Positions 1-16,616 of a stretch of DNA of 16,616 nucleotides are shown here, in pieces (within the stretch, counting starts at the first letter, position 1; every line of letters begins with the position of its first letter). This DNA comes from Massilia sp. Lineage in GTDB: Bacteria; Pseudomonadota; Gammaproteobacteria; Burkholderiales; Burkholderiaceae_D. A program made the position numbers and the translations under genes. The stretch lies in contig JBDSTZ010000252.1 in the NCBI GenBank assembly GCA_039927975.1, positions 1 through 16,616 on the forward strand, read 5' to 3'. The notes under the pieces are model-generated. The model ran no database searches. It saw only the letters and a list, made by a program, of their open reading frames with translations, and was not told where the DNA came from.

Positions 1-133
1 GATCGAACACCACGTCCAGGAAGAGGAAGGCGAGATGTTCCCGAAAGCACGCAAGGCCAAGCTGGACCTGGTCGCGCTCGGCGAGCAGATTGCCGCCCGC
101 AAAGAAGAAATCGGCTTCTCGTTGCCGCAATAA
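1..133 (+). CDS. 3' end of a hemerythrin-like (HHE cation-binding domain) protein; the 5' end lies outside the window
   Basis: In frame from nt 2, the translation is ...IEHHVQEEEGEMFPKARKAKLDLVALGEQIAARKEEIGFSLPQ* with a TAA stop at 131-133. The H-x3-EE-x-(L/M)FP pattern matches the last helix of hemerythrin-like domains. The codons have GC-rich third positions. Confidence 0.45.
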   Translation, partial: IEHHVQEEEGEMFPKARKAKLDLVALGEQIAARKEEIGFSLPQ

Positions 134-196
134 GACGCCAGGCTGTCACCGGGGGCGGGGGCACAGCGCCCGTCACGGTGGCGATGTCATGGCGCG

Positions 197-260
197 GGGA
201 AAGCTCCCTTTCTTGACTGACCACAAGCGTTGAGGTCAGTGCGGAAAGGGAGCTTTTTTA
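197..260 (+). terminator. Rho-independent terminator-like hairpin followed by a U-tract, downstream of the hemerythrin-like gene. It also lies in the leader of the next gene.
   Basis: An inverted repeat gggaaagctcccttt (197-211) pairs with aaagggagcttt (245-256) around an inner ctgacc/ggtcag stem. The run of six T at 254-259 (cttttttac) completes the second arm and continues as the 3' U-tract. Confidence 0.6.
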
Positions 261-296
261 CGCGGGTGGCGAGGCATTAACGGAGAGGAAAGCAGC

Positions 297-1766
297 ATGC
301 CGTTCATGATTTTGACGCGCGAAGGTTTCGACGATATCGTCGCGCGCGTGGAGCCGGCCGGTGCGGTCTTTTTGCTCAATCCGGTCATTGCGTCGGAGGC
401 CGAGATTGCGCGCCTGCGCGAGGCCGGCGGTACGGTCCATGTGCTTGATCCGGCGGCGCCGCCATCGCTGGCGGACGGCGCGCTCGATGCCGCTGGTATC
501 GGAGCCGAACCGGTGTGGGTCGAGCGTGCGACGGCCGGTTCGCGCCAGTCCGCTCTGGCCCTTGCTGCACCGGGCGCCGAACCCGAGGCCAGGCGTGCGC
601 CGCGTGCGCTGCGGCGGATCGGCAGGAGTGCCGGGGCGTTCGCCGGCGCCGCGTGGCGTGGTCTGCGTGCGGCCGGCGGGCCCCGGCGCCTGATGCTGCT
701 GCCCTACCTCGGTTTCGGTAACGCCGGCAAGCTCTGGCTCAAGGGCCGGGTGCTCGACGAACCGGCGTTTCGCGCCCAGACCGATCAGGACAGCCGCTGG
801 CGCAATATGCTCGCCTTGTACCAGCGGCTCGAATCCAACCAGGTGGCCGGCGCCCGCGTCCGCGCCAGCTTTGGCGGACAAACCTGGGACGCCGTCACCG
901 ATCGCGGCGGTTATTTTTCGTTCGAGATCGCGCCCGCGCAAGCGCTGGAAGGCGGCTGGCACGCAGTCGATCTCACCTTGCCGGACGCGCCCGACGCGAA
1001 CGGAGCCCCGCTTCACGCGAGCGCCCAGGTAATGGTGCCGGCGCCGAGCGCGCGCTTCGGCATCATCAGCGATATCGACGACACGGTGCTGTGGTCGAAC
1101 GCCACCAACAAGCTGAATATGGCGCTGATGCTGGCTCGCTCCAACCCATACACGCGGCAACCGTTCAAGGGCGTGGCGGCATTCTACCGGGCGCTCAAGG
1201 CGGGCGTCGGCGGCGAGGAAGACAACCCGGTGTTCTATGTGTCGAGCAGCCCGTGGCATCTGTTCGACCCGCTGCTCGAATTTCTGCGGCTGCGCGACAT
1301 TCCGGTCGGGCCCCTGCTGCTGCGCGAACTGGGCGTGCGCGAACTGCTGGCGTTGTCGAACCACCACCATCACAAGCTCGAGAAGATCGAGACGATCCTG
1401 CGCTTCTATCCCGGCATGCAGTTCGTGCTGATCGGCGACAGCGGCGAGCAGGACCCGGAAATCTATGCCGAGGTGGTGCGCCGCCATCCGCAGGCGGTGC
1501 GGGTGATTTATATCCGCAACGTGAACCCCGACCCTTCGCGTATCGACGCGCTTGATCGCCTGATCGAACAGGTCAGCGCCACCGGCACCCAGCTGATTCT
1601 GGCGCCCGACAGCGAGTTTGCGGCGGCCCACGCGGCGGCCGAAAAGCTGATCCAGGTCGATTGGCTGGCGGCGGTACGGCGCAATAAGAAAGAGGACGAG
1701 CGGAAGGAGGACGAGCGCAAGGAGGTCGTGCGGAAGGACGACGAGCGGCCGGCGCCGGCCACCTGA
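297..1766 (+). CDS. App1-like phosphatidate phosphatase family protein (DUF2183/App1 catalytic domain, HAD-like DxDxT), with a low-complexity KEDER-repeat C-terminal tail
   Basis: An ATG at 297 is preceded by ggagaggaaa as an RBS. The protein contains GIISDIDDTVLWSN, a HAD-type DxDxT nucleophile motif as in yeast App1 VISDIDDT, and LLPYLGFGNAGKLWLKGRVLDE, which is typical of bacterial App1 homologues. The ORF is 489 aa with strong GC3 codon bias. The 538-aa ORF on the opposite strand (258..1874) has no recognisable motifs. Confidence 0.8.
   Translation: MPFMILTREGFDDIVARVEPAGAVFLLNPVIASEAEIARLREAGGTVHVLDPAAPPSLADGALDAAGIGAEPVWVERATAGSRQSALALAAPGAEPEARRAPRALRRIGRSAGAFAGAAWRGLRAAGGPRRLMLLPYLGFGNAGKLWLKGRVLDEPAFRAQTDQDSRWRNMLALYQRLESNQVAGARVRASFGGQTWDAVTDRGGYFSFEIAPAQALEGGWHAVDLTLPDAPDANGAPLHASAQVMVPAPSARFGIISDIDDTVLWSNATNKLNMALMLARSNPYTRQPFKGVAAFYRALKAGVGGEEDNPVFYVSSSPWHLFDPLLEFLRLRDIPVGPLLLRELGVRELLALSNHHHHKLEKIETILRFYPGMQFVLIGDSGEQDPEIYAEVVRRHPQAVRVIYIRNVNPDPSRIDALDRLIEQVSATGTQLILAPDSEFAAAHAAAEKLIQVDWLAAVRRNKKEDERKEDERKEVVRKDDERPAPAT
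1690..1749 (+). repeat. In-frame 15-nt tandem repeat (aaggaggacgagcg[c/g], about 4 units) encoding the KEDER-KEDER-KEVVR-KDDER tail of the App1-like protein
   Basis: The tandem units are read directly at 1687-1749, giving the K/E/D/R-rich low-complexity C-terminus. Confidence 0.7.
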
Positions 1767-1892
1767 GCTTATCGGCGGCCAGCGTCGGCGCACTGGTATC
1801 ACAATATCAAGCCGGTATATGCGGCCCTGTTCGGGGCTTTGAAACGCGCGCGAAACCGCATACTGGTTGATCATCCACGCGCACAGCCCATC

Positions 1893-2720
1893 ATGAACTA
1901 CGGTTATCCCACGGTTGGCCCGCAGATCGCGTCAGCCACCAGCACGAGCGGCACCGGCAGCACCGGCAGCACCGGCAGCAGCACGCCCTTGTCGGCCGAC
2001 GTCGCGGCGCGCGTGAAGCAGACGCTCGCCGCACAGTCGACCGGCATCAACAAGCTCAATGACAGCCTGCTGCGCAACCAGACCAGGCTATCGGGCCTGG
2101 GCAAGCTGCAAAGCGCGCTGGCCGAGATGCAGGCCAGCGCCCAGAGCCTGTCGAGCGCGGCCACCGGCGCGAACGGCGTCGCGCCAAGCCAGGACGCCAG
2201 CCAGATCGGCAAGAACGTCCGCGCCTTCGTGGCCGCGTTCAATGCCATGAACGGCAAATTGCAAGCCTTGCAGGCGGGCGAACTCAAGTCCGATGCCGGC
2301 ATGAGCCGCGCGAGCGCCGAACTGGCGCAGCTGACTGGACTTGGCGGCGATGGCTTTTCGGCGCGCTCGCTGAGCGCGGCCGGCATCACGGTCGAGCGCA
2401 ATGGCAACTTGAAGATCGACGAGAAGGCCCTGACAGCGGCGCTGGCGAATGGTCCGTCCGCCGTCGGCGCGGTGTTTTCAAATGGCGGCAAGGGCCTGGC
2501 CGATGTGCTGGCCGACAGGCTGGCAAAACTGTCGAGCAAGGACGGCATGATCGGCAAGGAGTCGGCCAGCGCCAACAAGGAATTGAGCAGCGTGACGGCC
2601 CAGCGCACGGCGCTGGCCAAGGCGTTGACGGCGCAGGCGACCGCACTGGCGGCGATCTATTCGCGGCAGTCCGATGCACAGACCGGCAAGCCAAGCTCGC
2701 TGTTCGACATGCTGGCGTAA
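1893..2720 (+). CDS. Short FliD-family protein (flagellar filament cap / hook-associated protein 2-like) that has the N- and C-terminal FliD domains but no central head domains
   Basis: QTLAAQSTGINKLNDSLLRNQTRLSGLGKLQSALAEMQASAQSL aligns without gaps to the FliD_N consensus (..LqqkkstlqakiSAyGtLkSALstlQtalkaL). IGKNVRAFVAAFNAMNGKL matches the FliD linker pattern. LSAAGITVERNGNLKIDEKALTAALANGPSAVGAVFS matches FliD_C (ADIGITTDRNGKLSVDEAKLDKALKENPEAVKALFT). The protein is about 275 aa from the ATG at 1893; the track uses an in-frame TTG at 1839 as an alternative start. There is a Ser/Thr/Gly tract near the N-terminus (SATSTSGTGSTGSTGSST). GC3 bias is on the + strand, and the antisense ORF 1904..2620 is rejected. 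Confidence 0.6.
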   Translation: MNYGYPTVGPQIASATSTSGTGSTGSTGSSTPLSADVAARVKQTLAAQSTGINKLNDSLLRNQTRLSGLGKLQSALAEMQASAQSLSSAATGANGVAPSQDASQIGKNVRAFVAAFNAMNGKLQALQAGELKSDAGMSRASAELAQLTGLGGDGFSARSLSAAGITVERNGNLKIDEKALTAALANGPSAVGAVFSNGGKGLADVLADRLAKLSSKDGMIGKESASANKELSSVTAQRTALAKALTAQATALAAIYSRQSDAQTGKPSSLFDMLA

Positions 2721-2802
2721 AACGCGTCCGCGCGCAGGTGCGCGCGTCGCCGTGCCGGCCAATCTATTTGCTGTGTCAGGAAATGCCCCGGAACCGGGAT
2801 CG

Positions 2803-2826
2803 ATGGGGAGACCGAAGTCTCCCATC
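2803..2826. terminator. Hairpin with a UUCG tetraloop between the convergent FliD-like gene and tRNA-Ala. It is a candidate bidirectional terminator.
   Basis: The stem gggagac (2806-2812) pairs with gtctccc (2817-2823) around the loop cgaa/ttcg. On the + strand it is followed by the T-rich atcttgaatatt, and on the - strand it lies just 3' of the tRNA. Confidence 0.4.
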
Positions 2827-2834
2827 TTGAATAT

Positions 2835-2910
<76 letters not shown>

Positions 2911-2925
2911 CAATGAAGAGGCAAG

Positions 2926-2955
2926 ATTATAGTACTGATCTTGCGCCGCCGTCAA
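2926..2955 (-). promoter_or_regulatory. Sigma70-type promoter of tRNA-Ala
   Basis: The minus strand reads TTGACG (-35, rc of 2950-2955), an 18-nt spacer, then TATAAT (-10, rc of 2926-2931). The -10 lies about 15 nt upstream of the tRNA 5' end. Confidence 0.5.
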
Positions 2956-3097
2956 TGCCAAATTGGCGCGGCCCGAGATTGGCGACGCGCGTGCCCGGCG
3001 CCGGCGTCGGGCCGAAGGCGGAGACAGGCAGACAGATTGCGTTTCACTCGGCCCCGCTTTTGATCGCAGGCCCAGCGGCCGGTCCAGCGCGTTGCCG

Positions 3098-3976
3098 CTA
3101 TTGGGCCCGGTCCAAACGCCGTGGCCGCTCGATCACCTCGCGGCAGGCCGCGGCGATGTCCGCTCCCCATTCGGCCAGCAGCGGCCCGGTCGGCACCAGC
3201 CGATCGTCGACTTCCAGCATGCCGATCCAGGCCCGCACCCGCACAGGCGCCAGCGCACCGAAGCACTGCTGGGCGACGACGTCCCTGCCGTTTTCCGGCC
3301 CACCCAAACGCTTGCCTGCACAGGAACCAGATTCCGGATGCAGCGGCGCGAAACCCGTTCCCTGGTTTCGCGAGTTGCCGCTCGTTTCATAGAACACGCT
3401 GATGGCGGGGGTGTAGCGCGTGAGCGTGTCCGGCAGCACCAAGGCGACGTCCCTGACCGCCGCTTCGTAGATATTCCCGGCATCGCCTTCCCACTCGATT
3501 TGCTGGCGCTGGCCGGCCGGGCCGCGGAAGCTCAGTGCCAGGCCGGCGGCGGACAGGTCGAGCGCGTCGCGATCGACCGTGAAGCGCGCTTCGAGCGGGT
3601 AGACTGGCCGGTAGTCGGGCGCGCGGCGATAGCGCAGGCTGTAGGTGATGCCTGGCGTGAAACCGCCGGCAAGTTCAAGGCGGAACAGGCGCGCGCCTCG
3701 CGGCAGGTCATTCGCCACCGGCCCTGGCCGCGCGACTTCCAGCGGCGTCACGATCAGTGCCGGCGCGAGCGCCAGTCCGGACGCGCTCACCTCGAAATCG
3801 GCAGGGTTGAGCCCCAGCGACTCGGGCACCATGAACAGCACGCCTCTCAGGTTGGACGGATACCGCTGCGCGCTGGCGTGCGGGAATCCGATCGTGGTGC
3901 TCGCGATGCACTGTGCCTGAGCGACGCCGTGCACGATTGCGGCGATGGCGAACATGACGATGCGAAGATGTTGCAT
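3098..3976 (-). CDS. Secreted protein of unknown function (Sec signal peptide), 292 aa
   Basis: An ATG at 3976 and a TAG stop at 3098-3100 bound the ORF. The N-terminus MQHLRIVMFAIAAIVHGVAQA-QC has a signal-peptide n/h/c structure. GC3 codon bias is on the minus strand. The overlapping + ORF 2963..4066 is Arg/Ala-rich with no motifs. No domain is recognisable by eye. Confidence 0.65.
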   Translation of the reverse strand: MQHLRIVMFAIAAIVHGVAQAQCIASTTIGFPHASAQRYPSNLRGVLFMVPESLGLNPADFEVSASGLALAPALIVTPLEVARPGPVANDLPRGARLFRLELAGGFTPGITYSLRYRRAPDYRPVYPLEARFTVDRDALDLSAAGLALSFRGPAGQRQQIEWEGDAGNIYEAAVRDVALVLPDTLTRYTPAISVFYETSGNSRNQGTGFAPLHPESGSCAGKRLGGPENGRDVVAQQCFGALAPVRVRAWIGMLEVDDRLVPTGPLLAEWGADIAAACREVIERPRRLDRAQ

Positions 3977-4064
3977 GGGGCGCCGGGAGGTTGTGAAGGA
4001 AATGCAAGCTTAACATGCGGCGTGCCACCCGGAACCATGGGCGCCAACGCCGCGAGCCACACGT

Positions 4065-4100
4065 AAAAAAGCCATCTGGCCCGGTGGGACCAGATGGCTT
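4065..4100 (-). terminator. Rho-independent terminator of the TonB-dependent receptor gene
   Basis: A perfect 11-bp stem aagccatctgg pairs with ccagatggctt (4069-4079 / 4090-4100) around a 10-nt loop. On the minus strand it is followed by six T (rc of A4065-4070). It lies 20 nt downstream of the TAA stop at 4121-4123. Confidence 0.8.
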
Positions 4101-4120
4101 CTTGCACTGCCGGGCCGGGA

Positions 4121-7081
4121 TTACTGGCCGAAGCGGTAACGCAGGTTCAGCCCGAAGTTACGGCCGTTACGATAGTGCTGCAACTCGAGGCCGGTCTCGT
4201 AATTGCCACCTGGTTCGCCGATGTAGCGGTTAGGCGCCTTGTCGAGAATGTTCGAGGCGTTCAGCGAGAGGGTCAGGTCCTTGGTGATGTTGTAGTTGAC
4301 CGAGCCGTCCAGGATACCGTAGGCGCCCATGTAGCGGCCCAAGATCGGTTGGGCGTCGAGCGCGAACACGGCGGCCGAACGCCAGGTGTAGACCAGGCGG
4401 GCGGAGAACTTCTGGTCTTCATACATGCCGCTGAAGCTGGCGCTGTTTTTCGACTGGAAGGGCTGCCACAGCTTGACGATGTTCGGTGCCGCCGCGGTGC
4501 CGTAGTTGACCGGATTCTCGGTCGTGACGTAGGTGTACGAACCGGACACGCCGAAGTTCTTCAGCCAGCTCAGCGAGTTGTCGAAGAAGTACTGGCCCGA
4601 CAGTTCGACGCCGCGTGCGAAACCTTTTTCCGCGTTGACGCGCTTGCTGACGCGATACTGGCCGTTCGTGCAGCTGTTCGACACTTGTCCATTGCCCGGC
4701 ACGTAAGCCGGCGCATTGTCGAGCGTGACGCATTCGCTGACATCGCTGAAGAAGCCCTTGATGGATTTGTTGAACACCGCCGCCGCGACATAGTTCGTCT
4801 TGTTGAAGTAGTGTTCAAGCGACAGGTCGAGGTTGTCCGACACCAGCGGCTTCAATTCCGGATTGCCGCGGCTACCGGTGCCGTCGACCGGATTGTAGTT
4901 GACGAACGGGTTCAGGTCGCCCAGCGCCGCGCGGGTCATGCCCCGGCCATAGCCGAAGCGCAGCAGGGTTTCCTTGCTGATATCGTAGGTCGCGTTGAAC
5001 GATGGCAGGGTGTTGCTGTACTCGGTGGTGCGCGCATTGTCGATCAGGCCGTTGACGCTGTTGATCTTGGTGATGGCCGTGCCGTTGGTGCGCACATAGC
5101 GCACACCGACTGCGCCGCGCAGGTGCTCGTCGAGGGCGGCGAATTCACCGACCACGTAGATGGCCTTGGTTTTCTCGTCGACGTAGCGGCGGTCCTGGAT
5201 GCGCTCGAGCAGCGCGCTTTCCATCTGGATGCCGGCCAGCGGGAATTGCGAACGGACCTGGTCGCCGAGCAGCAGATCCGGCGAGTACACCACGTAACCA
5301 CCCGAATAACCGGTGGTGCCGCCCATGAAGTTGGTCGGCGACGACTGGGTCACGCCATAGGTGCTGGCGAGGATGCCGTTGCTGCGGTCGGCTGCCAGCC
5401 CTTTGCCGTCGGTGGTCAACGGACGGTTGTTGTAGCTCCAGTTCTGCGACAAGTCGTCCTGCTTGGCAAGGCGGGTGCCGAACTTGATGCGCTTGAACAG
5501 GCCGTCCTCGATCGAATAGACGCCGGACAAGGCGAGCGCTTTGGCGCTGTCTTTGGAGGCCGAATTGTTACCGTTGTTAAATTCGCGGAACACGAAGTTG
5601 CTCGGGTCCGACAGACTCGGGCCGCTGAAATTGAGGGTGTGCGGCGAGCCATCGGCGACGCGCGAGGTGGTCCACGACAGGCCGTTCTTGGAGTCGAGGA
5701 AAACCGTGCGGTTGTCGGTGCGCTTGGTCGCTTTCAGGAAGGCGTAATCGGCTTTCAGGGCCAGGCTCGGAGTCGGGTTCCAGTCGCTGCCAAACGCCAC
5801 GTTCCAGGTCGAGTACGGGGTATGTTCGTCCACCGACACGGTGTTCACGGTCGAGTTGAGGAAGTCACCGCTCAGGGCACGCTTGGTAGCGAGCACGTCG
5901 TTGGCGCCGCCGCTGACGTTGCGTGCCGACATACCCTTGTCGAAGGTGAACGGCGAGGTTTGCAGGTTCGCCACGTTGACGCCGTCGTTCGAATTGAGGG
6001 CGCGGTAGTTCTGGTGGTACAGGTAGTAGGTGTAGTTGCTTTCGACGTAGAAGCGCAGGGTGTTGTCGACGCGGTAGTCGGCGGCGCCACTGAAGCCCTT
6101 GCGCTCGCGCATGATGGTTTCCTGCGACACGTTGGTGTTCAACGTGGTCGTGACCATGATGTTGTCGATCTGCGCTTGGGTCAGGCCGGTGTTGTCGGGT
6201 GTGTTCGGGCCGATGCTGCCGGCCGTGTTACGGATCGGCACGTTGATCAGGGCATTGATGTCGCTGCGGCCGACAAACTGCGCCTGGGCCTGGAACGGCG
6301 AGTTGGTGGTGTTGGCGGCGGCCAGGGTCGCGTACTCGGCGCTGTCGGCGCGCACCGCGCGTTTCAGGGCCGGGCCGCGGTTGCCCGGGTTGTTATCCGA
6401 GCGGTTGGTGCTGTTCTGCAATTGGCCGGCCAGGGTGTAGCCGAAGCGGCTGCCGCCGCCGAGGTCAATGCGGTTGGCAATGAGTCCGAACACATCCGGC
6501 TCGGTCTGCTTGGCCAGGTCGTTGTAGCGGGCGCCGGCGGAGATCGCGCCGGTCAGGCCCAGCTTGAAATCGCTCGGGTTGCGGGTGCGCACGTTGACCA
6601 GGCCGCCGATGCCGCCTTCGATGTGCTCGGCCGATGGATTCTTGTAGACGTCGACGCCGGCGATCATGCCGGGAATCGCGCTTTCGATGTTGTATTCGCG
6701 GTTGCCGGCGGAGAAGAACGCACGGCCGTTCACCAGCGAGGCGGTTTGGCCGGACAGGCCGCGGATGGTCAGGCCCGAACCGTTGCCGACTGGCGCCGCG
6801 CCTTCGCCGCCGTAGCGGTAGCCCTGCACGCCTGGAATCCGGGTCAGCGTTTCGGCGACGTTCGGATCGGGCAGCTTGCCGATGTCTTCGGCGGTGATCG
6901 AGTCGACCACTTCCATCGCGTCGCGCTTGATGGCGACCGACGAACGGGCGCTGGCCTTCATGCCGGTGACGACGACGGTTGGCGTGACCGCGTCGTCTGC
7001 CGCTACATGGGCGGCAAAGGCTTGCGACACCGCGAGTGCGATGGCGGACACTTTGAGTGTTCTTTGGAAATGCTTGTTCAT
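4121..7081 (-). CDS. TonB-dependent outer-membrane receptor of the large (986 aa) type typical of oligosaccharide uptake
   Basis: The signal peptide is MNKHFQRTLKVSAIALAVSQAFA-AHV. A TonB-box-like TPTVVVTG is present. Plug-domain motifs include DSITAEDIGKLPDPNVAETLTRIPGV and LTIRGLSG. The long beta-barrel ends ...LNLRYRFGQ with a terminal aromatic-x-x motif. The RBS aggggat lies 8 nt upstream of the ATG at 7081. Confidence 0.95.
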   Translation of the reverse strand: MNKHFQRTLKVSAIALAVSQAFAAHVAADDAVTPTVVVTGMKASARSSVAIKRDAMEVVDSITAEDIGKLPDPNVAETLTRIPGVQGYRYGGEGAAPVGNGSGLTIRGLSGQTASLVNGRAFFSAGNREYNIESAIPGMIAGVDVYKNPSAEHIEGGIGGLVNVRTRNPSDFKLGLTGAISAGARYNDLAKQTEPDVFGLIANRIDLGGGSRFGYTLAGQLQNSTNRSDNNPGNRGPALKRAVRADSAEYATLAAANTTNSPFQAQAQFVGRSDINALINVPIRNTAGSIGPNTPDNTGLTQAQIDNIMVTTTLNTNVSQETIMRERKGFSGAADYRVDNTLRFYVESNYTYYLYHQNYRALNSNDGVNVANLQTSPFTFDKGMSARNVSGGANDVLATKRALSGDFLNSTVNTVSVDEHTPYSTWNVAFGSDWNPTPSLALKADYAFLKATKRTDNRTVFLDSKNGLSWTTSRVADGSPHTLNFSGPSLSDPSNFVFREFNNGNNSASKDSAKALALSGVYSIEDGLFKRIKFGTRLAKQDDLSQNWSYNNRPLTTDGKGLAADRSNGILASTYGVTQSSPTNFMGGTTGYSGGYVVYSPDLLLGDQVRSQFPLAGIQMESALLERIQDRRYVDEKTKAIYVVGEFAALDEHLRGAVGVRYVRTNGTAITKINSVNGLIDNARTTEYSNTLPSFNATYDISKETLLRFGYGRGMTRAALGDLNPFVNYNPVDGTGSRGNPELKPLVSDNLDLSLEHYFNKTNYVAAAVFNKSIKGFFSDVSECVTLDNAPAYVPGNGQVSNSCTNGQYRVSKRVNAEKGFARGVELSGQYFFDNSLSWLKNFGVSGSYTYVTTENPVNYGTAAAPNIVKLWQPFQSKNSASFSGMYEDQKFSARLVYTWRSAAVFALDAQPILGRYMGAYGILDGSVNYNITKDLTLSLNASNILDKAPNRYIGEPGGNYETGLELQHYRNGRNFGLNLRYRFGQ

Positions 7082-7153
7082 ACTTTTTTATCCCCTGCTT
7101 TTGGTGGTTTTTTTTGGGTAAATCATTTGCTATCGGCTTCACGCGCTGCGGCG

Positions 7154-7169
7154 GGATATCGATAACAAA
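7154..7169. promoter_or_regulatory. Candidate operator ggATATCGATAACAAA upstream of the TBDR gene (copy 1 of a motif shared across the locus)
   Basis: The motif sits 73-88 nt upstream of the TBDR ATG, immediately downstream (minus-strand sense) of a TATGAT -10-like hexamer. Its 8-bp palindromic core TATCGATA is identical to the copies at 11298-11336 and 13794-13809. Confidence 0.45.
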
Positions 7170-7301
7170 CCGGAGCGATCATACGAGAATTTCTTTTGAT
7201 AATGAATACTTTTTTGACTTGTTGCGTATGTACAACGCTCAAGCGCCCCTCCCTCCTTTCTTGATGCGCGATACGCGCGACATGGCTCAACGGCGGCGCA
7301 T

Positions 7302-7375
7302 GTCGCGCGTGTCGTTCGTGGTCGCGCGTGTCGTTCGTGTCGCGCATGTCGTTCGTGTCGCGCATGTCGCGCAAG
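7302..7375. repeat. Tandem direct repeat with a 19-nt unit gtcgcgcgtgtcgttcgtg, two perfect and about two degenerate copies, in the PEP-CTERM/TBDR intergenic region
   Basis: Units are at 7302-7320 and 7321-7339 (both perfect), 7340-7357 (18 nt, G to A change), then a decaying copy. There are no interspersed unique spacers, so this is not a CRISPR array. It creates the artefactual MSFVSRMSFVSR peptide of track ORF 7328..8104. Confidence 0.75.
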
Positions 7376-7492
7376 TCGCATATGTCGTCCACATCGTCCG
7401 CATCGCGCGGCAACGCGGCAACACTAGCCCCGCCGACAGGGCGAGCGCCCCGTCGGCCGATCAAACATCGCGTGGAAAAATGCCTCGGTGGC

Positions 7493-8083
7493 TCAGCCCT
7501 GGCGGCGGCGCAGCGCGGCGAACATGGCGCAGCCGGCCACCAGCATCAGCAGGAACGGCGCCGGTTCCGGCACCTGGTTCACTTGCGTGAGCGCGTTGGT
7601 GACGAAGCTCAGTTGCTGGCCGATCGGCGCACCCGGCTGGACGAAAATGCTGCCGAGGTCGCCGTTGGCGCCCAGATAGCTGGTGTCGTTGAACAAGGCC
7701 CAGCTGAACGCGCTGCCGTCGCCGCTGCCGGCCACGAAGCTGACATCGAAGATGAAGTGGCCGCCCAGCGTGATCGCCTGTACCAGGTCGCCACCGCCGC
7801 CGGGGCTGCTGAACACGACTGTGCCTGGCAGCGCGCCACTGACCGAACCGCTGGTGTTCTCGGCGCCCACCAGCGCGCCGGTCAGGCCGCTGAGGGAGGC
7901 GCTGCTGCCAGTGTCGGACAACACCAGGAAATTGAAACCGAGGTAAGCGCTGCCGCTACCCAGGGTCGAGGTGTCGATGTCGACGTGGAAGTACGGCACG
8001 GCGGTCGCGCCGGCGCCGCCGGCCGAGGCGCACAGCGCGAGCGCCAGCGCCAGGCGTGCGAAGATATTTTTGTAGTGATGCAT
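7493..8083 (-). CDS. PEP-CTERM sorting-domain protein (putative exosortase substrate), about 196 aa, with a Gly/Ser-rich N-terminal domain of unknown function
   Basis: The C-terminus ...VNQVPEPAPFLLMLVAGCAMFAALRRRQG* is a canonical PEP-CTERM (VPEP, TM helix, Arg cluster). The signal peptide is MHHYKNIFARLALALALCASAGGAGA. A strong RBS AAGGAGA lies 6 nt upstream of the ATG at 8083. The track start at 8131 is rejected because it overlaps the upstream gene and has no RBS. The start is 10 nt downstream of the lyase A stop, so the two genes are in one operon. Confidence 0.85.
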   Translation of the reverse strand: MHHYKNIFARLALALALCASAGGAGATAVPYFHVDIDTSTLGSGSAYLGFNFLVLSDTGSSASLSGLTGALVGAENTSGSVSGALPGTVVFSSPGGGGDLVQAITLGGHFIFDVSFVAGSGDGSAFSWALFNDTSYLGANGDLGSIFVQPGAPIGQQLSFVTNALTQVNQVPEPAPFLLMLVAGCAMFAALRRRQG

Positions 8084-8093
8084 GGTGGTCTCC

Positions 8094-11000
8094 TTAATAT
8101 TTAACGCTGATGAATTTCGACGTGTACCCAATGGCCGCCTTGTTCGGATTCGAGAAGGTGGTCGTCAAGGTCACGGTCTGTCCAGGCGCCAGATCGGCCG
8201 CCGGCAGCGTGATGTACGGCGCGCCGTCATGCGTGCCGGTGGCGTTGTCGAGCGTGACGCCGGCGGTAAGGCCGTCGAGCCGGAATTGCAGCGGGCCGTA
8301 CAGCGTGGCGTCGCTGGTGTTGGTGATGCTGACGGTGCCGGTGTACTTGAGCGTGAAGCGGTTCATCGTCAGGCCCGAGCGCATGATCTTCGCGCTGGCG
8401 CCCAGGTCGACCGGGGTCAGCAAGTCGTAGCGGGTGCCGAAGAAGCGCAGTTCGCCGTACGACGAAATGCCGGGGAAGGCGGGATCGGTCGGCACGCCCG
8501 GATGGTCGACGCGCATCATGAAGTAGCGGTAGCGCTGCTTCTCCAGGCCTGGCACCACGGGGATGACTTCCATCTCGAAATTGCGCTCGGTGGTGTCGCT
8601 CGTTTCACGGCTCGACAGCAAGGTCCAGCTGGCGTTGTCGTTCGAGCCGTAGATGTTCAAGCCCTGCGAGCGGTTGGCGAACATGAAGCGCGCCTGCACG
8701 CCGATGGCGCCGAGCGACATCCGGTAGTCGGCGCCGAGATCGAGGTAGGCCGGCGCGCGCAGGTCGCCCGAGTAGCTGTTGTAGTCGCCGTCGACCAGCA
8801 GCGCGGCGCGGTTGCGGTCGAAATTGGTGGTGCCGGCGATGAAGTTCTTGCTCCAGTCCAGGCTGCCGTCGGCGACCACGAGCGGATTGAGCAGTTCCAG
8901 TTTGGCGGTCACGCCCTGCACTTGCTTGAGCAGGGCCGGGAAGTCGGCGTCGCTGGTGCTGTCGATGGCCGCCTGCAGCGGCGCCATGCTGGACTTGAAG
9001 GCGGCCAGCGACGGCGTGGTGTACACCTTCTCGGCGCTGTAGCCGTCCTGGGCGACCTGGAAGGCGGTGGCGCGGTCCGGTTGCACACTCAGGCGCGCCG
9101 TCATGGTGTTGATCGAGACGCCATCGGTGACGCTGATGACGATATTGTGCACGCCGACCTGGTCGGCGCCGGGGGTCCAGTTGAACTGGCCGCTGGCGCT
9201 GTCGAGGCTGGCGCCGGCCGGCAGGCTGATGCCCTCGTAGACCGGGGTGTCGGCGGCATTCGCGTCGGTCGCCTTGTAGTTGCCCGTGTACGGCACGCCC
9301 TGCACCACCAGCTCGGTGACGGGGAACGCCGGCGAGGCGAAGAACGGCACCGTCAGCTGGGTCGGCGCGGCCATGTTGACGAAGTCGACGTCCACCGTGC
9401 TGCCTTCGGCGCCGCTGAACTTGAAGACGATCAGGTTGGCGCCGAGCCACTTGCCGGCGGTCGCCGCGTTCGACGAGTCGGGCACGATGTAGCGCCACTG
9501 GCCGTGCGTGTTGGGCACCGTGATGTCGGCCCACGGACTGGCGTTCTGCTCGGCGCTGGCGCTCATTTTCATGACCGCGTTGGTGCGCACCATCATGCCC
9601 ACCGGGGCGAACTTGGCGCGGTCCGCATAGCCGACGTCGTGGAAGGCGATGGTGGCGCCGGCCGGCTTGACGTCGGCGTGGCCATAGGTGCGTCCCGCTT
9701 CGGTCTGGGTGGTCCAGGCGCCCGCGATGAAACTGCTCTTGCGTTCGGTCTGCAGCAAGCCCTGGTCGTTCGGCAGCGCCACGCCGGTCAGCGCGGTCGG
9801 GATGGTCAGGAAGGCTTGCGAGCCCATGTCCTTGTTGTTCGGCGTGGCGTTGCCCCAGAAAATGGCCGGGCCGTTCGAGTGGGCCGCCGCCGCCGCGAGG
9901 TAGGGCGCGGTCGCTTCGACGTCGACGCCTTCCTGGTACTTGTACATATTGTAGATTTCGGCGATCGCGTCGACTTCGTAGAGCCGGCCGCGGTACGCGC
10001 TCGACGGATAGGAGGTGCCGCCATTGGTGTCGGCCCACGGGATCTCGTAGCCGAGCATGTACTGGGCGTAGGCGTTGGCACCCTTTAGCAGGCGGTTGCC
10101 GCCGAACTGATAGACGCTGACCGCGTCGCCCAGGGTCGAGGGCTTGCCGCTGAAGGGATCGACCTTGGTGCCTTGCGCGTTGACCAGGCGGAACAGGCCG
10201 GACAGGATGTCGACGTTGTCGCCGCCGTGGGCTTGGTCGCGGGCCATTTCCTGGATCTGGTAGAACGGCACGCCGAACTTGTTGTACGGGTTGTTCACGT
10301 CGATGAAGGGAATCAGCGGCAGCACGGCGCCGTTGATGTTCTGGCGGGTCGAGGTGGCGTTGACCGTCATCCATTCGACGGTTTCATCGTAGCGCGCGCG
10401 GTTGTCGGTGAAGATCGCGCCCGCCATGCGTCCGACCAGCGAGTAATTGTGCTGGTTCATGAAGCGCTCGTTGCTCGAAAACAGCACGCGCTCGAGCGGG
10501 TCGATCAGGTTGTCCTTGAGCTTCTGGGTGTCGGTATCGGTCCAGGCGAGCGGATAGGAGGTGTAGCTCGGATCGGCGTAGGAGTAGCGCATGATCTCGG
10601 CCGCCTGCAGCATGCGCGAGAGCGGCACGCCGTTGTGGATGTGGGCGTCGGGGAAATACGCTGCGCCGGCCGGATTCATATTGCTCCAGGTGCGCAGGAT
10701 GCGCATGGCGTTGCGGCGATAGTCGTTATTGCCCGTCACGTAGTACAGGATGGCCTGGGTCAGCGCGCCTTGCGAATCGTTGATCAGGCGGGTCTGGGCC
10801 GTATTGTTGTTGAAGTTAGGGGTGTTCGGGGTGTCGACCTTGGTCGAGTCGCGGTTGGTCGGCTGCAGGTTGATGTTGGCGTAGTTGCAGCAGGCGGTGG
10901 CCAGCGCGTCGTAGTAACTCTTGTACGGCTCGACGTCGGCGCGCACCTGCTGACGCATGTAGTCGAGCTGCTCCATCGTGAAGCCGAGCGCCGGATGCTT

Positions 11001-11177
11001 GAAGCCGTTCGGGCTGACGACCGGCTGCGAGGCCGGGGTGGAGATGAAACCGAGCGCTTGAGCGGGCGCCGTTGCCAGCGCCCACAGGGCCGCGGCGACC
11101 GACACTGCCGTGACGCAGGCCTTGAGCGTGCCGCGTGCGGGACGCGCGATGCTGCCATTTTCATAACGATTGTGCAT
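8094..11177 (-). CDS. Secreted multidomain polysaccharide-lyase-like protein (about 1027 aa). Domains are an alginate-lyase/heparinase-type (alpha/alpha)-toroid with a beta-sandwich, a He_PIG-type Ig-like domain, an F5/8 type C (discoidin, CBM32-like) domain and a C-terminal beta-domain.
   Basis: The signal peptide is MHNRYENGSIARPARGTLKACVTAVSVAAALWALATAPAQA-LG. The ATG at 11177 with AAGGA 5 nt upstream is preferred over 11192, which has no RBS. The toroid region is paralogous to the next gene, sharing HP(A/G)L..T...(D)(F/Y)MR..V, AAEIMRY, a Q-HN motif and a RDQ(A/G)H motif. LPAGASLDSASGQFNWTPGADQVGVHNIVISVTDG matches the putative-Ig (He_PIG) pattern. ALLVDGDYNSYSGDLRAPAYLDLGADYRMSLGAIGV..IYGSNDNASWTLL matches F5/8 type C. 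The exact lyase family is unresolved. Confidence 0.75.
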   Translation of the reverse strand: MHNRYENGSIARPARGTLKACVTAVSVAAALWALATAPAQALGFISTPASQPVVSPNGFKHPALGFTMEQLDYMRQQVRADVEPYKSYYDALATACCNYANINLQPTNRDSTKVDTPNTPNFNNNTAQTRLINDSQGALTQAILYYVTGNNDYRRNAMRILRTWSNMNPAGAAYFPDAHIHNGVPLSRMLQAAEIMRYSYADPSYTSYPLAWTDTDTQKLKDNLIDPLERVLFSSNERFMNQHNYSLVGRMAGAIFTDNRARYDETVEWMTVNATSTRQNINGAVLPLIPFIDVNNPYNKFGVPFYQIQEMARDQAHGGDNVDILSGLFRLVNAQGTKVDPFSGKPSTLGDAVSVYQFGGNRLLKGANAYAQYMLGYEIPWADTNGGTSYPSSAYRGRLYEVDAIAEIYNMYKYQEGVDVEATAPYLAAAAAHSNGPAIFWGNATPNNKDMGSQAFLTIPTALTGVALPNDQGLLQTERKSSFIAGAWTTQTEAGRTYGHADVKPAGATIAFHDVGYADRAKFAPVGMMVRTNAVMKMSASAEQNASPWADITVPNTHGQWRYIVPDSSNAATAGKWLGANLIVFKFSGAEGSTVDVDFVNMAAPTQLTVPFFASPAFPVTELVVQGVPYTGNYKATDANAADTPVYEGISLPAGASLDSASGQFNWTPGADQVGVHNIVISVTDGVSINTMTARLSVQPDRATAFQVAQDGYSAEKVYTTPSLAAFKSSMAPLQAAIDSTSDADFPALLKQVQGVTAKLELLNPLVVADGSLDWSKNFIAGTTNFDRNRAALLVDGDYNSYSGDLRAPAYLDLGADYRMSLGAIGVQARFMFANRSQGLNIYGSNDNASWTLLSSRETSDTTERNFEMEVIPVVPGLEKQRYRYFMMRVDHPGVPTDPAFPGISSYGELRFFGTRYDLLTPVDLGASAKIMRSGLTMNRFTLKYTGTVSITNTSDATLYGPLQFRLDGLTAGVTLDNATGTHDGAPYITLPAADLAPGQTVTLTTTFSNPNKAAIGYTSKFISVKY

Positions 11178-11297
11178 GATTGTCCTTATCATTTTTTAAA
11201 TGACCAGGCGATCCAGGGGTCGCGTAGTTCTCCTCCAATGGTATGTTTTCGATACCACAAACGATGCTAGCATGATTTATTGTTATTTCAGTTAAGC

Positions 11298-11344
11298 TTT
11301 TTGTTATCGATATCCTCATTTTTGTTATCGATATCCAATGTCAA
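11298..11344 (-). promoter_or_regulatory. Promoter/operator region of lyase A. Two perfect 18-nt direct repeats tttttgttatcgatatcc at 21-bp spacing lie downstream of a consensus -35 TTGACA.
   Basis: Copies are at 11298-11315 and 11319-11336, separated by tca. Each contains the palindrome TATCGATA. On the minus strand the perfect TTGACA (rc of 11339-11344) is followed by operator 1 and then operator 2, placing the operators over the spacer/-10/+1 region. This is an AT-rich island in GC-rich DNA, 121-159 nt upstream of the ATG. Confidence 0.5.
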
Positions 11345-11468
11345 TACGCGACTCCCTATGATCACCTCGGCAAGTAGGGGGAAAGTGCCACTGCGCGGCG
11401 CGGACGCGGCTGTGCTCTCAAGTGCAACATTAGGCGAAAAAGCAACAGAATCCGGCGCACGGGCACGC

Positions 11469-11491
11469 AAAAAGGGGCGCCGAAGCGCCCC
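11469..11491 (-). terminator. Rho-independent terminator of lyase B
   Basis: The stem ggggcgc pairs with gcgcccc around a cgaa loop (11474-11491). It is preceded on the + strand by AAAAA (11469-11473), which gives a U-tract on the minus strand, and lies 44 nt downstream of the TAA stop at 11535-11537. Confidence 0.6.
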
Positions 11492-11534
11492 ACCCTTGCA
11501 GCAAAAACCGAATGGCACCCGGGGCGCCGCCCGC

Positions 11535-13703
11535 TTAACTTTGCATCAGCGTGACAATCTCGCTGGCGCTGAGCGCGCCGCTGTAGATGCGGAAGTCGTC
11601 GATTTTGCCGTTGAAGTAAGGGTCGCTGGCGTATTGCGAGCGGCCGATCCAGTTCTGGTTGGTCGAGCCGAGCCGGAACGGCGCGTGCTTGATGTCGGGG
11701 CTCGATCCAACCAGTGCGCCGTTGACGTAGAGCGAGCCGTTGCTGCCTGCCAGGGTCACGGCCACGTGCACCCACTGCCCGGTCGGCAGCGCGGCGGTGC
11801 CGACGATGCCCTGTTCGCCGACGCCGTAATCGGTCGTGATGCCAAAGCGCAGCAGGCCGTTGTTGGTGCTCGGGGTCAGCATCATGTAGTGCTCGGTGCC
11901 GTTACCGAAATCGAAGATGCGCGTCCAGTTGCGCGCGGCGTCCCAGTACACCCAGGCGGCGATGGTGAAGTCGGCCAGCGTGCGCACCACGTCAGTCGGC
12001 AGGCTGACGTAATCGTTGCTGCCGTCGAAGGCCAGCGCGTTGCCGCTGCGCCCGGCCACCCACAACGGACCGTTGACCAGGGTGCCGGACTGGCCGCGCC
12101 CGGTGGCGTCGGCCGCCACCGTGCCGCTGGTTTCGTCGAACTTGAGCCAGACGTGCGGACGCTTGCCCGCGCCGACCTTCACCTCGGCCGAGGGCGCGCT
12201 TTCGCCGGCCGGGCCGACCGCCGTCACCACGTAATAATAGAGGCCGCTGCTCACGCCAGTGTCGGTCCAGGTGAGCAAGTCGCTGATGCCGCTGGCGACG
12301 GTGGTGTACGGCCCGCCCGAGATGGTGGCGCGCTTGACCTTGTAGCTGGTGGCCTGGGCACTGCCCCACCACGACAGCAGCACCGCGCCGCCGCTCCAGT
12401 TTCCGGTCAGCCCGCTTGGCGCTGCACCGGCGGCGTATGGATCGCGCGTGAAGGTGAGCGTGCCAAAGCCAAGCTGGTCACCGTTGCCGCCGTTGTTTTC
12501 CGGACGCATCTGCGCGGCCTGCAGCGCGGTGTACGGCGCGGCCAGGCCCTTGCGGTTGACGTAGTGGTTCAGCACCAGTTCCCACACCGGACGCAGGCTG
12601 CCCTGCGAGGCCGGCGACAGCCCCGGCTGGGTGTTGTTGATGTTCTTGTAGAGCGTGAACGGCACACTGTAGTGGGCGCCGCTGGCGTCGGTCAGATTCG
12701 ATTTCGCCACATACTCCGAGCCGGCCAGGAAGCGGTTGTTATCGTAGCCGAACATGTCGTCGCCCTGGTTCCAGGCCATTTCGCAAAACACACTGGCGAG
12801 GCCGATCCCCAGCGTGCAGTGGCCCTGATCGCGGCCGCTTTCCTGCCACTGTCCCAGATGACCCGGATGCACGTAGTACACGGCCTGGCTGCTGCTGCCG
12901 TTGCCCGCTCCGGTCTTGAAGTAATTGATCGCCTCGTCGTACAGGTCGGCGCGGTCGCAAAAGACGCCGATCGCGATGATCGCGGCGATCGTGCACTGGT
13001 CCCAGTTGGCCCAGTAATTGGTGATGTCGGCGCCGTTGTGCTGGACCAGGAACTGGTGGTTCAGCGGATAGAAGACATTGAGCAGCAAGTTCTGGAACTT
13101 GGTCTGGTCGGCCGCCGCCCAGCCGGGATAGGTGCGCATGATTTCGGCGGCGTTGGCCCATTCGTAGCCTTGGATGCCGGCAGCGAGGAAGCGGTCGGCG
13201 TTGCCGGTCAGGGTCGTCATGGTCGACGACCAGGCGTTCAGGAAGACCACCGCCTGGTCGGCGTAGGCGGTGTCGCCGGAAACCTTCCAGCGCAGCGCCA
13301 TCTGGTAGGTGCGATGGATATCGATAACCATTTGGTTCACGTTGTCGCCGGTGCCGCCGCGGATCACCGTCTGCAGCGCGCGCGGCGCGGTGCCGAGCTG
13401 GGAGTAGCCGTTGGCCAGCAGAGCGTTCCAGCCGTCCAGCCAGGGCTGGGCGCCGGCCGTCACCTTGGCGCGCATGCGGGTGAAGTCCGCTTCGGTGTGC
13501 AGCAGGCCCGGGTGGATGAAGGTGCGCGCGACCAGGGCGTCGGCGAGCAGGGTCGGCGCCGCCGCGCCGGGGGCCGCCGTGGAGGTCTCGGCCGCGCCGC
13601 CGCAACCGGACAGGCTGAGCGGGCCGAGCGTGGCCAGCCCGAGTCCGCCCGCGCACAGCGAACGGCGTTTCATGGAAAATTTTTGATCGTTGTTATTTGA
13701 CAT
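11535..13703 (-). CDS. Lipoprotein alginate-lyase-family-like (alpha/alpha-toroid) polysaccharide lyase with a C-terminal fibronectin type III domain and a LamG_3 (concanavalin A-like lectin) domain, 722 aa
   Basis: The ATG at 13703 has GAGGAG 5 nt upstream. The N-terminus MSNNNDQKFSMKRRSLCAGGLGLATLGPLSLSGC has a lipobox LSGC, and the RRSL may indicate Tat export. The catalytic toroid is paralogous to lyase A (FIHPGLLHTEADFTRMRAKV, AAEIMRTY, VQHN, RDQGHCTLG). An FN3-like segment follows (SWWGSAQATSYKVKRATISGGPYTTVASG...YYYVVTAV). LamG_3 motifs are also present (WVYWDAARNWTRIFDFGNG....GKIDDFRIYSGALSASEI). Confidence 0.8.
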   Translation of the reverse strand: MSNNNDQKFSMKRRSLCAGGLGLATLGPLSLSGCGGAAETSTAAPGAAAPTLLADALVARTFIHPGLLHTEADFTRMRAKVTAGAQPWLDGWNALLANGYSQLGTAPRALQTVIRGGTGDNVNQMVIDIHRTYQMALRWKVSGDTAYADQAVVFLNAWSSTMTTLTGNADRFLAAGIQGYEWANAAEIMRTYPGWAAADQTKFQNLLLNVFYPLNHQFLVQHNGADITNYWANWDQCTIAAIIAIGVFCDRADLYDEAINYFKTGAGNGSSSQAVYYVHPGHLGQWQESGRDQGHCTLGIGLASVFCEMAWNQGDDMFGYDNNRFLAGSEYVAKSNLTDASGAHYSVPFTLYKNINNTQPGLSPASQGSLRPVWELVLNHYVNRKGLAAPYTALQAAQMRPENNGGNGDQLGFGTLTFTRDPYAAGAAPSGLTGNWSGGAVLLSWWGSAQATSYKVKRATISGGPYTTVASGISDLLTWTDTGVSSGLYYYVVTAVGPAGESAPSAEVKVGAGKRPHVWLKFDETSGTVAADATGRGQSGTLVNGPLWVAGRSGNALAFDGSNDYVSLPTDVVRTLADFTIAAWVYWDAARNWTRIFDFGNGTEHYMMLTPSTNNGLLRFGITTDYGVGEQGIVGTAALPTGQWVHVAVTLAGSNGSLYVNGALVGSSPDIKHAPFRLGSTNQNWIGRSQYASDPYFNGKIDDFRIYSGALSASEIVTLMQS

Positions 13704-13793
13704 TCGGTCTCCTCTTCAGTTGAAAGCCCGCGTGCCCGGCGAGATTGTCGAGCATGAACGGGGGTGCTTGAAGCAGGCAGATTATGCGCGGTA

Positions 13794-13809
13794 TTTTATC
13801 GATAACACG
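13794..13809. promoter_or_regulatory. Candidate operator ttTTATCGATAACAcg (perfect 10-bp palindrome TTATCGATAA) upstream of lyase B, adjacent to a CATAAT -10-like hexamer
   Basis: The site lies 91-106 nt upstream of the lyase B ATG on the minus strand. On the minus strand the order is TGTTATCGATAAAA, then taccgcg, then CATAAT. It is the same motif as at 7154-7169 and 11298-11336. Confidence 0.45.
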
Positions 13810-13901
13810 ATTGCTCACCTATGGTTTTTTTCACGGGAAGTCGGGCTGTGTTTACGTGTTTTGGTATGCCTTCAGCGTGTTTGGACGGAAGTTCACGCAG
13901 G

Positions 13902-13977
13902 ATGCATTTGAGATGCATTCGGCATGCAATCACTATGCAATCAGCATGCAATCAGCGTTCAATCAGCGGGTAATCGT
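13902..13977. repeat. Array of 7 heptads ATGCA(A/T)T (decaying to gttcaat and gggtaat) at exact 11-bp spacing, with a core unit ATGCAATCAGC
   Basis: Heptad starts are at 13902, 13913, 13924, 13935, 13946, 13957 and 13968. The array lies in the divergent intergenic region between lyase B (-) and the flotillin-like gene (+). It creates a spurious N-terminal extension of track ORF 13784..16222. Confidence 0.8.
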
Positions 13978-14266
13978 GATGCGGTGGATATGTACTCGGT
14001 CGGCGAACCGCAACGTGCGCAATGGCCCGGACCGGTCCGGCGCTGCGCAGGGAGCACAGGATGCGGCATCAGGACGCCCGACGTTTACGGATTGTTTACG
14101 CCATCCGGCAATGTCTTTACGACATTTTTATCGCCGGGCCGATACGCTGATTGCATGGCCGAACCCTCTGTTGTCCCGCCGCCCGCGCAGCGCGCCGGCC
14201 GACACCGAGGCGCCCACTTTGTCGACCGCCGTGTTCGCCGCGCGTCGACTGTATCGAAGGAACGCT

Positions 14267-16222
14267 ATGTTAGAGACAGTTTCGATTTTAAAGATATCCG
14301 CAGTGCTCATCATCGCCCTGCTCCTGTTCCTGGCCAGCCAGGTGGTGGTCTACATCGCCAACGAGAAAATCGGTATCGTGGAAAAGAAATGGTCGCGCCA
14401 CGGCTCGGTGCGCCACGGTTTCATCGCCCTGCACGGCGAGGCCGGCTTCCAGCCCGAGGTGCTGCGCGGCGGCTTCCACGTGTTCTTCCCCTTCCAGTAC
14501 CGGGTGCACCGGCACGACCTGGTCACCGTGCAGCAAGGCACCCTCGCCTACGTCTTCGCGCGCGACGGCCTGGCGATGGAGCCGACCCAGAACCTGGCTT
14601 GCAACAAGCACGCCAAGGACTTCACCGACGTGCGCGCCTTCCTGACCGACGGCGGCCAGAAGGGTCTGCAACGCAAGATCCTGCGCGAGGGGACCTACGC
14701 CATCAACCTGGCCCAGTTCGTCGTGCTCACGGCCGACAAGGTGTATGCGCTGCGCCTGCCCGGCGACGGCAATATCGACGGCGCCGGCGAGGCGGTCGGC
14801 AAGCTGGCTGAAACGCTCGACGAGGTGCGCCGGCGCGACGGCTTCGAGCCGCTGGTGATTCGCGCCGACAAGCTGGCCGTGATCACCACCCACGAAGGCC
14901 AGTCGCTGCCGGAAGGCACGATCGTCGCGCCGGTGGTCGGCGCCGACCCGGCCGACCCGGCCAGCTACCACCACGATTACCAGAATCCGGAAGTGTTCAT
15001 CGAAGCCGGCGGTTACAAGGGGCGTCAGCTGCAGGTGCTGGTCGAAGGCACTTACTATCTCAACGCCCGCTTCGCCTCGTATGAGATCGTCGACAAGACG
15101 GTGGTCGCGGTCGGCTTTGTCGGCGTGGTCGTGTCCTACACCGGCAAGACCGGCAACGATCTTACCGGCGAGGCCTACCGCCATGGCGAACTGGTCAGCA
15201 GCGACGAGAAAGGCGTGCTGGCCACGCCGCTGATGCCCGGCAAGTACGCGCTCAATCCCTACGCCAAGCGCGTCATCGACGTGCCGACCACTAACTTCAT
15301 CTTGAAGTGGCAGTCGGGCGCGGTCGGCTCGCACGAACTCGACAAGCACCTGAGCGAAGTCTCGCTGATCACCAAGGATGCCTTCGAGCCGGACCTGCCG
15401 CTGTCGGTGGTGGTCAATATCGACTACAAGATGGCGCCGCTGGTGATCCAGCGTTTCGGCGACATCCGCAAGCTGGTCGAGCAGACCCTCGACCCGATGG
15501 TGGCCGCCTACTTCAAGAACATTGGCCAGGGCAAGACGCTGATCGAGCTGCTGCAGGAACGATCCGATATCCAGGAGCGCGCCAAGGCCGAGATGCGCAA
15601 GAATTTCGAGGGCTACAACCTGACCTTGAACGAGGTGCTGATCGGCACCCCGCGCGCCAAGGATGGCGACACCCAAATCGAGGTGATCCTCAAGCAGCTG
15701 CGCGAGCGCCAGGTCTCGCGCGAGCAGCTTGAAACCTACAAGACCAAGGAAGTGGCGGCGGTGCAGGAGCGCATCTTGCGCGAAGCCGAGGCCAGGGCCA
15801 AGCAGCAGACCGCGATCACCGAGTCCGAGCTCGCCGTCAAGATCGCCGAGAACCAGGGTAGCGCGGCGGTGCAGAAGGCCACCAAGGCGGCCGAGGAAGC
15901 ACGCCAGAGCGCCAGTGGCGCGGCCGACGCCAAGCGCTCGCTGGCCGAGGCCGAAGCCTTCCAGATCCAGCGCGTCGGCCAGGCCCAGGCCACCGCCACC
16001 GAACTGAACGTAGCCGCGTATGGCGGCCCCGAGCTGCAATTCCAGCAGACCGTGCTGCTGCGCTTTGCCGAGGCGATCGAACGCGGCCGCATTGCGCTGG
16101 TGCCGTCGATTCAAGCGGGCGGCCAGGGCGGCGGTTCGGCGATCGATGCGTTCATGGGGCTGGCGGCGAGGGAGTTGCTGGCGAAGGGCCGCAGTGCGGA
16201 GACGGATGGCGGCACGCAGTAA
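14267..16222 (+). CDS. SPFH/band-7 domain protein, flotillin-like (YqiK family), about 651 aa with an N-terminal TM helix and an Ala/Glu-rich coiled-coil C-terminal half
   Basis: An ATG at 14267 is preceded by gaaggaacgct. The N-terminus MLETVSILKISAVLIIALLLFLASQVVVYIA is a TM helix. It is followed by an SPFH-like region (KIGIVEKKW...GFHVFFPFQYRVHRHDLVTVQQG). A long EA-rich repeat region follows (EARAKQQTAITESELAVKIAENQGSAAVQKATKAAEEARQ...) and the protein ends in a Gly-rich tail. The track start at 13784 and the antisense ORF 14288..16339 are rejected. Confidence 0.85.
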   Translation: MLETVSILKISAVLIIALLLFLASQVVVYIANEKIGIVEKKWSRHGSVRHGFIALHGEAGFQPEVLRGGFHVFFPFQYRVHRHDLVTVQQGTLAYVFARDGLAMEPTQNLACNKHAKDFTDVRAFLTDGGQKGLQRKILREGTYAINLAQFVVLTADKVYALRLPGDGNIDGAGEAVGKLAETLDEVRRRDGFEPLVIRADKLAVITTHEGQSLPEGTIVAPVVGADPADPASYHHDYQNPEVFIEAGGYKGRQLQVLVEGTYYLNARFASYEIVDKTVVAVGFVGVVVSYTGKTGNDLTGEAYRHGELVSSDEKGVLATPLMPGKYALNPYAKRVIDVPTTNFILKWQSGAVGSHELDKHLSEVSLITKDAFEPDLPLSVVVNIDYKMAPLVIQRFGDIRKLVEQTLDPMVAAYFKNIGQGKTLIELLQERSDIQERAKAEMRKNFEGYNLTLNEVLIGTPRAKDGDTQIEVILKQLRERQVSREQLETYKTKEVAAVQERILREAEARAKQQTAITESELAVKIAENQGSAAVQKATKAAEEARQSASGAADAKRSLAEAEAFQIQRVGQAQATATELNVAAYGGPELQFQQTVLLRFAEAIERGRIALVPSIQAGGQGGGSAIDAFMGLAARELLAKGRSAETDGGTQ

Positions 16223-16381
16223 TCGGAGGGCGCGCTCAATGGCGACACCAATCGGCGCCGCGCGGCGTGCCGGCCGATGCCGCGATTGTTCCGGTACGCA
16301 CGCCCGCAGCGCCCGCAACAGCGCCCATTCACCTTGCAAGAAAGCGGTGAACCGGAAACGGTTGCGGGCGCAAGGCGCCGC

Positions 16382-16616
16382 TTACGGCACCGTCACCTCA
16401 TCGATATTGGCCAAGTCCTGCCCATTCGATTCGAAGCGCAGGACATTGCCCGTTCCCCCAGCAAGGGTGACCGTGACCGTCATGCTGGCCCAGTTGGTCC
16501 AGCCGCCGGTGGCGGGAAACGAGATCGCCTGCGCTACCCCGTTCACCTTGAGAACCCCGGCGCGCGCGGTGGCGCCACCGTTGGCGTAGCGGATGGTGAT
16601 GACCTTGGCGCCGCCC
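16382..16616 (-). CDS. 3' end of a gene encoding a C-terminal CBM6/CBM35-like carbohydrate-binding module (probable CAZyme); the 5' end lies outside the window
   Basis: The minus-strand frame gives GGAKVITIRYANGGATARAGVLKVNGVAQAISFPATGGWTNWASMTVTVTLAGGTGNVLRFESNGQDLANIDEVTVP* with a TAA stop at 16382-16384. The pattern RYANG....L.VNG.....SFP.TG.W..W....V.V.L..G.N.L......G.NID..TV is typical of CBM35/CBM6 modules at the C-termini of glycoside hydrolases and lyases. It is absent from the ORF track because no start codon falls in the window. Confidence 0.6.
   Translation of the reverse strand, partial: GGAKVITIRYANGGATARAGVLKVNGVAQAISFPATGGWTNWASMTVTVTLAGGTGNVLRFESNGQDLANIDEVTVP

What the first reader, a model, noticed from the sequence alone, without database searches (positions are those of the whole stretch)
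1839..2720. Orphan minimal FliD-like protein outside any flagellar operon
The protein keeps the FliD N-terminal and C-terminal coiled-coil/cap-leg regions with good motif-level matches, but it is only about 275 aa and lacks the central head domains. It carries an STG-rich N-terminal tract. It sits between a phosphatase gene and a tRNA, with no flagellar genes nearby. It might be a FliD paralogue acting as a cap or regulator for another filament, an anti-FliD decoy, or a degenerate remnant.
Basis: partly seen in the sequence, partly recalled or inferred. Interest (0 to 1): 0.5.

Follow-up and report, generated by a model that had tools for sequence, protein, structure and literature searches.

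The report
Headless stand-alone FliD-like gene
This Massilia gene encodes a real, selectively maintained relative of the flagellar cap protein FliD that keeps only the "leg" part; it belongs to an undescribed stand-alone FliD-like family of soil Oxalobacteraceae that has lost its "head" several separate times, and its function is unknown.

Summary
Window 1893-2720 (+) encodes a 275-aa protein with a significant FliD_C match and a sub-threshold FliD_N match. Its predicted fold matches solved FliD structures. No flagellar gene lies on the 16.6-kb contig.

It is not a one-off remnant. It belongs to a distinct FliD-like subfamily (about 108 proteins, 70 species genomes) confined to Massilia, Duganella, Rugamonas, Pseudoduganella and Janthinobacterium. 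No member lies within 10 kb of a flagellar gene. Most members are about 455 aa with D2-D3 head domains. They usually sit at radA-pilZ-fliD-like, just downstream of a 106-aa PilZ protein that keeps c-di-GMP-binding motifs.

The window protein is a headless derivative. A bootstrapped tree shows at least three independent head losses. An independent assembly has the same architecture and synteny, with dN/dS 0.28. A conserved 40-nt upstream element travels with the gene.

The family lacks the canonical FliD terminal motifs and ends in an invariant tethered SLFDMLA.

Canonical Oxalobacteraceae FliD (Herminiimonas) is 673 aa, in fliC-flaG-fliD-fliS-fliT. Janthinobacterium is annotated with three FliDs, one stand-alone. 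Whether the protein caps a filament or acts inside the cell is unresolved.

Verdict: new variant of a known kind, moderate interest.

The parts
1827..1866 (+). Conserved promoter-like upstream element CTGTTCGGGGCTTTGAAACGCGCGCGAAACCGCATACTGG. TTGAAA is at 1839-1844 and CATACT at 1859-1864, with a 14-nt spacer. The element begins 66 nt before the ATG.
   Evidence: PWM iteration finds the same 40-nt element far above shuffled controls in 47 of 74 family loci. It usually begins at -65 or -66, including in L081 and the long sister L018, whatever the upstream gene is. It is not a sigma-28 consensus (best 8 of 12). The 14-nt spacing is short for sigma-70. The simple sigma-70 scan did not call it.
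1893..2720 (+). CDS of the headless FliD-like protein (275 aa plus stop).
   Evidence: It is 100% identical to an NCBI MAG protein named 'flagellar filament capping protein FliD [Massilia sp.]' on a 16616-bp contig. GC3 is 0.87.
1893..1991 (+). Disordered, S/T/G/A-rich N-terminal region (residues 1-33) with no hydrophobic signal peptide.
   Evidence: AF2 pLDDT is below 50 for residues 1-15 and 19-31. The region varies in length and sequence across the family.
1940..1980 (+). 9-bp tandem repeat (CAGCACCGG, 4.6 copies) that encodes the TSGTGSTGSTGS tract.
   Evidence: TRF score 61. The tract is absent from the sister gene in L081, which is 11 aa shorter here.
1995..2162 (+). Long N-terminal helix (residues 35-90), comprising the D0 N-helix and the first D1 helix. 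It contains the family core LSGLGKLQSALAEMQ, the equivalent of canonical LSAYGxLKSALSxFQ.
   Evidence: AF2 helix H35-90. FliD_N profile positions 4-61. Invariant residues L59, L66, S67, L69 and G70.
2163..2195 (+). Eleven-residue linker (residues 91-101, ATGANGVAPSQ) at the point where relatives carry the D2-D3 head of about 190 aa.
   Evidence: Alignments A1 and A2. Junction comparison. pLDDT dips to 59 here. The long sister P0003 aligns colinearly with Salmonella FliD and with the isolated D2-D3 crystal constructs 5H5T, 5H5W and 5XLJ.
2175..2654 (+). FliD_C-matching region (residues 95-254). It is the remainder of D1, including the small beta-hairpin at residues 165-175, and the start of the C-terminal helix.
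   Evidence: Pfam PF07195, 64.8 bits. Foldseek match to 5H5V D1 at rmsd 2.8 A.
2547..2684 (+). C-terminal long helix (residues 219-264) with the family-specific KALTAQATALAAIYSRQ in place of the canonical RYxxQFxxLD...LTQQL.
   Evidence: AF2 helix H219-264. Comparison with Herminiimonas FliD. Nearly invariant residues L245, T246, Q248, L252 and Y256.
2697..2720 (+). Extreme C-terminal motif SLFDMLA and the stop codon, tethered by a short G/S/T/P-type linker.
   Evidence: F271 and D272 are nearly invariant. The motif SLFD(M/F)(L/I)(A/V) ends every family member, after a linker of variable length. It also ends the divergent second type in Pseudoduganella lurida.
297..1766 (+). Context only: upstream APP1-type phosphatidate-phosphatase-domain gene.
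   Evidence: Pfam APP1_cat, 163.6 bits. The same neighbour, 84% identical, is in L081. No functional link is inferred.
2835..2910 (-). Context only: downstream, convergent tRNA-Ala(GGC).
   Evidence: ARAGORN. Rfam tRNA, 62.9 bits. Its 3' end is also present downstream of the gene in L081.

Best explanation
**Identity (shown, about 0.9 confidence).** The gene encodes a functional, naturally 'headless' member of a stand-alone FliD-like subfamily. The subfamily is restricted to the Massilia, Duganella, Rugamonas, Pseudoduganella and Janthinobacterium group of Oxalobacteraceae. The window protein arose from an ancestor of about 457 aa. The D2-D3 head of about 190 aa was cleanly deleted and replaced by an 11-residue linker. 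What remains is the D0 coiled-coil 'leg' plus the D1 domain. The gene carries its own conserved upstream element and has moved away from the ancestral radA-pilZ-fliD-like locus.

**Mechanism (inferred, about 0.35).**
- The protein has no Sec signal peptide and has a disordered N-terminus, as late flagellar export substrates do.
- It retains the D0-D1 module, which is sufficient for cap function in Pseudomonas.
- I therefore propose that it is exported by the flagellar type III apparatus.
- It would then bind through its legs to the distal end of a flagellar axial structure as an accessory or modulatory cap alongside the canonical FliD.
- It would not be the cell's primary cap.
- In most relatives its production or delivery would be coupled to c-di-GMP through the adjacent PilZ protein.
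- The head is dispensable for this role, which would explain why it has been lost repeatedly.
For: **Homology and fold.**
- Pfam FliD_C, 64.8 bits.
- Family profile against PDB FliD, E 5e-15, with one gap at D2-D3.
- Foldseek top 19 hits are all FliD.

**Head deletion.**
- Alignments.
- The long sister aligns with D2-D3 crystal constructs.
- Pfam profile ends are missing.

**A distinct family.**
- About 108 proteins score at least 155 bits, and the next hit scores 90 bits.
- 70 species genomes carry it, all Oxalobacteraceae, with one locus per genome.

**Stand-alone.**
- No flagellar gene lies within 10 kb of any locus.

**Functional.**
- dN/dS is 0.28 against L081, and 0.18-0.37 for most short pairs. 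Long pairs give 0.10-0.31.
- Synteny with L081 is conserved.
- The upstream element is conserved.

**Independent head losses.**
- WINDOW+L081 is sister to a long-form clade with 96% bootstrap.
- The Rugamonas short clade has 100% and the Massilia short clade 90%.
- Linker sequences are clade-specific.

**D0-D1 is sufficient for capping.**
- P. aeruginosa FliD lacking D2 and D3 still builds functional flagella (PMC8533109).

**Paralogy.**
- Canonical 673-aa FliD sits in fliC-flaG-fliD-fliS-fliT in Herminiimonas.
- Janthinobacterium SLB01 is annotated with three FliDs: two in flagellar clusters and one isolated.

**PilZ link.**
- pilZ lies on the same strand, 23-220 nt upstream, in most of the 70 genomes.
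- RxxxR and DxSxxG-like motifs are conserved.
- Pfam PilZ, 38.6 bits.
Against: **Diverged termini.** In Pseudomonas the terminal coiled coil is the part that determines compatibility with the filament (PMC8533109). Those termini are the most diverged part here. GxGSGLD is absent. The C-terminal helix is replaced and ends in a tethered SLFDMLA.

**No flagellar regulatory or chaperone signals.**
- No fliS- or fliT-like chaperone gene is adjacent.
- The upstream element is not a sigma-28 promoter.

**Slow evolution of the stand-alone copy.** In Janthinobacterium the stand-alone FliD is 94-100% conserved between strains. The cluster-encoded FliDs and flagellins drop to 46-76%. That is not what an exposed tip protein is expected to show.

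**Weak links in the chain.**
- PilZ is not next to the gene in this window.
- It was not shown that the Janthinobacterium stand-alone gene belongs to this subfamily.
- It was not shown that this MAG, or any Massilia genome, has a canonical fliD.
- Export, oligomerisation and localisation are untested.
Confidence: 0.45

Rival explanations
1. Intracellular regulator or decoy. The protein is never assembled on a filament. It acts in the cytoplasm through its coiled-coil legs and the tethered C-terminal SLFDMLA peptide. It might bind the PilZ protein, a flagellar chaperone or the export gate, and so tune flagellar assembly or gene expression in response to c-di-GMP.
For: - The pilZ - fliD-like gene pair is conserved across most of the 70 genomes. 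The gap is sometimes only 23-37 nt, which suggests an operon.
- PilZ keeps its c-di-GMP-binding motifs.
- An invariant terminal heptapeptide sits after a variable flexible linker, which looks like a docking motif.
- The extracellular head is dispensable.
- The upstream element is not sigma-28 type.
- The stand-alone FliD of Janthinobacterium evolves much more slowly than the cluster-encoded FliDs and flagellins.
Against: - The C-terminus has no similarity to the canonical FliD C-terminal helix. From established knowledge of Salmonella, that helix is what FliT binds. Simple titration of FliT is therefore not supported.
- The whole D0-D1 fold, including the most conserved FliD core motifs, is retained, as expected for an assembling protein.
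- The PilZ linkage has been lost in this window and in the other relocated copies.
- No interaction has been tested.
Confidence: 0.27
2. A repurposed structural protein unrelated to the flagellum. The FliD D0-D1 scaffold would have been co-opted for another function, for example capping or anchoring a different surface polymer.
For: - The gene was never found within 10 kb of flagellar genes.
- The terminal motifs are diverged.
- A second, more divergent stand-alone type in Pseudoduganella lurida lies beside giant Big_1 / CarboxypepD_reg / CLIPPER surface proteins.
- In this window the gene lies near a polysaccharide-lyase, TonB-receptor and PEP-CTERM cluster.
Against: - No recurrent non-flagellar partner other than PilZ was found. 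Contexts of relocated copies are unrelated housekeeping genes.
- The family occurs in a clade described as motile and flagellated.
- There is no Sec, Tat or lipoprotein signal for an alternative export route (read directly from the sequence).
Confidence: 0.15
3. It is simply this organism's only, unusually short, flagellar cap. That is a canonical FliD function encoded away from the flagellar cluster.
For: - NCBI's pipeline names it FliD.
- D0-D1 alone can cap filaments in Pseudomonas.
- Only one family locus was found per genome.
- I could not retrieve a canonical fliD from any Massilia, Duganella or Rugamonas genome with the tools available.
Against: - The canonical FliD of the same bacterial family is 673 aa. 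It carries the GxGSGLD and RYxxQF...LTQQL termini and sits in fliC-flaG-fliD-fliS-fliT.
- Janthinobacterium, a genus that carries the subfamily, has two cluster-encoded FliDs in addition to a stand-alone one.
- The subfamily is separated from all canonical FliDs by a large score gap.
- It lacks the terminal motifs that determine filament compatibility.
Confidence: 0.1
4. A decaying remnant of a fliD duplicate, with no function.
For: - A large internal deletion.
- A sub-threshold FliD_N score.
- A slippage-prone 9-bp repeat in the N-terminus.
Against: - The reading frame is intact and GC3 is 0.87.
- dN/dS is 0.28 at dS 0.57 against L081.
- All family-invariant residues are retained.
- The upstream element is conserved.
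- The same architecture is maintained in several independent clades.
Confidence: 0.03

Closest known systems
Canonical flagellar filament cap FliD / HAP2 (Salmonella and E. coli FliD, PDB 5H5V, 9GNZ, 9M6H; Herminiimonas sp. KBW02 FliD, P0378)
   Same: - Homologous D1 domain and terminal helices.
- Pfam FliD_C is significant.
- The core motifs LSxxGxLxSAL..FQ, FVxA(F/Y)N and GIxxDxxGxLxLD are conserved.
- There is no Sec signal peptide and the N-terminus is disordered.
   Different: - No D2-D3 head.
- No GxGSGLD N-terminal motif.
- The C-terminal helix RYxxQFxxLD...LTQQL is replaced by KALTAQATALAA-YxxQ, then a flexible linker, then SLFDMLA.
- It is not in a fliC-fliD-fliS-fliT cluster.
- It has no sigma-28-type promoter.
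- It scores 41 bits against NCBIfam FliD equivalog models whose cut-offs are 375 or more.
Engineered P. aeruginosa FliD lacking D2 and D3 (Nedeljkovic et al. 2021, PMC8533109)
   Same: The same domain content (D0 plus D1, with the head replaced by a short linker). The engineered protein still builds functional flagella.
   Different: - The engineered protein keeps the native terminal coiled coil and its native regulation.
- The window protein is a natural product of evolution.
- It lies in a paralogous lineage with different termini and unknown function.
Long (442-476 aa) members of the same stand-alone subfamily (for example Massilia sp. NR 4-1 P0199, Duganella sp. BJB488 P0021, MAG protein P0003)
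   Same: - 57-59% identity to P0003-P0005 over D0-D1.
- The same N- and C-terminal family motifs.
- The same upstream element.
- The same stand-alone status.
   Different: - They retain a D2-D3 head.
- Most sit at radA-pilZ-fliD-like.
- The window gene is headless and sits between an APP1 phosphatase gene and tRNA-Ala.
Other stand-alone FliD paralogues (B. cenocepacia J2315 BCAS0104 'FliD2', PMC11054960; Janthinobacterium sp. SLB01 F3B38_RS20605, PMC8929069)
   Same: A FliD-annotated gene encoded away from the main flagellar cluster, in a genome that has a cluster-encoded FliD.
   Different: - BCAS0104 is full length (over 500 aa) and was detected on the cell surface.
- Homology of either gene to this subfamily was not tested here.
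- Neither paper analyses domain loss or PilZ linkage.

Membership tests
FliD / HAP2 superfamily (Pfam PF07195, PF02465) | FliD_C domain above Pfam's gathering score | tested here: met
   64.8 bits against a cut-off of 25.4, E 1e-17.
FliD / HAP2 superfamily (Pfam PF07195, PF02465) | FliD_N domain above Pfam's gathering score | tested here: not met
   22.9 bits against 24.8. Only profile positions 4-61 of 97 are present, because the rest belongs to the deleted head. Long relatives score 45-53 bits.
FliD / HAP2 superfamily (Pfam PF07195, PF02465) | D1 fold and long terminal helices as in solved FliD structures | tested here: met
   The AF2 model has pLDDT 76. The Foldseek top 19 PDB hits are all FliD. 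5H5V aligns at rmsd 2.8 A over about 131 columns.
Canonical filament-cap FliD (functional orthologue) | D2-D3 head or plate domains | tested here: not met
   About 190 residues are replaced by an 11-residue linker. Pseudomonas experiments show the head is not essential.
Canonical filament-cap FliD (functional orthologue) | N-terminal GxGSGLD-x3-(I/L)V-x-QLM motif of the D0 helix | tested here: not met
   It is replaced by S-A-D-V-A-A-R-V-K-Q-T-L-A. Nearly all canonical-size representatives carry the motif.
Canonical filament-cap FliD (functional orthologue) | C-terminal D0 helix RYxxQFxxLD...L(T)QQL | tested here: not met
   Comparison with Herminiimonas FliD shows that the family has KALTAQATALAAIYSRQ, a linker and SLFDMLA instead.
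Canonical filament-cap FliD (functional orthologue) | Encoded with fliC, fliS and fliT in a flagellar cluster | tested here: not met
   None on the contig. None within 10 kb of any of about 80 family loci. The canonical arrangement is seen in Herminiimonas L080.
Canonical filament-cap FliD (functional orthologue) | Reaches an NCBIfam FliD equivalog cut-off | tested here: not met
   The best score is 41 bits against a cut-off of 375. This is a weak test, because the canonical Herminiimonas FliD also falls short (308 against 387).
Canonical filament-cap FliD (functional orthologue) | Exported by the flagellar type III system, forms a pentameric or hexameric cap, and is required for filament growth | not testable with these tools
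   This needs secretome analysis, localisation and a mutant phenotype.
Stand-alone Oxalobacteraceae FliD-like subfamily (defined in this report) | Scores with the subfamily profile above the gap that separates it from other FliDs | tested here: met
   337 bits. Members score at least 155 bits and the next protein scores 90 bits. The test is partly circular, because the window protein is in the profile. Single-sequence phmmer also returns only this family.
Stand-alone Oxalobacteraceae FliD-like subfamily (defined in this report) | Terminal SLFD(M/F)(L/I)(A/V) motif and LTAQAxALA helix | tested here: met
   Residues 245-253 and 269-275.
Stand-alone Oxalobacteraceae FliD-like subfamily (defined in this report) | Conserved 40-nt upstream element about 66 nt before the ATG | tested here: met
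   Window 1827-1866 scores 29.4. Shuffled sequences give a mean of -12.4 and a maximum of 15.7.
Stand-alone Oxalobacteraceae FliD-like subfamily (defined in this report) | Position radA - pilZ - fliD-like | tested here: not met
   There is no RadA, PilZ or SBP match in the window. Linkage is present in most of the 70 genomes and absent in the relocated copies.

The most novel reading that the evidence does not exclude
The family would be a previously unrecognised c-di-GMP-gated flagellar accessory.
- The small PilZ protein encoded just upstream in most genomes would act like a dedicated chaperone. It would hold or release the FliD-like protein through its tethered SLFDMLA tail, depending on c-di-GMP.
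- Once exported, the FliD-like protein would sit on the filament or junction tip as an 'anti-cap' or alternative cap. It would stop or remodel filament growth.
- That would be a post-translational switch between motile and sessile states, acting at the distal end of the flagellum.
- Headless versions such as the window protein would be streamlined forms of this plug.
Probability: 0.12. Interest if true: 0.8.

Novelty: new variant of a known kind. Interest (0 to 1): 0.42.

Why it matters
- **A natural replicate of a laboratory result.** The D0-D1 legs are the indispensable core of FliD-type proteins and the head is expendable. Here evolution removed the head at least three times, at the same structural boundaries.
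- **An annotation problem.** Genome pipelines label this sequence-distinct, stand-alone subfamily 'flagellar filament capping protein FliD'. The label probably overstates what is known. It may also inflate genome-based inference of flagellar completeness in Massilia, Duganella and Janthinobacterium, which are common soil, rhizosphere and freshwater bacteria.
- **A testable link.** The near-universal pairing with a PilZ c-di-GMP receptor points to a possible connection between c-di-GMP signalling and a FliD-like protein.
- **Limits.** None of this changes the current understanding of flagella unless the function proves unusual.

Tried and rejected
- **Sigma-28 (FliA) promoter.** I scanned 260 nt upstream of ten loci for TAAA-N14-16-GCCGATAA. 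The best matches were 8-9 of 12 and were not conserved in position. Rejected as a class III flagellar promoter.
- **Riboswitch or known RNA** upstream or downstream. Rfam at gathering and at E<=1 found only the tRNA.
- **Intrinsic terminator** after the stop codon. None was called. There is only a GC hairpin (GCGCGC-AGGT-GCGCGC, about 2730-2745) with no T-run.
- **Canonical fliD in carrier genomes.**
  - The profile search listed only family members, then Methylococcales-type 773-aa FliDs.
  - A search with the closest canonical-type representative, P0130, returned about 665-aa FliDs of Nitrosomonadales-like MAGs and Herminiimonas, but no Massilia, Duganella or Rugamonas entry among the 120 listed.
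  - So co-occurrence in one genome rests on the Janthinobacterium SLB01 tables.
- **Cluster look-ups for organism names.** These gave almost no names.
- **Alignment A2 for locus finding.** It was too diverse. A1 worked.
- **Foldseek against AFDB50.** The library was unavailable.
- **Literature search** for FliD-like, fliD2 and orphan fliD. It found no description of this family.
- **Pseudoduganella lurida P0126.** I first took it for a candidate canonical FliD. It is another stand-alone, more divergent type.
- **APP1 phosphatase or tRNA-Ala as functional partners.** Rejected. The pairing is shared only with the sister contig L081. In Massilia sp. DWR3-1-1 the APP1 gene lies about 6 kb away.
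Full report
**What is at the coordinates**

The listed ORF, 1839-2720 (+), starts at a TTG. The biological start is almost certainly ATG 1893, giving 275 aa.
- The nearest homologue begins with the same MNYG.
- A conserved upstream element occupies 1827-1866, inside the TTG extension.
- GC3 in this frame is 0.87, typical of coding sequence in this 65% G+C contig.

The window is identical in length to the only contig that carries this exact protein. That protein is an NCBI MAG entry named 'flagellar filament capping protein FliD [Massilia sp.]'.

**Is it FliD-like beyond chance?**

Yes.
- Pfam FliD_C scores 64.8 bits (E 1e-17, cut-off 25.4).
- FliD_N scores 22.9 bits, just below its 24.8 cut-off.
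- The FliD_N match stops at profile position 61 of 97, and the FliD_C match starts at position 42 of 236. Long relatives match both profiles end to end. The missing profile ends are therefore the flanks of a deleted internal block.
- A profile of the family hits solved FliD chains from Salmonella, E. coli, Pseudomonas and Campylobacter at E 5e-15 to 9e-10. Each alignment has a single gap of about 200 residues covering D2-D3.
- The AlphaFold2 model (pLDDT 76) is two long terminal helices, a helical D1 and a small hairpin. Residues 1-31 are disordered.
- The 19 best Foldseek hits in the PDB are all FliD. E. coli 5H5V aligns at 2.8 A over about 131 columns.
- The STG tract is encoded by a 9-bp tandem repeat of 4.6 copies at 1940-1980.

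**Surroundings**

- Upstream is an APP1-type phosphatase gene, 297-1766 (+).
- Downstream is a convergent tRNA-Ala(GGC), 2835-2910 (-). It has a near-consensus promoter on the minus strand at 2955..2926.
- Next comes a signal-peptide-bearing hypothetical gene, 3098-3976 (-).
- After that: a TonB-dependent receptor, a PEP-CTERM protein, two alginate-lyase-family proteins and an SPFH protein.
- No flagellar gene is present by Pfam. A tblastn with twelve Herminiimonas flagellar-cluster proteins also finds none, apart from FliD matching this gene itself.

**It is a family, and mostly a full-length one**

- Single-sequence search returned only 34 proteins, in two length classes: about 255-285 aa and about 453-464 aa.
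- The alignment shows that the short class equals the long class minus one clean internal block.
- The long sister P0003 aligns colinearly with Salmonella FliD. It also aligns with crystal constructs that contain only D2-D3 (5H5T, 5H5W, 5XLJ). The block is therefore the head.
- A profile search found about 108 proteins at 155 bits or more. Scores then drop to 90 bits.
- An exhaustive HMMER search of 1.84 billion representatives found 46 clusters at E<=1e-30 among 5509 FliD-like hits.
- A scan of one genome per species found 70 loci, one per genome. All are in Rugamonas, Massilia, Duganella, Pseudoduganella, Janthinobacterium, Telluria, Zemynaea or unnamed Oxalobacteraceae/Burkholderiaceae-labelled MAGs, apart from one record titled Burkholderia sp..
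- About 60 of these are long (442-476 aa) and about 10 are short.

**Always stand-alone, usually behind a PilZ gene**

- In nine loci with gene calls, no flagellar neighbour appears.
- A tblastn with Herminiimonas FliC, FlaG, FliS, FliT, FliK, FlhB, YcgR, FliE, FliF, FliG and FliH found nothing within 10 kb of any locus.
- In most of the 70 genomes the order is radA, then a 106-aa PilZ gene, then the FliD-like gene, often followed by an SBP_bac_1 gene.
- pilZ lies on the same strand, 23-220 nt upstream. In Duganella a 2.7-kb insertion separates the two genes.
- The PilZ orthologues keep QRxxxRK (RxxxR) and D-x-(S/G)-x-x-G. They match Pfam PilZ at 38.6 bits.
- The window gene, its sister L081, its long sister L018, the Massilia short clade and a few others are elsewhere, in unrelated housekeeping contexts.

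**The window gene is functional and its headless state is derived**

- L081 is an independent assembly of a related organism. It has APP1 (84% aa identity), the headless gene (78%) and tRNA-Ala in the same order.
- Nei-Gojobori dN/dS between the two is 0.28 (dN 0.16, dS 0.57).
- Other short pairs give 0.18-0.37, with one at 0.53. Long pairs give 0.10-0.31.
- I built a neighbour-joining tree on 242 shared D0-D1 columns with 100 bootstraps.
  - WINDOW+L081 is supported at 99%.
  - This pair is sister to a long-form clade (P0003-5, L018) at 96%.
  - The Rugamonas short clade (100%) is nested among long Rugamonas and Duganella forms.
  - The Massilia short clade is supported at 90%.
- That requires at least three independent head losses. 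Weaker support suggests one or two more.
- Headless forms also exist in the divergent second type.
- All deletions fall between SL(S/A)GxG and QDxxQIGKN, the points where D2 leaves and re-enters D1. The replacement linkers of 8-14 residues differ between clades.

**How it differs from canonical FliD**

- Canonical-size representatives start with GxGSGLD-x3-IV-x-QLM. The family has S-(A/T)-D-V-x3-V-x-QTL after a variable low-complexity leader.
- The canonical FliD of the same bacterial family (Herminiimonas sp. KBW02) is 673 aa. It lies in fliC-flaG-fliD-fliS-fliT-fliK-flhB'-ycgR-fliE-fliF and ends ...RYRKQFTALDTLVSSMQSTQNYLTQQL....
- The family instead has KALTAQATALAA(I/L)Y(S/T)QQ, then a G/S/T/P linker of variable length, then an invariant terminal SLFD(M/F)(L/I)(A/V). 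The more divergent stand-alone type of Pseudoduganella lurida also ends this way.
- NCBIfam FliD equivalogs are missed by a wide margin (41 bits against 375 or more). The canonical Herminiimonas protein also falls short, so this test is weak.

**Regulatory region**

- A 40-nt element lies at -65 or -66 from the ATG in 47 of 74 loci: CTGTTC-n3-G-n-TTT(G/A)A-n14-(T)G(C/G)ATA(C/A)T.
- It is present in the window (1827-1866), L081 and L018, whatever the upstream gene is.
- It looks like a promoter that moved with the gene.
- It is not a sigma-28 consensus, and the 14-nt spacing is short for sigma-70. I cannot assign a sigma factor.
- Where pilZ ends only 23-37 nt before the ATG the element is missing, which suggests co-transcription with pilZ.

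**Paralogue or sole cap?**

I could not read whole genomes, so this rests on three observations.
- The family is sharply separated from canonical FliDs, and none of its loci examined lies within 10 kb of a flagellar gene.
- A typical cluster-encoded FliD exists in Oxalobacteraceae.
- The published gene tables for Janthinobacterium sp. SLB01 list three FliD genes.
  - One is in the polar cluster (flagellin-flaG-fliD-fliS-fliT).
  - One is in a second cluster with lateral flagellins.
  - One is isolated (F3B38_RS20605).
  - The isolated gene is 94-100% identical between strains. The cluster-encoded FliDs and flagellins fall to 46-76%.
- Janthinobacterium genomes carry the subfamily. I did not show that RS20605 is the family member.
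- For this MAG the question cannot be answered from one contig.

**Mechanism**

Shown:
- The domain content (D0 plus D1).
- Absence of a Sec-type signal peptide.
- A disordered N-terminus.
- Purifying selection.
- Repeated head loss.
- PilZ linkage in relatives.

From the literature: in P. aeruginosa, FliD lacking D2 and D3 still supports functional flagella. D1 and the terminal coiled coil are essential, and they determine filament compatibility (PMC8533109).

Inferred: the protein acts through its legs. I rank the readings as follows.
- An exported accessory or alternative tip-binding protein, ancestrally coupled to c-di-GMP through PilZ. About 0.35 for the mechanism. The overall confidence of 0.45 given for the best explanation also covers identity, for which my confidence is about 0.9.
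- A cytoplasmic regulator or decoy that uses the tethered C-terminal peptide (0.27).
- A non-flagellar repurposing (0.15).
- The sole short cap (0.10).
- A dead remnant (0.03).

The diverged termini and the slow evolution of the Janthinobacterium stand-alone copy count against a conventional exposed cap. Retention of the complete D0-D1 fold counts against a purely regulatory role.

**Novelty**

- The superfamily is known, and the gene is already auto-annotated as FliD.
- I found no description of this subfamily, its PilZ pairing or its recurrent natural head loss in the searchable literature.
- Precedents exist for stand-alone FliD paralogues (B. cenocepacia FliD2) and for engineered headless FliD.
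- I therefore rate it a new variant of a known kind, of moderate interest.

Noticed in passing
L006:9556-9876 and the equivalent position in most of L010-L079: A 106-aa single-domain PilZ gene lies directly upstream of the FliD-like gene, between radA and it, in most of the 70 species genomes. The gap is sometimes only 23-37 nt. The RxxxR and DxSxxG-like motifs are conserved. The PilZ protein evolves fast (35-70% identity), while RadA next door stays near 90%.
   Followed up: partly
L004:10001-11353 (Pseudoduganella lurida) and proteins P0068, P0069, P0089: A second, more divergent stand-alone FliD-like type (450 aa) shares the terminal SLFDF-type motif. It lies beside giant Big_1 / CarboxypepD_reg / CLIPPER-domain proteins. 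The same genome also has a first-type member at radA-pilZ (L054). Headless versions (about 256-278 aa) of this second type also exist.
   Followed up: partly
window 4121-13703 (-): A probable polysaccharide-degradation and uptake cluster. It comprises a TonB-dependent receptor (4121-7081), a PEP-CTERM protein (7493-8131) and two large alginate-lyase-family proteins with He_PIG / F5_F8_type_C and Laminin_G_3 domains (8094-11192, 11535-13703).
   Followed up: partly
window 13784-16222 (+): An 812-aa protein whose only Pfam match is an SPFH/Band 7 domain at residues 441-655. The rest has no match.
   Followed up: no
window 3098-3976 (-) overlapping 2963-4066 (+): Two long overlapping ORFs with no Pfam hit. 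GC3 (0.81 against 0.71) and a signal-peptide-like N-terminus (MQHLRIVMFAIAAIVHGVAQAQC) favour the minus-strand ORF as a secreted protein of unknown function.
   Followed up: partly
window 2926-2955 (-): A near-consensus sigma-70 promoter (TTGACG-18-TATAAT, 11 of 12) just upstream of the tRNA-Ala(GGC) gene.
   Followed up: no
window 1650-1766 (+): The APP1-type phosphatase ends in a highly charged, repetitive tail (KKEDERKEDERKEVVRKDDERPAPAT), encoded by imperfect DNA repeats.
   Followed up: no
L003:9740-9900 (Duganella sp. BJB488) and similar in L042, L047, L049: Copies of a 25-30-nt element (GGGGTCAAGTCTGACATTCGGACACG) occur in direct and inverted orientation. They lie between the inserted citrate-synthase/CoA-transferase genes and the FliD-like gene, and look like a REP-type repeat.
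   Followed up: no
protein P0138 (266 aa): A short FliD-like protein with a canonical-type N-terminus (GFGSSLDVNEIVNQLM). It hints that headless FliDs may also exist outside this subfamily. The contig is only about 1 kb, so completeness and context are unknown.
   Followed up: no
Janthinobacterium sp. SLB01 tables in PMC8929069: The stand-alone FliD (F3B38_RS20605) is 94-100% identical between strains. The two cluster-encoded FliDs and the flagellins fall to 46-76%. This contrast fits different exposure or selective pressure.
   Followed up: partly

Follow-up and report, generated by a model that had tools for sequence, protein, structure and literature searches.

Two questions are raised by this stretch of Massilia DNA: which glycan is served by a locus that encodes two lyase-like proteins and a TonB-dependent receptor (TBDR), and what a PEP-CTERM protein is doing between them. 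The window analysed is the entire 16.6-kb contig (16,616 nucleotides) of a soil Massilia MAG. The five minus-strand genes reported by a first-pass annotation, here called G1 to G5 in the direction of transcription, all exist as ORFs with a coding-type GC3 of 0.81-0.91; the span of 4121-13703 that was given for the five leaves out G5, which lies at 3098..3976. Nearly every domain named there also holds. Taken as a whole, that interpretation is partly supported: the gene content, the domains and the single carbohydrate-acquisition unit stand up, while the meaning attached to the PEP-CTERM gene does not.

G1 (11535..13673, minus strand; 712 aa from the NCBI start, in an ORF that reaches 13703) is a lipoprotein with a Tat-like RR signal and the lipobox LSGC at its N-terminus, a PL5-like toroid (~12414-13526; PF05426, Alginate_lyase, E 1.4e-15), an FN3 domain (~12174-12431; PDB 3mpc, E 3e-14) and a Laminin_G_3 domain (~11556-12026; E 6.6e-37). 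G2 (8094..11177, minus strand; 1027 aa from the NCBI start, ORF 8094-11192) is a secreted multidomain enzyme with a Sec signal, in which a PL5-like toroid (~9783-11015) is followed by a CBM6-like beta-sandwich (~9366-9758), He_PIG (9108-9311; E 1e-7), a discoidin-like domain (~8577-8816) and a C-terminal domain (CTD). The discoidin call is good for the homologues of G2, which carry F5_F8_type_C, but this profile is sub-threshold in G2 itself. Neither N-terminal domain is placed by Pfam in a non-lyase family, as PF05426 scores 58.0 bits with G1 and 25.1 bits with G2, both above the gathering threshold of 22.2. A Foldseek search with the predicted structure of G2 (pLDDT 90) led to the same group of families, and the toroid domains have the (alpha/alpha) toroid catalytic fold that is the CAZy criterion for PL5. 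When the two toroids are aligned with HHalign (99.9%, E 1e-32, 358 columns), the invariant residues common to both families are an Asn, E-x-x-R-D-Q-x-H, an Arg and a Tyr; the RDQ(A/G)H motif picked out by eye is real, and invariant across both. In ORF numbering its residues are R291, D292, Q293 and H295 of G1 and R318, D319, Q320 and H322 of G2. The second motif thought to be shared, Q-HN, dissolves in the same profile alignment, where its positions are not homologous and N-Q-H of G2 lies opposite N-W-D of G1. Likewise, the two proteins had been described as paralogous, and they are indeed homologous, but an identity of 22% makes them distant homologues.

No solved lyase was matched significantly when G1 and G2 (phmmer) and the G1 family (hmmsearch) were compared with all PDB chains, and the identity of the toroids to the solved toroid lyases of PL5 (A1-III, AlgL), PL38, PL35, PL40, PL15 and PL17 is only 9-16%. 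They further differ from PL5 lyases in being multidomain, with FN3/LamG in G1 or CBM6-like, He_PIG, discoidin and CTD modules in G2, and in a genomic context that is one of plant glycans and not of alginate. Comparison of the G1 and G2 family profiles with AlgL (HHalign) gave short local alignments only. Among these, M-N-Q-H-N-Y of G2 falls weakly (E 0.04) opposite I-N-N-H-S-Y in the NNHSYW region of AlgL, whereas G1, at the region of the catalytic H202 (a position checked against PDB 4ozv and 4ozw), has N-W-D if aligned via G2 or I-T-N if aligned via AlgL, and in neither case the His of the NNH motif. The PL5 catalytic Tyr, which stands seven residues after the Arg in AlgL (R249...Y256), is absent, its place being taken by Leu (G1) or Asp (G2); in both families the Y256 region is occupied instead by the invariant R-D-Q-[GA]-H. 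G1 and G2 are best seen as two distantly related proteins from a branch of the PL5-like (alpha/alpha) toroid superfamily that is still uncharacterised, and their most likely chemistry would be beta-elimination, via abstraction of the C5 proton, on a uronate-containing, probably plant-derived heteroglycan. With the PL5 Tyr missing and conservation of the His doubtful in G1, the chemistry could differ from this, and the toroids might even be uronate C5-epimerases or hydrolases on a PL5-like scaffold instead of lyases, although we think it unlikely.

That the locus acts as one carbohydrate-acquisition unit, as had been proposed, is borne out by a palindromic operator-like motif, TATCGATAACA, that is common to the upstream regions of G1, G2 and the TBDR gene (G4) and is kept in orthologous loci. 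Upstream of G1 it takes the form TTATCGATAACA (13796..13807, plus strand), with one mismatch to the core, a variant that recurs in other loci. Upstream of G2, on the minus strand, ATATCGATAACA occurs twice in exact form (11302-11313 and 11323-11334) and once more in a weaker one (11244-11255), and a further exact ATATCGATAACA (7156..7167, plus strand) comes 75 nt before the start codon of the TBDR gene; there is no such motif upstream of G5. The window holds 10 sites with up to two mismatches, against 0.21 expected. At least one site lies within 300 nt upstream of G2 in all 20 non-redundant loci with a G2 orthologue, and the orthologous loci contain 61 sites in 0.91 Mb, against 0.46 expected. 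The motif also precedes neighbouring GH28-like, GH78-like and TBDR genes, sits in the divergent region between TBDR and KduI genes, and is found upstream of the TBDR orthologues of two loci (L001 and L005), whose receptors are 59-63% identical to G4. Two of the motif-bearing loci have a LacI gene next to them, and these two share 60% identity; the LacI orthologue of L001 lies at 12198-13247, whereas the window itself contains no regulator gene. The conserved motif suggests a LacI-type regulon whose glycan contains uronate and probably comes from plants: a palindromic TATCGATAAC(A) operator at G1, G2-G3 and G4, for which the candidate LacI target site can be written out as TGTTATCGATAACA, would presumably be bound by a LacI-family repressor encoded elsewhere. 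The presence of a strong intrinsic-terminator-like hairpin just 3' of G1 (11474..11491, minus strand; seven GC pairs, then TTTTT) implies that G1 is a transcription unit apart from G2-G3.

The receptor itself, G4 (4121..7081, minus strand; Plug and barrel), belongs to the TonB-Xanth-Caul subfamily, matching TIGR01782 at 485.5 bits (cutoff 310) over profile positions 3-868 of 868, along with the Plug and barrel models of Pfam. Its 986 aa had been called giant, yet this is an ordinary length for the subfamily, whose 868-position profile is matched end to end. Membership of G5 (minus strand; a secreted ORF of 292 aa, GC3 0.81) in the system is not supported: profile scans gave no family match, and no homologue occurs in any related locus. 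An ORF downstream of a Duganella TBDR was considered as its counterpart and found on comparison to be unrelated. Nor are the five genes conserved together, since their order is not kept among orthologous loci; orthologues of G1 and G4 lie near G2-G3 in one genome each, and those of G5 in none. Because gene order varies between genomes, it is the operator motif, and not synteny, that ties the genes to one another.

The genes found near G2 elsewhere include GH43, GH51, GH2, GH28, GH78, GH127 and KduI genes and TBDR importers, and its actinobacterial homologues sit in GH43/GH31/GH95/GH127 sugar-ABC loci; such neighbours suggest plant glycans rather than alginate or EPS. When 71 genes neighbouring G2-G3 pairs were pooled and scanned with Pfam, most turned out to be unrelated, and for most pairs no TBDR lies as near as 6-10 kb. 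The plant-glycan substrate is hence based on a minority of neighbourhoods and, synteny being a weak guide to substrate here, the operator motif is relied on instead. TBDR-centred carbohydrate utilisation loci of proteobacteria, of the Xanthomonas type, are known as CUT loci. As in these and in PULs, secreted or surface depolymerases are encoded beside the TonB-Xanth-Caul-type TBDR, and a LacI-type operator is common to the units of the locus; in contrast to them, this window has no inner-membrane transporter or regulator. The adjacent SusC/SusD pair of Bacteroidota PULs is absent, no SusD-like family being found among the window proteins, and the TBDR is of the proteobacterial Xanth-Caul type. 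We lean towards reading the locus as three co-regulated transcription units, G1, G2-G3 and G4, in a proteobacterial TBDR-based glycan-acquisition regulon that includes the cassette formed by the CTD of G2 with G3.

The PEP-CTERM gene G3 had been regarded as an unusual insertion into a depolymerase operon, but proves instead to be the obligate downstream partner of this CTD (8097..8420, minus strand), which makes up the final ~105-108 residues of G2 and through which the enzyme presumably docks onto G3. Searches with the CTD gave no NCBIfam match at E ≤ 0.1, no significant Pfam match and nothing below E 0.1 among PDB profiles, and showed weak Ig-like or CBM-like similarities. The domain is without a TM segment, and its end is often aromatic (...SG[TSN]F). 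At E ≤ 1e-3 it is matched by 2009 protein cluster representatives, and in 146 of the top 148 it lies no more than 15 aa from the protein C-terminus. The proteins that carry it comprise ExeM/NucH nucleases, PL1, PL8, PL9, GH3, GH10 and GH28 enzymes and GDSL esterases; the C-termini of unrelated LTD + Exo_endo_phos nucleases are 50-59% identical to it. The actinobacterial homologues of G2 have neither the CTD nor a partner gene.

G3 (7493..8083, minus strand; 196 aa) consists of a signal peptide, a core of ~140 aa (residues ~27-168) and a tail of VPEP, TM segment and RRR (7502-7576, minus strand). It matches NF038129 over its full length (2-194 of 194) at 151.6 bits (cutoff 65), and scores 20.2 with TIGR02595 (cutoff 16) and 20.0 with Pfam PF07589, slightly below the threshold of 20.7; a complete PEP-CTERM sorting tail is kept in all NF038129 members examined. 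The gene starts 10 nt after the G2 stop, and in all orthologous (Oxalobacteraceae) loci it is directly 3' of G2 with a gap of 10-14 nt. One locus (L016) has a second, 1662-aa G2 paralogue with an NF038129 partner of its own, and distant members of the family are found 3' of ExeM/NucH nucleases whose CTD is 51-59% identical to that of G2. In a metagenome scan, for which a seven-sequence CTD alignment was the query and partners were detected with tblastn, an NF038129 gene lies directly downstream of the CTD gene in 73 of 76 assessable loci (96%); the 80 loci tested were closer relatives of the CTD, with 47-73% identity, and the rule may be weaker among the ~2000 more distant CTD clusters. Three CTD genes (in L063, L076 and L077) have no partner. 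The divergence of CTD and partner is correlated (r 0.83 overall, 0.72 across cargo classes), as expected for any two co-inherited genes, and is consequently no proof of contact between them. There is no detectable homology between the CTD and the core of the G3 family (HHalign probability 3%). An apparent fusion of CTD and partner (P0334) contains an internal signal peptide and was for that reason rejected as a read-through artefact, not a Rosetta-stone fusion.

Since the same pair of CTD and partner is found on nucleases, xylanases, pectate lyases and other enzymes, G3 reports how an enzyme is handled and not what its substrate is, and loses its value as a pointer to the organism's own EPS. 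We infer that the CTD and NF038129 form a portable two-gene, cohesin/dockerin-like, exosortase-dependent surface-tethering cassette that serves unrelated secreted enzymes in the Burkholderiales, the CTD, a tail that had no name before, probably being a detachable cell-surface anchor. No exosortase gene lies within the 16.6-kb contig. In the sorting of proteins by PEP-CTERM and exosortase (Haft 2006, PMC1569441), the sorted protein bears the tail itself; G3 has the classical signal peptide, VPEP motif, TM helix and basic tail, whereas G2 is tailless, with a 105-aa CTD and a separate PEP-CTERM partner. The working principle may be likened to that of cohesin and dockerin in cellulosomes, with a small C-terminal module on many degradative enzymes and a putative, separately anchored binder. 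By contrast with that system, neither the CTD nor G3 has a Pfam cohesin or dockerin match at E ≤ 1, genes are paired one to one where a scaffoldin receives many enzymes, and the host is Gram-negative, with an anchor that would depend on exosortase. A second parallel is offered by Shewanella ExeM homologues, whose GlyGly-CTERM sorting tail, a covalent one, stands where the CTD would be (PMC3237569; the GlyGly-CTERM model on ExeM-type nucleases is NF033680). Like the GlyGly-CTERM/rhombosortase signal and the T9SS C-terminal domain, the CTD occupies the extreme end of hydrolases that are secreted; it shares ExeM/NucH nucleases as cargo with the former and is similar in size to the latter. Unlike either, it has no TM segment, is unmatched by the curated NCBIfam/Pfam sorting-signal and T9SS CTD models, and would function non-covalently and through a partner.

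The strictly C-terminal position of the CTD and its often aromatic end also resemble some outer-membrane targeting signals, and it is conceivable, with a low probability, that the CTD acts as a signal for export or secretion, for instance as a module for recognition or folding in type II secretion, and that NF038129 is no anchor but a helper dedicated to this export, in the periplasm or outer membrane. One-to-one gene pairing at a spacing of 10-16 nt would suit a chaperone, and in two loci (L019 and L021) the pair adjoins T2SS-like genes. However, a complete PEP-CTERM tail marks proteins that are exported and processed, which would be odd for a recycling helper, and anchoring is favoured by the ExeM nucleases of other lineages, in which this position is taken by a covalent anchor signal. 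It is improbable that G3 is an independent, SusD/SusE-like surface glycan-binding protein feeding the TBDR, with the CTD a generic Ig-like domain for stability or binding and their adjacency a product of cassette duplication: such a binding protein would fit a TBDR that has no SusD, and the weak similarities of the CTD would fit too, but the partner is just as constant behind nucleases and esterases as behind glycan enzymes, most G2-G3 pairs lack a nearby TBDR, and adjacency in 96% of loci to one specific C-terminal domain would be hard to account for if the two had no direct functional link. The proposal of the first-pass annotation that the PEP-CTERM protein ties the locus to an exopolysaccharide/biofilm system, the lyases remodelling or dispersing the cell's own EPS, is very improbable: PEP-CTERM proteins are exosortase-dependent, exosortase is linked with EPS loci (PMC1569441), and the NF038129 genes of L019 and L021 are near sugar-nucleotide and WecG-type genes, but the partnered enzyme in both is a nuclease and not a glycan enzyme, the family also follows GH10, GH28, PL1, PL8 and GDSL enzymes, the G2 loci with GH43, GH51, GH2, GH28, GH78, KduI and TBDR importers indicate catabolism of foreign plant glycans, as do the sugar-ABC loci of the actinobacterial homologues, and the window is without EPS biosynthesis genes.

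If the tethering cassette is taken as the preferred reading, G1 would be held at the envelope by its own lipid anchor, while G2 would be secreted and then kept on the cell surface non-covalently, its CTD docking onto G3, which in turn would be fixed to the envelope or matrix via exosortase processing of its PEP-CTERM tail. Oligosaccharides freed near the surface would then be imported by G4. No description of the pairing was found in the searchable literature under NF038129, PEP-CTERM with nuclease, or PEP-CTERM with cohesin/dockerin. More tentatively, and with our doubts somewhat the stronger, the CTD and NF038129 can be seen as the 'plug' and the co-transcribed, exosortase-anchored 'socket' of a previously undescribed two-component surface display in the Burkholderiales, open to secreted lyases, glycosidases, esterases, nucleases and any other class, with the toroids of G1 and G2 as founders of one or two new polysaccharide-lyase families for plant uronate glycans. 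If true, such a display would give Gram-negative bacteria a one-to-one counterpart of cohesin-dockerin, and NF038129 would be the first PEP-CTERM protein family with a defined molecular role.

Environmental Gram-negative bacteria are rich in PEP-CTERM proteins, few of which have a known role. The rule that joins CTD and partner in 73 of 76 assessable loci, across unrelated enzyme classes, supplies a concrete hypothesis for one family, namely that secreted enzymes are tethered non-covalently to a partner anchored by exosortase. Should the docking idea fail, what is left is a TBDR/CAZyme cluster of the usual proteobacterial kind, whose lyase-like enzymes are unclassified. The two uncharacterised PL5-like toroid families, with their distinctive R-D-Q-x-H centre and the conserved operator that defines the regulon, are leads to new plant-glycan lyase specificities. 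If true, tethering would offer a small, modular tag-and-anchor pair for Gram-negative surface display, and would explain how soil Burkholderiales retain costly exoenzymes and their products by the cell, beside TonB-dependent importers.

The locus has five ORFs on the minus strand, as had been proposed in the first-pass annotation, and their GC3 (0.81-0.91) is of coding type; they are bordered on one side by tRNA-Ala(GGC) (2835-2910) and on the other by a divergent SPFH/Band-7 gene. The span originally attributed to all five, 4121-13703, holds for G1 to G4 and excludes G5 (3098-3976), which encodes a signal peptide and for which a search for a family match found none. The domain calls are upheld. 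G1 (11535-13673/13703) has a lipobox (LSGC), PF05426 Alginate_lyase (E = 1.4e-15), FN3 (PDB 3mpc, E = 3e-14) and Laminin_G_3 (E = 6.6e-37); G2 (8094-11177/11192) has a Sec signal, PF05426 at 25.1 bits (cutoff 22.2), He_PIG and a discoidin domain that is sub-threshold here and above threshold in its homologues; G3 (7493-8083) belongs to the NF038129 family of PEP-CTERM proteins (151.6 bits, cutoff 65); and G4 (4121-7081) is a TonB-dependent receptor (TBDR) of the TonB-Xanth-Caul subfamily (485 bits), in which its 986 residues are a normal size rather than a 'giant' one. The consensus start of the G1 family, S-L-x-R-R-x-F...L-x-x-C-G-G-G (window 13604-13673), combines a Tat-like twin-arginine motif with a lipobox, which suggests that G1 may be exported folded and then lipidated. 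The tRNA gene lies immediately downstream of the locus with a near-consensus sigma-70 promoter (TTGACG-18-TATAAT, 11/12; 2835-2955), and GC content reveals no clear island signature. Beyond it, a 293-aa FliD-like ORF (FliD_C E = 1e-17), of unusual size and location for a flagellar cap protein, adjoins an APP1-type phosphatidate phosphatase homologue (1839-2720 and 297-1766, both plus strand).

The description of G1 and G2 as paralogous is accurate as regards homology, the profile-profile alignment of the two families by HHalign reaching 99.9% probability over 358 columns. It does not extend to a recent duplication: at 22% identity (BLASTP, E = 2e-10), the two appear from their sequences to be ancient homologues instead of recent paralogues. 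Confident AlphaFold models built from the family alignments (pLDDT 86.5 for G1 and 90 for G2) both retrieve PL5-like toroid lyases with Foldseek, at just 9-16% identity, and a CBM6-like sandwich lies behind the toroid in the G2 model. An invariant R-D-Q-[GA]-H motif, correctly recognised in the initial reading, is common to both families, along with an Asn, the Glu at position -3 from its Arg, another Arg and a C-terminal Tyr. Local HHalign against the PL5 alginate lyase AlgL, the sequence and H202 of which were confirmed against PDB 4ozv/4ozw, weakly aligns M-N-Q-H-N-Y of G2 with I-N-N-H-S-Y (E = 0.04). In the family-to-family alignment this N-Q-H pairs with N-W-D of G1, the upstream 'QHN' of G1 not being its counterpart; hence the Q-HN motif once ascribed to both proteins occupies non-homologous positions. 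The identification of the N-terminal domains as lyases is favoured by PF05426 in both and by the predicted toroid fold; against it stands the absence of the PL5 catalytic Tyr (R-x6-Y) from both families. Sequence searches of all PDB chains, with G1 and G2 singly and the G1 family as a profile, return no lyase. The toroids belong to the PL5-like toroid superfamily and probably act on uronates, most likely as lyases; membership in PL5, or in any family with a solved structure, is not demonstrable.

Gene order supports the locus as one conserved unit only in part. Among approximately 20 non-redundant G2-G3 loci, a G1 orthologue is nearby in one genome, G4 in one and G5 in none, and a Pfam scan pooling 71 neighbours of G2-G3 pairs recovers mainly unrelated genes. 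The G1 family is widespread, and in Variovorax it is solitary. Its closest member to G1 (75%), in Pseudoduganella namucuonensis, neighbours LacI, DUF6805, TBDR, KduI and AGE-family genes, with this TBDR 63% identical to G4. The other G4 orthologue (59%) is found in Duganella CF402, 5 kb downstream of G2-G3, with GH28-like and GH2 genes between them and GH43 following. In the P. namucuonensis locus (13352-13825 and 18005-20280), the three genes found alongside KduI, which encode the DUF6805 protein, a 343-aa uncharacterised protein and an AGE-family (GlcNAc_2-epim) protein, are candidates for downstream pathway steps.

The earlier view of a single unit survives in the form of a common operator-like motif. 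ATATCGATAACA is found exactly at 7156-7167, 75 nt before G4, twice before G2 (11302-11313 and 11323-11334), and once, with a single mismatch, ahead of G1 (13796-13807); the window contains ten matches with up to two mismatches, against 0.21 expected. All 20 of 20 non-redundant orthologous loci have the motif, whose palindromic core is TTATCGATAA, in the 300 nt upstream of G2, 13 of them in at least two copies, and all fetched loci together contain 61 sites in 0.91 Mb (0.46 expected). It also precedes a TBDR/KduI divergent pair (in P. namucuonensis), a GH28-like gene and TBDR (at two loci, L005 and L032), a GH78-like gene (L016) and a long G2 paralogue (L020), and is not found in the nuclease, actinobacterial or Variovorax loci. 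Palindromes of 14 bp with a CG centre are typical of LacI-family operators, and the LacI genes at two motif-bearing loci are 60% identical to each other. Because of the common motif, G1, G2-G3 and G4 would form one regulon despite their unconserved order; a strong terminator 3' of G1 (11474-11491) fits separate transcription units. Tandem repeats are also observed in two intergenic regions: approximately ten copies of a 9-bp unit between G3 and G4 (7296-7387; 18-bp super-unit CGAACGACATGCGCGACA x 3.8), upstream of the TBDR operator and promoter, and an 11-bp repeat, ATGCAATCAGC x 5 (13913-13967), in the divergent G1/SPFH region, about 110 nt from the operator-like site.

In each Oxalobacteraceae locus that was examined, the stop of the G2 orthologue is followed after 10-14 nt by the start of an NF038129 protein of ~190-205 aa. 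Tracing of three distant NF038129 members (30-39% identity with G3) places one behind a 1664-aa G2 paralogue, within a TBDR-LacI-GH2-GH28-GH43/51 cluster, and the other two behind extracellular nucleases of ~1000 aa in the ExeM/NucH family (LTD + Exo_endo_phos). Over its last ~100 residues, hereafter the CTD, G2 shares 50-59% identity with the C-termini of these otherwise unrelated nucleases and of the long G2 paralogues; actinobacterial G2 homologues have neither this tail nor an NF038129 partner. Neither Pfam nor NCBIfam has a model for the CTD, and no sequence relative is present in the PDB. When 1.84 billion cluster representatives were scanned in full with HMMER, 2009 clusters proved to contain it (468 at E <= 1e-10), and in 146 of the top 148 it lies at most 15 residues from the C-terminus. 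Carriers, with named examples from Duganella and Pseudoduganella, include ExeM-type nucleases, PL1 pectate lyase, PL9, PL8 (one with CBM96), GH28, GH10, GH3, a GDSL esterase and a WD40 protein.

Eighty metagenome loci were collected by the CTD pattern, and in 73 of the 76 with room downstream an NF038129-like gene directly follows on the same strand (hmmsearch and tblastn), so that the PEP-CTERM gene is not the unusual insertion it was first taken for. All tested partners score 149-172 bits on NF038129. CTD and partner divergence are correlated (r = 0.83 overall, 0.72 between cargo classes), which implies that this cassette moves and evolves as a pair. Several cassettes can coexist in one genome, since Pseudoduganella sp. 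LjRoot289 encodes (18533-23081 of its locus, L016) a second CTD-bearing giant of 1662 aa with He_PIG/discoidin domains. This protein has a separate NF038129 partner of 218 aa and lies at a distance of 5 kb from the G2-G3 pair, with GH43 and GH51 genes between. One subfamily (P0287, P0297, P0300, P0339 and P0352) carries two tandem CTD copies, ending ...GPGEF or ...GPGDR. An apparent fusion of a nuclease CTD to a partner in a metagenome gene call (P0334) was rejected as a natural fusion: the partner keeps its signal peptide, two codons away, and the call probably reflects a lost stop codon or assembly error.

That the PEP-CTERM gene marks the organism's own exopolysaccharide as substrate is unsupported, since the partner accompanies the CTD whatever the type of enzyme. 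Those gene contexts that hold CAZymes include GH43, GH51, GH2, GH28-like, GH78-like, RGI lyase and KduI genes, and in Arthrobacter GH43, GH31, GH95, GH27 and GH127. From these CAZyme-bearing contexts, we infer with modest confidence that the substrates are arabinose-, galactose- or rhamnose-decorated, uronate-containing plant glycans. On two metagenome contigs (L019 and L021), the pairs of nuclease and NF038129 genes are flanked by sugar-nucleotide/WecG-type polysaccharide genes on one side and a T2SS- or pilus-like gene set on the other, with further PEP-CTERM proteins nearby; a link between the cassette and matrix or biofilm loci is possible from these surroundings.

The most economical reading of the CTD and its partner is that they constitute a split anchor. 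The enzyme's CTD would act as a docking domain at the site of the covalent sorting tail of other lineages, exemplified by Shewanella ExeM with GlyGly-CTERM (PMC3237569; NF033680), while the co-translated partner would provide an exosortase-processed PEP-CTERM anchor. The main rival is that the partner is an export helper instead of an anchor. The split-anchor arrangement would tether G2 to the cell surface, next to the lipoprotein G1 and above the TBDR.

The TBDR/CAZyme regulon is an already known type of system, and the toroid enzymes, themselves uncharacterised, belong to a known superfamily. No description of the CTD and NF038129 pairing was found in a non-exhaustive search of the searchable literature. 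The whole is rated as exosortase-dependent sorting in a two-protein form, and the split-anchor hypothesis is directly testable and would be applicable to about 2000 protein clusters.

What the first reader, a model, noticed from the sequence alone, without database searches (positions are those of the whole stretch)
7154..13809. Shared palindromic motif TATCGATAACA(AA) in the promoter regions of all three lyase/TBDR transcription units, suggesting one regulon with an unseen regulator
Four copies occur. One is upstream of the TBDR (7154-7169, ggATATCGATAACAAA). Two are upstream of lyase A (11298-11315 and 11319-11336, a perfect 18-nt duplicate at 21-bp spacing). One is upstream of lyase B (13794-13809, containing the perfect 10-bp palindrome TTATCGATAA). 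In each case the site overlaps or abuts a -10-like hexamer (TATGAT, CATAAT) or follows a consensus TTGACA. That is the classic placement of a repressor operator. A 16-nt AT-rich motif is very unlikely to recur four times in about 9 kb of about 68% GC DNA by chance. No candidate regulator is encoded in the window.
Basis: seen in the sequence. Interest (0 to 1): 0.75.

Follow-up and report, generated by a model that had tools for sequence, protein, structure and literature searches.

The report
LacI-type operator for a polysaccharide-utilisation regulon
The repeated TATCGATAACA motif is real and conserved, and is most likely the binding site of a LacI-family repressor encoded elsewhere in this Massilia genome that switches on an outer-membrane importer and two putative polysaccharide lyases; this is an ordinary kind of bacterial gene switch, newly defined here.

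Summary
TATCGATAACA occurs exactly four times, all in the three promoter-bearing intergenic regions. Shuffles expect about 0. A fifth, weaker site lies at 11244-11257.

The full motif is a 14-bp near-palindrome with a central CG, TG(D)TATCGATA(H)CA. That is LacI-family operator geometry.

It is not a dispersed repeat. The same sites sit at the same promoter positions upstream of the orthologues of all three units in Pseudoduganella, Massilia and Duganella.

I found a likely regulator, a LacI-family protein. In relatives it is the last gene of the orthologous TBDR operon, or carries the site in its own promoter. The same MAG very probably encodes it on another contig.

Across 83 loci, 16 of 19 whose homologue lacks the hinge leucine carry the motif. 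None of 64 with the leucine do; those carry TAGCGCTA-type boxes instead.

Each unit has an operator overlapping a predicted -10, +1 or -35 region, which implies repression.

Binding, transcription starts and the inducer are untested. This is a new member of a known kind, of modest interest.

The parts
7154..7167 (.). Operator upstream of the TBDR gene. It reads TGTTATCGATATCC on the gene strand, lies 73-86 nt before the ATG at 7081, and spans about +4 to +17 relative to the predicted -10.
   Evidence: Orthologous TBDR promoters in L013 and L015 keep TGTTATCGATAACC as the main conserved island of the alignment.
7178..7183 (-). Predicted -10 hexamer TATGAT of the TBDR promoter, 10 nt upstream of the operator.
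   Evidence: Read. TATG is kept at the corresponding place in L013 and L015. It was not detected by the strict two-hexamer scan, and the transcription start is unmapped.
4121..7081 (-). TonB-dependent receptor gene (986 aa) of the TIGR01782 Xanthomonas/Caulobacter carbohydrate-type subfamily; target 1.
   Evidence: Pfam Plug and barrel domains. NCBIfam TIGR01782 scores 485 bits against a cutoff of 310. It is 62-63% identical over its full length to the TBDR that heads the TBDR-GH127/DUF6805-LacI operon in L013 and L015.
11244..11257 (.). Proximal operator of lyase A. It reads TGGTATCGAAAACA on the gene strand, begins 6 nt after the extended -10, spans about +1 to +14, and lies 67-80 nt before the ATG at 11177.
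   Evidence: It aligns with the near-invariant TG(G/A/C)TATCGATAACA of 10 orthologues.
11264..11272 (-). Extended -10 of the lyase A promoter, TGcTAGCAT.
   Evidence: It aligns with the conserved CATGCTATATT block between the two operators in the orthologues.
11302..11315 (.). Distal operator 1 of lyase A. It reads GGATATCGATAACA on the gene strand, at about -58 to -45.
   Evidence: The orthologous distal site (A/G)GATATCGATAACA is present in 10 loci.
11323..11336 (.). Distal operator 2 of lyase A, a window-specific 21-bp tandem duplicate of distal operator 1, at about -79 to -66.
   Evidence: Perfect 18-nt duplicate at 21-bp spacing. It is absent from the orthologues. Spacing of 21-22 bp is the documented signature of cooperative LacI-family double sites (PMC4052901).
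8094..11177 (-). Lyase A gene (1027 aa) with an alginate-lyase-like domain and a He_PIG domain; target 2.
   Evidence: Pfam hits are weak for the lyase domain (1.5e-5). There are 12 orthologues at 68-72% identity. No solved relative was found.
7493..8131 (-). PEP-CTERM protein gene (NF038129 family). It overlaps the end of lyase A and is probably co-transcribed with it.
   Evidence: The gene pair is conserved in all 12 loci.
13794..13807 (.). Operator of lyase B. It reads TGTTATCGATAAAA on the gene strand, ends 7 nt before CATAAT, spans about -33 to -20, and lies 91-104 nt before the ATG at 13703.
   Evidence: The orthologue in L013 has TGTGATCGATAACA followed by 7 nt and CATAAT, the same layout.
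13781..13786 (-). Predicted -10 hexamer CATAAT of the lyase B promoter.
   Evidence: Identical hexamer at the same spacing in L013.
11535..13703 (-). Lyase B gene (722 aa) with an alginate-lyase-like domain and a LamG/Laminin_G_3 domain; target 3.
   Evidence: Pfam hits. A GAGGAGA Shine-Dalgarno sequence precedes the ATG at 13703. The two NCBI annotations give 712 and 722 aa.
11474..11491 (-). Terminator-like hairpin plus T-run after lyase B, which separates it from the lyase A unit.
   Evidence: 7 G-C pairs, then TTTTTG.
13316..13329 (.). Near-match GGATATCGATAACC inside the lyase B coding sequence; probably fortuitous.
   Evidence: It encodes MVIDIH, and the orthologue reads TATATCGACATCGC.

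Best explanation
The motif is the operator of a LacI-family transcription factor.

The consensus is the 14-bp near-palindrome TG(D)TATCGATA(H)CA with a central CG.

The factor belongs to the subfamily represented by P0121 in Pseudoduganella namucuonensis. The MAG's own copy is P0242 / MEO7578121.1, on a different contig of what is very probably the same Massilia MAG.

Inferred mechanism:
- Without inducer, a dimer sits on operators that overlap the RNA-polymerase footprint.
- For the TBDR the operator spans about +4 to +17.
- For lyase A the proximal operator spans about +1 to +14. Two upstream operators lie two helical turns apart from each other.
- For lyase B the operator spans about -33 to -20.
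- Binding of a sugar-derived inducer releases the repressor, and the importer and the two putative lyases are expressed together.
- The inducer is probably a product of uronate-polysaccharide breakdown, such as an unsaturated oligosaccharide or a KDG-pathway intermediate.

Shown here: the sites, their conservation, and their co-occurrence and covariation with the transcription-factor subfamily.

Inferred only: repression rather than activation, the -10 and +1 positions, cooperativity of the 21-bp pair, and the inducer.
For: 1. The sites are far beyond chance.

2. Phylogenetic footprints.
- In the alignment of lyase A upstream regions, the invariant columns fall almost entirely in the two operators, and the near-invariant ones add the extended -10 between them.
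- The motif is present in 11 of 12 loci; the twelfth is truncated.
- The lyase B and TBDR orthologues keep the site in the same promoter position.

3. Geometry fits the LacI family.
- LacI motifs are even palindromes with a central CG. More than 75% of sites lie at -140 to -30 from the start codon. Double sites at 21-22 bp are documented. 72% of these factors are autoregulated (PMC4052901).
- The exact palindrome TGTTATCGATAACA has been called cre-like in Lactobacillus (PMC9141943).

4. Candidate regulator.
- In L013 and L015 a LacI gene is the last gene of the orthologous TBDR operon. That operon carries the site, sits next to the lyase B orthologue, and is divergent from a site-bearing kduI operon.
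- In L016, L018-L021, L034 and L081 the site lies 42-290 nt upstream of the LacI gene itself.

5. Covariation between protein and DNA.
- 19 loci have a homologue lacking the hinge leucine (AAR-[A/N/S]-[A/T]-R). Of these, 16 carry the ATCGAT-type site (32 sites in 247 kb).
- 64 loci have the canonical AARxLA hinge. None carries it in 634 kb; 17 carry TAGCGCTA-type boxes instead.
- Fisher exact p = 1.9e-14.
- This matches the published LacI-family code: Arg at position 20 pairs with G at nucleotide 6, and hinge residue 55 is linked to nucleotide 2 (PMC2978694).

6. The lyase B and LacI protein accessions fall in the same two NCBI accession series, only 63 apart in one of them. This indicates the same MAG.

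7. No RNA family and no consensus RNA fold were found in the leader. Site orientation differs between units. Both point to a DNA-level site.
Against: - There is no binding or expression data.
- Transcription starts are unmapped, and the strict sigma-70 scan found no two-hexamer promoter in this region.
- The regulator is not in the window, and its contig could not be retrieved. Same-MAG origin therefore rests on accession proximity alone.
- Three of the 19 no-leucine loci lack the site; all three are short contigs.
- A lyase-B-like tandem pair in Massilia antarctica (L014) has no site.
- The loci in the covariation test are phylogenetically related, so the p-value overstates independence.
- The subfamily has Ala or Thr at the canonical leucine-lever position. 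That is atypical for a factor that still reads a central CG.
- The spacing between distal and proximal lyase A operators is 55-58 bp, which is not a whole number of helical turns. The protein also shows no obvious LacI-like C-terminal extension (my reading of the alignment). Looping is therefore not supported.
- The same MAG encodes a paralogue, P0177, with an identical recognition helix. Which paralogue acts here is unresolved.
Confidence: 0.82

Rival explanations
1. The motif is the site of a regulator from another family (GntR, IclR or similar), or of an activator, and the nearby LacI gene is coincidental.
For: The regulator is absent from the window and from the 12 lyase A loci. The upstream lyase A sites, at about -50 and -70, are where activators often bind. 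The pattern GT...AC is also seen in some GntR-type sites (my own knowledge).
Against: The clean split between hinge type and box type, 16 of 19 against 0 of 64, is hard to explain if the LacI protein were unrelated. Sites in the LacI genes' own promoters point the same way. So does the central-CG 14-mer geometry. At least one site per unit overlaps the predicted core promoter or +1, which is a repressor position.
Confidence: 0.1
2. The motif is a dispersed repeat fragment (REP or MITE), or a restriction-modification or methylation target (ATCGAT is the ClaI site), with no regulatory role.
For: It is a short AT-rich palindrome. The window contains a tandem 21-bp duplication and one coding-region near-copy.
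Against: There is no similarity beyond about 16 nt between copies. The sites are kept at orthologous promoter positions across genera while their flanks diverge. The close matches I examined lie 12-290 nt upstream of glycan-utilisation genes or of the LacI gene. There are none in 634 kb of loci carrying the sister LacI clade.
Confidence: 0.03
3. The element acts at the RNA level, as a 5'-UTR structure or leader peptide, rather than as a DNA operator.
For: Several sites probably fall just after the transcription start. A conserved GGAGAC...CGATA block follows the proximal lyase A site, and some orthologues have short upstream ORFs there.
Against: Site orientation is opposite in the TBDR and lyase A units. 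The lyase B site lies upstream of the -10. No Rfam family was found. The consensus fold has zero predicted pairs. The reading frames and peptides of the upstream ORFs are not conserved, and the window has no start codon there.
Confidence: 0.03

Closest known systems
Local LacI-family sugar-utilisation regulons reconstructed by comparative genomics (RegPrecise-type; for example ScrR of Burkholderiales with obligate double sites at 21-22 bp; PMC4052901)
   Same: An even palindrome with a central CG. Sites lie mostly 30-140 nt before start codons. An autoregulated factor controls transport and catabolic genes. Double sites are two helical turns apart.
   Different: This orthologous group and its TATCGATA box were not found in that paper's text or its held supplements. 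The factor has Ala or Thr rather than Leu at the hinge lever position. The targets are a TBDR and uncharacterised lyase-like proteins.
XylR-type LacI repressors and the xyl box of Caulobacter and Xanthomonas (TGTTAGCGCTACCA occurs in Caulobacter Pxyl; PMC2175322). That XylR binds it, and that Xanthomonas XylR controls TBDR/xylanase CUT loci, is my own knowledge.
   Same: Homologues at 48-59% identity found in the same scan carry TG(D)TAGCGCTA(M)CA boxes next to their genes. The outer half-site (TGnTA...TAnCA) is the same, and so is the logic of a LacI repressor controlling a TBDR-based glycan locus.
   Different: The central tetranucleotide is TCGA here and GCGC there. This tracks the hinge: A/T-R here against L-A there. 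That the sister clade is XylR was not tested.
KdgR regulons for pectin and KDG catabolism (IclR-family KdgR of Dickeya and enterobacteria; LacI-family KdgR of Bacillus subtilis; my own knowledge)
   Same: The functional theme matches: polysaccharide lyases, uptake, and kduI-kduD-kdgK under one repressor.
   Different: Dickeya KdgR belongs to a different protein family with a different box. No equivalog-level match to any named LacI regulator was found; all NCBIfam hits were below cutoff.
cre / CcpA catabolite-responsive elements of Firmicutes
   Same: TGTTATCGATAACA fits the cre pattern with one mismatch, and that exact palindrome has been called cre-like (PMC9141943).
   Different: CcpA with HPr-Ser-P is a global Firmicute system. 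Here the factor is a local regulator in a betaproteobacterium, linked to its target loci.

Membership tests
LacI-family operator | Even-length palindrome of 14-22 bp with a central CG | tested here: met
   TG(D)TATCGATA(H)CA. G at position 2 of the 14-mer was invariant in 21 of 21 orthologous sites even though it was not part of the search pattern. Family rule from PMC4052901.
LacI-family operator | Located in promoter regions, typically 30-140 nt upstream of the start codon | tested here: met
   Window sites lie at -67/-80, -73/-86, -91/-104 and -125/-138. The duplicated copy at -146/-159 is just outside the typical range.
LacI-family operator | A cognate LacI-family gene is linked to target loci and often carries the site itself (autoregulation) | tested here: met
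   L013 and L015 have a TBDR-...-LacI operon with the site. L016, L018-L021, L034 and L081 have the site 42-290 nt before the LacI gene. This is not met inside the window itself, where no regulator gene is present.
LacI-family operator | DNA-reading residues covary with the motif | tested here: met
   Hinge without leucine goes with the ATCGAT core (16 of 19 loci). Hinge with leucine goes with the AGCGCT core (0 of 64 with ATCGAT, 17 of 64 with AGCGCT). Arg at position 20 with G at nucleotide 6 fits PMC2978694.
LacI-family operator | Direct, inducer-sensitive binding of the protein to the site | not testable with these tools
   Requires EMSA, footprinting or DAP-seq.
LacI-family transcription factor (candidate regulator P0121 / P0242) | N-terminal LacI HTH (PF00356) plus a periplasmic-binding-protein-like effector domain | tested here: met
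   Precomputed Pfam hits PF00356, PF00532 and PF13377. PurR, CcpA and RbsR structures match at 1e-43 to 1e-45.
LacI-family transcription factor (candidate regulator P0121 / P0242) | Hinge-helix leucine lever (position 54; Leu in 82% of the family) | tested here: not met
   Ala aligns with PurR Leu54 in all Oxalobacteraceae members aligned, in the hinge AARAAR. Family rule from PMC2978694. This feature is typical rather than obligatory, so membership stands.
REP / MITE dispersed repeat | Many copies with extended conserved flanks and no promoter bias | tested here: not met
   Similarity ends at about 16 nt. Close matches lay in AT-rich stretches, and those examined were upstream of genes.
Known RNA element (Rfam) | Match to a covariance model, or a conserved fold | tested here: not met
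   The only Rfam hit in the window is a tRNA at 2838-2910. The lyase A leader has no consensus pairs.

The most novel reading that the evidence does not exclude
The regulator may belong to a LacI subclade that dropped the canonical hinge leucine lever, with Ala or Thr at position 54 and Arg at position 55. In doing so it would have switched the operator centre from GCGC (XylR-like sister clade) to TCGA. That would be a natural two-residue specificity switch.

The Massilia MAG also carries two paralogues, P0242 and P0177, with identical DNA-reading heads but diverged effector domains. Two sugar signals could therefore converge on the same operators that control uncharacterised lyases and a TBDR.
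Probability: 0.3. Interest if true: 0.5.

Novelty: new member of a known kind. Interest (0 to 1): 0.35.

Why it matters
- It links three genes annotated only by domain (a TBDR and two alginate-lyase-like proteins with no solved relatives) to a kduI/kduD/kdgK, GH43/51/78/88/97/127/28 and PL1 gene set. This points to an acidic, plant-type polysaccharide containing rhamnose and arabinose as the substrate.
- It gives Oxalobacteraceae, which are abundant in rhizosphere soils, a testable regulon and a testable operator-repressor pair.
- The hinge-versus-box covariation is a clean natural example of the LacI recognition code. It could be used to design orthogonal repressors.
- None of this is a new kind of mechanism.

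Tried and rejected
- Extending the window. The TBDR, lyase A and both versions of the MAG's LacI protein are not in the positional index, and the window is the whole 16,616-nt contig.
- Looking for a LacI gene in the window and in the 12 lyase A loci by tblastn with PurR. None was found.
- A strict sigma-70 two-hexamer scan. It returned zero hits, so promoter assignments rest on conserved -10 elements.
- A leader peptide or RNA structure downstream of the proximal lyase A site. I rejected this.
- The internal lyase B site as a lacO2-like auxiliary operator. It is not conserved.
- Naming the lyases by solved structures. Only accessory domains matched for lyase B, and nothing matched for lyase A.
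- Literature searches for the motif, and for a LacI/kduI/TBDR regulon. No prior description was found.
- First attempts at hinge classification. One failed on a faulty pattern match and one on BLAST gap placement. Both were replaced.
- One simulation timed out and was rerun.

Full report
**1. Observation**

The window is a complete 16,616-nt contig of a Massilia sp. MAG. It is 64.5% GC.

All relevant genes are on the minus strand:
- a TonB-dependent receptor (TBDR), 4121-7081;
- a PEP-CTERM protein, 7493-8131;
- lyase A, 8094-11177, with an alginate-lyase-like domain and a He_PIG domain;
- lyase B, 11535-13703, with an alginate-lyase-like domain and a LamG domain.

A terminator-like hairpin follows lyase B. 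The PEP-CTERM gene overlaps the end of lyase A. The three transcription units are therefore [lyase B], [lyase A-PEP-CTERM] and [TBDR...].

TATCGATAACA occurs exactly at 7157-7167, 11302-11312, 11323-11333 and 13797-13807. Whole-window shuffles expect 0.07 matches at up to 1 mismatch. A Markov null restricted to the AT-richer intergenic DNA gives about 0. The 18-nt perfect duplicate at 21-bp spacing is confirmed.

Two further matches exist. The first is a weaker intergenic site at 11244-11257. The second is a coding near-match at 13316-13329. The coding match encodes MVIDIH and is not conserved.

**2. What the motif is**

Twelve orthologous lyase A loci were retrieved from Pseudoduganella, Massilia and Duganella, at 68-72% amino-acid identity. 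Eleven carry the 11-mer; the twelfth is truncated at its 5' end. In ten of them two copies lie about 55 bp apart upstream of lyase A; L010 is arranged differently.

In the alignment of upstream regions, the invariant columns fall almost entirely in the two sites. The near-invariant columns add the element between them:
- a distal site, (A/G)GATATCGATAACA;
- an extended -10, CATGCTATATT;
- a proximal site, TG(G/A/C)TATCGATAACA, starting about 6 nt after the -10.

The G at position 2 of the 14-mer was invariant in 21 of 21 sites even though it was outside the search pattern. The unit is therefore the 14-bp near-palindrome TG(D)TATCGATA(H)CA.

The window's weak site at 11244-11257 is the orthologue of the proximal site. 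The site at 11302-11315 is the orthologue of the distal site. The site at 11323-11336 is a lineage-specific duplicate.

Only the lyase A-PEP-CTERM pair is syntenic in those loci. Other close matches in the same loci precede a GH78-like rhamnosidase, a GH51 arabinofuranosidase, GH43 genes and a PL1 pectate lyase.

**3. The regulator**

The closest lyase B orthologue (75% identity, P. namucuonensis, locus L013) lies beside an operon of TBDR (982 aa), DUF6805 and a LacI-family gene. That operon is divergent from kduI. The L013 TBDR is 63% identical to the window's TBDR.

L013 has sites in three places:
- before lyase B, as TGTGATCGATAACA followed by 7 nt and CATAAT, which is exactly the window's layout;
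- before the TBDR-LacI operon;
- 42 nt before the kduI ATG.

Pseudoduganella sp. LjRoot289 (L015) repeats this arrangement, with TBDR-GH127-LacI opposite kduI-kduD-kdgK. This is the same genome as L004, where lyase A and the GH78-like gene also carry sites. In Duganella violaceipulchra (L016) the site precedes the LacI gene, next to GH88, an MFS transporter, GH97, PfkB and KduD genes.

The LacI protein is conserved at 70-88% identity across the Massilia group. It has no named equivalog.

The MAG itself very probably encodes the regulator. MEO7578121.1 (P0242, 22,239-nt contig) is only 63 accessions from lyase B (MEO7578058.1). A paralogue, P0177, is also present. Neither contig could be retrieved.

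**4. Covariation test**

A metagenome scan with P0242 returned 80 more loci. I classified homologues by their hinge helix:

| Hinge type | Loci | Loci with ATCGAT-type site | Loci with AGCGCT-type box |
|---|---|---|---|
| No leucine, AAR-[A/N/S]-[A/T]-R | 19 (247 kb) | 16 (32 sites) | 0 |
| Canonical leucine, AARxLA (HTH mostly SPMTVSRV) | 64 (634 kb) | 0 | 17 |

Fisher's exact test gives p = 1.9e-14. The loci are related by descent, so this overstates independence.

Eleven of the 32 ATCGAT-type sites lie within 400 nt upstream of the LacI start. This fits the 72% autoregulation reported for the family.

The pattern also fits the published recognition code (PMC2978694). Arg at position 20 pairs with G at nucleotide 6. 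Hinge residue 55 is linked to nucleotide 2, which is T here and G in the sister clade.

The sister box resembles the TGTTAGCGCTACCA found in Caulobacter Pxyl. That XylR binds that sequence is from my own knowledge.

Genes downstream of sites in these loci include TBDRs, GH43, GH97, GH28, LacY-type MFS transporters and GlcNAc-2-epimerase-like genes.

**5. Mechanism**

Positions below are relative to conserved or predicted -10 elements, read:
- TBDR operator: about +4 to +17;
- lyase A proximal operator: about +1 to +14;
- lyase A distal operators: about -58 to -45 and -79 to -66;
- lyase B operator: about -33 to -20.

Each unit therefore has an operator inside the polymerase footprint. The simplest reading is repression by occlusion, relieved by an inducer.

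The 21-bp pair matches the family's documented cooperative double-site spacing. The 55-58 bp gap between the distal and proximal operators is not in helical phase. The protein also shows no obvious LacI-like C-terminal extension (my reading). I therefore do not propose looping.

The inducer is inferred only from regulon content (kduI, kduD, kdgK, GH88, lyases). Transcription starts, binding and the inducer are all untested.

**6. Rival explanations**

- Dispersed repeat or methylation site. Excluded by promoter-specific, cross-genus conservation without flanking similarity, and by the absence of the motif from 634 kb of sister-clade loci.
- RNA-level element. Disfavoured because site orientation differs between units, there is no Rfam hit, and there is no consensus fold.
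- Another transcription-factor family. Unlikely given the covariation.

**7. Comparison and novelty**

This works like a local LacI-family sugar regulon and, by every feature testable here, it is one. The exception is the typical hinge leucine, which is Ala in this subfamily.

Functionally it parallels the KdgR regulons and the Xanthomonas XylR/TBDR CUT loci. The exact palindrome has been called cre-like in a Lactobacillus, but this is not the CcpA system.

I found no earlier description of this box or this orthologous group.

The regulator is now identified by comparative evidence. It is a new member of a known kind, of modest general interest.

Noticed in passing
window 11190-11243 (minus strand); L001-L012 about 10-40 nt downstream of the proximal lyase A operator: A conserved GGAGAC block is followed, 7-9 nt later, by (T/C)CGATA(C/T)G. 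Its centre lies about 33 bp (three helical turns) from the proximal operator. It could be a weak third half-operator. It is degenerate in the window itself. The short upstream ORFs that start there are not conserved in frame or peptide.
   Followed up: partly
window 7296-7387: A tandem array of a 9/18-nt unit (TGTCGCGCATGTCGTTCG, about 3.8 copies) with inverted-repeat arms at 7269-7284 and 7299-7314. It lies between the PEP-CTERM gene and the TBDR promoter. Its function is unknown.
   Followed up: no
window 13913-13967 and 14144-14157: Five tandem copies of the 11-nt unit ATGCAATCAGC, with a perfect 14-nt inverted copy 185 nt away. They lie in the roughly 560-bp region between lyase B and the divergent SPFH/Band 7 gene. 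This looks like a site array for a different DNA-binding protein.
   Followed up: no
window 7493-8131 and 8094-11177; L001-L012: Lyase A is always followed by, and usually overlaps, a gene for an NF038129-family PEP-CTERM protein. The pair is the only syntenic block across the 12 genomes, which suggests a functional partnership between the putative lyase and an exosortase-sorted protein.
   Followed up: partly
L013 16946-16973: In the P. namucuonensis TBDR-LacI promoter the TATCGATA box abuts a second LacI-type palindrome, TGTGAACGCTAACA, of the TAGCGCTA class. This hints at control by two LacI-family factors. A perfect TGTTAGCGCTAACA also precedes an MFS_2 transporter at L009 20734.
   Followed up: no
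P0121 / P0242 hinge helix (protein): The candidate regulator subfamily has AARAAR where PurR has VARSLK. This puts Ala at the leucine-lever position and Arg at position 55, yet the operators keep a central CG.
   Followed up: partly
window 2838-2910 (minus strand): A tRNA gene (Rfam, 62.9 bits) lies between the FliD-like ORF and the gene or genes downstream of the TBDR.
   Followed up: no
window 1839-2720 (plus strand): A 293-aa ORF matches FliD_C (1e-17) and weakly matches FliD_N. It stands alone next to an APP1-type phosphatidate-phosphatase-like gene (297-1766), which is an odd context for a flagellar cap protein.
   Followed up: no
window 13672 / 13703: The two NCBI annotations of the same contig start lyase B at different ATGs, giving 712 and 722 aa. 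A GAGGAGA Shine-Dalgarno sequence 5 nt before 13703 favours the longer form.
   Followed up: partly
window 2963-4066: Downstream of the TBDR, where relatives have GH127/DUF6805 and the LacI gene, the window has overlapping ORFs on both strands (3098-3976 on the minus strand, 2963-4066 on the plus strand). Neither has a Pfam or NCBIfam match. No remnant of the LacI or GH127 genes is detectable by tblastn.
   Followed up: partly
L014 10001-14528: Massilia antarctica has two tandem lyase-B-like genes (66% identity) with no TATCGATA box nearby. Not all members of this lyase family belong to the regulon.
   Followed up: no

Follow-up and report, generated by a model that had tools for sequence, protein, structure and literature searches.

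An NF038129-family PEP-CTERM gene of Massilia is paired with a portable C-terminal domain found on diverse secreted enzymes

The window analyzed here, a 16,616-bp MAG contig from Massilia sp., carries on its minus strand a gene for a large secreted lyase-like enzyme (lyase A), followed directly by a small PEP-CTERM gene and, further downstream, by a gene for a TonB-dependent receptor (Table 1). A second lyase-like gene (lyase B) lies upstream. Lyase B has neither the C-terminal domain of lyase A described below (the CT domain) nor a partner gene, and it therefore serves as an internal negative control. Receptor orthologs with 55% to 57% identity occur 1 to 5 kb downstream of the gene pair in L022, L029, and L038, and the downstream receptor is likely the uptake partner in the locus. 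A search of a plasmid collection returned nothing useful.

Table 1. Features of the window and the basis on which each was assigned.
Feature	Position	Strand	Basis and remarks
Lyase B, Alginate_lyase + Laminin_G_3	11535..13703	-	Pfam
Lyase A, secreted lyase-like enzyme, 1032 aa	8094..11192	-	Pfam domains
Predicted Sec signal peptide of lyase A	11055..11192	-	Residues 1-46, ...APAQA/LG; read from translation
CT domain, last ~105 residues of lyase A (925-1032)	8097..8420	-	Portable C-terminal beta-sandwich (predicted) co-occurring with NF038129
Junction	8084..8096	-	TAA stop 8096-8094, Shine-Dalgarno AAGGAGA 8095-8089, 10-nt spacer, then ATG
NF038129-family PEP-CTERM gene	7493..8083	-	196 aa + stop; NCBIfam score, name of identical NCBI protein, AF2 pLDDT 86
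Signal peptide of PEP-CTERM protein	8003..8083	-	Residues 1-27, ...GATA/VPY; translation by eye and AF2 helix
Mature beta-sandwich/jelly-roll domain (predicted) of NF038129 protein	7574..8002	-	Residues 28-170
PEP-CTERM sorting signal	7496..7573	-	Residues 171-196; VPEP, hydrophobic helix, RRRQG
TonB-dependent receptor, Xanthomonas/Caulobacter carbohydrate-uptake subfamily	4121..7081	-	TIGR01782, 485 bits

The product of the small gene consists of a signal-peptide-like N-terminus, a Gly/Ser-rich domain of about 143 aa, and a C-terminal VPEPAPFLLMLVAGCAMFAALRRRQG. This C-terminus has the tripartite organization that defines a PEP-CTERM signal, with VPEP followed by APFLLMLVAGCAMFAAL and RRRQG, and P172, E173, and P174 do not vary among 43 homologs. 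The TIGR02595 PEP_CTERM model matches the protein with 20.2 bits (cutoff 16), while Pfam PEP-CTERM (PF07589) falls marginally below its cutoff (20.0 versus 20.7). The mature protein had originally been thought to belong to no recognizable family, which proved wrong: it scores 151.6 bits against the NCBIfam family NF038129 (cutoff 65), and the NCBI entry for the identical protein already bears the name "NF038129 family PEP-CTERM protein [Massilia sp.]". Residues 10 to 195 align with positions 2 to 194 of the 194-position profile, so that, judged by its sequence, the window protein belongs to the family over its full length. The family name gives no function, and we found no mention of NF038129 in the literature searched. 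The AF2 model contains a helix at residues 2 to 21, then a low-confidence linker, and the fold predicted for the NF038129 domain is a lectin-like jelly-roll.

Lyase A is begun by the NCBI annotation at M6 (1,027 aa) and named "putative Ig domain-containing protein". Its putative lyase assignment comes from a match of residues 110 to 273 to part of the Alginate_lyase model PF05426 (25.1 bits, cutoff 22.2), followed by He_PIG at residues 628 to 695 and a weak F5/8 type C match at residues 793 to 872. A PDB sequence search found no relative of lyase A, and a profile of its homologs reached the alginate lyase family 8bdq with E = 0.23 at best. N246, Q247, and H248 are conserved among 26 homologs and resemble the NNHSYW motif. 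Scanning lyase A against NCBIfam, T9SS CTD models included, gave no family at E ≤ 0.01.

The 2 genes are separated by very little DNA. The ATG of the PEP-CTERM gene (8083-8081) follows the TAA of lyase A after 10 nt (8093-8084), confirming on the minus strand the tight geometry that had been noticed. The proposed ribosome-binding site AAGGAGA is also present, although it covers the final 2 stop-codon bases, runs into the spacer, and thus lies outside the sense codons of lyase A in which it had been placed; its GGAG core (8093-8090) comes directly after the TAA and 6 nt 5' of the ATG. We saw no terminator-like or promoter-like site in the interval between the 2 genes, and a terminator-like hairpin (11491-11474) lies upstream of lyase A, between it and lyase B. 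The stop-start geometry has the form expected of a translationally coupled gene pair. It is also conserved far beyond chance: all 43 genome pairs have either a gap of 9 to 12 nt or an ATGA overlap, and across 127 pairs overall the gap is most often 11 nt and ranges from -4 to 38 nt, with a Shine-Dalgarno-like motif in 113 of them. PEP-CTERM genes are typically single-gene operons with a long upstream intergenic region and a sigma-54 element (Haft et al. 2006, PMC1569441), whereas the gene in the window is the second of a pair.

Adjacency to lyase genes in other genomes had been set beforehand as a test by which the proposed partnership could be refuted. Our genome sample was by construction limited to Oxalobacteraceae, the locus search having been built on close sequences, and it contained 43 NF038129 genes with upstream DNA, from 41 Oxalobacteraceae loci and the window. 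A lyase-A homolog was directly upstream of every one of them (43/43), and the proposal withstood this test. A partnership with the lyase as such nevertheless did not hold up. Type-2 paralogs share about 32% identity with lyase A across residues 25 to 966 but 64% to 70% across residues 928 to 1031, and more distant NF038129 members (148 to 172 bits) sit behind ExeM/NucH nucleases (NF033681, 546 bits) that have the C-terminal domain alone in common with lyase A, at 50% to 59% identity. In these alignments the partner tracks the tail domain and not the catalytic domain.

An independent metagenome scan with the CT domain as sole query recovered 80 loci, in every one of which the domain forms the very C-terminal end of the protein. 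Overall, an NF038129 gene lies directly 3' of the CT-bearing enzyme in 128 of 130 testable cases, the enzymes of L099 and L124 being the 2 without a partner, and every full-length NF038129 gene that has DNA upstream of it comes after a gene with the CT domain. The hosts of the domain are lyase-like enzymes of type 1 (41) and type 2 (24), ExeM/NucH nucleases (41), and GH10, GH30, PL1, and PL9 enzymes; this diversity comes from the metagenome loci and a search of representatives, since searching proteins with the CT profile yielded almost exclusively short fragments at contig ends. The pairing extends to a remote CT subfamily, of which 3 members precede NF038129-like PEP-CTERM genes. The wider CT domain family comprises 5,650 cluster representatives, with nucleases, GH3, GH10, GH28, GH30, PL1, PL9, and pectinesterases as host classes. 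A Rosetta stone protein of 3,995 aa (P0298) contains both kinds of domain, CT-like at 2106-2207 and 2587-2686 and NF038129-like at 2303-2430 and 3192-3324. The CT domain and the NF038129 gene thus form a widespread two-gene module, with near-obligate pairing over at least 7 enzyme classes. Our literature search found no paper on the pairing, in keeping with the initial impression that the arrangement had not been described, and the module is apparently undescribed.

These hosts bear directly on the suggestion that the small protein serves the lyase as a module for substrate binding or specificity. A lectin-like jelly-roll would suit such a role. The same family, however, partners enzymes for DNA, xylan, pectin, and unknown glycans, and its pairing goes with the shared tail and not with the catalytic domain; a portable tail common to nucleases, xylanases, and pectate lyases makes a substrate-binding function highly improbable. 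A role in immunity or inhibition was discarded, since a single partner family goes with many catalytic classes.

Neither Pfam nor NCBIfam was found to contain a model for the CT domain. Its predicted structure is a CBM2-like beta-sandwich whose nearest folds are carbohydrate-binding modules, so the domain may bind glycan instead of protein. It could then be a true carbohydrate-binding module, with the pair cooperating through the cell's own exopolysaccharide or through glycans on the Gly/Ser/Thr-rich NF038129 protein. CBM2 domains bind through faces with exposed tryptophans. Pfam CBM_2, on the other hand, matched none of 10 CT members even at E ≤ 10, and residues 925 to 1032 of lyase A contain no tryptophan, so that the likeness to CBM2 appears to be one of predicted fold alone. 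The same domain also occurs on DNA nucleases, and a generic carbohydrate-binding module would need no partner gene of its own 10 nt downstream, yet one is there in nearly every case. We regard a glycan link as unlikely.

Several other readings of the domain were considered and dropped. The CT and NF038129 domains are not homologous halves (hhalign probability 2.4%). Two stand-alone CT proteins, P0204 and P0217, which might have represented a three-gene variant, come from enzyme genes interrupted by a frameshift in L131 and by an in-frame TAG in L132, and P0370 is no true fusion, its retained internal signal peptide marking it as a read-through call. Disrupted enzyme genes of this kind give rise to spurious "hypothetical" ORFs of about 110 aa that consist of the CT domain.

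The divergence of the 2 domains was compared with a partial Mantel test. CT and NF038129 divergence remained correlated after removal of catalytic-domain divergence (partial r = 0.38-0.53), but the catalytic domain and NF038129 also gave a positive partial correlation, so the CT signal is not specific and could come from physical linkage alone. Neighboring DNA is inherited together, and mirror-tree correlations are expected from this anyway; the rate at which NF038129 evolves is, moreover, about double that of the CT domain. Both points would fit a pair without any direct functional link, either a compact cassette inherited as a unit or a small protein with an independent role in the matrix. 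Against this, the CT domain and NF038129 stay together across at least 7 unrelated catalytic classes, their spacing is kept at about 10 to 12 nt, both domain types occur in one polypeptide in P0298, and the arrangement is unlike the usual single-gene PEP-CTERM operons with long upstream regions (PMC1569441). The absence of any link therefore seems very doubtful to us.

A C-terminal beta-sandwich on unrelated secreted enzymes, together with a dedicated next gene, follows a tag-plus-adaptor logic, and this could serve export, with the CT domain as a secretion tag and NF038129 as a cargo-specific pilot or chaperone across the envelope. The type-B C-terminal domains of type IX secretion, which have cognate PorP/SprF-like genes adjacent, follow a similar genetic logic, in that varied cargo proteins end in a beta-sandwich and the partner gene comes directly downstream, but they belong to another phylum and another machinery, and the partner here is a PEP-CTERM protein and not an outer-membrane barrel. 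Two nuclease pairs (L044 and L045) adjoin type II secretion genes, which are missing near the window pair and in most loci. The partner itself bears a sorting and anchoring signal, lyase A contains no T9SS CTD or other NCBIfam family, and in homologs the tail is replaced by anchors, not by secretion tags. A dedicated export factor appears quite unlikely on this evidence.

The anchors of these homologs are informative. Shewanella ExeM has a GlyGly-CTERM anchor in cis at its C-terminus (PMC6085458), and the Paenibacillus lyase-A homologs P0140 and P0149 carry SLH domains; actinobacterial homologs have no tail. Enzymes of the same catalytic families are thus anchored at the same end, in the Shewanella case through GlyGly-CTERM/rhombosortase, whereas here a predicted soluble beta-sandwich forms the C-terminus and a second polypeptide carries the membrane-sorting signal. 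Given the cis anchors in homologous enzymes, we consider the best reading to be that the NF038129 protein is a PEP-CTERM anchor or adaptor supplied in trans, sorted by exosortase, for the CT-bearing enzyme, and we see the chances of this as evenly balanced. The original suggestion of an exosortase-sorted partner or adaptor anchored to the surface is retained in this form, with its pairing conserved and with the tail domain, rather than the lyase, as what it is tied to.

By analogy, such an anchor would resemble the cohesin-dockerin system, in which diverse enzymes share a small C-terminal module and are docked through it to a partner anchored at the surface. The 2 systems are not homologous. 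The CT domain is a predicted beta-sandwich of about 105 residues and not a calcium-binding dockerin; neither duplicated calcium-binding loop-helix motifs nor a cohesin partner was found. Cohesin-based systems also use a shared scaffold with multiple cohesins, whereas here each enzyme has its own partner gene and the hosts are Gram-negative. Another comparison is the PEP-CTERM/exosortase system (EpsH, XrtA), which the window protein matches in its signal peptide, PEP motif, hydrophobic helix, and basic cluster, and whose hosts are likewise soil and rhizosphere Proteobacteria that make exopolysaccharide. One departure from that system is that the enzyme that would benefit from sorting has no signal itself.

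In the mechanism we propose, both genes would be carried on one mRNA, with the ribosome-binding site of the partner at the stop codon of the enzyme gene, and both proteins would be exported by Sec. The NF038129 domain would then bind the enzyme synthesized alongside it, by way of that enzyme's CT domain, the PEP-CTERM tail would be processed by exosortase, and the partner would hold the enzyme, itself without an anchor, on the cell surface or within the layer of exopolysaccharide, so that breakdown products would be set free beside the TonB-dependent receptor encoded downstream. We infer the binding, the exosortase processing, the surface localization, and a 1:1 stoichiometry. There is no exosortase gene within the contig, and support for one in the genome is indirect: EpsH is reported to be present wherever PEP-CTERM proteins are (Haft 2006, PMC1569441), and in a Janthinobacterium genome from the same family, XrtA-system genes occur together with at least 27 PEP-CTERM proteins (PMC7662799). 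Counting against an anchor are the 2 partnerless enzymes, the carbohydrate-binding-like folds nearest to the CT domain, and the non-specific partial Mantel signal. A separate gene is also kept for each enzyme, neither fused to it nor shared, which is a further point against this reading.

For annotation, the CT domain deserves notice both as a domain lacking a Pfam or NCBIfam model and as a source of spurious ORFs. For the study of exosortase and PEP-CTERM function, the module offers a defined, testable pair of cargo and adaptor: a small adaptor with a well-folded prediction, a confidently modeled tag of about 105 residues, and enzymes that are easily assayed (nuclease, xylanase, and pectate lyase). 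An anchoring role for the NF038129 protein, if real, would account for the retention of polymer-degrading enzymes close to TonB-dependent uptake systems in soil Betaproteobacteria without lipoprotein or cis anchors, and the exosortase-dependent surface proteome would be larger than counts of PEP-CTERM proteins indicate. It is possible, if somewhat short of probable, that CT and NF038129 make up a general and previously unrecognized in-trans sorting system, in which a C-terminal tag on secreted hydrolases, lyases, and nucleases is read by a dedicated PEP-CTERM adaptor. The exosortase pathway would in that case carry or anchor many more enzymes than those that bear a PEP-CTERM signal themselves.

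In the window, which is one whole contig (16,616 bp) from a Massilia sp. MAG, the gene of a small PEP-CTERM protein lies directly after that of lyase A. On re-reading of the sequence, the stop codon of lyase A (TAA, 8096-8094), the ATG at 8083 and the 10-nt gap between them lie exactly where the original prediction had put them. The ribosome binding site (AAGGAGA, 8095-8089), which had been placed inside the last codons of lyase A, instead straddles stop codon and spacer, not the last sense codons. In the small protein, a Gly/Ser-rich domain of ~143 residues lies between an N-terminus that resembles a signal peptide and a C-terminal stretch made up of VPEP, a hydrophobic helix and RRRQG. It had been thought to belong to no recognisable family, but over its full length it belongs to NCBIfam NF038129, which it matches at 151.6 bits (cutoff 65), and it is already named as such in the NCBI record; a literature search for NF038129 found no paper mentioning the family.

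Features of the Massilia sp. window
Feature	Position	Strand	Remarks
APP1-type phosphatidate phosphatase gene	297-1766	+	163.6 bits; adjoins FliD-like ORF
Short FliD-like ORF	1839-2720	+	293 aa; TTG start; FliD_C 64.6 bits; FliD_N 22.4 bits only, below the 24.8 cutoff
TonB-dependent receptor	7081-4121	-	TIGR01782 carbohydrate-uptake type
Gap between receptor and PEP-CTERM genes			411 nt, with 9/18-nt tandem repeats
Tandem 9-nt and 18-nt repeats	7296-7387; also 7385-7422		consensus GCGCATGTC / TGTCGCGCATGTCGTTCG; about 4-10 copies
NF038129-family PEP-CTERM gene	8083-7493	-	196 aa
Lyase A	11192-8094	-	1032 aa
Terminator-like hairpin	11491-11474	-	between lyase B and lyase A
Lyase B	13703-11535	-	Alginate_lyase + Laminin_G_3
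Gene of SPFH/Band 7 protein	13784-16222	+	812 aa, unusually long for the family; domain only at residues 441-655

Lyase A has only a weak link to alginate lyases, scoring 25.1 bits on PF05426 (cutoff 22.2). A PDB sequence search with it returned no relative, and a profile of its homologues reached 8bdq at E = 0.23 only. "Lyase-like" is a reasonable, if putative, label. Homologues of lyase B with the same domains occur again near the enzyme-NF038129 pair at other loci, directly 3' of the NF038129 gene in one (L049, 722-2947) and ~5 kb away on the opposite strand in another (L003, 14966-17113), so both lyase-like genes may be parts of a single utilisation locus. Receptor orthologues also lie 3' of the pair at three loci (L022, L029 and L038). 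The FliD-like ORF, with no further flagellar genes beside it in the window, may encode a truncated or diverged cap-like protein.

The adjacency of the two genes recurs in other genomes. Scanning genomes, one per species, gave 41 loci. Apart from one record titled Burkholderia sp., these are from Oxalobacteraceae (Massilia, Duganella, Pseudoduganella, Telluria), and the sample is bound to this family because the query could be built from close relatives only. A lyase A homologue precedes the NF038129 gene in 43/43 cases with upstream DNA, the window included. The stop-to-start gap is 11 nt in 22 of these pairs, 10 nt in 18, and 9 nt, 12 nt and an ATGA overlap in one each, with GGAG or AGGA beginning straight after the enzyme stop. 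The enzymes are of two types: orthologues of lyase A (type 1; about 1030 aa, ~70% identity) and a paralogue of about 1580 aa (type 2), which with its partner is repeated 2-3 times in tandem in several genomes. The identity of type 2 to lyase A is only ~32% across residues 25-966 but rises to 64-70% across 928-1031, a difference that first indicated that the partner follows the C-terminal (CT) domain, or tail, of the enzyme rather than its catalytic part.

Three tandem type 2 pairs occur in L018 and two each in L016, L019, L020 and L023, with nearly identical junctions between copies, and three contig ends of the Massilia phosphatilytica assembly (L039-L041) fall within such pairs. In two Pseudoduganella genomes (L131, 5950-6000; L132, 5965-5975), the type 2 gene is broken at an identical codon position, following "WSVD" and immediately ahead of the CT domain, by a 1-nt frameshift in one and an in-frame TAG in the other, leaving annotated "hypothetical" ORFs of 109 and 112 aa that are the CT domain alone. 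This shared break may be coincidence, decay or something regulated.

Distant NF038129 members, all scoring 148-172 bits on the family model, are encoded 12-15 nt 3' of 984-1018-aa proteins with LTD and Exo_endo_phos domains. The one of these scanned against NCBIfam, from L044, is an ExeM/NucH extracellular endonuclease (NF033681, 546 bits). These nucleases have only the last ~105 residues in common with lyase A, at 50-59% identity. When metagenome contigs were searched with an alignment of the tail alone, the CT domain stood 0-5 residues from the stop codon in 80/80 loci, and an NF038129 gene followed directly in all but four. Two of these four run out at a contig edge and were excluded from judgement, leaving a PL9 pectate lyase with an unrelated gene behind it (L099, 4531-6312) and a nuclease whose tail looks degenerate (L124, 34-2655) as the only testable CT-bearing enzymes without a partner gene, and as possible cases of partner loss. 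In L044 (region 10157-16615) and L045 (region 14118-16609), the nuclease-NF038129 pairs adjoin the type II secretion genes GspG, F and E, with the secretin in L044, as well as additional PEP-CTERM proteins and nucleotide-sugar genes.

In total, the loci yield 128 pairs, and the host enzymes belong to unrelated classes: lyase-like type 1 (41 pairs), ExeM/NucH nuclease (41), lyase-like type 2 (24), GH10 (3), GH30 (3), PL1 pectate lyase (2) and PL9 pectate lyase (1), with 13 too short to classify. Stop-to-start gaps in 127 pairs range from -4 to 38 nt (mode 11), with an SD-like motif in 113, and at all loci every full-length NF038129 gene that has upstream DNA is preceded by a CT domain. Judged from these sequences, the partner is tied to the tail domain of the enzyme rather than to its catalytic part. 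The original suggestion of a substrate-binding module for the lyase fits poorly with one partner family for DNA-, xylan- and pectin-degrading enzymes, and we regard it as extremely improbable. Mere co-inheritance with no direct link appears very unlikely. With catalytic-domain divergence removed, tail and partner correlated positively in a partial-Mantel test (r = 0.38-0.53), a result that is not decisive because the converse partial correlation was likewise positive.

When a profile was run against 1.84 billion cluster representatives, the CT domain was found in 5650 proteins (3257 at E <= 1e-10), C-terminal in nearly all of the best 150 of these matches, and GH3, GH28 and pectinesterase were among the additional hosts. 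NF038129-like PEP-CTERM genes also come next after three members of a remote CT subfamily; where the reading frames are unbroken, there is a gap of 1 nt or an overlap of 4 nt. In one protein of 3995 aa (P0298), CT-like and NF038129-like domains, two of each, share one chain, a link of the Rosetta-stone type at the level of sequence; these domains alternate over residues 2106-3324, and the protein also contains PKD-like "WGDGT" repeats. That the link between tail and partner is instead mediated by a glycan, the tail being a real carbohydrate-binding module, is a tentative possibility.

Homologues of the host enzymes carry anchoring devices of their own. In Shewanella ExeM, a GlyGly-CTERM membrane anchor with a rhombosortase site (PMC6085458) occupies the end at which the paired enzymes have a soluble tail, and SLH domains are present there in the Paenibacillus homologues of lyase A; actinobacterial homologues cover only ~84% of lyase A, consistent with their lacking the tail. 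In the pairs, by contrast, the enzyme tail is soluble and the sorting signal resides on a separate small protein from the same message. An anchor provided in trans is the simplest reading. The layout of the pairs is also unlike that of usual PEP-CTERM genes, which form single-gene operons after long intergenic regions (PMC1569441). An exosortase may be present in this MAG, given that EpsH is reported wherever PEP-CTERM occurs (PMC1569441) and that a Janthinobacterium genome has genes of the XrtA system along with at least 27 PEP-CTERM proteins (PMC7662799).

The observation behind the original prediction is confirmed, and its interpretation is supported in part and much widened by these results. 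The NF038129 family and the PEP-CTERM sorting signal were already known; in the literature searched, we found no description of obligate NF038129 pairing with a portable C-terminal domain across many enzyme classes, nor of a PEP-CTERM anchor in trans. Type-B cargo of the T9SS has PorP/SprF-like genes adjacent to it, and by analogy the partner might serve as an export pilot and not an anchor, which seems unlikely. To an anchor in trans we give about an even chance. We infer that the NF038129 domain would bind the enzyme tail and that an exosortase would process the PEP-CTERM signal of the partner; the enzyme would then be retained on the surface or within the exopolysaccharide layer, close to the TonB-dependent receptor encoded 3'.

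Follow-up and report, generated by a model that had tools for sequence, protein, structure and literature searches.

We consider it likely that two identical 18-mers upstream of an alginate-lyase-type gene in Massilia sp. are two copies of a 14-bp operator of the LacI family, that the distal site of the promoter was doubled in this lineage, and that these sites belong to one regulon controlled by a LacI-family repressor. The window covers a Massilia sp. MAG contig of 16,616 bp from end to end.

The duplicated 18-mer and its recurrence in the window

The 18-mer TTTTTGTTATCGATATCC is present twice on the plus strand (11298-11315 and 11319-11336). The copies are 100% identical and lie 21 bp apart from start to start, separated by the linker TCA (TGA on the minus strand). 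Allowing up to three mismatches, the 18-mer has three matches in the window and none in 200 dinucleotide-preserving shuffles; the third match is GGTTTGTTATCGATATCC at 7154-7171. The exact repeat is not a chance event, and the perfect 18-nt duplication at 21-bp spacing claimed in an earlier note on this DNA is confirmed. A general repeat search lists the 2-copy 21-bp repeat, which is missing from the results of Tandem Repeats Finder at a minimum score of 30. The earlier description also holds for the surroundings. The palindrome proposed within each site is present as TATCGATA, and the fuller recognisable unit is a 14-bp near-palindrome GGATATCGATAACA (minus strand) with a central CG, followed by an A-tract. 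The AT-rich island appears as a dip in GC content to 0.37-0.48 at 11161-11400, compared with 0.60-0.70 in the flanks. The TTGACA placed before the repeats on the coding (minus) strand was found 2 nt upstream of the nearest 18-mer (Table 1).

Genes were called by GC3 frame analysis combined with Pfam and NCBIfam searches, and the lyase, PEP-CTERM and receptor genes all lie on the minus strand. An NCBI MAG protein of 1027 aa (P0001) matches lyase 1 with 100% identity, which agrees with the chosen start; the ribosome-binding site of lyase 1 is AAGGA at 11183-11187. The end of lyase 1 and the PEP-CTERM gene overlap, and both are probably transcribed together. The same pairing occurs in the 12 genome loci and in those metagenome loci long enough to extend beyond the lyase gene, suggesting a functional pair of a secreted lyase and an exosortase-sorted protein. 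The "lyase A / PEP-CTERM operon" that had been named as the target corresponds to this gene pair, which is the predicted regulated unit. An intrinsic terminator separates lyase 2 from the lyase 1 promoter region. The TonB-dependent receptor scores far below the siderophore-receptor cut-off. Neither an inner-membrane transporter gene nor a regulator gene was found in the 16.6-kb contig. At gathering thresholds, Rfam returned a tRNA-Ala as the only hit in the window and no RNA family at the repeats.

Table 1. Genes, promoter elements and operator sites in the window; promoter positions relative to the start refer to the predicted lyase 1 transcription start
Feature	Position	Strand	Details
TonB-dependent receptor, carbohydrate-type TIGR01782 subfamily	4121-7081	minus	485 bits against a cut-off of 310
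Receptor-promoter operator GGATATCGATAACA	7154-7167	plus	exact 14-mer; 25.8 bits; 73 bp upstream of the ATG at 7081
NF038129-family PEP-CTERM protein gene	7493-8131	minus	NCBIfam, 151 bits against a cut-off of 65
Lyase 1, 1027 aa; Alginate_lyase, He_PIG and F5/8-C domains	8094-11177	minus	Pfam
Proximal operator TGGTATCGAAAACA	11244-11257	minus	about +1 to +14; 21.3 bits; imperfect; 58 bp downstream, in the same intergenic region as the repeats
Predicted extended -10, TGcTAGCAT	11264-11272	minus	TG at 11272-11271, hexamer TAGCAT at 11269-11264; phylogenetic footprint
Distal operator GGATATCGATAACA, orthologous to the single distal site of relatives	11302-11315	minus	within 18-mer 11298-11315; centre about -51.5; 25.8 bits
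3-nt linker between the 18-mers	11316-11318	strandless	direct sequence reading
Extra (upstream) distal operator copy GGATATCGATAACA	11323-11336	minus	within 18-mer 11319-11336; centre about -72.5; 25.8 bits
TTGACA hexamer	11339-11344	minus	about -87 to -82; absent from the ten aligned orthologous promoters
Lyase 2 intrinsic terminator	11474-11491	minus	7 G-C pairs, 4-nt loop, T-run
Lyase 2; Alginate_lyase and Laminin_G_3 domains	11535-13703	minus	Pfam/NCBIfam
Intragenic operator-like site GGATATCGATAACC in the lyase 2 coding sequence	13316-13329	plus	20.9 bits
Lyase 2 operator TGTTATCGATAAAA	13794-13807	minus	21.7 bits; upstream of the ATG at 13703

Some further features of the contig were recorded. 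The tRNA-Ala (anticodon GGC) lies on the minus strand at 2835-2910, between a FliD-like ORF (1839-2720) and an unannotated ORF (3098-3976). An intergenic tandem array with a 9/18-nt period, TGTCGCGCATGTCGTTCG, occupies 7296-7387 between the PEP-CTERM gene and the receptor promoter (3.8 copies, 94% matches). At 13913-13967, an 11-nt unit ATGCAATCAGC is repeated five times in tandem within an AT-rich region of about 500 bp between lyase 2 and an SPFH/Band-7 gene, whose coding start by GC3 is probably near 14150-14290 rather than at 13784.

The 14-bp unit recurs well beyond the duplication. With up to three mismatches it has 11 matches in the window, where 0.39 are expected. We built a PWM with a maximum of 28.5 bits from 26 sites of other genomes, none of them in the window. 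It recovers six strong sites of 20.9-25.8 bits, and resampling the window with a first-order Markov model yields 0.9 matches on average even at a threshold of 8 bits. The consensus of the 26 training sites, TGnTATCGATAACA, is an even 7-0-7 palindrome with a central CG. This CG does not vary among the aligned distal and proximal sites, nor among the window sites that score at least 20.9 bits. Five of the six strong copies lie upstream of lyase 1, lyase 2 and the TonB-dependent receptor, and one lies inside lyase 2. The receptor and lyase 2 promoters have a single site each. The receptor site sits just downstream of a candidate -10 (TATGAT, 7183-7178), and the lyase 2 site is located 7 nt upstream of a candidate -10 (CATAAT, 13786-13781) and hence overlaps the -35/spacer region. 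Since the same operator is found at their promoters, the three units of the window would form one regulon. The CG-centred palindromes, their presence at three promoters, their conservation in orthologues and the LacI-family genes that adjoin them in relatives support a role of the 18-mers as operator-type sites for a dimeric helix-turn-helix regulator. The intragenic site at 13316-13329 is 478 bp away from the site upstream of lyase 2 at 13794-13807.

Conserved promoter design and position of the repeats

Twelve loci with lyase 1 orthologues (L001-L012, 68-72% identity) from Pseudoduganella, Massilia and Duganella were found by protein homology. Thus, the set of promoters is unbiased with respect to the motif. 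Ten of them have one design in common, in which a distal site and an extended -10 are followed by a proximal site that covers the predicted start; the two loci excluded from the ten are L005, which is truncated at the contig end, and L010, which has a different arrangement. The distal site reads (G/A)GATATCGATAACA. About 30 nt past it, the pattern C.TG.TA...T is invariant (11/11 aligned promoters), usually in the form TGcTATATT, and the proximal site TG(G/A/C)TATCGATAACA follows 6-7 nt past the extended -10. The leader after the proximal site is about 80-100 nt long and ends in an AAGGA ribosome-binding site. The distance from distal to proximal site is 54-57 bp in the relatives and 58 and 79 bp in the window. 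A similar design is seen on 11 metagenome contigs, 8 of which carry lyase 1 orthologues according to tblastn.

The leaders of the window (11174-11257) and of the twelve loci also share a conserved GGAGAC and, about 35 nt past the proximal operator, CGATA(C/T)G. The latter may pair with the operator left half GGUAUCG, with 6 predicted pairs, 1 of them compensatory, and only -3 kcal/mol. It forms a third operator-like site in L008 and L012 and is degenerate in the window.

The earlier note had suggested a comparison with related strains, and this comparison assigns different histories to the two repeats. In our alignment of the promoters (A1), the repeat at 11315-11302 matches the invariant orthologous distal site column for column, whereas the upstream repeat at 11336-11323 falls into a stretch where all ten orthologous promoters show gaps or lack conservation. 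Hence, the upstream repeat is an insertion particular to this lineage; all ten aligned promoters have a single distal site and the extra copy is found here only. No 21-bp site pair occurs at any other promoter among 45 GC-rich loci. Most hits of a metagenome scan for motif pairs were AT-rich or coding repeats unrelated to these sites, and the GC-rich loci alone were kept. Two loci with four sites at a 21-bp period (L074 and L075) were set aside as they resemble a coding 7-residue repeat. The proximal site of the window differs from its orthologues as well. It carries T to A at a column where all ten orthologues have T (T118 in the first A1 sequence, at least 90% conserved), which gives TATCGAAAACA in the window compared with TATCGATAACA in the orthologues. 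Its PWM score is 21.3 bits, compared with 27.0 bits for the commonest orthologous proximal site TGGTATCGATAACA.

The extended -10 (TGnTAnnnT) lies 32 nt downstream of the repeats and predicts a lyase 1 transcription start near 11257. The window hexamer TAGCAT is weaker than the TATATT of the relatives, and there is no clear -35. Given the position of the extended -10, the repeats would span about -45 to -79 and thus not cover the promoter core but lie upstream of it. The earlier note had described a block of the operon promoter at the repeats. Operators for a dimer are borne out by our data, but their position over the promoter is not; it is the proximal operator, not listed before, that covers the predicted start.

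If TTGACA were nevertheless the -35, the repeats would cover spacer, -10 and start, and the regulator would block the promoter directly, as had been suggested. The hexamer is perfect, it directly neighbours the nearest repeat, and at a short spacer of 15 nt it is followed by AAAAAT, which matches TATAAT in 4/6 positions including A at position 2 and T at position 6. However, the hexamers 16-18 nt past it (AAAATG, AAATGA and AATGAG) are not acceptable as -10. A sigma-70 consensus scan of 10900-11800 reports 0 promoter-like sites, so that neither a TTGACA promoter nor the conserved extended -10 is called. Furthermore, TTGACA is missing in all ten aligned orthologous promoters while TGnTAnnnT is invariant, and the leader would be about 85 nt longer and contain the conserved promoter within the added stretch. 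We therefore regard a TTGACA promoter as improbable; the hexamer is probably a chance occurrence rather than the -35 of the conserved promoter. Inspection of the minus-strand intergenic sequence by eye gave no match to a sigma-54 promoter (TGGCAC-N5-TTGC).

A probable LacI-family regulator and related systems

Using E. coli LacI and PurR as tblastn queries, no LacI-family gene was found in the window or in L001-L012. In L001-L009, ten ORFs of 308-353 aa were considered as regulator and rejected: nine encode enzymes or proteins of transport and signalling, and the tenth is of the AraC family and unlinked to the motif. LacI-family genes do adjoin motif pairs or sites in four other loci (L091, L027, L093 and L094). 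In L091 (Duganella), the LacI gene is divergent from kduI-kduD. In L027, a metagenome contig, it is divergent from a TonB-dependent receptor gene with two perfect sites in between. The metagenome query for pairs, TATCGATAACA, returned many irrelevant repeats and also LacI genes beside GC-rich pairs. The group of the L091 LacI protein has members in Duganella (95% identity), Massilia and Telluria (72-74%) and Pseudoduganella (69%). L093 is from Pseudoduganella namucuonensis, the genome that also contains L001. Here, the gene of P0215, the member of this LacI group in that genome, lies between orthologues of the window receptor (64% identity) and of lyase 2 (75% identity), KduI is encoded divergently, and a motif site is present at each promoter, with TGTTATCGATCACA upstream of the lyase 2 orthologue. 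L094, from the Pseudoduganella sp. LjRoot289 genome that also contains L004, has the order kdgK-kduD-kduI / receptor - GH127-like - LacI with two sites. In both L093 and L094, the site at the receptor promoter directly follows the -10. A LacI gene beside GH65 with the same motif (L060) stems from Rhodanobacter/Dyella and was discarded as the regulator here.

P0215 matches no characterised NCBIfam equivalog and scores far below the GntR and IdnR cut-offs. A LacI-family protein with 82% identity to P0215 (MEO7496530.1 / MEO7578121.1) shares two NCBI accession blocks with lyase 1 of the window (MEO7494571.1 / MEO7578057.1) and, judged by this proximity of accession numbers alone, appears to come from another contig of the same MAG. 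The predicted helix-turn-helix segment of the MEO7496530.1 type is nearly identical to that of P0215 (VSAMTVSRVING compared with VSAMTVSRVVNG). Most likely, the regulator would be a LacI-family repressor orthologous to P0215, with MEO7496530.1 / MEO7578121.1 as its counterpart in the MAG. The same accession blocks contain at least three LacI-family paralogues with near-identical helix-turn-helix segments, so that more than one candidate may bind here. MEO7577723.1 and MEO7493817.1 are paralogues of MEO7496530.1, which is encoded on a contig of 22,239 bp.

In L009 (Massilia sp. LC042), motif-like sites also precede two GH43 genes (a full site GGGTATCGATAACA at 9693-9706, and a one-mismatch core GTGATCGATAACA at 15253-15265). 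Either the regulon is broader than uronate polymers, or the motif is common to paralogous regulators.

The half-site TGTTAT resembles Zur/Fur-type boxes, and Fur regulation is common among TonB-dependent receptors. We also considered regulators outside the LacI family (for example Fur/Zur-like or XRE) as well as sites that bind no protein, for instance a repeat element or an artefact of the assembly. In a published list of mycobacterial Zur sites, one string contains TGTTATCGATAAC, but that site differs in its overall motif, and the idea of a Zur box was dropped on the strength of this one literature match. The receptor is of the carbohydrate type TIGR01782 and far below the siderophore-receptor cut-off, and the 7-0-7 CG-centred palindrome lies beside LacI-family genes in four independent loci. 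For the ancestral sites, an artefact or mobile repeat is excluded by positions that are conserved across genera; no Rfam family was found either. Taken together, these alternatives to a LacI-family regulator are very improbable.

The window sites fit the LacI family in their form. Operators of this family are even-length palindromes of 14-22 bp made of conserved inverted repeats, and even palindromes with a central CG were found for 1173 of 1303 regulators (PMC4052901). The sites of the window are likewise even palindromes with a central CG. In the same survey, about 20% of operons have more than one site, and the inter-site distances peak at 22 and 32 bp, which was read as cooperative binding of dimers (PMC4052901). 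The RafR (Enterobacteriales) and ScrR (Burkholderiales) regulogs have 21-22 bp double sites only (Ravcheev et al. 2014, PMC4052901). The promoter described here resembles them in its CG-centred even palindromes and in two sites two helical turns apart upstream of a sugar-utilisation operon. It shares the 21-bp spacing of this obligatory double-site class. However, doubling is not the rule across promoters, since all ten orthologues are single; it occurs in one lineage and is added to a conserved design of distal and proximal site. The cooperative binding of a dimeric regulator to two same-face sites, as proposed in the earlier note, thus holds with respect to the double operator and its 21-bp distance, while cooperativity is plausible for an arrangement that is known in the family (PMC4052901). 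Furthermore, the exact palindrome TGTTATCGATAACA has been described as a cre-like site (CcpA, LacI family) (PMC9141943).

The overall architecture is similar to the lac and gal systems in having a primary operator at or near the start and an upstream auxiliary operator for the same repressor. The auxiliary upstream operators of these LacI/GalR-family repressors are lac O3 and gal OE. The operator-like site within the coding region of lyase 2 (13316-13329) resembles lac O2. Unlike in lac, the spacing is 54-58 bp and the orthologues of the regulator are without the C-terminal tetramerisation segment: P0215, P0212, P0185 and P0123 end where PurR ends, and the last ~25 residues of LacI align with gaps. 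At 10.5 bp/turn, the centre-to-centre distances put distal and proximal sites ~5.1-5.5 and 7.5 turns apart, and only the two distal copies share a helical phase. A lac-style loop is hence not supported, given the missing tetramerisation segment and, less clearly, these spacings.

GntR-type gluconate repressors, which are also LacI-family members, have operators of the form ATGTTA-N4-TAACAT, nearly the same palindrome as here. The two differ in orthologous group and regulon, with P0215 far under the GntR and IdnR cut-offs. Pairs of the perfect palindrome ATGTTATCGATAACAT, 62-68 bp apart, are found in five GC-rich metagenome loci (L019, L026, L073, L077 and L089), three of which have a LacI-family gene by tblastn (L019, L073 and L089). 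Their neighbours look like gluconate 5-dehydrogenase and 2-hydroxyacid-dehydrogenase, judged from ORF translations alone.

With regard to gene content, carbohydrate-utilisation loci with TonB-dependent receptors (CUT loci) are reported from Xanthomonas and Caulobacter, and several of these loci have LacI-family repressors (Blanvillain et al. 2007, PMC1790865). Similar to these loci, the window has a TIGR01782-type receptor beside secreted polysaccharide-degrading enzymes (two proteins with Alginate_lyase domains), and in the relatives L093, L094 and L027 a LacI-family regulator is encoded in the same locus. The window differs in belonging to the Oxalobacteraceae, in the pairing of Alginate_lyase-type enzymes with a PEP-CTERM protein, and in a contig without regulator and inner-membrane transporter.

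On this basis, a working model can be outlined. In the absence of inducer, repressor dimers on the proximal site would stop RNA polymerase at the start. Dimers would fill the distal site or sites as well, and two dimers on the same face might bind cooperatively. These distal dimers would cover the upstream A-tract region, where the alpha subunit of the polymerase would dock; the A-tract after each distal site is presumably where a UP-element subsite would be. A breakdown product of a uronate-containing polysaccharide would release the repressor, as the linkage to kduI, kduD and kdgK makes a uronate-derived inducer likely.

Alternatively, the distal sites might act positively, with the regulator at about -51.5 and -72.5 recruiting RNA polymerase in a class I manner. 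Some LacI-family proteins (CcpA, Cra) activate when bound upstream of promoters. Relative to the predicted start, the distal sites fall into the class I activator zone, and the weak -10 without a clear -35 would be in line with activation. However, LacI-family members are mostly repressors, and the motif also overlaps the predicted start in every orthologue. Moreover, the receptor sites just past the -10 and the lyase 2 site over the -35/spacer are in typical positions for repression. We give activation a low probability and prefer repression.

Origin of the extra copy and implications

Duplicated operators could be explained by a recent duplication or by strong selection, as had been proposed. 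A copy specific to the lineage is confirmed by the comparison with relatives. The recency of the event is not, because the repeats differ in 0/18 bases between the copies whereas the linker is changed completely: TGA on the minus strand differs in 3/3 bases from the outer flanking triplets ATT and GCT. After a clean 21-bp tandem duplication, the linker would thus need to have changed three times while all 36 repeat positions stayed intact. An imprecise junction would account for this; alternatively, the duplication is older and both copies, including the A-tract, were kept by selection. The nearest relatives of lyase 1 in the collections have 73-74% identity over the full length and 79% for a partial sequence, and the extra copy is known from one MAG contig.

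The extra copy might also be neutral. Slippage or an imprecise duplication would then have produced it, it would have no effect on regulation, and the ancestral distal and proximal sites would be those that matter. The conserved design has one distal site and works, the second copy is absent in all ten aligned genome promoters, and no 21-bp pair is found elsewhere among the 45 GC-rich loci. The changed linker and the unchanged repeats are hard to fit to neutral decay after a clean duplication, the spacing fits the cooperative 21-22 bp class of the LacI family (PMC4052901), and the duplication coincides with a weakened proximal site. A neutral copy therefore seems unlikely, although less so than activation or a TTGACA promoter.

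Returning to a functional copy of the operator, one tentative scenario drawn from these sequence comparisons is compensatory cis-regulatory evolution, which we hold to be about as doubtful as neutrality. The T to A change in the proximal site (27.0 to 21.3 bits) would have been offset by an in-phase duplication of the distal copy, thereby shifting repression upstream, and paralogues may share the sites. If this were true, a block at the start would have given way to a cooperative upstream double site bound by a dimeric, non-looping repressor.

As a whole, the region is typical of LacI-family multi-operator control in a carbohydrate cluster with a TonB-dependent receptor, a kind of system that is well known. 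Its sole unusual feature is that one switch site of an ordinary type is duplicated in this Massilia lineage. The doubled operator represents a small natural case of a change in operator number within a conserved promoter design and implies no new mechanism. The regulator group and its regulon appear to be uncharacterised. Our analysis provides a predicted regulon for this LacI-family group in the Oxalobacteraceae (Massilia, Pseudoduganella and Duganella), in which one 14-bp operator is predicted to tie together lyases, a PEP-CTERM protein, a TonB-dependent receptor and the kduI-kduD-kdgK uronate pathway. This may be of use for the annotation of polysaccharide-utilisation genes in soil and rhizosphere Betaproteobacteria, and as a source of operator and promoter parts.

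Follow-up and report, generated by a model that had tools for sequence, protein, structure and literature searches.

Seven near-copies of the heptad ATGCA(A/T)T, phased at 11 bp, stand between a polysaccharide-lyase gene and a divergently oriented flotillin-like gene of a Massilia sp., and they raise the question of whether such an array is a set of protein-binding sites or the product of the way in which the DNA was copied. The window analysed here is an entire contig of a metagenome-assembled Massilia sp., 16,616 bp in length. The original prediction, made from the letters alone, likened the heptads to iterons, to a response-regulator binding-site array or to a nucleoprotein-wrapping element, and it also suggested that the array had grown by slippage. 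The origin of the repeated unit, its distribution in related loci and the other candidate regulatory sites of the two flanking genes all bear on the choice between these readings.

Genomic context of the array

The window encodes a polysaccharide-lyase cluster, with the flotillin-like gene at its right-hand side, and the following genes were recognized in it:

Gene for an APP1-like phosphatase, within the window
Gene for a FliD-like protein, within the window
2838-2910, minus strand: tRNA
4121-7081, minus strand: TonB-dependent receptor
Gene for a PEP-CTERM protein, within the window
8094-11192, minus strand: lyase A, with alginate-lyase and Ig-like domains
11535-13703, minus strand: lyase B, with alginate-lyase and LamG domains
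14267-16222, plus strand: SPFH/flotillin-like protein

Lyase B most likely starts at the ATG at 13703, and the divergent intergenic region is therefore taken to extend from 13704 to 14266, a length of 563 bp. An AGGAGA Shine-Dalgarno sequence is found 5 nt upstream of this ATG, and the DNA alignment of lyase B with its homologs extends to 13703 in locus L036 and to 13694 in locus L035. These two loci carry the closest lyase B homologs for which DNA is at hand, with products of 723 and 725 aa. Together, the Shine-Dalgarno sequence, the lengths of the homologs and the DNA alignment suggest a lyase B product of 722 aa. The deposited protein has 712 aa and is read from the ATG at 13673, with the ATG at 13703 in frame further upstream.

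The intergenic stretch is somewhat richer in AT, with a GC content of 0.48-0.57 against 0.64 for the whole window. A consensus scan returned no sigma-70 promoters or terminators, the intergenic region had no Rfam match, whether at the gathering threshold or at E<=1, and no remnant of a histidine-kinase gene was found in the part of the region that is specific to the window. Two other candidate features were considered and set aside: a direct duplication of 13793-13825 against 14124-14158 was no better than in shuffled sequence, and an RNA element found no support, as there was no Rfam match and the predicted fold reached only z = -2.1.

Structure of the 11-bp array

The array and its seven units read as follows:

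13902-13978, plus strand: array of seven head-to-tail 11-bp units, consensus ATGCAATCAGC, recognized from the sequence, TRF and shuffles
13902, unit 1: ATGCATTTGAG, five mismatches to the consensus
13913, unit 2: ATGCATTCGGC, three mismatches
13924, unit 3: ATGCAATCACT, two mismatches
13935, unit 4: ATGCAATCAGC, perfect
13946, unit 5: ATGCAATCAGC, perfect
13957, unit 6: GTTCAATCAGC, two mismatches
13968, unit 7: GGGTAATCGTG, five mismatches

The heptads are thus present at every position where they had been reported, at the reported period, and both TRF and the shuffles agree with this description. TRF returned an array at 13913-13967 with a period of 11, 5.0 copies, 81% matches and 0% indels. 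At the best 66-nt stretch, 50 of the 66 bases match those found 11 positions away; when the intergenic region was shuffled 500 times with its dinucleotides preserved, no lag between 3 and 30 gave more than 36 matches. The six ATGCAWT heptads of the 16.6-kb window all lie between lyase B and the flotillin gene. Given a lyase B start at 13703 and a flotillin start at 14267, the distances first proposed, about 200-270 bp upstream of lyase B and 290-365 bp upstream of the flotillin gene, are also correct.

The units follow one another head to tail without spacers or indels, the central units are identical and the edge units are decayed, as in a slippage-type tandem repeat, and for these reasons the proposal that the array grew by slippage is upheld. 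The accompanying idea that the repeat decays toward the right describes only one of its two ends: the right edge is indeed decayed, but so is the left one, and units 4 and 5 alone are perfect. Being a direct repeat and not a dyad, the array does not have the form of a palindromic operator of the LacI type. A weak outlying direct copy (ATGCCTTCAGCGT, plus strand, 13866-13878), which came out of a sequence search with 11 of 13 positions identical to ATGCAATCAGCGT, may be a chance match.

The exact 11-bp phasing is an automatic product of tandem duplication and gives no independent evidence of design. B-DNA makes one turn in about 10.5 bp. On this geometry, successive units would be rotated by about 17 degrees and the whole array by about 100 degrees, so that the placement of all heptads on a single DNA face, as originally described, would hold only approximately. 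The distribution of mismatches was also considered. Of the 17 mismatches of the array, 9 fall on positions 9-11 of the unit (Fisher p=0.012, uncorrected), but the contrast between heptad and spacer has p=0.065 once a free choice of the block is allowed, that is, 6.5% of random placements do as well, and a division of the array into conserved heptads and variable spacers is therefore not established.

Comparison with related loci

A scan of genome contigs with the flotillin protein returned 34 loci with 54-87% identity, the full-length Oxalobacteraceae matches having 81-87%. All but one of them come from Oxalobacteraceae or unclassified Burkholderiales bins (33 of 34), the outlier being a Sphingomonadaceae bin with 54% identity. 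Among these 34 loci, none is syntenic with the lyase cluster, none shows similarity to the window outside the coding sequence, and none carries the array motif. An exact-protein look-up found no second contig with this locus, and the collections searched hold no orthologous lyase B / flotillin intergenic region. The lyase B homologs have at most 75% identity and are found in different contexts; upstream of them no array motif was seen at the two homolog loci inspected, where similarity to the window is confined to the coding part.

The closest flotillin proteins are those of three metagenome contigs, L196, L197 and L198, with 92, 90 and 89% identity, respectively. Their upstream regions align with the window only from about 14080 to the flotillin start codon, and the sequence to the left of 14080, array included, is specific to the window contig. 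The features common to the window and these three relatives are a group of TTTAC boxes, a block reading CGATACGCTGATTGCATGGCCGAACCCTC, and a GAGGCGCCCAnTTT box with a hairpin before the ribosome-binding site.

The hairpin, CGACnGC-GTGTTCGC-GC..GTCGAC, and the GAGGCGCCCAnTTT box lie at 14211-14255, just before the flotillin ribosome-binding site, and have no Rfam match. The spacer between the block containing CATGGCCGAACCCTC and that containing the GAGGCGCCCAnTTT box varies from about 15 to 43 nt. Leader RNA or operator are candidate roles that the conserved blocks at 14154-14167 and 14211-14255 may have. In L197, a TonB-dependent receptor gene and an alginate-lyase gene follow directly downstream of the flotillin gene (5559-9534; flotillin identity 90%), while the lyase cluster of the window lies upstream of it; polysaccharide-utilisation genes may have been inserted repeatedly in the neighbourhood of the flotillin gene.

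An inverted copy upstream of the flotillin gene

The comparison of the array with the rest of the window brought out three further features:

14144-14157, minus strand: exact inverted copy of the unit and its flanks, CATGCAATCAGCGT, at a position conserved in relatives
14139-14167, plus strand: conserved flotillin-upstream block, CGATACGCTGATTGCATGGCCGAACCCTC, recognized by alignment with relatives
13918-13958, plus strand: array core, which after removal of two units reads TTCGG-CATGCAATCAGCGT, from comparison with 14144-14163

Outside the array, the 11-mer has a single exact copy in the window, at 14146-14156 on the minus strand, and the identity extends to the 14-mer CATGCAATCAGCGT. This is an eighth copy, which the original prediction missed. 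The two arms, at 13945-13958 and 14144-14157, are inverted with respect to each other and have 185 bp between them, and an inverted exact match of 14 nt was reached in only 2 of 5000 shuffles in which the left part of the intergenic region was shuffled.

The resemblance goes beyond the unit itself. When two units (22 nt) are taken out of the array, what remains can be aligned, with one 1-nt gap, to the reverse complement of 14144-14163 (TTCGGCCATGCAATCAGCGT) so that 19 of 20 positions are identical, and this match covers the flanks on both sides of the 11-mer. A match that includes the flanks is predicted by copying and not by selection on a binding core.

The block in which the inverted copy lies can be aligned to the sequence upstream of flotillin in L196, L197 and L198, and the inverted 14-mer is therefore regarded as ancestral. 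The stretches of the relatives that correspond to it read ACGCTGGTTGACATG, AGCCTGTTTGCATG and GGCTTTCTACATG, next to an invariant GGCCGAACCCTC, and CATGGCCGAACCCTC (14154-14167) is the same in the window, L196, L197 and L198. The part of the block that is amplified in the array is its less conserved half (GATTGCAT, GGTTGACAT, GTTTGCAT, TTCTACAT), and the invariant half, GGCCGAACCCTC, is unamplified. From these alignments, the block at 14139-14167 is likely to be the source of the array seed.

Candidate regulatory sites of the flanking genes

Other short repeated motifs are found near the genes of the cluster, both as palindromes and as direct repeats:

7156-7165: palindrome TTATCGATA(A/T), upstream of the TonB-dependent receptor
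11304-11313 and 11325-11334: two palindromes TTATCGATA(A/T), upstream of lyase A, in two 18-bp direct copies of TTTTTGTTATCGATATCC
13318-13327: palindrome TTATCGATA(A/T), inside lyase B
13796-13805: palindrome TTATCGATAA, of the TTATCGATA(A/T) pattern, upstream of lyase B and beside a CATAAT hexamer resembling a -10 element
14084, 14095, 14116 and 14127 (14084-14131): four TTTAC(G/A)/TTTAT direct repeats, spaced by 11, 21 and 11 bp, upstream of the flotillin gene

The palindrome pattern has 11 matches against 0.28 expected. A TGTTATCGATAACA-like dyad with the core TTATCGATA(A/T) recurs upstream of the lyase B homologs, near 7905, 14962 and 15106 in L035 and near 7815 and 7920 in L036, and a LacI-family gene stands beside the lyase in L035. 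This LacI-type palindrome, with the comparative support just described, is probably the repressor operator of the polysaccharide-lyase locus. The other promoters of the window, among them the regions that carry the palindrome, do not contain the ATGCAAT motif of the array.

The TTTAC boxes belong to the flotillin side. The pattern TTTAC-N6-TTTAY has two occurrences against none expected, and the boxes are found again in the relatives (L196, about 2950-3000; L197, about 3283-3335; L198, about 4866-4915), as well as upstream of the flotillin gene of L017. The flotillin gene of L196 and L197 has a divergently oriented two-component operon as its neighbour, whose regulator has its best score with KdpE and whose kinase matches the C-terminal half of KdpD. 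The half-sites of E. coli KdpE, TTTATA and TTTACA, are 5 bp apart, which amounts to an 11-bp period (PMC3264566). The TTTAC boxes fit a KdpE-type half-site TTTAYA with a 5-bp spacer, and ATGCAAT does not. No two-component system is encoded in the window, which has kept the TTTAC boxes and has the lyase cluster where L196 and L197 have the two-component operon.

Because the boxes are conserved and match KdpE-like half-sites, it is they, and not the array, that are the putative response-regulator-type repeats with 11-bp phasing in this region. The array itself is best read as lying in spacer DNA, between the control region of lyase B and that of the flotillin gene. The suggestion that it is an iteron set, a response-regulator array or a wrapping element thus found no support: the unit has 11 bp, there is no rep gene and no DnaA box, the motif is absent elsewhere, and the contrast between core and spacer stays at p=0.065.

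Origin of the array

The reading that we prefer, and hold with moderate confidence on the basis of these sequence comparisons, is that the array derives from an inverted partial duplicate of the flotillin-upstream block, which was expanded by slippage in spacer DNA. In this view, at least about 20 bp of the conserved flotillin-upstream segment (plus strand ACGCTGATTGCATGGCCGAA) would have been copied in inverted orientation to a place about 200 bp upstream, and this partial duplicate would have been the seed. Slipped-strand mispairing would then have multiplied the 11-mer ATGCAATCAGC inside the inverted duplicate, and the outer units would later have decayed through point mutation. The place of these events would be the junction of lineage-specific DNA, which holds the promoter and operator of lyase B, with the conserved flotillin control region. 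We infer their order from the present state of the repeat, in the same way as the neutrality of the array.

An inverted duplicate is put forward as the seed because the unit recurs exactly only once more in the 16.6 kb, within the inverted 14-mer, a match length rarely reached in shuffles; because the reduced array matches the reverse complement of the block with its flanks included; and because the parent block is ancestral, being shared with relatives whose flotillin proteins are 89-92% identical. The same reading is favoured since it is the less conserved half of the block that was amplified and the invariant half that was not. As for its role, the array probably has no dedicated function and would, at most, give any factor that binds the parent segment some additional weak sites, given that each of the flanking genes has its own candidate sites nearer its start and that the array motif is absent from all other promoters examined. 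On the other hand, the concentration of mismatches at unit positions 9-11 would also fit a conserved 8-bp core, and a pair of sites bound by a protein would likewise account for the exact inverted copy beside the flotillin control sites.

Bacterial VNTRs or minisatellites are the closest known counterpart of such an array, with which it shares the head-to-tail units, the lack of indels, the homogeneous centre, the decayed edges and the position in a non-coding spacer. It differs from them in having a seed that can be traced, by way of an inverted copy, to a conserved promoter segment close by; for VNTRs, such a source is usually not on record. As it stands, the array is one more intergenic tandem repeat of an ordinary kind and matters little in itself. 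The useful outcome is a map of the intergenic region that separates an eye-catching repeat from the sites with comparative support for a regulatory role. The case also shows that exact phasing within a tandem repeat is no evidence for protein binding, and the traceable origin of the unit makes it a small and clear example of how such arrays are seeded.

Operator and switch models

A different explanation, which we consider doubtful although it has a real chance of being right, is that of a functional multi-site operator. The protein in question would recognise the heptad ATTGCAT at the flotillin-upstream block and, about 190-250 bp further upstream, the five to seven phased copies as well. Through cooperative binding, or by looping the 185 bp that separate the array from the inverted copy, it would couple the expression of lyase B and flotillin. 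A core of 7-8 bp with a variable spacer of 3-4 bp and a period of 11 bp is the layout of OmpR/PhoB-family sites, and the passage cited here for Mycobacterium tuberculosis PhoP describes 7-bp repeats with a 4-bp spacer (PMC4832192). Direct repeats of a 6-7-bp core at a period of 10-11 bp are indeed present in the array, as they are in the KdpE sites (PMC3264566), with a short core followed by a variable spacer and several units in a row, but an 11-bp tandem duplication yields such a layout automatically.

The core of the array is less variable than its spacer only in the uncorrected comparison (p=0.012), and the contrast is not significant after correction. Moreover, the array core, unlike that of the OmpR/PhoB-family sites, matches no cognate regulator half-site: no candidate regulator is encoded in the window, and the KdpE-like regulator beside the flotillin gene of two relatives expects TTTAYA, which the TTTAC boxes supply and ATGCAAT does not. 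No conservation of the sites, or sharing across a regulon, was seen: the motif is missing from every other promoter examined (the promoters of the window, the 34 flotillin loci and the two lyase B homolog loci). The central position of the array in a long divergent intergenic region and its exact inverted copy in a conserved promoter-proximal block would suit an operator. Nevertheless, the relatives differ from one another in the heptad part of the block, and the identity of the inverted copy runs into the flanks (C...GT and TTCGG), which argues for copying rather than for selection on a binding core.

An extended form of the operator model, which we regard as improbable, treats the array and the block as one two-part cis element. 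The protein bound at the block would also sit on the five to seven copies, the 185-bp segment with the KdpE-like boxes would be looped out or flipped by way of the 14-bp arms, and slippage would tune the coupling between lyase and flotillin. If true, the element would be a switch of the contingency-locus type, in which the copy number sets the coupling of polysaccharide-lyase and flotillin in an environmental Massilia.

An invertible DNA switch was also considered and appears quite unlikely. In this model, an invertase would act on the 14-bp arms at 13945-13958 and 14144-14157, flip the 185-bp segment with the TTTAC boxes and so redirect a promoter between the flotillin gene and lyase B. Perfect 14-bp inverted repeats do enclose 185 bp of promoter-bearing DNA between divergent genes, within the span of roughly 100-750 bp of intergenic DNA that such switches enclose, and the arms are predicted to pair, as RNA or DNA, modestly better than shuffled sequence does (z = -2.1). 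Known invertible promoters of comparable size include fimS, cwpV and the Bacteroides switches. However, no recombinase gene is present in the 16.6-kb window, which is a short contig, and the orientation and order of the segment are the same as in the non-repeated arrangement of the relatives, which do not have the left arm. In addition, the left arm lies within a tandem array, which is atypical of invertase sites.

Intron-like arrays with the same unit and iterons

The unit of the array is also found in DNA of a very different kind. A metagenome scan for three phased ATGCAWT heptads returned at least 120 matching stretches. Among the matches listed, at least 49 are high-GC contigs (0.58-0.68; L040-L156) with arrays of exactly ATGCAATCAGC, often several per contig, and this unit is by far the commonest one, with at least 40 loci against at most 10 for any other spacer. 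These contigs have a low coding density by a GC3 criterion, for which bacterial controls give 0.65-0.88, and their ORFs encode EF-hand, SUZ, MORN, WD40 and BspA-type LRR domains, so that the contigs look eukaryotic.

The arrays of these contigs end, on the opposite strand, in CCTCCCTCATCAG, a polypyrimidine-CAG head, and direct target duplications of roughly 10-40 bp, often with (AG)GT as their first letters, stand on either side of many of them. Some examples of such (GCTGATTGCAT)n insertions ending in CCTCCCTCATCAG are those of L149 (6498-6660), L108, L093, L115, L053, L132, L143 and L091. The copy number differs between homologous metagenome loci, with four units in L047, six in L115 and L117, and seven in L149. 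Splicing from the first duplicate to the CAG of CCTCCCTCATCAG would restore the original sequence in these arrays. As far as the cited passages go, introners are transposon-derived introns of eukaryotes whose splicing restores the original sequence (bioRxiv 10.1101/2022.06.06.494994, also PMC9860276; PMC12130899). From their structure, the (GCTGATTGCAT)n insertions have the look of an introner-type family, whose members would create introns and carry the 11-mer repeat inside them. A literature string search for ATGCAATCAGC and CCTCCCTCATCAG returned primers only, and the translated repeat, compared with a protein database, matched metagenome fragments only.

One may then ask whether the array of the window is a fragment of this intron-like family, or shares a cause with it, a polysaccharide-degrading bacterium having taken it up from algal DNA. 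The identity of the unit with the internal repeat of the family, and the frequency of that unit among the matches listed, are the points that speak for such an origin, which we nonetheless hold to be very unlikely. The contigs concerned look eukaryotic, the window is bacterial and its units are degenerate, and nothing in it apart from the repeat matches those contigs. The head motif CCTCCCTCATCAG is absent from the whole window, and there is no target-site duplication around the array, the longest direct repeat between its 80-bp flanks being 6 nt, against mostly 10-40 nt in the metagenome loci. Furthermore, it would be no great coincidence for two arrays to share a unit, because the ATGCAAT heptad already occurs with at least 35 of the 256 possible spacers among the matches listed. 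The inverted copy in an ancestral bacterial promoter block is a sufficient local origin, and the resemblance to the eukaryote-like arrays is probably coincidental.

An iteron set at a replication origin or partition site, for which phased direct repeats in a somewhat AT-richer stretch are the sole point in favour, is regarded as refuted: an iteron origin has repeats of about 17-22 bp, a rep gene, DnaA boxes and an AT-rich unwinding element, whereas the array has an 11-bp unit, rep, par and dnaA genes are missing from the 16.6 kb, a search of the intergenic region for DnaA boxes with up to one mismatch found none, the plasmid collection gave no match to this region, and the flanking genes are ordinary chromosomal genes of Oxalobacteraceae.

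A second tandem array on the contig

To return to the preferred reading, an inverted duplicate expanded by slippage, tandem repeats form readily on this contig, as is shown by a second intergenic array at 7296-7387:

7301-7369 (overlapping TRF rows 7296-7387): tandem array with an 18-bp unit, TGTCGCGCATGTCGTTCG, 3.8 copies and 94% matches

The distance of either array to the lyase-locus gene downstream of it is about 200-300 bp. This agreement may be more than an accident, and in that case it would count against the preferred reading. The 18-bp array lies within a looser 9-bp periodicity, about 215-300 bp upstream of the TonB-dependent receptor gene; with respect to this gene and the operator palindrome, it is placed in a similar way to the 11-bp array at lyase B.
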